Shown: in pieces, positions 1 through 20,000 of the stretch
How the letters are laid out: the number at the start of each line of letters is the position of its first letter
Position numbering within the stretch: position 1 is the stretch's first letter
Sequence record: DRR723986_6897
DNA: 20,000 bases
Reading direction: 5' to 3' (one strand)
The notes under the pieces: model-generated
Databases searched by the model: none
What the model was told of the DNA's origin: nothing
The model's input: only the letters and a program-made list of their open reading frames with translations
Program-made: the position numbers and the translations under genes

Positions 1-495
1 CTCAAAAACCGACAGGTAATGCAGGGTGATACCATCAAGTTCACTAATGAAACGGCGCGCTATGGGGCGAGGGGTTTTGGCGCCAGCTTTCCTGAACATA
101 TTTTCGGTCATTGCCAACAATTGCTCTGCACGCGCTTGCATAGGGCGTTGCACAAGGGCCGCGAGGTCTGGTTGAAACATCAAACTGAGCTGGAATGTCA
201 GGAACTGTGTGTTGGTCTTCAGCGATTTACCGTATCGATCCAGAAAATCACGCAGCATTATTTGGTACCCTCCGCCCGTCGCCATTTCGCTGGCCACGGC
301 CATCATTGTTTCGCTTGCCTGCTCAATGATGGCTAGCAGTAGCGCTTCTTTACTATCGAAATAGTTATAGGTCAGGCCTTTTGACACCTTTGCTACCGCC
401 GCGATTTGGTTCACGGACGTGGCATGAAACCCTTGCTGTGCAAACAGAGTGAGCGCTGCCGTTAGGATTTTCTCTTTGCCGTCTTGGGGGCGCAT
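1..495 (-). CDS. TetR/AcrR family transcriptional regulator (3' end runs off the window)
   Basis: Not in the ORF track. Manual translation from ATG at 495 gives MRPQDGKEKILTAALTLFAQQGFHATSVNQIAAVAKVSKGLTYNYFDSKEALLLAII, a canonical TetR HTH. The frame stays open to position 1, and AAGG lies upstream. Confidence 0.95.
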   Translation of the reverse strand, partial: MRPQDGKEKILTAALTLFAQQGFHATSVNQIAAVAKVSKGLTYNYFDSKEALLLAIIEQASETMMAVASEMATGGGYQIMLRDFLDRYGKSLKTNTQFLTFQLSLMFQPDLAALVQRPMQARAEQLLAMTENMFRKAGAKTPRPIARRFISELDGITLHYLSVFE

Positions 496-534
496 TTTTG
501 CTTACCTTAGAGGTGGTATATAATTTAATTCTAA

Positions 535-560
535 TAAATGACCGACCGGTCAGTCATTTA
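535..560. promoter_or_regulatory. Probable TetR operator palindrome
   Basis: TAAATGACCGACCGGTCAGTCATTTA is a 26-bp inverted repeat with one mismatched pair, 40 bp upstream of the tetR start. A minus-strand TTGACA lies at 587-582. Confidence 0.75.
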
Positions 561-672
561 AATATGCTCTATTGGCAATGATGTCAAGAAAGTTTGGTGT
601 CCATTGCCAATTTTAGGGAATGGCGATAGGCTGTTCACGTGATTGGCAGAAAGTTAAATTAGGGGGCTCAAA

Positions 673-2721
673 ATGGGCAATCGTTCGACGATCAATTCAA
701 TTGTTATTGCGGGTGCTGCAGTTATCGCGCTTACAGGCGGCTTGGTAAATGCCGCTGATGATGCTGAAAATTCAAAGGTTCTTACCATTGACCATTTGGT
801 TGGCATGCAAACCCCGCGCGATGTGCAGCTTAGCCCTGATGGTGATTGGGTCGCTTATGTTGTGAGCCGAAACGATAGAGAGAAAGATCGTGGTTTTAGT
901 CAAATATGGATGACATCGACAGACGGTAAAACCACTTTACCGATGACGGCTTCTTACGCCAGTGCATCAAGCCCCCGCTGGAACCCTGATGGCAGCACGC
1001 TGGCATTTATAGGCAGGCGTGGCAGCGACAAAGACGCTAAATCGCAAGTGTGGCTCTTGAACCGTATGGGGGGAGAGGCGCAGCAATATACTCATATTGA
1101 ACAAGGGGTGTCGGGCTTTGCCTGGTCGCCGGACGGCACACGCATGGTGTTAAGCGTTCGTGACCCTGAGCCAAAGGCTGATGAAGATGATGAAGACAAA
1201 AAAGCCGCCAAAGACAGTCCCAAACCGTGGGTGATAGACCGCCTGCAGTTCAAGCGCGATTATGTTGGGTATCTGGACCGCAGGCGCAGTCATTTTTATG
1301 TGTTTGACGGCAAAGGCGATGCCGAACAAATCACCTTTGGTGATTATGATGACCGTGATCCGCAATGGAGCCCAGACGGCACACACATTGCTTTTACATC
1401 CAAACGCGACGGTGACCCTGACGCCAATACCAATAGCGATATTTGGGTGGTAAGTGCAAAAAAAGGGTTAGAGGACCGCCCCCTTGTTCAAGTAACCACA
1501 AACAAGGGGCCAGACAGCAACCCGGCCTGGTCGCCGGACGGCAAAACCATTGCTTACACAACATCAGTTGAGGTGGAAAAATTTTGGTACGCCACAGATC
1601 ATCTTGCGGTTATTGATGCCTCTGGCGGCGGGACAGCGCGTTTATTGACCCAAGAATATGATCGCATGGTCTCGAACCCTTCATTTTCCAACAACGGCAA
1701 ATCTATCTATTTTACATCGGCAGACGGCGGCAACCGCCCCTTAATGAAAATAGATGTGCGTAGCGGCAAAATGGAAACCATCACTGAAGGTGATGTGTCC
1801 GTGCGCGGCTTTGACATGCTGGGCAAAAATTTGATTGCAACCGTGCAAAGCAGCCATCATGCCCCTGCAGATGTGGTGCTACTGAAAGGTTCCAAATCCG
1901 TTCAGGTAACATCATTAAATGCCGCGTTACTTGATGGTGTTGAACTGGGCAATGTTGAACGTTTGAAAGTTGCGGGTTGGAACGGCGATATGGTTGAAAG
2001 CTTCGTTTACTACCCGCCGGGGTATACCGCAGGCACCTCTTATCCAACCATATTTGTACTCCACGGCGGCCCCGTAGCCCAGCATGACGCCAGCTTTGAT
2101 GCTTGGGGCCAATTATATGCCGCCAATGGTTACATTGCCGTGCTGCCAAACCCGCATGGCTCCAGTGGATACGGCCAAGCTTTCACCTACGCCCTTAACC
2201 GCCAATGGGGGGTGCCCGATTTTGCCGATGTAGATGCAGTAGCAGAGCATATGGTAAATGCGGGCATAAGTGACCCTGAAAAGCTGGGCGTTGGGGGTTG
2301 GTCTTACGGGGGCATTTTAACCAATTATGTCATTACAAAGTCTGACCGCTTTGCGGGTGCTGTAACTGGTGCCAGTGTGGTGAACCATTTGGCTAATTAC
2401 GGTCATGATATGTACCAAAATACATGGGAGGCCGAATTTGGTTTCCCGTGGGAGCAAAATGATGATCTGGATGCCATCGACATTTTCAGTAAACTTGGCA
2501 ATGTAACAACGCCTACTTTGGTGATGGGCGGCAAAGAAGACTGGAACGTGCCCATCCAAAACTCTGAGCAGATATATCAGGTGTTAAAGCGCCGGGGTAT
2601 TGATACACAGCTAGTGGTGTACCCTGGTGAGCATCATGGTTTCCGCCGTCCCAGTTTTCAGGTTGACCGCTATAAGCGTTTTCTGGGCTGGTTTAAAAAA
2701 TATGTGAAAGGTGAAGAATGA
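673..2721 (+). CDS. Exported S9 family serine peptidase (acylaminoacyl/dipeptidyl aminopeptidase-like)
   Basis: Signal peptide; PD40/TolB-like propeller repeats (WSPDG); HGGP oxyanion motif; nucleophile GWSYGG; Asp in EDWNVP; His in EHHGF. Confidence 0.95.
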   Translation: MGNRSTINSIVIAGAAVIALTGGLVNAADDAENSKVLTIDHLVGMQTPRDVQLSPDGDWVAYVVSRNDREKDRGFSQIWMTSTDGKTTLPMTASYASASSPRWNPDGSTLAFIGRRGSDKDAKSQVWLLNRMGGEAQQYTHIEQGVSGFAWSPDGTRMVLSVRDPEPKADEDDEDKKAAKDSPKPWVIDRLQFKRDYVGYLDRRRSHFYVFDGKGDAEQITFGDYDDRDPQWSPDGTHIAFTSKRDGDPDANTNSDIWVVSAKKGLEDRPLVQVTTNKGPDSNPAWSPDGKTIAYTTSVEVEKFWYATDHLAVIDASGGGTARLLTQEYDRMVSNPSFSNNGKSIYFTSADGGNRPLMKIDVRSGKMETITEGDVSVRGFDMLGKNLIATVQSSHHAPADVVLLKGSKSVQVTSLNAALLDGVELGNVERLKVAGWNGDMVESFVYYPPGYTAGTSYPTIFVLHGGPVAQHDASFDAWGQLYAANGYIAVLPNPHGSSGYGQAFTYALNRQWGVPDFADVDAVAEHMVNAGISDPEKLGVGGWSYGGILTNYVITKSDRFAGAVTGASVVNHLANYGHDMYQNTWEAEFGFPWEQNDDLDAIDIFSKLGNVTTPTLVMGGKEDWNVPIQNSEQIYQVLKRRGIDTQLVVYPGEHHGFRRPSFQVDRYKRFLGWFKKYVKGEE

Positions 2722-3230
2722 AATACGCAGCATTTATAGCAATGATGCTTGGAATGGCGTTTGCTGTTCAGGCGCAAGACACAACCCCAGAGCAGCGAAT
2801 AGCTGCAGCGGGGCATACACTGCCATCGGTTTCAGCCCCGGTTGCTAACTATGTAAAATGGCGTCGGGCGGGGAATATTTTGTACTTGTCTGGCCACGGA
2901 GAGTGCGGCGATGCGCTCACAGGCAAACTCGGTGCAGGACTAACTGTGCAGCAGGGGTATGATAGCGCCCAGCGCGTGGGTCTATGCATGCTGGCCACAA
3001 TCAAAAGTGCCGTTGGAGACCTTTCTGAAGTGAAACAGGTGTTGCAAATTATGGGCATGGTGAATGCCAGCCCTGACTTCACCCAGCAACCACAAGTAAT
3101 CAATGGCTTCTCTGACTTGTTTGTTGTGGCGTTTGGCGATGAGGGCAAGGGTGCGCGCGCGGCCGTTGGCATGGGCAGCTTGCCAAGTGGCATTGCGGTT
3201 GAAATTAGTGCTGTGGTTGAACTTAACTAG
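2718..3230 (+). CDS. Rid (YjgF/YER057c/UK114) family protein with N-terminal signal peptide
   Basis: Motifs PVANYV, LYLSGHG, VINGFSDL and GARAAVG-LP-GIAVEI, with the catalytic Arg retained. Leader MKYAAFIAMMLGMAFAVQA. ATGA overlap with the S9 stop codon. Confidence 0.9.
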   Translation: MKYAAFIAMMLGMAFAVQAQDTTPEQRIAAAGHTLPSVSAPVANYVKWRRAGNILYLSGHGECGDALTGKLGAGLTVQQGYDSAQRVGLCMLATIKSAVGDLSEVKQVLQIMGMVNASPDFTQQPQVINGFSDLFVVAFGDEGKGARAAVGMGSLPSGIAVEISAVVELN

Positions 3231-4937
3231 TTAGCCAGGCACCACATCGAATGCAACAGTTGTCCGGCGCTTGCCGGCTTCAATAGGCACGGTGCCATGC
3301 AGCATGTAGGAAGGAAACAGCACCAGGCGGCCTGGCACCGGTTTAACAAGCCGGTGGGGGCCTGTGTTGTTGGGGTCGAAGTATGCGTCCCCAAATTTTA
3401 ACCAGCCTTCGTGGTTCTTATCGTCTAATTCTGGCGGTACTTCCACATAGTAAACCGAGCTAATCCAACCGGAGGTGTGCACATGGTCATGGTGATAGCC
3501 TTCATCGCTTAGCTGCACACTCCAAGACCCTGAAAACTCAAAGGCGTCAGTAATTCGGTTGCGAAATTCAGCGGGTCCAACATCGCGCAAATGCTGGATA
3601 TATTGATTGATATATCCTTTTAGTTGATTTTCCAGCTGGTTAATTTCATTGCTTTTTTTGTTGAAAAGCATGCCGTGCGTTTGGGTGCCGTGGACAAGCG
3701 TTTGATCAATCGGTGCTGTTTCGGCCAAATGGTGTTCTTGCAGTGCCTTCAGCAAAGCGGCGTTGAAGTCTGCCTGCGTGGAAAAGCCAGACGGCGGGTC
3801 CACTTCATAAACCTGAACCAGGTCTTCACAGTTATTAACGCGCTCGGCTTCGGCGGCATTAACGTGAATGTTCGCTGTTGATAAGAACATCAAGCATTCT
3901 TGGTCTGCACTATCAATGGCTTTGCATTCGGACAAAACCTTTACCGCACGTTCATAATGCTGTGCACCGATTAAAGTGCGACCGTATGCTTTCAGCATGT
4001 TCACGTCGGTCGGGTCCAACTCGTAAGCATTTGCATAAAGCGGCAGGGCATCGAAGCTTGGGTCTAATTGCTGTTTTACATTTGCCAGCTCTGCATAAAC
4101 CCGCGCGTTGGGGCCAAATATTTCCAGGCACTCTTCCAGTTGCTTTGCTGCGTCATCCAGCTTGCCTGCTAGAATGCGAAAATAGGCAAACCGTAATCGC
4201 ATGATCAGCAAGCTGGGCAATGTTTCAATTGCGCGTTCGAAGCTCTTTAAGAAATTGGTATGTTCGCCGTGTTCCCAAAGGGCCTTGTTAAGGGTGTCGT
4301 GGGCATCAATGTAATGCCGCTTGATCACTACAGCCCTTTCATAATGGGTAAGTGCTTTACTGATATTGCCAGCATCATAATATGCGTTGCCGGCCAGCAA
4401 GTAGGCCTCGGCGTCTTTGCAGCCCGCGTTCAAGCATCTTTCGTGACATAATATGGCATCGTCCAATCGCCCCATTAGGCGAAGCACTTCACCCAGATAC
4501 GACAAGCCGATAGCGTCTGGTTGCATTTTTAATGCAGCTTGAATGATCGACCCTGCGTTGTCCAATGACCCCACCGACATCATGGCAAGGCCAACAATTA
4601 GAAGAAGGTTAGGGTTTGTGCCAAAGTTTGTAGTGCTATCGTTAACAATTTTAATGGCTTCATCTGGGCGGTTGCAATATAGCTCGGCGCGTGCGGCGCA
4701 GGCTACATTCGTGAGAGAGCTTTTGTTTTCATTATAGCTTGCAAGCGCAACAGCAGAGGCCAAATCCCGCGCCTGAATATCAATGAGCATATCAATGAAG
4801 GCTTTATGCTCAACGGCGGTGGGCCTAAATGTGCCTTGCTTGAAGGTGGCTATTGCCTCTATTTCATGGCCACGCCCAACAGCATGCAGCATACGCTGGC
4901 AACCTTCGGAAAAGTTACCGTCAAAAACCTGTTCCAC
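3231..4937 (-). CDS. TPR-repeat protein with C-terminal putative 2OG-Fe(II) oxygenase domain
   Basis: Multiple TPR-like helices, followed by SWSV...GYHHDHVH..GWISSVYY, LVLFPSYMLHGT and RTTVAFD (2OG-FeII_Oxy_5-like). GTG start preceded by GGAG. Confidence 0.88.
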   Translation of the reverse strand: MEQVFDGNFSEGCQRMLHAVGRGHEIEAIATFKQGTFRPTAVEHKAFIDMLIDIQARDLASAVALASYNENKSSLTNVACAARAELYCNRPDEAIKIVNDSTTNFGTNPNLLLIVGLAMMSVGSLDNAGSIIQAALKMQPDAIGLSYLGEVLRLMGRLDDAILCHERCLNAGCKDAEAYLLAGNAYYDAGNISKALTHYERAVVIKRHYIDAHDTLNKALWEHGEHTNFLKSFERAIETLPSLLIMRLRFAYFRILAGKLDDAAKQLEECLEIFGPNARVYAELANVKQQLDPSFDALPLYANAYELDPTDVNMLKAYGRTLIGAQHYERAVKVLSECKAIDSADQECLMFLSTANIHVNAAEAERVNNCEDLVQVYEVDPPSGFSTQADFNAALLKALQEHHLAETAPIDQTLVHGTQTHGMLFNKKSNEINQLENQLKGYINQYIQHLRDVGPAEFRNRITDAFEFSGSWSVQLSDEGYHHDHVHTSGWISSVYYVEVPPELDDKNHEGWLKFGDAYFDPNNTGPHRLVKPVPGRLVLFPSYMLHGTVPIEAGKRRTTVAFDVVPG

Positions 4938-5130
4938 GCCCCACTCCGTTACTCACCCAAGACAAACTTATTGTATAAACGTTAGTCGTTACTAAGCAAG
5001 TACCGATGGTTTTGCCGGGGACGAATTAACAGTTTTATCGACCAAATTAGGATGTTTTTACGCCGAAAAGTGACTCTTAGGCAGTAAAAAACTGACAATC
5101 AGACACCTAAGCGAAAGATGATATACAAAG

Positions 5131-5158
5131 AAAAACCTGACGCCCATAGGCGTCAGGT
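5131..5158 (-). terminator. Rho-independent terminator of the DUF305-LVIVD gene
   Basis: Perfect 10-bp stem ACCTGACGCC-cata-GGCGTCAGGT, followed on the minus strand by a T run, about 30 bp after the stop at 5190. Confidence 0.85.
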
Positions 5159-5189
5159 CTAATCGTTGGTTTATTGCTGTAGCTGTTGC

Positions 5190-7625
5190 TTAACGAAGTC
5201 GCGCAGCGATGGCGTTCAATGTTTCGCCAAGCGCTATAAGCCTTTCCTGTGTTTTAGCGTTTTCGCCTCCAGAAGCAAGGTCTGTAGCCAGTGCTTTCAA
5301 TTGATTTGCAGCACGACGGTTACGATCACCGCTTTCAAGGCTGGCCTCAGAGTTATCAAGCGCCTCATTCAAGTTGGCAACATCAGCCTTTGTCAGGGCA
5401 TTGCTGCGCTGAAGCTGGTCCATATAGGCGCGAGCAATTACCGGCTCGGCAGGCCAACTGACCGTGAATTGTTGCTGCGGGTTAAACACTTTCCCTTGGT
5501 CGGCAATCGTTGCGGCTTCAATTTCATTGGCGGTCAAATACTCGCTAGGTAGCAGGGCCATAACATCCAGGCCGCGCACAATTTCAGTGCCGTAAATTTT
5601 GCCCTTGTACCAATAGGTTGACCAGAAACCGCCGGTCACCAACACGTCTTCATGAATCGGTCCTCGGTCAAAGAAAGCAATTTCAACCGGGTTTGCAGAA
5701 TCGGTGAAGTCAATCACAGACAGGCCGCCCTGGTACCAAGCTTGCACGAAGATGTCTCGGCCCGGTACTGGCAGCGCAGAACCATTATGCGCCACACAAT
5801 TTTCAGTTTCTGACTGCGGAGCAGGCAACTTAAAGCGGCCTTTATATTCCAGCTTGCGATCAACGATGTCATAGAACACATCAGCGCCCCATGTTTTAGG
5901 GTCATGCGCCAAGCAGCGCGGACGTCCGCCGCCGCCCCACTCGTCGGTAAACAATACCTTGGTGCCGTCATTGTTGAAGGTGGCAGAGTGCCAATAAGCA
6001 AAACCGGGGTCTGTTACCGCGTCAATGCGGGTTGGGTTCAGCGGGTCAGAAATATCAAAGATAATGCCGTTACCCGAGCAGGCCCCTGCGGCAATTTTGG
6101 CGGCTGGGAATACCGTAATATCGTGGCATTGGTCTGTTTCGCTGGTTTCCTGTGTGTTGTCACCGTGGTCACCGCCTTGCCACAAACCGCCAAGCCTGCC
6201 GGTTTCGGGGTCTGCAAATACGGCTGGGCTGCTTACAATGCGAGACTGCGACGGGTCATCAACCGGAATTTCAATAACGTCAATGCGGAACAGAGCGGTT
6301 CTTTCATCACCCGGCACTCGGCCGACGCAGCCGGCCAGCTCCTCTTCGCTGCGCACAGAAGACGTGCCTGAGTTATAGACAATGATTTTGCCGTCTGTGC
6401 CTGGCCCGGACACAACCGAATGGGTGTGGGAGCCGCGGCATGTTTGCACCTGACCAACCTGCCTTGGTCGTCTTAGGTCGCTAATGTCAAAAATACGAAG
6501 GCCGCGGAAACGATCAGCACTGACATCTTCGCTGATACCTTGCAGGCCGCAATCAACCCGGCCGCGGGTCTGCTCCACTGACATGATCAGCAAGTCACCA
6601 ACAATGGAGATGTCTCCTTGTCCGCCGGGGCAAACGACAGAACTATAGAGTTTGGGCATACCGTCATCTTGCAGTTGGTATACGTTGAACCCATGATAGC
6701 TGCCCACAACCAGTTTATCGCCAGCGAAGGCCATGTCGGTGTTGGAAAAGCTCATGAACGGCGAGCGTTCACCGCGTTGAACTTCTTGTTCTTCGCCGCT
6801 CTCATCTGCATCGGTATCATCGGCTTCAATAACCGGGGGCAGGTCGGACGGATTGTTAGGGTCAAAAAATCCGGCAGGGCGGGGTAGCGTGGTCACAAGC
6901 TCAACATTCATTGCGGCCTCGCCCGCATCCCGGAACCCGGCTTTCAGGCCTGCGCGCGGATCATCTGACAATCCAACCAGCAGTGTCGTCATGCGCTTGA
7001 TTTCAGATGTTTGGTCGTTGGTAATGTCGCTAACAAATTCATACAAAATGGGATCGTAGGCCGAGCCAGATTGACTTAGCAGGTCGTTCACCATGGTGAT
7101 TGCGCCTTTATGGTGGGCAATCATTAATTCAAGAAACATACGGTCAAAATCGGTAGCAGTTGCCTCAGCTAATGCTGCCATTTGCGCAGGAGAAGCCATG
7201 CCAGCCATATCATGTGACATGTGCATGGCGTGATGCGCGGTTGGTGTGGGTTTGGCCTCGCCGCGCGCTTCAAGCCACTCTTGCATAAATTTAATTTCGT
7301 CTGCCTGCGAGGCATCAATGCGTCCGGCGATATCAATCAGTTCTGTTGTATTGGTGCGGTCTGCGACGAGCGCAGCCATTTGCACAGCTTGGTTATGGTG
7401 CGGGATCATATCCTGCATAAAGCGCACATCGGCGCTGGAATAGCTGTTGTTGGCGATCTCAATGGCTTTTTTTGCATCAAGCGCTTGTGCGGGCTTGCCC
7501 GGCGCACCCGGTTGCACAATGGGTGCGTCCTGCGCTGCAGCCATGCCTGCGTGTGCCATTAACGCCATGCTAACAGTTGCAGTTAAACAATATTTGCGAA
7601 AACCGTTTGTTTGAAATCTGATCAT
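5190..7625 (-). CDS. Exported DUF305 (ferritin-like) domain plus LVIVD-repeat beta-propeller protein
   Basis: Signal peptide from the ATG at 7625 (ORF track starts at 7664). DUF305 motifs DVRFMQDMIPHHNQAVQMA and FDRMFLELMIAHHKGA. LVIVD-like repeats GLRIFDISD, IIFDISDPLNP and LSVIDFTDSANP. Confidence 0.88.
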   Translation of the reverse strand: MIRFQTNGFRKYCLTATVSMALMAHAGMAAAQDAPIVQPGAPGKPAQALDAKKAIEIANNSYSSADVRFMQDMIPHHNQAVQMAALVADRTNTTELIDIAGRIDASQADEIKFMQEWLEARGEAKPTPTAHHAMHMSHDMAGMASPAQMAALAEATATDFDRMFLELMIAHHKGAITMVNDLLSQSGSAYDPILYEFVSDITNDQTSEIKRMTTLLVGLSDDPRAGLKAGFRDAGEAAMNVELVTTLPRPAGFFDPNNPSDLPPVIEADDTDADESGEEQEVQRGERSPFMSFSNTDMAFAGDKLVVGSYHGFNVYQLQDDGMPKLYSSVVCPGGQGDISIVGDLLIMSVEQTRGRVDCGLQGISEDVSADRFRGLRIFDISDLRRPRQVGQVQTCRGSHTHSVVSGPGTDGKIIVYNSGTSSVRSEEELAGCVGRVPGDERTALFRIDVIEIPVDDPSQSRIVSSPAVFADPETGRLGGLWQGGDHGDNTQETSETDQCHDITVFPAAKIAAGACSGNGIIFDISDPLNPTRIDAVTDPGFAYWHSATFNNDGTKVLFTDEWGGGGRPRCLAHDPKTWGADVFYDIVDRKLEYKGRFKLPAPQSETENCVAHNGSALPVPGRDIFVQAWYQGGLSVIDFTDSANPVEIAFFDRGPIHEDVLVTGGFWSTYWYKGKIYGTEIVRGLDVMALLPSEYLTANEIEAATIADQGKVFNPQQQFTVSWPAEPVIARAYMDQLQRSNALTKADVANLNEALDNSEASLESGDRNRRAANQLKALATDLASGGENAKTQERLIALGETLNAIAARLR

Positions 7626-7732
7626 TGGACGTGTCCCTTTAAACCTAAGTTTGACCCAGTTCACACGTTACCCGATTTTGCCAAAAAGGCAAAAAGGATG
7701 GTGTTTAGCTTCTTGCTCGGCGCTCACTCCAT

Positions 7733-7775
7733 TTGTCCGGACAAGAAAGAGGGCGCATAATCTCGTGTCCTGACA
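7733..7775 (+). promoter_or_regulatory. Sigma70-like promoter overlapped by two palindromic operators
   Basis: TTGTCC(7733-7738)-N17-CATAAT(7756-7761). Palindromes TTGTCCGGACAA (7733-7744) and TGTCCTGACA (7766-7775), with centres 32 bp apart. Confidence 0.65.
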
Positions 7776-7855
7776 GCTTATTTCTCGCAAAATGTATTGC
7801 GGTTCAACATATTTGTTGCATCAAAAAATAAACGATCAAAACGCGAGGAAACAAA

Positions 7856-8998
7856 ATGAAAAAAGCAATGACAGTCGCCCTTATGGGCGCAAGCCTCTTC
7901 AGTGGTGCTGCACAGGCATATAAGGGTATGGAAAACCTAAATATTGAGGCCATTTGCGCCAGCGAGGCCATCGAATGTTTGATGAGCGATGCGGGCGTCG
8001 TGGTTGGTAGGCCCGGCTCAACAGCTGCATATTCAGCAGGCATCGATAGAGCCGCCGCTAGCTTTGAGCGGTTTTTTGGCAGTGAAGCACCTAAGGCGGC
8101 GGTAGTGTTGGGTGAAGTGGCAGATGCCGACATTCGTAGCAGTTTGTTGGAAGCTTATCCGGTTGTGTTGCCATGGCTCACCATTAAAGACCGCGAAGCT
8201 ATGGTAGCTAGCGGTGTGCGCGCGGAGGTTTTGCGGCAATATCCTGATATTGACGAAGCAACGCTTGAGGCCACAGTGGCGCGGTCGGTGAAGGCCACCT
8301 TGAATGCAAGTAGTCCCGGTGCAGGTGCAGAAGGTGTCCATGGCAGTGGTGCGGATGATGTGCACCAAGGTGTATTCGCGCACGAGCTTGGCCATTTGTA
8401 TTTCATTGAAACCTTCTGGCCGGAAGAGAATTTGAATGTGCTTGATACTCATGCAGGCGACGTATCCCGCTATGCCGGCCCCGGTCCCGACTGGCTGGAC
8501 GAGATGGCAGCCGTACTAATGGAAAATAAAGCGCTGACAAGGGGCAGGGAGGCTGGCCTTAAAACCGTTTCAGAAAGCGCTGATTTTGGCGCCATATGGC
8601 CGCTTAAAACTTACTTCACCATGGGTCATCCGGCGTTTGAGCAAGCTCGTGCTTTGATAGAAGCGCGACAGAAAACCGCCGCAGGCAGGGCACAAGGCAA
8701 TGTGGTCATCCTGTCACGGGAGGACTTGAACACTCGCGATGATGGTCGCAACGCAGCAATGTTTTACTCACAGTCTCGCGGGTTTGCAGACTATATGATT
8801 GAGACCACAAACAACGAGCAGATTTTTGCAGAAATTGCTAGGTATATTGCTGATGGCGCCAGCATGGAGAGTTGGCTACAAAAGTTTGGCGCATCGCATG
8901 GTCTAGTGAAAACCGTTCCAGCGCTTGAGGCTGATTTTCAGATGTGGCTAAAGGAACGATATAGCGACAGCGAAACTAGTTTGAATAGTCATACCTAG
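7856..8998 (+). CDS. Secreted putative zinc metallopeptidase (HEXXH, gluzincin/peptidase MA-like)
   Basis: Signal peptide ending AQA; FAHELGH; downstream PDWLDEMAA supplying a candidate third-ligand Glu; FYSQS Tyr motif. RBS GAGGA. Confidence 0.7.
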   Translation: MKKAMTVALMGASLFSGAAQAYKGMENLNIEAICASEAIECLMSDAGVVVGRPGSTAAYSAGIDRAAASFERFFGSEAPKAAVVLGEVADADIRSSLLEAYPVVLPWLTIKDREAMVASGVRAEVLRQYPDIDEATLEATVARSVKATLNASSPGAGAEGVHGSGADDVHQGVFAHELGHLYFIETFWPEENLNVLDTHAGDVSRYAGPGPDWLDEMAAVLMENKALTRGREAGLKTVSESADFGAIWPLKTYFTMGHPAFEQARALIEARQKTAAGRAQGNVVILSREDLNTRDDGRNAAMFYSQSRGFADYMIETTNNEQIFAEIARYIADGASMESWLQKFGASHGLVKTVPALEADFQMWLKERYSDSETSLNSHT

Positions 8999-9660
8999 TC
9001 GGGCTTTGATGCCTTGGTCGCCGTATCTGGCACAGTGAGCGCATCGATTAATCGGGCCAATCTGGCTTGGTCTTCGGTGCCGACATGAGACGGTATGCCA
9101 GCACGTTTTAAAAAGGCCCGGCGCTCCTTGGGCGTCAGGCCCGGTGGTATCACGATAACCTGTTCGCCTCTGCCGTCTGCGCGTTCCGGGTGGTCACCGC
9201 GCACCTCAATCAATACTTGAGCAAGGTTATCAACCTCACCAGCTTCAATGCGCCCATTGTCGTTTCGGTCACCGGTTTTAAGTAGCCAGTCAATGGTTTC
9301 TTTATTGGCTGTATTTTCAGCATCTGCGGCTGTAATGGCACCGTCGTCATTTTGGTCAAAGTAGCGCACAACCCGCTCCCCGGTGCTGGCGGGCCTAGTT
9401 TCTTGTTGAACTAGAAAGACACCGACCGCCGTTAGGCTGGCCGTTAAAACCAGACCCAAACCAATCACCAACCATGTTCTGTTCGCCTCACGGCTATTCG
9501 GGTGCAGGACGCCGCCGATATAATTCCGTATGGCATGGCTTGCGGTGGTGCCTGCATTGCGGCAAGCTTCCATAAATGCCAGTTTTTCCGTGTAGGAAAC
9601 GCGCACCTCAATGGTTTCGCTTTTCTTCTCTGACCTAGTTGGTTTTGTGTCTTCGTTCAT
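8995..9660 (-). CDS. Membrane-anchored ribbon-helix-helix-like protein with two C-terminal EF-hands
   Basis: Likely start is ATG 9660 (ORF track starts at 9756). KKSETIEVRVSYTEKLAFMEACRNAGTTASHAIRNYI fits a strand-helix-G-helix RHH pattern. One TM segment WLVIGLGLVLTASLTAVGVFLV. EF loops DQNDDGAITAAD and DRNDNGRIEAGE. Confidence 0.75.
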   Translation of the reverse strand: MNEDTKPTRSEKKSETIEVRVSYTEKLAFMEACRNAGTTASHAIRNYIGGVLHPNSREANRTWLVIGLGLVLTASLTAVGVFLVQQETRPASTGERVVRYFDQNDDGAITAADAENTANKETIDWLLKTGDRNDNGRIEAGEVDNLAQVLIEVRGDHPERADGRGEQVIVIPPGLTPKERRAFLKRAGIPSHVGTEDQARLARLIDALTVPDTATKASKPD

Positions 9661-9801
9661 GGACAAAGTTTGTACCAACGAACCATTTGGTTGCCAAGGG
9701 TTGTTGGCGAAGACATGCAATGACACCCTGAAAATATGCCCTTTTGTTGTATACACTTTGTTACATCAATATATGCTGTGCGTATATTTGAAGTAGGCGA
9801 G

Positions 9802-10656
9802 ATGAAAGACCCAACAATGCAAAACCATGTTGAACCAGACCAAGATGAAACATCATTGCAGGATGATGATCAGCAAGTTGCAATAGCCAAGCGAGTACGT
9901 CCTGCAGATGTTTATGATGCAATTCTTGAGGAAGGCGAGGAAGAGCTGGAACGCGGATTTGGTGCTCTATGGTGGTCTGGTATTGCCGCTGGTCTTTCAA
10001 TGGGGTTTTCTGTCGTTGCATCTGCAGCTCTGGCCGCAGCACTTGGGCATGATGCTTGGGTTCATCCCATCGTGAGCATCGGCTACACAGCTGGTTTTAT
10101 TATCGTCATTTTGGCGCGGCAGCAGCTATTCACGGAAAACACCATTACGGCACTTCTCCCGGTCATCACCCATCATTCCTGGGCAACTATGATTCATATG
10201 TTGCGATTGTGGGGCATTGTGTTTGTGGCAAATATTGTTGGCGCAATTGTTTTTGCTTGGGCAACGCAATTGAATGCCTTGTTTGCACCAGAAATCAGAG
10301 CAGAATTCCTGATACTGGGAGAGCATCTATTTGAAAATTCACGCTTGCAAATGTTTGTTAAAGGCATTGCGGCAGGATGGCTTATTGCTGCATTGGTTTG
10401 GGTTATTCCATCTTTACAAGGGGGGAAGTTCTTGGTGATCATGTTTTTTACTTGGCTCATTGCGTTGGGCGGGTTTACGCATATTATCGCAGGTTCAATC
10501 GAGAGCTTTCACATGCTTTTTGTCGGCGCCATAACCCCAAATCAATTAGTCTTTGATTTCATGCTGCCTACATTGCTTGGCAATATCGTTGGCGGTAGTG
10601 CGATTTTTTCTCTTATCAGTTATGCACAGGTGCGCCGCGAAGTTGATGCATTATGA
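9802..10656 (+). CDS. Formate/nitrite transporter (FNT) family protein, YfdC-like
   Basis: About six TM helices; motifs GEEELER, SGIAAGLSMGFS, QLFTENT, HIIAGS and GNIVGG. Start at 9802 or 9817. Confidence 0.9.
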   Translation: MKDPTMQNHVEPDQDETSLQDDDQQVAIAKRVRPADVYDAILEEGEEELERGFGALWWSGIAAGLSMGFSVVASAALAAALGHDAWVHPIVSIGYTAGFIIVILARQQLFTENTITALLPVITHHSWATMIHMLRLWGIVFVANIVGAIVFAWATQLNALFAPEIRAEFLILGEHLFENSRLQMFVKGIAAGWLIAALVWVIPSLQGGKFLVIMFFTWLIALGGFTHIIAGSIESFHMLFVGAITPNQLVFDFMLPTLLGNIVGGSAIFSLISYAQVRREVDAL

Positions 10657-10730
10657 ATATTCAATTGTCACATCGGAAAGTAAGTTAACAGACCAAAACA
10701 GCAAGATGGCGATACAATATAGATAATTAT

Positions 10731-11495
10731 CTATATTGGTTCTGTTTCAAGCATGGCTTGTAATTCGGCCACATCAGCGATGTCGTCCGGGTCGGTGAGT
10801 GATTGCACAATCTCATTCAATGTGGCACCGAGCTGCGGATAGCGGCACTCTCGTTCCTCAATCAATATACCGCATATGGTTGAAAGCTCCAGCGCCAGTG
10901 CTGCGGCATCTTTTTTGTTGGGGCTGTGGCGACGCATATACTCCATAACTTTTAGGAAGGTTTCTTCCGTGACGGTGGCAGCGATTTTCTCAAAGGTATA
11001 ATCGGTCATATACTCGTCGCGGAACGCATGCTCGTGCGTCAGCAAATCGCGGATATAACTTTCCAGATTGTCATACTGCGGCAGCACGTCCTGCAGCTTA
11101 GTGCTTTGCAACAAGGTTTCACATAGGCACTTTGATGCAACAGTCAGATTCAGCTGATCAGGCTCAATAACCACAAAAGATGCAGATGTGCGCATGCCAG
11201 CTACATTGCTATTTTCGATGTTTCTATATGCAGCAATAAATTTGTGTGCGTCTGCCGGAGCGGCAAATTCCAACGCTATCTGCGCATCGATACTACCCGA
11301 AAGAAACAACGGTGCGCTCACCGACCCGACGCCGCGTAAATAAACGGAAACTTCAGAGGGTGTTTCAAAGCCATGCCGAAAGAATAGATGCCCAGTTTTA
11401 CCTGCCGCGCCCATAAGTGATTTAAAGTTCCGGTAGCCTTCGACACCGGCGCATGTGAGGTCTAAACCAGTTAAATTATAAGCAGCTACAGGCAT
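10731..11495 (-). CDS. Hypothetical cytoplasmic protein
   Basis: A 254-aa ORF fills the gap between neighbours and has normal composition. No motif recognised. Confidence 0.7.
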   Translation of the reverse strand: MPVAAYNLTGLDLTCAGVEGYRNFKSLMGAAGKTGHLFFRHGFETPSEVSVYLRGVGSVSAPLFLSGSIDAQIALEFAAPADAHKFIAAYRNIENSNVAGMRTSASFVVIEPDQLNLTVASKCLCETLLQSTKLQDVLPQYDNLESYIRDLLTHEHAFRDEYMTDYTFEKIAATVTEETFLKVMEYMRRHSPNKKDAAALALELSTICGILIEERECRYPQLGATLNEIVQSLTDPDDIADVAELQAMLETEPI

Positions 11496-11564
11496 ATTGA
11501 GCGCTTGTTATTGTCTGTCATTTTAGGTGTTTTCTGAAAACTGGCAGATGCTATGCCGAGTAAA

Positions 11565-13298
11565 CTACTGATCATATGGCGTTTCATAAACCACCTGCCC
11601 TTCGAAAATGGTTTTGTCTACTGTTACATCAAGAACAGACGTGGCCGAAATTTTGGTTAAGTTGTTAGATAGTATGATCATATCTGCCATCTTGCCAACG
11701 GTAATAGATCCGCGAGAATCGTCCATAAAATTGGCATATGCGCCGCCCATTGTATAGGCGTAGATGGCTTCTTCAATGGTAATGCGTTCCTCCGGAATCC
11801 ACGGTTCAATATACCCTTCCTGCGTGTCTTGGCGGGTTATAGCCGCATGCATGCCAGCGAATGGGCTCATAACGGCCACATCCCAATCGCTTGCAAAGGC
11901 AATGGTTGCGCCGCTGTCCAATAAGGAGCGCCACGGAAAGGCATAGCGTGACCGGCTTTCTCCTACAGCCACGCGCCAAATATCGCCGCCGCCTATTGTT
12001 GCGTGGCGCGGCTGCATGTCGGCAATAACGCCCAGTTCGCCGAAACGCGGAATATCATCCGGGTGCAATACTTCCACATGGACAAGCTGGTGGCGTCTGT
12101 CTTTGGGGCCATTGGTATTATTTGCATACTCAAGAGCATCCAATGCCACCTGAATGCCGCGGTCTCCAATGGCATGAATGAACAATTGAAAGCCCTGTGC
12201 ATCAAGGTTGGCGACAAGTTTTTTGAAAGCATCAGGCTTAAAAAAAGTGTCGCCCTTGTTGTGGCCTTGATCGCTGTAGGGCGCCAGCATCGCGGCGGTG
12301 TGAGTTTCTATAACATCGTCGATATATAGCTTAATAGCGGGTACATGAATTTGGTGATCATTCGCCCGCTCATCACGTATCGCAGCATAAGCCGCCACGT
12401 CTTCGGCAGGTGTTCCCGGTGGGTGAAACATTGCCATATGAACATGGGCGTTCAGGTCGCCGTCTTGTTGCACACGGTCCCACTTGGCAAAGTCATCAAA
12501 GCCATTTTGCGGTTCAATGATGGTCGTAATGCCATTTGATGTGGCCTCATCAAGATAGCCTTTGAACCATGTGTGAACCAGGGCTGGGTCTGGTTCAGGC
12601 AAAATAGAATATAGCGCATCAGCCTCTTCTTCGGTGATGTTAAGCGAACCTTTAAATATGCCGGTTGGGGTGCCGTTTTCGCCGCGTACAATGGTACCGA
12701 AAGGCACTTTGTGTGTGTTTGCTTTTATGCCCAGTGCGTTCATGGCGGGCTTGTTCAAATATGTTGTATGGCCGTCATAAGATGTAATCATGATAGGGCG
12801 ACCACCGCTCAACCCTTCCAGGTCACGCCACGTGGGCAAGCCGTCCGGGTGGGTGCCATATTGCCAGCGGCCCCCCACAAGCCACGCGCGTTCTGGGTGG
12901 TTTTCCGCATAATCACGGATCATTTGCCTGAATGTTTCGGGCGAGTTTGCTTCGGTTAAGTCCATAAAGTCAGGGTCGGGCGTATAGCTCAGGTGGGTAT
13001 GGCTGTCTATAATGCCGGGCATCACGAAGCGACCATTGGCGTCAATTACTCGCGTGTTGTCGTTGGTGTATGCGGCAATGCCTGCGTTATCACCAACAAA
13101 TACAATGCGTTTGTCTTTCACGGCAATGGCTTGAGCACGAGGCGTGTTAGGGTCTACGGTATAAACATCAGCATTCACAATAATCAGATCGGCCTTTGGT
13201 GTCATTGTGGGGTGCTGTGATTGGGCGGCATATGAGCCAGCCATAAGGCCTGCTAGAGCAAGGGGTTTGAGCCATTTTCTATGTGTATGCAGTTGCAT
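11565..13298 (-). CDS. Exported amidohydrolase family 3 (YtcJ-like) metal-dependent hydrolase
   Basis: Motifs ADLIIVNA, MPGIIDSHTH, HAIGDRG, LVHVE, ASDW, YTMGGAYA and GKMADMIIL. Signal-like N-terminus. ATG 13298 follows AAGGA. Confidence 0.93.
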   Translation of the reverse strand: MQLHTHRKWLKPLALAGLMAGSYAAQSQHPTMTPKADLIIVNADVYTVDPNTPRAQAIAVKDKRIVFVGDNAGIAAYTNDNTRVIDANGRFVMPGIIDSHTHLSYTPDPDFMDLTEANSPETFRQMIRDYAENHPERAWLVGGRWQYGTHPDGLPTWRDLEGLSGGRPIMITSYDGHTTYLNKPAMNALGIKANTHKVPFGTIVRGENGTPTGIFKGSLNITEEEADALYSILPEPDPALVHTWFKGYLDEATSNGITTIIEPQNGFDDFAKWDRVQQDGDLNAHVHMAMFHPPGTPAEDVAAYAAIRDERANDHQIHVPAIKLYIDDVIETHTAAMLAPYSDQGHNKGDTFFKPDAFKKLVANLDAQGFQLFIHAIGDRGIQVALDALEYANNTNGPKDRRHQLVHVEVLHPDDIPRFGELGVIADMQPRHATIGGGDIWRVAVGESRSRYAFPWRSLLDSGATIAFASDWDVAVMSPFAGMHAAITRQDTQEGYIEPWIPEERITIEEAIYAYTMGGAYANFMDDSRGSITVGKMADMIILSNNLTKISATSVLDVTVDKTIFEGQVVYETPYDQ

Positions 13299-13445
13299 AG
13301 CCACTTCCTTCGCATTGCGGTCTAATCAAAAGCCTATATTAGCTGGCATTGGTTTTCAAATGGGCGCGGCATATGCGCAGGATTGCCCTGCACGGCAAAA
13401 CCAATGTAATAAGATACATCAACCCATCAATCAGGCGAAACATGC

Positions 13446-14168
13446 GTGAGCGACAATAAAAACACAAATGATGCGATCGATCCGGATATCCTGTCGGCTC
13501 AGCATTCCAGCACGCTTTGCCAAGCCTGCGGTATCTGTTGCAGTGGCACGCTTTTCTCTTATGTGGACGTCAGCCCAAAAGAAGCAAAAGCCCTAATCGG
13601 CACATGCGTTACGCCTGTTAAAAATGACAAGGGCAAGCTGGCGTTTGACCTGCCCTGCAGCGCCCTTGAGGGAACCCGCTGCACCATTTATGACAAGCGC
13701 CCGACAGCGTGCCGCACTTATTTATGTGGCCTCACGAGAGGGGTGATGAACGGCAGTACAAGTCTTGAGGCCGCCACTGCTGCAGTTGCGGACATTAAAG
13801 CCAAGCGAGCATGGTTGTTGGAGAATGCGCCGCTGGATATTTTGCTAACATATGCTTTGCCAGCAAAAGGAAAGCCCACTGGGCGCGAGGCGGAAGTGCC
13901 CAAGTCTGCCACAGCAATCCTTGCAGCATTCAGCAGCACAAGCAGCCCATCACAAGCCGCTTCTGCGGCGTCAAAAGCGCCCCAATCGCTCAGGGTTTTA
14001 TTGGCTGAACTTTATGGATGTTTCACGCGTAAGCAACAGGTTGAAGGGCTAAGTGCCTCGGATAAAACATATATTGCTGCGGCCTTTTCCTATGCCAAAA
14101 TTGCGGACCGCATGTTTGAGAAAACCCCGCTTTTGCGCACCTACGGCACGCTGGTGCAGCAGTTTTAG
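13446..14168 (+). CDS. YkgJ family cysteine cluster (CxxCxxCC) protein
   Basis: CQACGICC followed by PCSALEGTRCTIYDKRPTACRTYLC. Confidence 0.88.
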   Translation: MSDNKNTNDAIDPDILSAQHSSTLCQACGICCSGTLFSYVDVSPKEAKALIGTCVTPVKNDKGKLAFDLPCSALEGTRCTIYDKRPTACRTYLCGLTRGVMNGSTSLEAATAAVADIKAKRAWLLENAPLDILLTYALPAKGKPTGREAEVPKSATAILAAFSSTSSPSQAASAASKAPQSLRVLLAELYGCFTRKQQVEGLSASDKTYIAAAFSYAKIADRMFEKTPLLRTYGTLVQQF

Positions 14169-14190
14169 GCTGGTTTGAATGGGAAGCCCG

Positions 14191-14748
14191 ATGAAAAAGA
14201 TTCTAGTAGCCTGCATATTACTGAACACATTGCTTGCCGGTTCTTCGGTTTTTGCGCCGGTTGCGGCAGACGCCCCGCTGGAGACAGTGCCCTTCGTTGA
14301 CCTGCAGCGCTACGCCGGCAAGTGGTATGAAATCGCCCGCCTTGAACAGCGGTTTCAAAAAGGCTGCATCAACAGCACCGCAGAGTATAGTTTCCGCGAT
14401 GACGGTGACATTCGGGTGGTTAATGAATGCGAGATTGCCGGCAAGGACAAACGCAAAAAAGCTACCGGCAGGGCGTGGGTAAAAGACAGTGAAACCAATG
14501 CGAAACTGCGAGTGCAATTTGTTCTTACCGGTCTGAAGCTTTCATTTCTGTCCGGTAAATATTGGGTTTTGGACTTAGCTCCGGATTATAGCCATGTAAT
14601 GGTAGGTGACCCCTCACGCAAATATTTTTGGCTGTTGTCTCGCAACTCGGAAATGGATGATGCCTTGCGTGCTGACCTAATGGCCAAAGCACAGGCTATG
14701 GGTTTTGACACATCAGCTTTTGTGATCAATGCTGAGCAAACGGAGTGA
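14191..14748 (+). CDS. blc: Bacterial lipocalin (Blc-like)
   Basis: Motifs VDLQRYAGKWYEIAR, AEYS, YWVLDLAPDYS and WLLSR. Signal peptide without a usable lipobox Cys. Confidence 0.88.
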   Translation: MKKILVACILLNTLLAGSSVFAPVAADAPLETVPFVDLQRYAGKWYEIARLEQRFQKGCINSTAEYSFRDDGDIRVVNECEIAGKDKRKKATGRAWVKDSETNAKLRVQFVLTGLKLSFLSGKYWVLDLAPDYSHVMVGDPSRKYFWLLSRNSEMDDALRADLMAKAQAMGFDTSAFVINAEQTE

Positions 14749-14755
14749 GCCAGTT

Positions 14756-15238
14756 TTAACGCGCGGGCGTGACATATTCCTGGAGAGTTACACTGTCGGG
14801 AATCGGCTGGTTTGGCCCTAGCCGTGTTGAATGCAGCATTTCAATAAGCCAGCGATCACCGTATTTTACCAAAACCGCGCTTTCCAGCCACTTTATAGTT
14901 TGTGTCTGACCATTAGGAAAAGTGAAAAGGGCGCGATTCCAATAGCTAACCCATGCCCTATCACCGCTAACCTTGGACGTAATGACAGCAAAGAAATTAC
15001 GCCGGGTTGTATTTTCGTCGCCGCCTGTCACGACTGATATCAGCTTATCCATGTCCCACACTTCGCCCACCTCAAGCAGCTCAAAGTCATCGGTAGATGT
15101 AGCCTTCATGGCACCGCCGTCGTAGGCGCTCATGGCCGCAAACAGGTCTTGAACCGCAGAAAACGGCTGTCGCGCCTCCTGGGCATGAAGAGTGCTGGAC
15201 CACAGCAACACCGCGACCGTGAGTATAAGCTTATGCAT
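14756..15238 (-). CDS. Exported NTF2-like (DUF4440/SnoaL) protein
   Basis: Signal peptide ending LHA; pattern AVQDLFAAM...TDDF...GDRAWVSY...LVKYGDRWLIEMLHS. RBS GAGGAG before ATG 15238. Confidence 0.8.
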   Translation of the reverse strand: MHKLILTVAVLLWSSTLHAQEARQPFSAVQDLFAAMSAYDGGAMKATSTDDFELLEVGEVWDMDKLISVVTGGDENTTRRNFFAVITSKVSGDRAWVSYWNRALFTFPNGQTQTIKWLESAVLVKYGDRWLIEMLHSTRLGPNQPIPDSVTLQEYVTPAR

Positions 15239-15342
15239 GGCTGGTCTCCTCAATAGCTTGTTGCATGGTGCTGCCTGAATAACTTTGTTGATCGTTTCTG
15301 ACCTGCCGATTAGTCTACCGCTACGCTAAGAAGGAGTATAGG

Positions 15343-15741
15343 GTGAAGCTGCTCAACATATTAACGATAGCCTTGACGGGCTTGTTGTTGCTTTCGGCCT
15401 GTTCGGACCCAGCCCCCAGTGAACCTGCACAAACCGACGACATAGACCCTCGCTTTGTGGGTGACGCCACGCTCACGGTCACCGGCATGCCTGAGGGTGC
15501 GCGTGTCGTCACAATGGCTTGGTTTCCCGGCCGGAAAGACGATGACCCGCAGGGTGTTATTTACAAATATTCAGACGGCGTGACTGTGCCTGCAGGCAAG
15601 TATATTTTCCTCATTGAAGGGGAAGGCTTTGAGGCTCTCATGGCGCGGCGCATACCCGTGTATGGCAACACGGTGCTGGAAGCCAAAATGTGCAAGCTGG
15701 ACAGCGGCTGTTACGGCACGCTGACCGAGGTTTCGCATTAG
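15343..15741 (+). CDS. Hypothetical lipoprotein
   Basis: Lipobox LLSAC after a hydrophobic stretch; strong RBS AAGGAG; beta-rich body (VPAGKYIFLIEGEGF) resembling a small beta-sandwich. Confidence 0.75.
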   Translation: MKLLNILTIALTGLLLLSACSDPAPSEPAQTDDIDPRFVGDATLTVTGMPEGARVVTMAWFPGRKDDDPQGVIYKYSDGVTVPAGKYIFLIEGEGFEALMARRIPVYGNTVLEAKMCKLDSGCYGTLTEVSH

Positions 15742-15744
15742 GCA

Positions 15745-15775
15745 CGTCACCTTCGGCTTCGGCTTGGTATGAACT
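15745..15775 (+). repeat. Junction repeat copy A (GTATGAACT core)
   Basis: CGTCACCTTCGGCTTCGGCTTGGTATGAACT aligns with 19884-19912 at 26/31 columns (manual alignment). Confidence 0.75.
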
Positions 15776-15893
15776 ACCGACACGCAGGTTTTCAATTGGT
15801 TGCTTAGTACGTTGAATTTCAATAGTTTTGCTTTTGCAAAGAGTTTGCAAGGGCATTTAAGCAAGCTCACTCATAAAATCGAAGGAGCCTTTG

Positions 15894-17081
15894 GTGTCAT
15901 CTGCTTTTACCAGTAAATTGCCAAATTTAGAGACCAGTATTTTCACTGAAATGTCGGTAATGGCAAACCAGCATCAAGCGATTAATTTATCTCAAGGCTT
16001 CCCTGAATTTGATACGCCCGCGTTTTTGAAAGATAAAATTAACCAAGCCATTAGTGAGGGGAACAATCAATACGCCCCCTCAAATGGTTTGCCTGAATTG
16101 TTAACGCAAATTGCCGAAATGGTGCACCGGCATTATCAAACTGAATTACCTGCTGAACAAAAACTCGATGGTTTAACGGGCGTTACTATCACGTCAGGCG
16201 CAACGGAAGCTTTATGGGTCGCCATACAAACCCTTGTGCGCAAAAATGATGAAGTGATTGTTTTTGATCCCGCCTACGACTCTTATGAACCTGCCGTTGA
16301 GCTTGCAGGCGGCGTGTGTCGCCATATTGCGCTTGAGGCCCCAAGCTATGCAATAAATTGGCGGGTGGTAGAACAAACTATTAATGCCAATACACGCGCG
16401 ATTATAATTAACAACCCGCACAATCCAACGGGTTCAATACTGAGCCAGTCTGATCTTATTACGCTGCAGGCACTCGCCGAAAAATATGATTTGTATGTCA
16501 TCAGCGACGAAGTATACGAGCACATGACCTTTGATGGCATGCGGCATGAGAGTGTTTTACGGTACCCTGAGTTATTCCGGCGCGCCTTTGTCATCTCCAG
16601 TTTTGGCAAAACCTTTCATTGTACCGGCTGGAAAATGGGCTACTGCGCCGCACCAAATGAGCTTTCTGCCGAGTTCAGAAAAGTTCATCAATACGTCACC
16701 TTTTGCACCTTTACCCCTGCGCAAATAGCCATTGCACACATGCTGAAAGAGCAGCCATCCCATATCACCGGTTTGGCAGGTTTTTATCAACAAAAACGAG
16801 ATCTACTCGTTAACGCCCTAGAGGGCTCTCGCTTTACGATCCTGCCATCAAAAGGCACTTATTTTTTGCTATTGGATTATTCAGCGATATCAACACTGGG
16901 TGACCGTGAGTTTTGCGAGTGGTTAACGAAAGAAATAGGCGTTGCCGCTATTCCTCTCAGTCCTTTTTACCAATCGGAACAACGGGCTGATTATCTTGAA
17001 AATAATAAAGTGATACGGCTGTGTTTTGCTAAAAACGACGACACTTTACTGAAAGCAGCAGAAATATTGTGTCAGCTTTAG
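15894..17081 (+). CDS. ybdL: PLP-dependent class I/II aminotransferase, methionine/kynurenine aminotransferase YbdL-like
   Basis: Motifs SKLP...SIF, AINLSQGFP, NQYAP, NNPHNPTG, SDEVYEH, and PLP lysine in SSFGKTFHCTGWKMGY. C-terminus RLCFAK. GTG 15894 lies 6 nt after AAGGAG (ORF track starts at 15891). Confidence 0.92.
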   Translation: MSSAFTSKLPNLETSIFTEMSVMANQHQAINLSQGFPEFDTPAFLKDKINQAISEGNNQYAPSNGLPELLTQIAEMVHRHYQTELPAEQKLDGLTGVTITSGATEALWVAIQTLVRKNDEVIVFDPAYDSYEPAVELAGGVCRHIALEAPSYAINWRVVEQTINANTRAIIINNPHNPTGSILSQSDLITLQALAEKYDLYVISDEVYEHMTFDGMRHESVLRYPELFRRAFVISSFGKTFHCTGWKMGYCAAPNELSAEFRKVHQYVTFCTFTPAQIAIAHMLKEQPSHITGLAGFYQQKRDLLVNALEGSRFTILPSKGTYFLLLDYSAISTLGDREFCEWLTKEIGVAAIPLSPFYQSEQRADYLENNKVIRLCFAKNDDTLLKAAEILCQL

Positions 17082-17101
17082 CCATGGCAGACTTGACATT
17101 G

Positions 17102-17150
17102 CCCAGTATGAACTGCGGGCAAAGCCGCGATCGCAGGAACCATTAAAAAA
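17102..17150 (+). repeat. Junction repeat copy B (GTATGAACT core)
   Basis: GTATGAACTGCGGGCAAAGCC (17106-17126) matches 19904-19924 at 19/21. Weaker similarity continues through AGGAA to an A-run. Confidence 0.75.
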
Positions 17151-17183
17151 TTCCGGGTAGTTTCCCGAGGTGCGAAAGGGTTT

Positions 17184-18335
17184 TTAAAGGCCACTTTCAT
17201 CAAGTTTCTTGATCTGCTCACAGGCTGCAGAAAAACGATTATCGCACGCTTTTGTATAGAGAATGCGGGCAACTTCCAGGTCCGTATCAACCCCCAAACC
17301 ATCACGGTACAAGTTTGCGAGGTCGTTGCAACCATGCGAACGGCCACCATCACAGGCCTCAGTGTAAAAGCGGTGTGCTGCGGCATAGTCTTTGGGCATG
17401 CCTTCGCCAGACTGGCTCAGATGCCCAAGGCCAACACAACCTTCAAGCATTTTGTCATTGCAGGCTGCTTGGTATATCTCGCGCGCTGCAGCAGGGTCTT
17501 TCGCAATACCCCGTCCGGTTTCATACATGCTGCCGGCGCTAAAACAGGCACTTTCCCGATTGCTGTTACACGCTGTTTTAAACAGTTCAACCGCGCGGGC
17601 GCCGTCTTGCGTCACACCAAATCCATCGCGGTAAAGACCTGCCAAATTAATGCAGGCACTATTGTTTTTGCCTTCACAGGCCTTGTCGTACAGCCCGGCT
17701 GCAAGTCCAGAGTCTTGTGCACCTCCACGACCGTTGAGATACTGATTGCCTAAATTGTTGCAGGCGATAAAGTCATTGCCGTCGCATGCTTTCTTGTAGA
17801 ATTCTCTGGCACGCGCCTGATTTTTTTCAACGCCTTGACCCCGAACATACAAGACAGCCAAATTATTGCAGGCACCGGCGTTTCCGCCGGCACAGCCTGC
17901 TTCATAAAATTGGCGGGCTTGGCTAAAATTCTTGGCCTTTACGGCATTCAGGCCGTCGGTAAATGCCTTTTTGGCATTTGCTGCAAGCCCTTTGTCGATT
18001 TTCAGCAACAGCGGCGCAAGCTCGCGCTGCAGGCTGGTATCGGCATCAGAGGAATAGAACTCGTCAATTTTTACTTTCGCTTCTGCGAACCGCTTCAGAC
18101 CAGTCAGAATTTTTACCTCAAGCGCTAAAAAACGGGCATCAGTTTTGCCGCGCAACTCCTCGGCCCGCTTAAGGGCATTCAGCGCATCGCTGAAGTTGCC
18201 GTTTGTGAAGGCGTCTTCTGCTGCGAAATAATAGGCACGTGCCTGCGCCGAATTACCGGACTGCGCCTGTGCAAAAGGTGCGGCAAGCGTTGACAAAGCG
18301 GCAATCAGATATAGAGCCAATAATTTTTTACCCAT
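17184..18335 (-). CDS. Exported Sel1-like repeat (Hcp-type, Cys-paired) protein with N-terminal TPR
   Basis: Signal peptide ending AQA; about six 36-aa repeats of the form ACNNLAVLYVRGQGVEKNQARAREFYKKACDG. Confidence 0.93.
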   Translation of the reverse strand: MGKKLLALYLIAALSTLAAPFAQAQSGNSAQARAYYFAAEDAFTNGNFSDALNALKRAEELRGKTDARFLALEVKILTGLKRFAEAKVKIDEFYSSDADTSLQRELAPLLLKIDKGLAANAKKAFTDGLNAVKAKNFSQARQFYEAGCAGGNAGACNNLAVLYVRGQGVEKNQARAREFYKKACDGNDFIACNNLGNQYLNGRGGAQDSGLAAGLYDKACEGKNNSACINLAGLYRDGFGVTQDGARAVELFKTACNSNRESACFSAGSMYETGRGIAKDPAAAREIYQAACNDKMLEGCVGLGHLSQSGEGMPKDYAAAHRFYTEACDGGRSHGCNDLANLYRDGLGVDTDLEVARILYTKACDNRFSAACEQIKKLDESGL

Positions 18336-18407
18336 TTTAAATACACCTTCCCAAGAACCTGATTATTGACCTTCGTTTACGACACTTCCACAGTATACAT
18401 GTTTTGG

Positions 18408-19721
18408 TTACCACTGCAGCTTGCCACCAATTTTGATATACTCGTCAAAGTCTTCGATAAGCTCGATATTGTTAGAGCGTGCGTAGCGTCGCACCTCTGA
18501 TAAAAACTTTCTACACCTGCGGTCTGAGATGCCAAAGTACCCTTTTTTCTTTGGTGCAATGATCCAGTTCCCGTCGTGGTCCATGAGGCCCTCAGACCAA
18601 ACTTCAAGGGATGTCCAAGCCTGCAACGCCCCTCTGAAAGGGCCGCTTTTTGCCACGGCGCAGGTGTAGTCCTTGGACTCGGTAGGTTTCGCGACCTTAG
18701 CAACCCCGTCCCTGTAGGAAAGTATCAGAGTTTTTGAGAAAGGGATGATCATTCTGCCATTTGATGACCTGACGCCCCATTCTTTATTGTCATTTTTGAC
18801 AATTTCAAATGTTTGGCTTTTTTCTGCGTCTACTGGTGAGGCCTTCTTTTTTTCGGTCACCTTAGGCTCAGGCTTTTTCCAGCAGTCGCTACTTTGGTCA
18901 GGACACGCCCAGAAATCATCCTCGTTTGATGTGCTTTCCCGTGATTCTTCCTCATCCTCATCACCCCAGAAATCGTCTTCTTCTTGTTCTGCCTCTTCCT
19001 CCTCTCTTTTCAGATACTCTTTCTGAATACGGTCGAGTGCGGCGAAGGGAACTTCCAGCGTGTCGATGGTAAGTGTGCTGACCCGCAAGCGATCGGCCAA
19101 ATTCAGCGTGTTGCTGGCTGCTTCTTCCGCCTCAGCCCCGCTTGGCAAATAGTTCCATTTGATGAAGCTTTGGGTGTTCCGTGGGCTACTTGGGATAATG
19201 TCGGTGCCAAGCTCGCCAGAGCGCCGGATCACCAGATGCGGCACCCGGGAAATGGTTTTGGTGCCGGACGCAAAAATGGGGTTGCTCGAAAGGGAATAAT
19301 TGTTGGGCTGATGATCTCGCCAGTTTTCAGCACTCAGTTGCGCACTATAGGCGAGCACTTGTGTATTCAGGATAATTTCGATCGGCTTTAGGTCGTCAAA
19401 CTGTTCCAACAGGTCGGGATATTTTTCAAGGTCGCTACGCCTGATCGGTGGCTTGCCACTGCGGCGGATAACCTCGCCCATTTGCCAGCGCAAGGCATAG
19501 GATTCGACCGGCTGTCCAAAGAAGCCTGCCCATTTAAAGGATATTTCCAGCTCCCGCACAAAGCCTTGCGTATGGCCGGAGACTATATCCGCTGGCACCT
19601 GCACTTTGCCCTGAAAGCTACTGTCCTCGGCTCTCGGAACATCTGTGTAGGTTTGTGCAAACGCTGTGCTAGTGATCAGCGTCAAAGCAGCTAAAACAAT
19701 CGATATAATCCGTAAGGACAT
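18408..19721 (-). CDS. Exported hypothetical protein with acidic linker and C-terminal WG-like repeats
   Basis: Signal peptide ending AFA; acidic tract containing EDDFW twice; KEWGVRSSNGRMIIPF and GLMDHDGNWIIAPK resemble WG/KWG repeats. Confidence 0.75.
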   Translation of the reverse strand: MSLRIISIVLAALTLITSTAFAQTYTDVPRAEDSSFQGKVQVPADIVSGHTQGFVRELEISFKWAGFFGQPVESYALRWQMGEVIRRSGKPPIRRSDLEKYPDLLEQFDDLKPIEIILNTQVLAYSAQLSAENWRDHQPNNYSLSSNPIFASGTKTISRVPHLVIRRSGELGTDIIPSSPRNTQSFIKWNYLPSGAEAEEAASNTLNLADRLRVSTLTIDTLEVPFAALDRIQKEYLKREEEEAEQEEDDFWGDEDEEESRESTSNEDDFWACPDQSSDCWKKPEPKVTEKKKASPVDAEKSQTFEIVKNDNKEWGVRSSNGRMIIPFSKTLILSYRDGVAKVAKPTESKDYTCAVAKSGPFRGALQAWTSLEVWSEGLMDHDGNWIIAPKKKGYFGISDRRCRKFLSEVRRYARSNNIELIEDFDEYIKIGGKLQW

Positions 19722-19883
19722 ATACCCCTATTCCCGATAGCGACCCCCAAGGCCATATCTCAGTGTAAACAGATTAACCTGAACGCACACTAAACAAACA
19801 ATTAGGAATTGTCAGATCAACTTTTTGATAAAATTTGGTGGGAGTTGTGGCCGATTAGGCTCGCTAGGGCTCTCGCCCCTTCT

Positions 19884-19950
19884 CGCCACCTTCGCTACGC
19901 TCGGTATGAACTGAGAGCAAAGCCACTACCCAGAAGGAATTACAAAAAAA
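19884..19950 (+). repeat. Junction repeat copy C (longest copy), adjacent to the tRNA terminator
   Basis: Its left part matches 15745-15775 and its right part matches 17106-17126. The two matches overlap at GTATGAACT (19904-19912). Confidence 0.75.
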
Positions 19951-19974
19951 GCCAGTCCGAAGGCTGGCCTTTTT
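19944..19974 (-). terminator. Intrinsic terminator downstream of the tRNA, possibly bidirectional
   Basis: A7-GCCAGTC-CGAA-GGCTGGC-c-T5. The minus strand gives a cUUCGg-capped hairpin (one mismatch) followed by U7. Confidence 0.75.
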
Positions 19975-19976
19975 AA

Positions 19977-20000
19977 TGGTGCCCGGGGGCGGATTTGAAC
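19977..20000 (-). tRNA. 3' end of a tRNA, probably tRNA-Phe (partial; anticodon outside the window)
   Basis: The minus strand reads GTTCAAATCCGCCCCCGGGCACCA: T-loop TTCAAAT, T-stem arm CCGCC, acceptor arm CCCGGGC, discriminator A, encoded CCA. This resembles proteobacterial tRNA-Phe ends, but Leu is not excluded. Confidence 0.85.

Follow-up and report, generated by a model that had tools for sequence, protein, structure and literature searches.

The stretch of DNA analysed here, called the window throughout (20,000 nucleotides of record DRR723986_6897), ends in a tRNA gene, and a 9-mer, GTATGAACT, occurs in it three times, at 15767, 17106 and 19904, always on the plus strand, in direct orientation and between genes. 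An earlier note took the copies for crossover cores of a candidate system in which gene cassettes accrete beside the tRNA. The question is whether the locus holds an unknown system of this kind or the traces of a familiar process. The pattern is real but ordinary: it consists of the scars of successive foreign islands at a tRNA gene. We put a probability of about 0.8 on the view that islands accreted in tandem at tRNA-Phe, that the array has since decayed and lost its integrases, and that no unknown system is involved.

Three sites and one repeat unit

The expected count of GTATGAACT in the window is 0.09, and three or more copies were seen in none of 200 dinucleotide shuffles. Further credible copies are absent from the window, as an 11-mer with up to two mismatches yields five matches against 4.0 expected. 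According to the list of open reading frames, copy A lies between a 132-aa ORF (stop at 15741) and ybdL (start at 15891), copy B between the stops of ybdL (17081) and the Sel1 gene (17184), and copy C between the start of a 437-aa gene (19721) and the tRNA (19977). The features of the region are as follows; U denotes the repeat unit described below.

15723..15739, plus strand: decayed remnant of the tRNA-Phe 3' end (..CCGAGG..ATT), aligning with TGGTGCCCGAGGGTAGATT of the related locus L001; weak when taken alone
15740..15769, plus strand: left arm of copy A, where a shortened form of the U-left insert (AGGCACG..CTTGGTA) interrupts the T loop; nhmmer match at 15730-15774, E 3.3e-4
15770..15796, plus strand: right arm of copy A, a tRNA-Phe fragment with the T loop (TGAAC), T stem, variable loop and anticodon stem up to the anticodon loop
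15797..15890, plus strand: leader of ybdL, which every Kordiimonas-type locus conserves together with the gene; DNA homology of L002-L007 begins at 15798
15891..17081, plus strand: ybdL-type methionine aminotransferase gene; NF006569, 571 bits against a cut-off of 420, and Pfam Aminotran_1_2
17076..17155, plus strand: copy B, which follows ybdL and corresponds to the right part of U (profile positions 30-111); nhmmer E 5.8e-9, core 17106-17114
17145..17186, no strand assigned: terminator-like module (A-run, imperfect hairpin, T-run), read from the sequence, that closes copy B and abuts the Sel1 stop codon
17184..18335, minus strand: gene of a Sel1-repeat protein; Pfam Sel1 E 1.2e-36, orthologues in L003 and L007 at 76-78% nucleotide identity
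18408..19721, minus strand: gene of a 437-aa protein of no known family, the "WG protein" of the earlier note; no Pfam or NCBIfam match
19836..19856, plus strand: a tRNA-Phe 3' end (TGGTG..GATT), strongly decayed, with which U opens; it stands in the position of the intact 19-nt TGGTGCCCGGGGGCGGATT of L003, L005 and L007
19857..19943, plus strand: copy C, a complete U, with U-left at 19857-19906, the T-loop half TGAAC at 19907-19911, then U-right; core 19904-19912; nhmmer match 19841-19975, profile positions 4-131, E 1.8e-28
19944..19976, no strand assigned: tRNA-Phe terminator (A-run, GC hairpin, T-run), readable in both directions, with compensatory changes
19977..20000, minus strand: the 3'-terminal 24 nt of tRNA-Phe(GAA), identical at 24/24 positions to the tRNA-Phe of L001-L007; the gene runs off the window

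The similarity of the three sites is significant and extends beyond the 9-mer. When the window is searched with a profile that was built from the relatives' repeat units, A, B and C are the only places to match. Copies B and C are 85% similar over 26 nt (repeat family D11), and A and C have in common a stretch CACCTTCG..GGTATGAACT with two small gaps, roughly the arm similarities claimed before. That A and B have little in common outside the core is correct for the window, but not for the relatives, where the left flank of B carries the same CACCTTCGCTTTGCTC block as A. The proposed hybrid split, with one arm of C in A and the other in B, is not clean either: on the U profile A covers positions 21-68 and B positions 30-111, an overlap of about 39 nt.

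Unit U is about 130 nt long and opens with a copy of the last 19 nt of the tRNA, cut in the T loop (..GGATT / GAAC..). Inside this unit, the 9-mer marks the place where an insert of about 50 nt meets the T-loop half GAAC, and its role as a crossover core is not supported. Because GTATGAAC is this join, it turns up with each repeated piece of U. The final T of the 9-mer is that of the CTACC of a tRNA allele in copy A, whose right arm carries this T-stem allele, and belongs to unrelated sequence in B and C. Breakpoints, expected at the core under the cassette model, are situated elsewhere in the relatives: at 15737-15741, at 17150/19970, and 25-40 nt to the left of the core (GAAC) of B, where the boundary between B and ybdL lies.

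The motif is short, intergenic and close to hairpins, as a dispersed REP- or MITE-like repeat would be, or a chance recurrence unlinked to block boundaries. Such an origin is extremely unlikely, given the result of the shuffles, the lack of more copies in the window and the distribution of copies in relatives. All four BLAST matches with E < 0.01 in five related genomes fall at the tRNA-Phe locus, and a covariance model applied to 45 genomes of the family gives strong matches only beside tRNA-Phe, in 13 of these genomes; the genome-wide copy number is judged here from the relatives' genomes only. A pattern scan of metagenomes gave 38 matches, 32 of them due to chance, and the six truly homologous stretches carry ybdL, tRNA-Phe or both, with the exception of L112, a 1.2-kb piece with part of U only. 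The dispersed repeat was rejected, as significant copies are confined to the tRNA-Phe locus in related genomes; the high-copy scatter that the earlier note had named as refuting its idea is not seen in them, and its view of the sites as homologous and locus-specific is borne out.

Origin of the repeats from tRNA-Phe

No tRNA was called in the window by ARAGORN, because only 24 nt of the tRNA gene are inside it. The right arm of copy A, 15770-15796, corresponds to tRNA-Phe positions 20-46, with 24/27 matches to the tRNA-Phe of the clade and 25/27 to the allele of G030, another species; the claim that the region has no duplicated tRNA 3' end is therefore wrong. This 27-nt match is not peculiar to the window, being present at orthologous sites in relatives as well. 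In L001, copy A agrees with the G030 allele at 19/19 and 27/27 positions, that is, at 46/46, including the compensatory T-stem pair GGTAG/CTACC, and hence the fragment was once part of a working tRNA. The left arm has orthologous sites in L001, L002 and L122, and in these and the window the join is exactly ATT/../TGAAC. Two origins of copy A were considered: its structure may be due to the loss of about 85 nt between a pair of TGAAC motifs in an ancestor resembling L004, or else to a displaced fragment that received U-left as an insertion.

Displaced, directly oriented tRNA-Phe fragments are present at block boundaries, with copy A the clearest in the window; what is left of the tRNA at B and C is strongly decayed or partial, and copy B is not followed by an intact tRNA fragment. 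The loci L001-L007, L104, L135 and L136 have orthologous fragments, 19 to 48 nt in length. A tRNA-Phe fragment reaching the anticodon loop precedes ybdL in eight of the nine Kordiimonas-type loci read at this place (the window, L001, L002, L004-L007 and L104), L003 having none; in L122 only a badly decayed piece stands ahead of ybdL. Both L005 and L007 have at least three tRNA-Phe fragments in a row. Judging from these alignments, each of the three sites is a worn duplicate of the tRNA-Phe gene end and its flank, and we regard their tRNA origin as established.

The remnant at 15723..15739 overlaps the 132-aa ORF at its last codons, and the homology to the relative represented by run X1 stops at 15737. 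This ORF, to the left of copy A, does not resemble the genes beside U in G030, so that no left flank could be identified as orthologous. In five relatives, homologous DNA is almost entirely lacking for region 7700-15745, and hence no older repeat could be placed to its left.

Unit U adjoins tRNA-Phe in many genomes of the Kordiimonadaceae, including distant members of the family, where it is full-length. Across all 19 aligned units GGATT and GAAC, the two parts of the divided T loop, never vary while the rest drifts, and U stays at the tRNA even when ybdL and other islands lie farther out (L002, L135, L136). The 19-nt tRNA-end copies match the resident tRNA allele in G030, L135, L005 and L007.

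The presence of full-length U beside tRNA-Phe in distant family members could also mean that U has a non-coding function, for instance as a small RNA gene or as a terminator or insulator of tRNA-Phe, and was duplicated locally, so that the sites are copies and not scars. Each unit closes with an A-run, a hairpin and a T-run that show compensatory changes, and in the alignment with the relatives' units the module at 17145..17186 occupies the place of the terminator. However, the hairpin at 19944..19976 is the only helix with compensatory changes among the 19 aligned units, consensus folds of U on both strands support no other helix, and Rfam gives no match in window positions 15000-20000 at E up to 1. 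Moreover, an RNA gene explains neither the tRNA 3'-end copy that opens the units nor the 27 nt of tRNA body in copy A. We consider a non-coding element very unlikely.

Cargo and its arrangement in relatives

The GC content of ybdL is 0.447 compared to 0.50 for the window, and across loci 0.41-0.485 compared to 0.48-0.56 in the flanks. The eleven ybdL genes of the Kordiimonas type form one clade (support 100/100) nested in Colwellia, and the gene is carried by eight of the 45 family genomes. On composition and phylogeny, ybdL is horizontally acquired cargo that stems from a single acquisition from a Colwellia-like donor. The Sel1 gene and the 437-aa gene are clearly present in two of the 45 genomes, and their GC content equals that of the genome. 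The upstream region of the 437-aa gene abuts a tRNA-Phe fragment in L003 and L007 too.

The sites lie at the boundaries of gene blocks, as had been said, and these blocks come, go or change order among relatives. G030, with the order gene-U-tRNA and no ybdL, represents the empty state. In L004, L001 and a contig of run X1 the order is ybdL-U-tRNA, the Sel1 and 437-aa genes being absent; the piece corresponding to copy B has orthologues after ybdL in L004, L005, L006 and L104. The contigs of run X1, from a relative of about 87-92% identity covering 0.07 of the sampled words, and uninformative where they do not cover, contain one informative join, which is a different arrangement and not an excision. 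L136 and L135 differ by a 0.73-kb block bounded by 16-19-nt tRNA-end copies at the edge of U. In the window ybdL precedes the Sel1 and 437-aa genes, the reverse of the order in L003 and L007, and hence an additional rearrangement is needed, which could not be reconstructed.

A Pfam analysis of 16 ORFs found no integrase, excisionase or transposase in the 20-kb window, and the integrase of L005 as a tblastn query found no match there, in agreement with the earlier report of no recombinase. The L005 gene (11801-13078) has the Arm-DNA-bind_3, SAM_3 and Phage_integrase domains of a P4-type integrase, and is situated in a 9.4-kb island flanked by identical 47-nt repeats of tRNA-Phe, the same tRNA as in the window. 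It makes the previously suggested recombinase acting from elsewhere plausible. Of the 15 related loci L005 alone has an integrase gene; for this reason we treat the window as a decayed remnant, not an active island.

The array and its likeness to known systems

P4-type tyrosine integrases put islands into tRNA genes. In each event the tRNA is restored from island DNA, and the displaced 3' part forms a direct repeat at the far end of the island. In the reading that we favour, the tRNA-Phe(GAA) at the window end would be an integration hotspot in a Kordiimonas-like alphaproteobacterium, repeated events would have piled up islands and tRNA fragments (tandem accretion), and the integrase genes would since have been lost here and the repeats decayed. 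Copy A would be a tRNA-Phe fragment ahead of ybdL, its T loop split by an insert of some 30-50 nt; copy B, the right part of the tRNA-flank unit U at the right end of the ybdL module; and copy C, the U unit in full, as it stands next to tRNA-Phe throughout the family. Integrases probably made the junctions in this genome, and later deletions or recombination between repeats may have given copy A its hybrid form and placed the Sel1 and 437-aa genes between B and C. Growth of the region by accretion beside the tRNA, as the earlier note had it, is supported.

Several facts do not fit easily. The window has no integrase, and only one of the 15 related loci does; copy B lacks an intact tRNA fragment after it; the block order is reversed relative to L003 and L007; pure decay does not account for the invariance of the GGATT and GAAC halves; and a U that remains beside the tRNA with islands beyond it is not predicted by the rule that the newest island is nearest to the tRNA.

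The last two facts agree better with U being kept as a site of recombination. It would be a landing pad next to tRNA-Phe, a pseudo-tRNA whose T loop is split, at which an integrase acting in trans, specific to the T loop or the T/acceptor junction, inserts, excises or swaps integrase-less modules such as ybdL. This is the cassette idea with the site redefined. The exact join of copy A in four loci, the tRNA-end copies bounding the block that differs between L136 and L135, the variable block order between species and the match of the 19-nt copies to resident alleles point the same way. On the other hand, a cognate integrase was not found beside any U-bounded block, two pattern scans of a viral collection for a free or viral form gave no matches and one chance match, respectively, and the B/ybdL boundary is not at GAAC. 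The ybdL genes come from one acquisition, so that deletions and rearrangements within one inherited array can account for most of the variation, and the allele matching could stem from gene conversion between repeats 133 nt apart. A landing pad is unlikely on this evidence. We would give an equally low rating to its extended form, in which U is a decoy attachment site kept across the Kordiimonadaceae, its T loop held open by the insert of about 50 nt, while trans-acting integrases insert, excise and reorder integrase-less modules. If true, the essential tRNA would never be disrupted, and the GTATGAAC join would be one half of a working core site.

With accretion of tRNA-Phe islands as the preferred reading, an apparent new cassette system resolves into a tRNA integration hotspot with decayed att repeats and integrases. 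The result is of modest, specialist use: the tRNA-Phe of Kordiimonas is a hotspot with fossil tRNA alleles, and a methionine aminotransferase gene crossed once from a Colwellia-like gammaproteobacterium to an alphaproteobacterial lineage and was then kept at the tRNA-Phe site. The split-T-loop unit conserved beside tRNA-Phe across the family may also interest specialists.

Integron cassettes resemble the locus in their single-gene, promoter-poor blocks of one orientation with a recurring site between them. They differ in that the window has no intI and its sites derive from a tRNA gene. Integron attC-like sites were rejected, as the three sites, in six single-strand folds, do not outperform shuffled sequences (z between -0.26 and +0.80), in accord with the reported lack of an attC-type structure. 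Hence, of the statement that the locus is neither a standard tRNA-att island nor an integron, the second part stands, whereas the first does not, the repeats being derived from tRNA-Phe.

Decay to integrase-less elements followed by accretion is described in PMC5704250. The CIMEs treated there (citing Pavlovic et al. 2004) are likewise stacked blocks without integration genes, with att-derived repeats at the target gene, and in both cases composition differs among relatives; ybdL is flanked by the att-derived repeats A and B, decayed and hybrid, its integration genes lost. However, CIMEs are defined in that source for relatives of ICEs and IMEs in Firmicutes with intact attL and attR, while the att sites of the window are degenerate. 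Partial, non-functional tRNA copies near the full gene, as in the window, are among the prokaryotic tRNA gene fragments of PMC9897764.

The closest parallel is with tRNA islands. As described in PMC4383910, displaced tDNA fragments mark island ends, tandem arrays occur, and the crossover subsites are in the anticodon loop or in the T loop and T-acceptor junction. The window differs in lacking an integrase, in fragments that are decayed or split in the T loop by the insert of about 50 nt, and in cargo blocks of just 1.3 and 2.7 kb. It agrees with the principle of the Islander database in that paper in the tRNA target, in the direct repeats of its 3' part at block boundaries and in fragment lengths that fit both crossover classes, 47-48 nt for fragments reaching the anticodon loop and 19 nt for those reaching the T loop, and it shares with such islands a cargo of foreign composition and, in the related locus L005, an intact island with an integrase.

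The three sites and tRNA-Phe

The features to which the analysis refers are as follows.

Sites and genes of the window
15767, plus strand: 9-mer GTATGAACT, copy A
15891–17081: ybdL, whose product is a methionine aminotransferase (NF006569, 571 bits)
17106, plus strand: 9-mer, copy B
19904, plus strand: 9-mer, copy C
19977–20000: 3' 24 nucleotides of tRNA-Phe(GAA), identical; the gene is on the minus strand at the matching place in the related loci L001–L007

The expected count of the 9-mer is 0.09, at least three copies were seen in 0 of 200 shuffles, and each copy lies between ORFs in the ORF list of the window. Copies B and C agree at 85% over 26 nt, and A and C have in common the block CACCTTCG..GGTATGAACT. 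Given the shuffle counts, the intergenic placement and the likeness of the sites, the recurrence is real and chance is ruled out, in agreement with the earlier note, which had reported three direct intergenic copies. A relaxed 11-mer search of the window yielded five matches against 4.0 expected, nothing beyond chance. The last T of the 9-mer is a tRNA base in A and belongs to unrelated sequence in B and C.

ARAGORN called no tRNA in the window. When the window and seven related loci were searched by short words with tRNA-Phe as the query, the right arm of A (15770–15796) matched positions 20–46 from the 3' end of the tRNA, a span from the T loop to the anticodon loop, at 24/27; this contradicts the earlier statement that no tRNA 3' end is duplicated here. 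In the relatives, stacked 3' fragments of 19, 41 and 47–48 nt are situated on the 3' side of tRNA-Phe, and a fragment reaching the anticodon loop precedes ybdL in eight of the nine loci whose upstream stretch was read; L003 has no tRNA-Phe fragment upstream of ybdL, and L122 retains only a decayed piece. The A orthologue of L001 consists of tRNA positions 1–19, a 52-nt insert and positions 20–46. Since both halves agree fully with the tRNA-Phe allele found in the family genome G030 (19/19 and 27/27), including the compensatory T-stem pair GGTAG/CTACC, the fragment was formerly part of a working tRNA. Copy A of the window also has the CTACC state, matching this allele at 25/27.

Two tRNA-Phe alleles occur in the family (L105:11159–11233, L135:399–473 and L136:2219–2293 versus L001–L007); what distinguishes them are compensatory pairs, in the acceptor stem (GCCCGGG versus GCCCGAG) and in the T stem (GGCGG/CCACC versus GGTAG/CTACC). 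L001 and L002 now have the first allele, with fossil fragments of the other inside.

A unit with a split T loop

Directly 3' of tRNA-Phe, all Kordiimonas-type loci contain a unit of about 115–140 nt, denoted U, followed by the next tRNA-Phe copy or by tRNA-Phe itself.

Parts of U, in order
1: copy of the last 19 nt of tRNA-Phe, ending in GGATT
2: U-left, an insert of 40–55 nt, ending in ..TCGGTA
3: TGAAC
4: U-right, about 35 nt
5: A-run, GC hairpin and T-run

GGATT and TGAAC each represent one half of the T loop. A profile derived from ten units matched the window in three places only, A, B and C.

Matches of the U profile in the window
Copy A: 15730–15774, profile positions 21–68, E 3.3e-4
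Copy B: 17076–17155, profile positions 30–111, E 5.8e-9
Copy C: 19841–19975, profile positions 4–131, E 1.8e-28

Judging by these spans, C is a full unit, as had been proposed, B is a right part of such a unit, and A is a left-middle part fused to tRNA body. The A and B spans overlap by about 39 profile positions, so the suggested clean split of the two at the 9-mer does not hold. The U piece after ybdL is also present in L004, L005, L006 and L104, with the left flank ..CCACCTTCGCTTTGCTCAGTATGA..; the window has lost this flank of B by a small deletion.

In five related genomes, all four BLAST matches with E < 0.01 fall inside the ybdL/tRNA-Phe locus, and 19 weaker ones (E 0.02–6) are short and scattered. 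A sequence-only covariance model has matches in 20 of the 45 family genomes at E ≤ 1e-3; in all 13 genomes with best E ≤ 1e-6 the best match is inside the tRNA-Phe locus by coordinates, the sequence having been read in most. The distant members G023, G020, G041, G008 and G045 have a full U of the same architecture adjoining their own tRNA-Phe. Six of 38 metagenome stretches fitting the U pattern are truly homologous (one being the L001 contig again), and these carry ybdL, tRNA-Phe or both, save one short piece. Significant BLAST and strong covariance matches in the related genomes being confined to this locus, a dispersed repeat is rejected, and the genome-wide REP-like scatter considered earlier was not seen in these relatives.

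In 19/19 aligned units across the family there is no change in GGATT, GAAC or the A-run, while the remainder drifts. A small RNA is a weak explanation, as compensatory changes are seen only in the terminator hairpin and Rfam gives no match. In unit C of the window (19857–19943) and the units of L145–L149, U-right has a faint likeness to the 5' half of tRNA-Phe (..GGGTAGC..); U may be a tRNA-Phe pseudogene of old date whose T loop carries an insert. A working role for U as a decoy att site, used in trans, is rather unlikely. This reading is kept alive because U remains beside the tRNA while younger-looking blocks are placed beyond it, its motifs are invariant amid drift, and the window has its blocks in swapped order. 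The conserved unit with its split T loop is the sole odd residue of an otherwise explained finding. An integron fails, as the earlier note had it, for lack of intI in the window and on attC folding.

In the metagenome contig L122, the last U unit is followed at 8088–8130 by a TGGTGC.. stub and other sequence, with no tRNA-Phe; ARAGORN found no tRNA in 16 kb of it. Its tRNA-Phe may lie past a further island.

Origin and arrangement of the blocks

Relatives of ybdL show about 90% amino acid identity in Kordiimonas genomes and MAGs (L001–L007) and 83–85% in Colwellia. The DUF305 gene (5190–7664), like other neighbours, matches Kordiimonas loci at 75–78% nucleotide identity; these matches identify the organism as a Kordiimonas-like alphaproteobacterium. 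In Kordiimonas-type loci the GC content of ybdL is 0.41–0.485 versus 0.48–0.56 in the flanks; in Colwellia gene and flanks agree (about 0.37–0.42), and there is no tRNA within 10 kb. The tree comprised 21 ybdL genes, with L011, L135 (a fragment), L133 (a duplicate of L001) and matches of about 50% identity excluded, save the outgroups L021 and L027. All eleven Kordiimonas-type genes fall into a single clade (100/100) that is nested within Colwellia and has L015 as its sister (98/99), which argues for a single acquisition from a Colwellia-like donor. Identity, phylogeny and GC content point to one transfer between classes, which became fixed at the tRNA-Phe locus. Of the 45 family genomes, 8 have ybdL, each time by tRNA-Phe. 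The Sel1 and 437-aa genes are clearly present in two of 45, and the region upstream of the latter abuts a tRNA-Phe fragment in both and in the window.

Arrangements at the tRNA-Phe locus
G030: gene, U, tRNA; ybdL absent
L004: U, fragment 1–48, ybdL, U piece, tRNA
L001: U remnant, copy-A-type site, ybdL, decayed U, tRNA
L135: ybdL, 150-nt tail, fragment 1–19, U, tRNA
L136: as L135, with a 0.73-kb block between a 1–45 and a 5–19 fragment
L007, L003: Sel1 and 437-aa genes before ybdL
Window: Sel1 and 437-aa genes after ybdL

One public run contains contigs of a relative at about 87–92% identity. One contig follows the window from ybdL through the right arm of B to 17150; next come 21 letters of a hairpin of its own, and from 19970 the match continues, an ybdL–U–tRNA order with neither Sel1 nor the 437-aa gene intervening. 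The Sel1/437-aa genes of this relative and its homologue of the 132-aa ORF left of A are on other contigs, the match to this ORF stopping at 15737. Given the varied arrangements and these joins, A, B and C all coincide with synteny breaks. The proposed placement at block boundaries therefore stands, but the breaks are at edges of the tRNA-derived units, outside the 9-mer.

About 6 kb of the window (9736–15745) is almost without a DNA homologue in five related genomes. It encodes a formate/nitrite transporter, an amidohydrolase, a CxxCxxCC protein, a lipocalin, a DUF4440 protein and two no-family ORFs; neither a tRNA nor a U remnant was found in it, and it may itself be accessory DNA. In L007, a direct repeat of about 85 nt (12380–12465 and 13430–13515), composed of a different flank sequence and tRNA-Phe positions 1–19, brackets a 1-kb AT-rich block and has the look of a further pair of island ends related to each other.

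Probable accretion and decay at tRNA-Phe

The best-supported reading is a four-step history of accretion and decay. Successive islands would have integrated at tRNA-Phe and lost their integrases, the tRNA fragments would have decayed, and deletion or recombination among closely spaced repeats would have followed. Copy A could have arisen from an L004-like state by loss of about 85 nt between two TGAAC motifs; equally possibly, U-left was inserted in a fragment already displaced. Decay to integrase-less elements with subsequent accretion is described in the part of PMC5704250 consulted.

In L005, a segment of 9.4 kb (L005:11576–21080) lies between a 47-nt copy of the 3' part of tRNA-Phe (11576–11622) and the true gene (21006). 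It encodes a P4-type tyrosine integrase, in which Arm-DNA-bind_3, SAM-like and catalytic domains were recognised, together with an AAA_25 protein, a C-5 cytosine methylase, a GHKL-type ATPase (HATPase_c_3) and a protein resembling O-methyltransferases. The segment resembles a small island devoted to defence or restriction-modification. L005 is the sole carrier among 15 loci examined, no homologous integrase being found in the others; none is present in the window, as the earlier note had observed. As the sites are tRNA-Phe-derived repeats, its denial of a standard tRNA-att island is not supported.

A limited literature search found no description of tRNA-Phe or other genomic islands in Kordiimonas. 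In the sections of PMC4383910 consulted, island ends are marked by a regenerated tRNA and a displaced fragment, crossover subsites are of two kinds, one in the anticodon loop, the other in the T loop or at the T/acceptor junction, and tandem island arrays are on record. By that account, the L005 segment has the textbook structure, and the fragments described here (47–48 and 19 nt) fit these two classes. The locus adds one more example to a known kind, from a genus, Kordiimonas, for which the search gave no earlier description.
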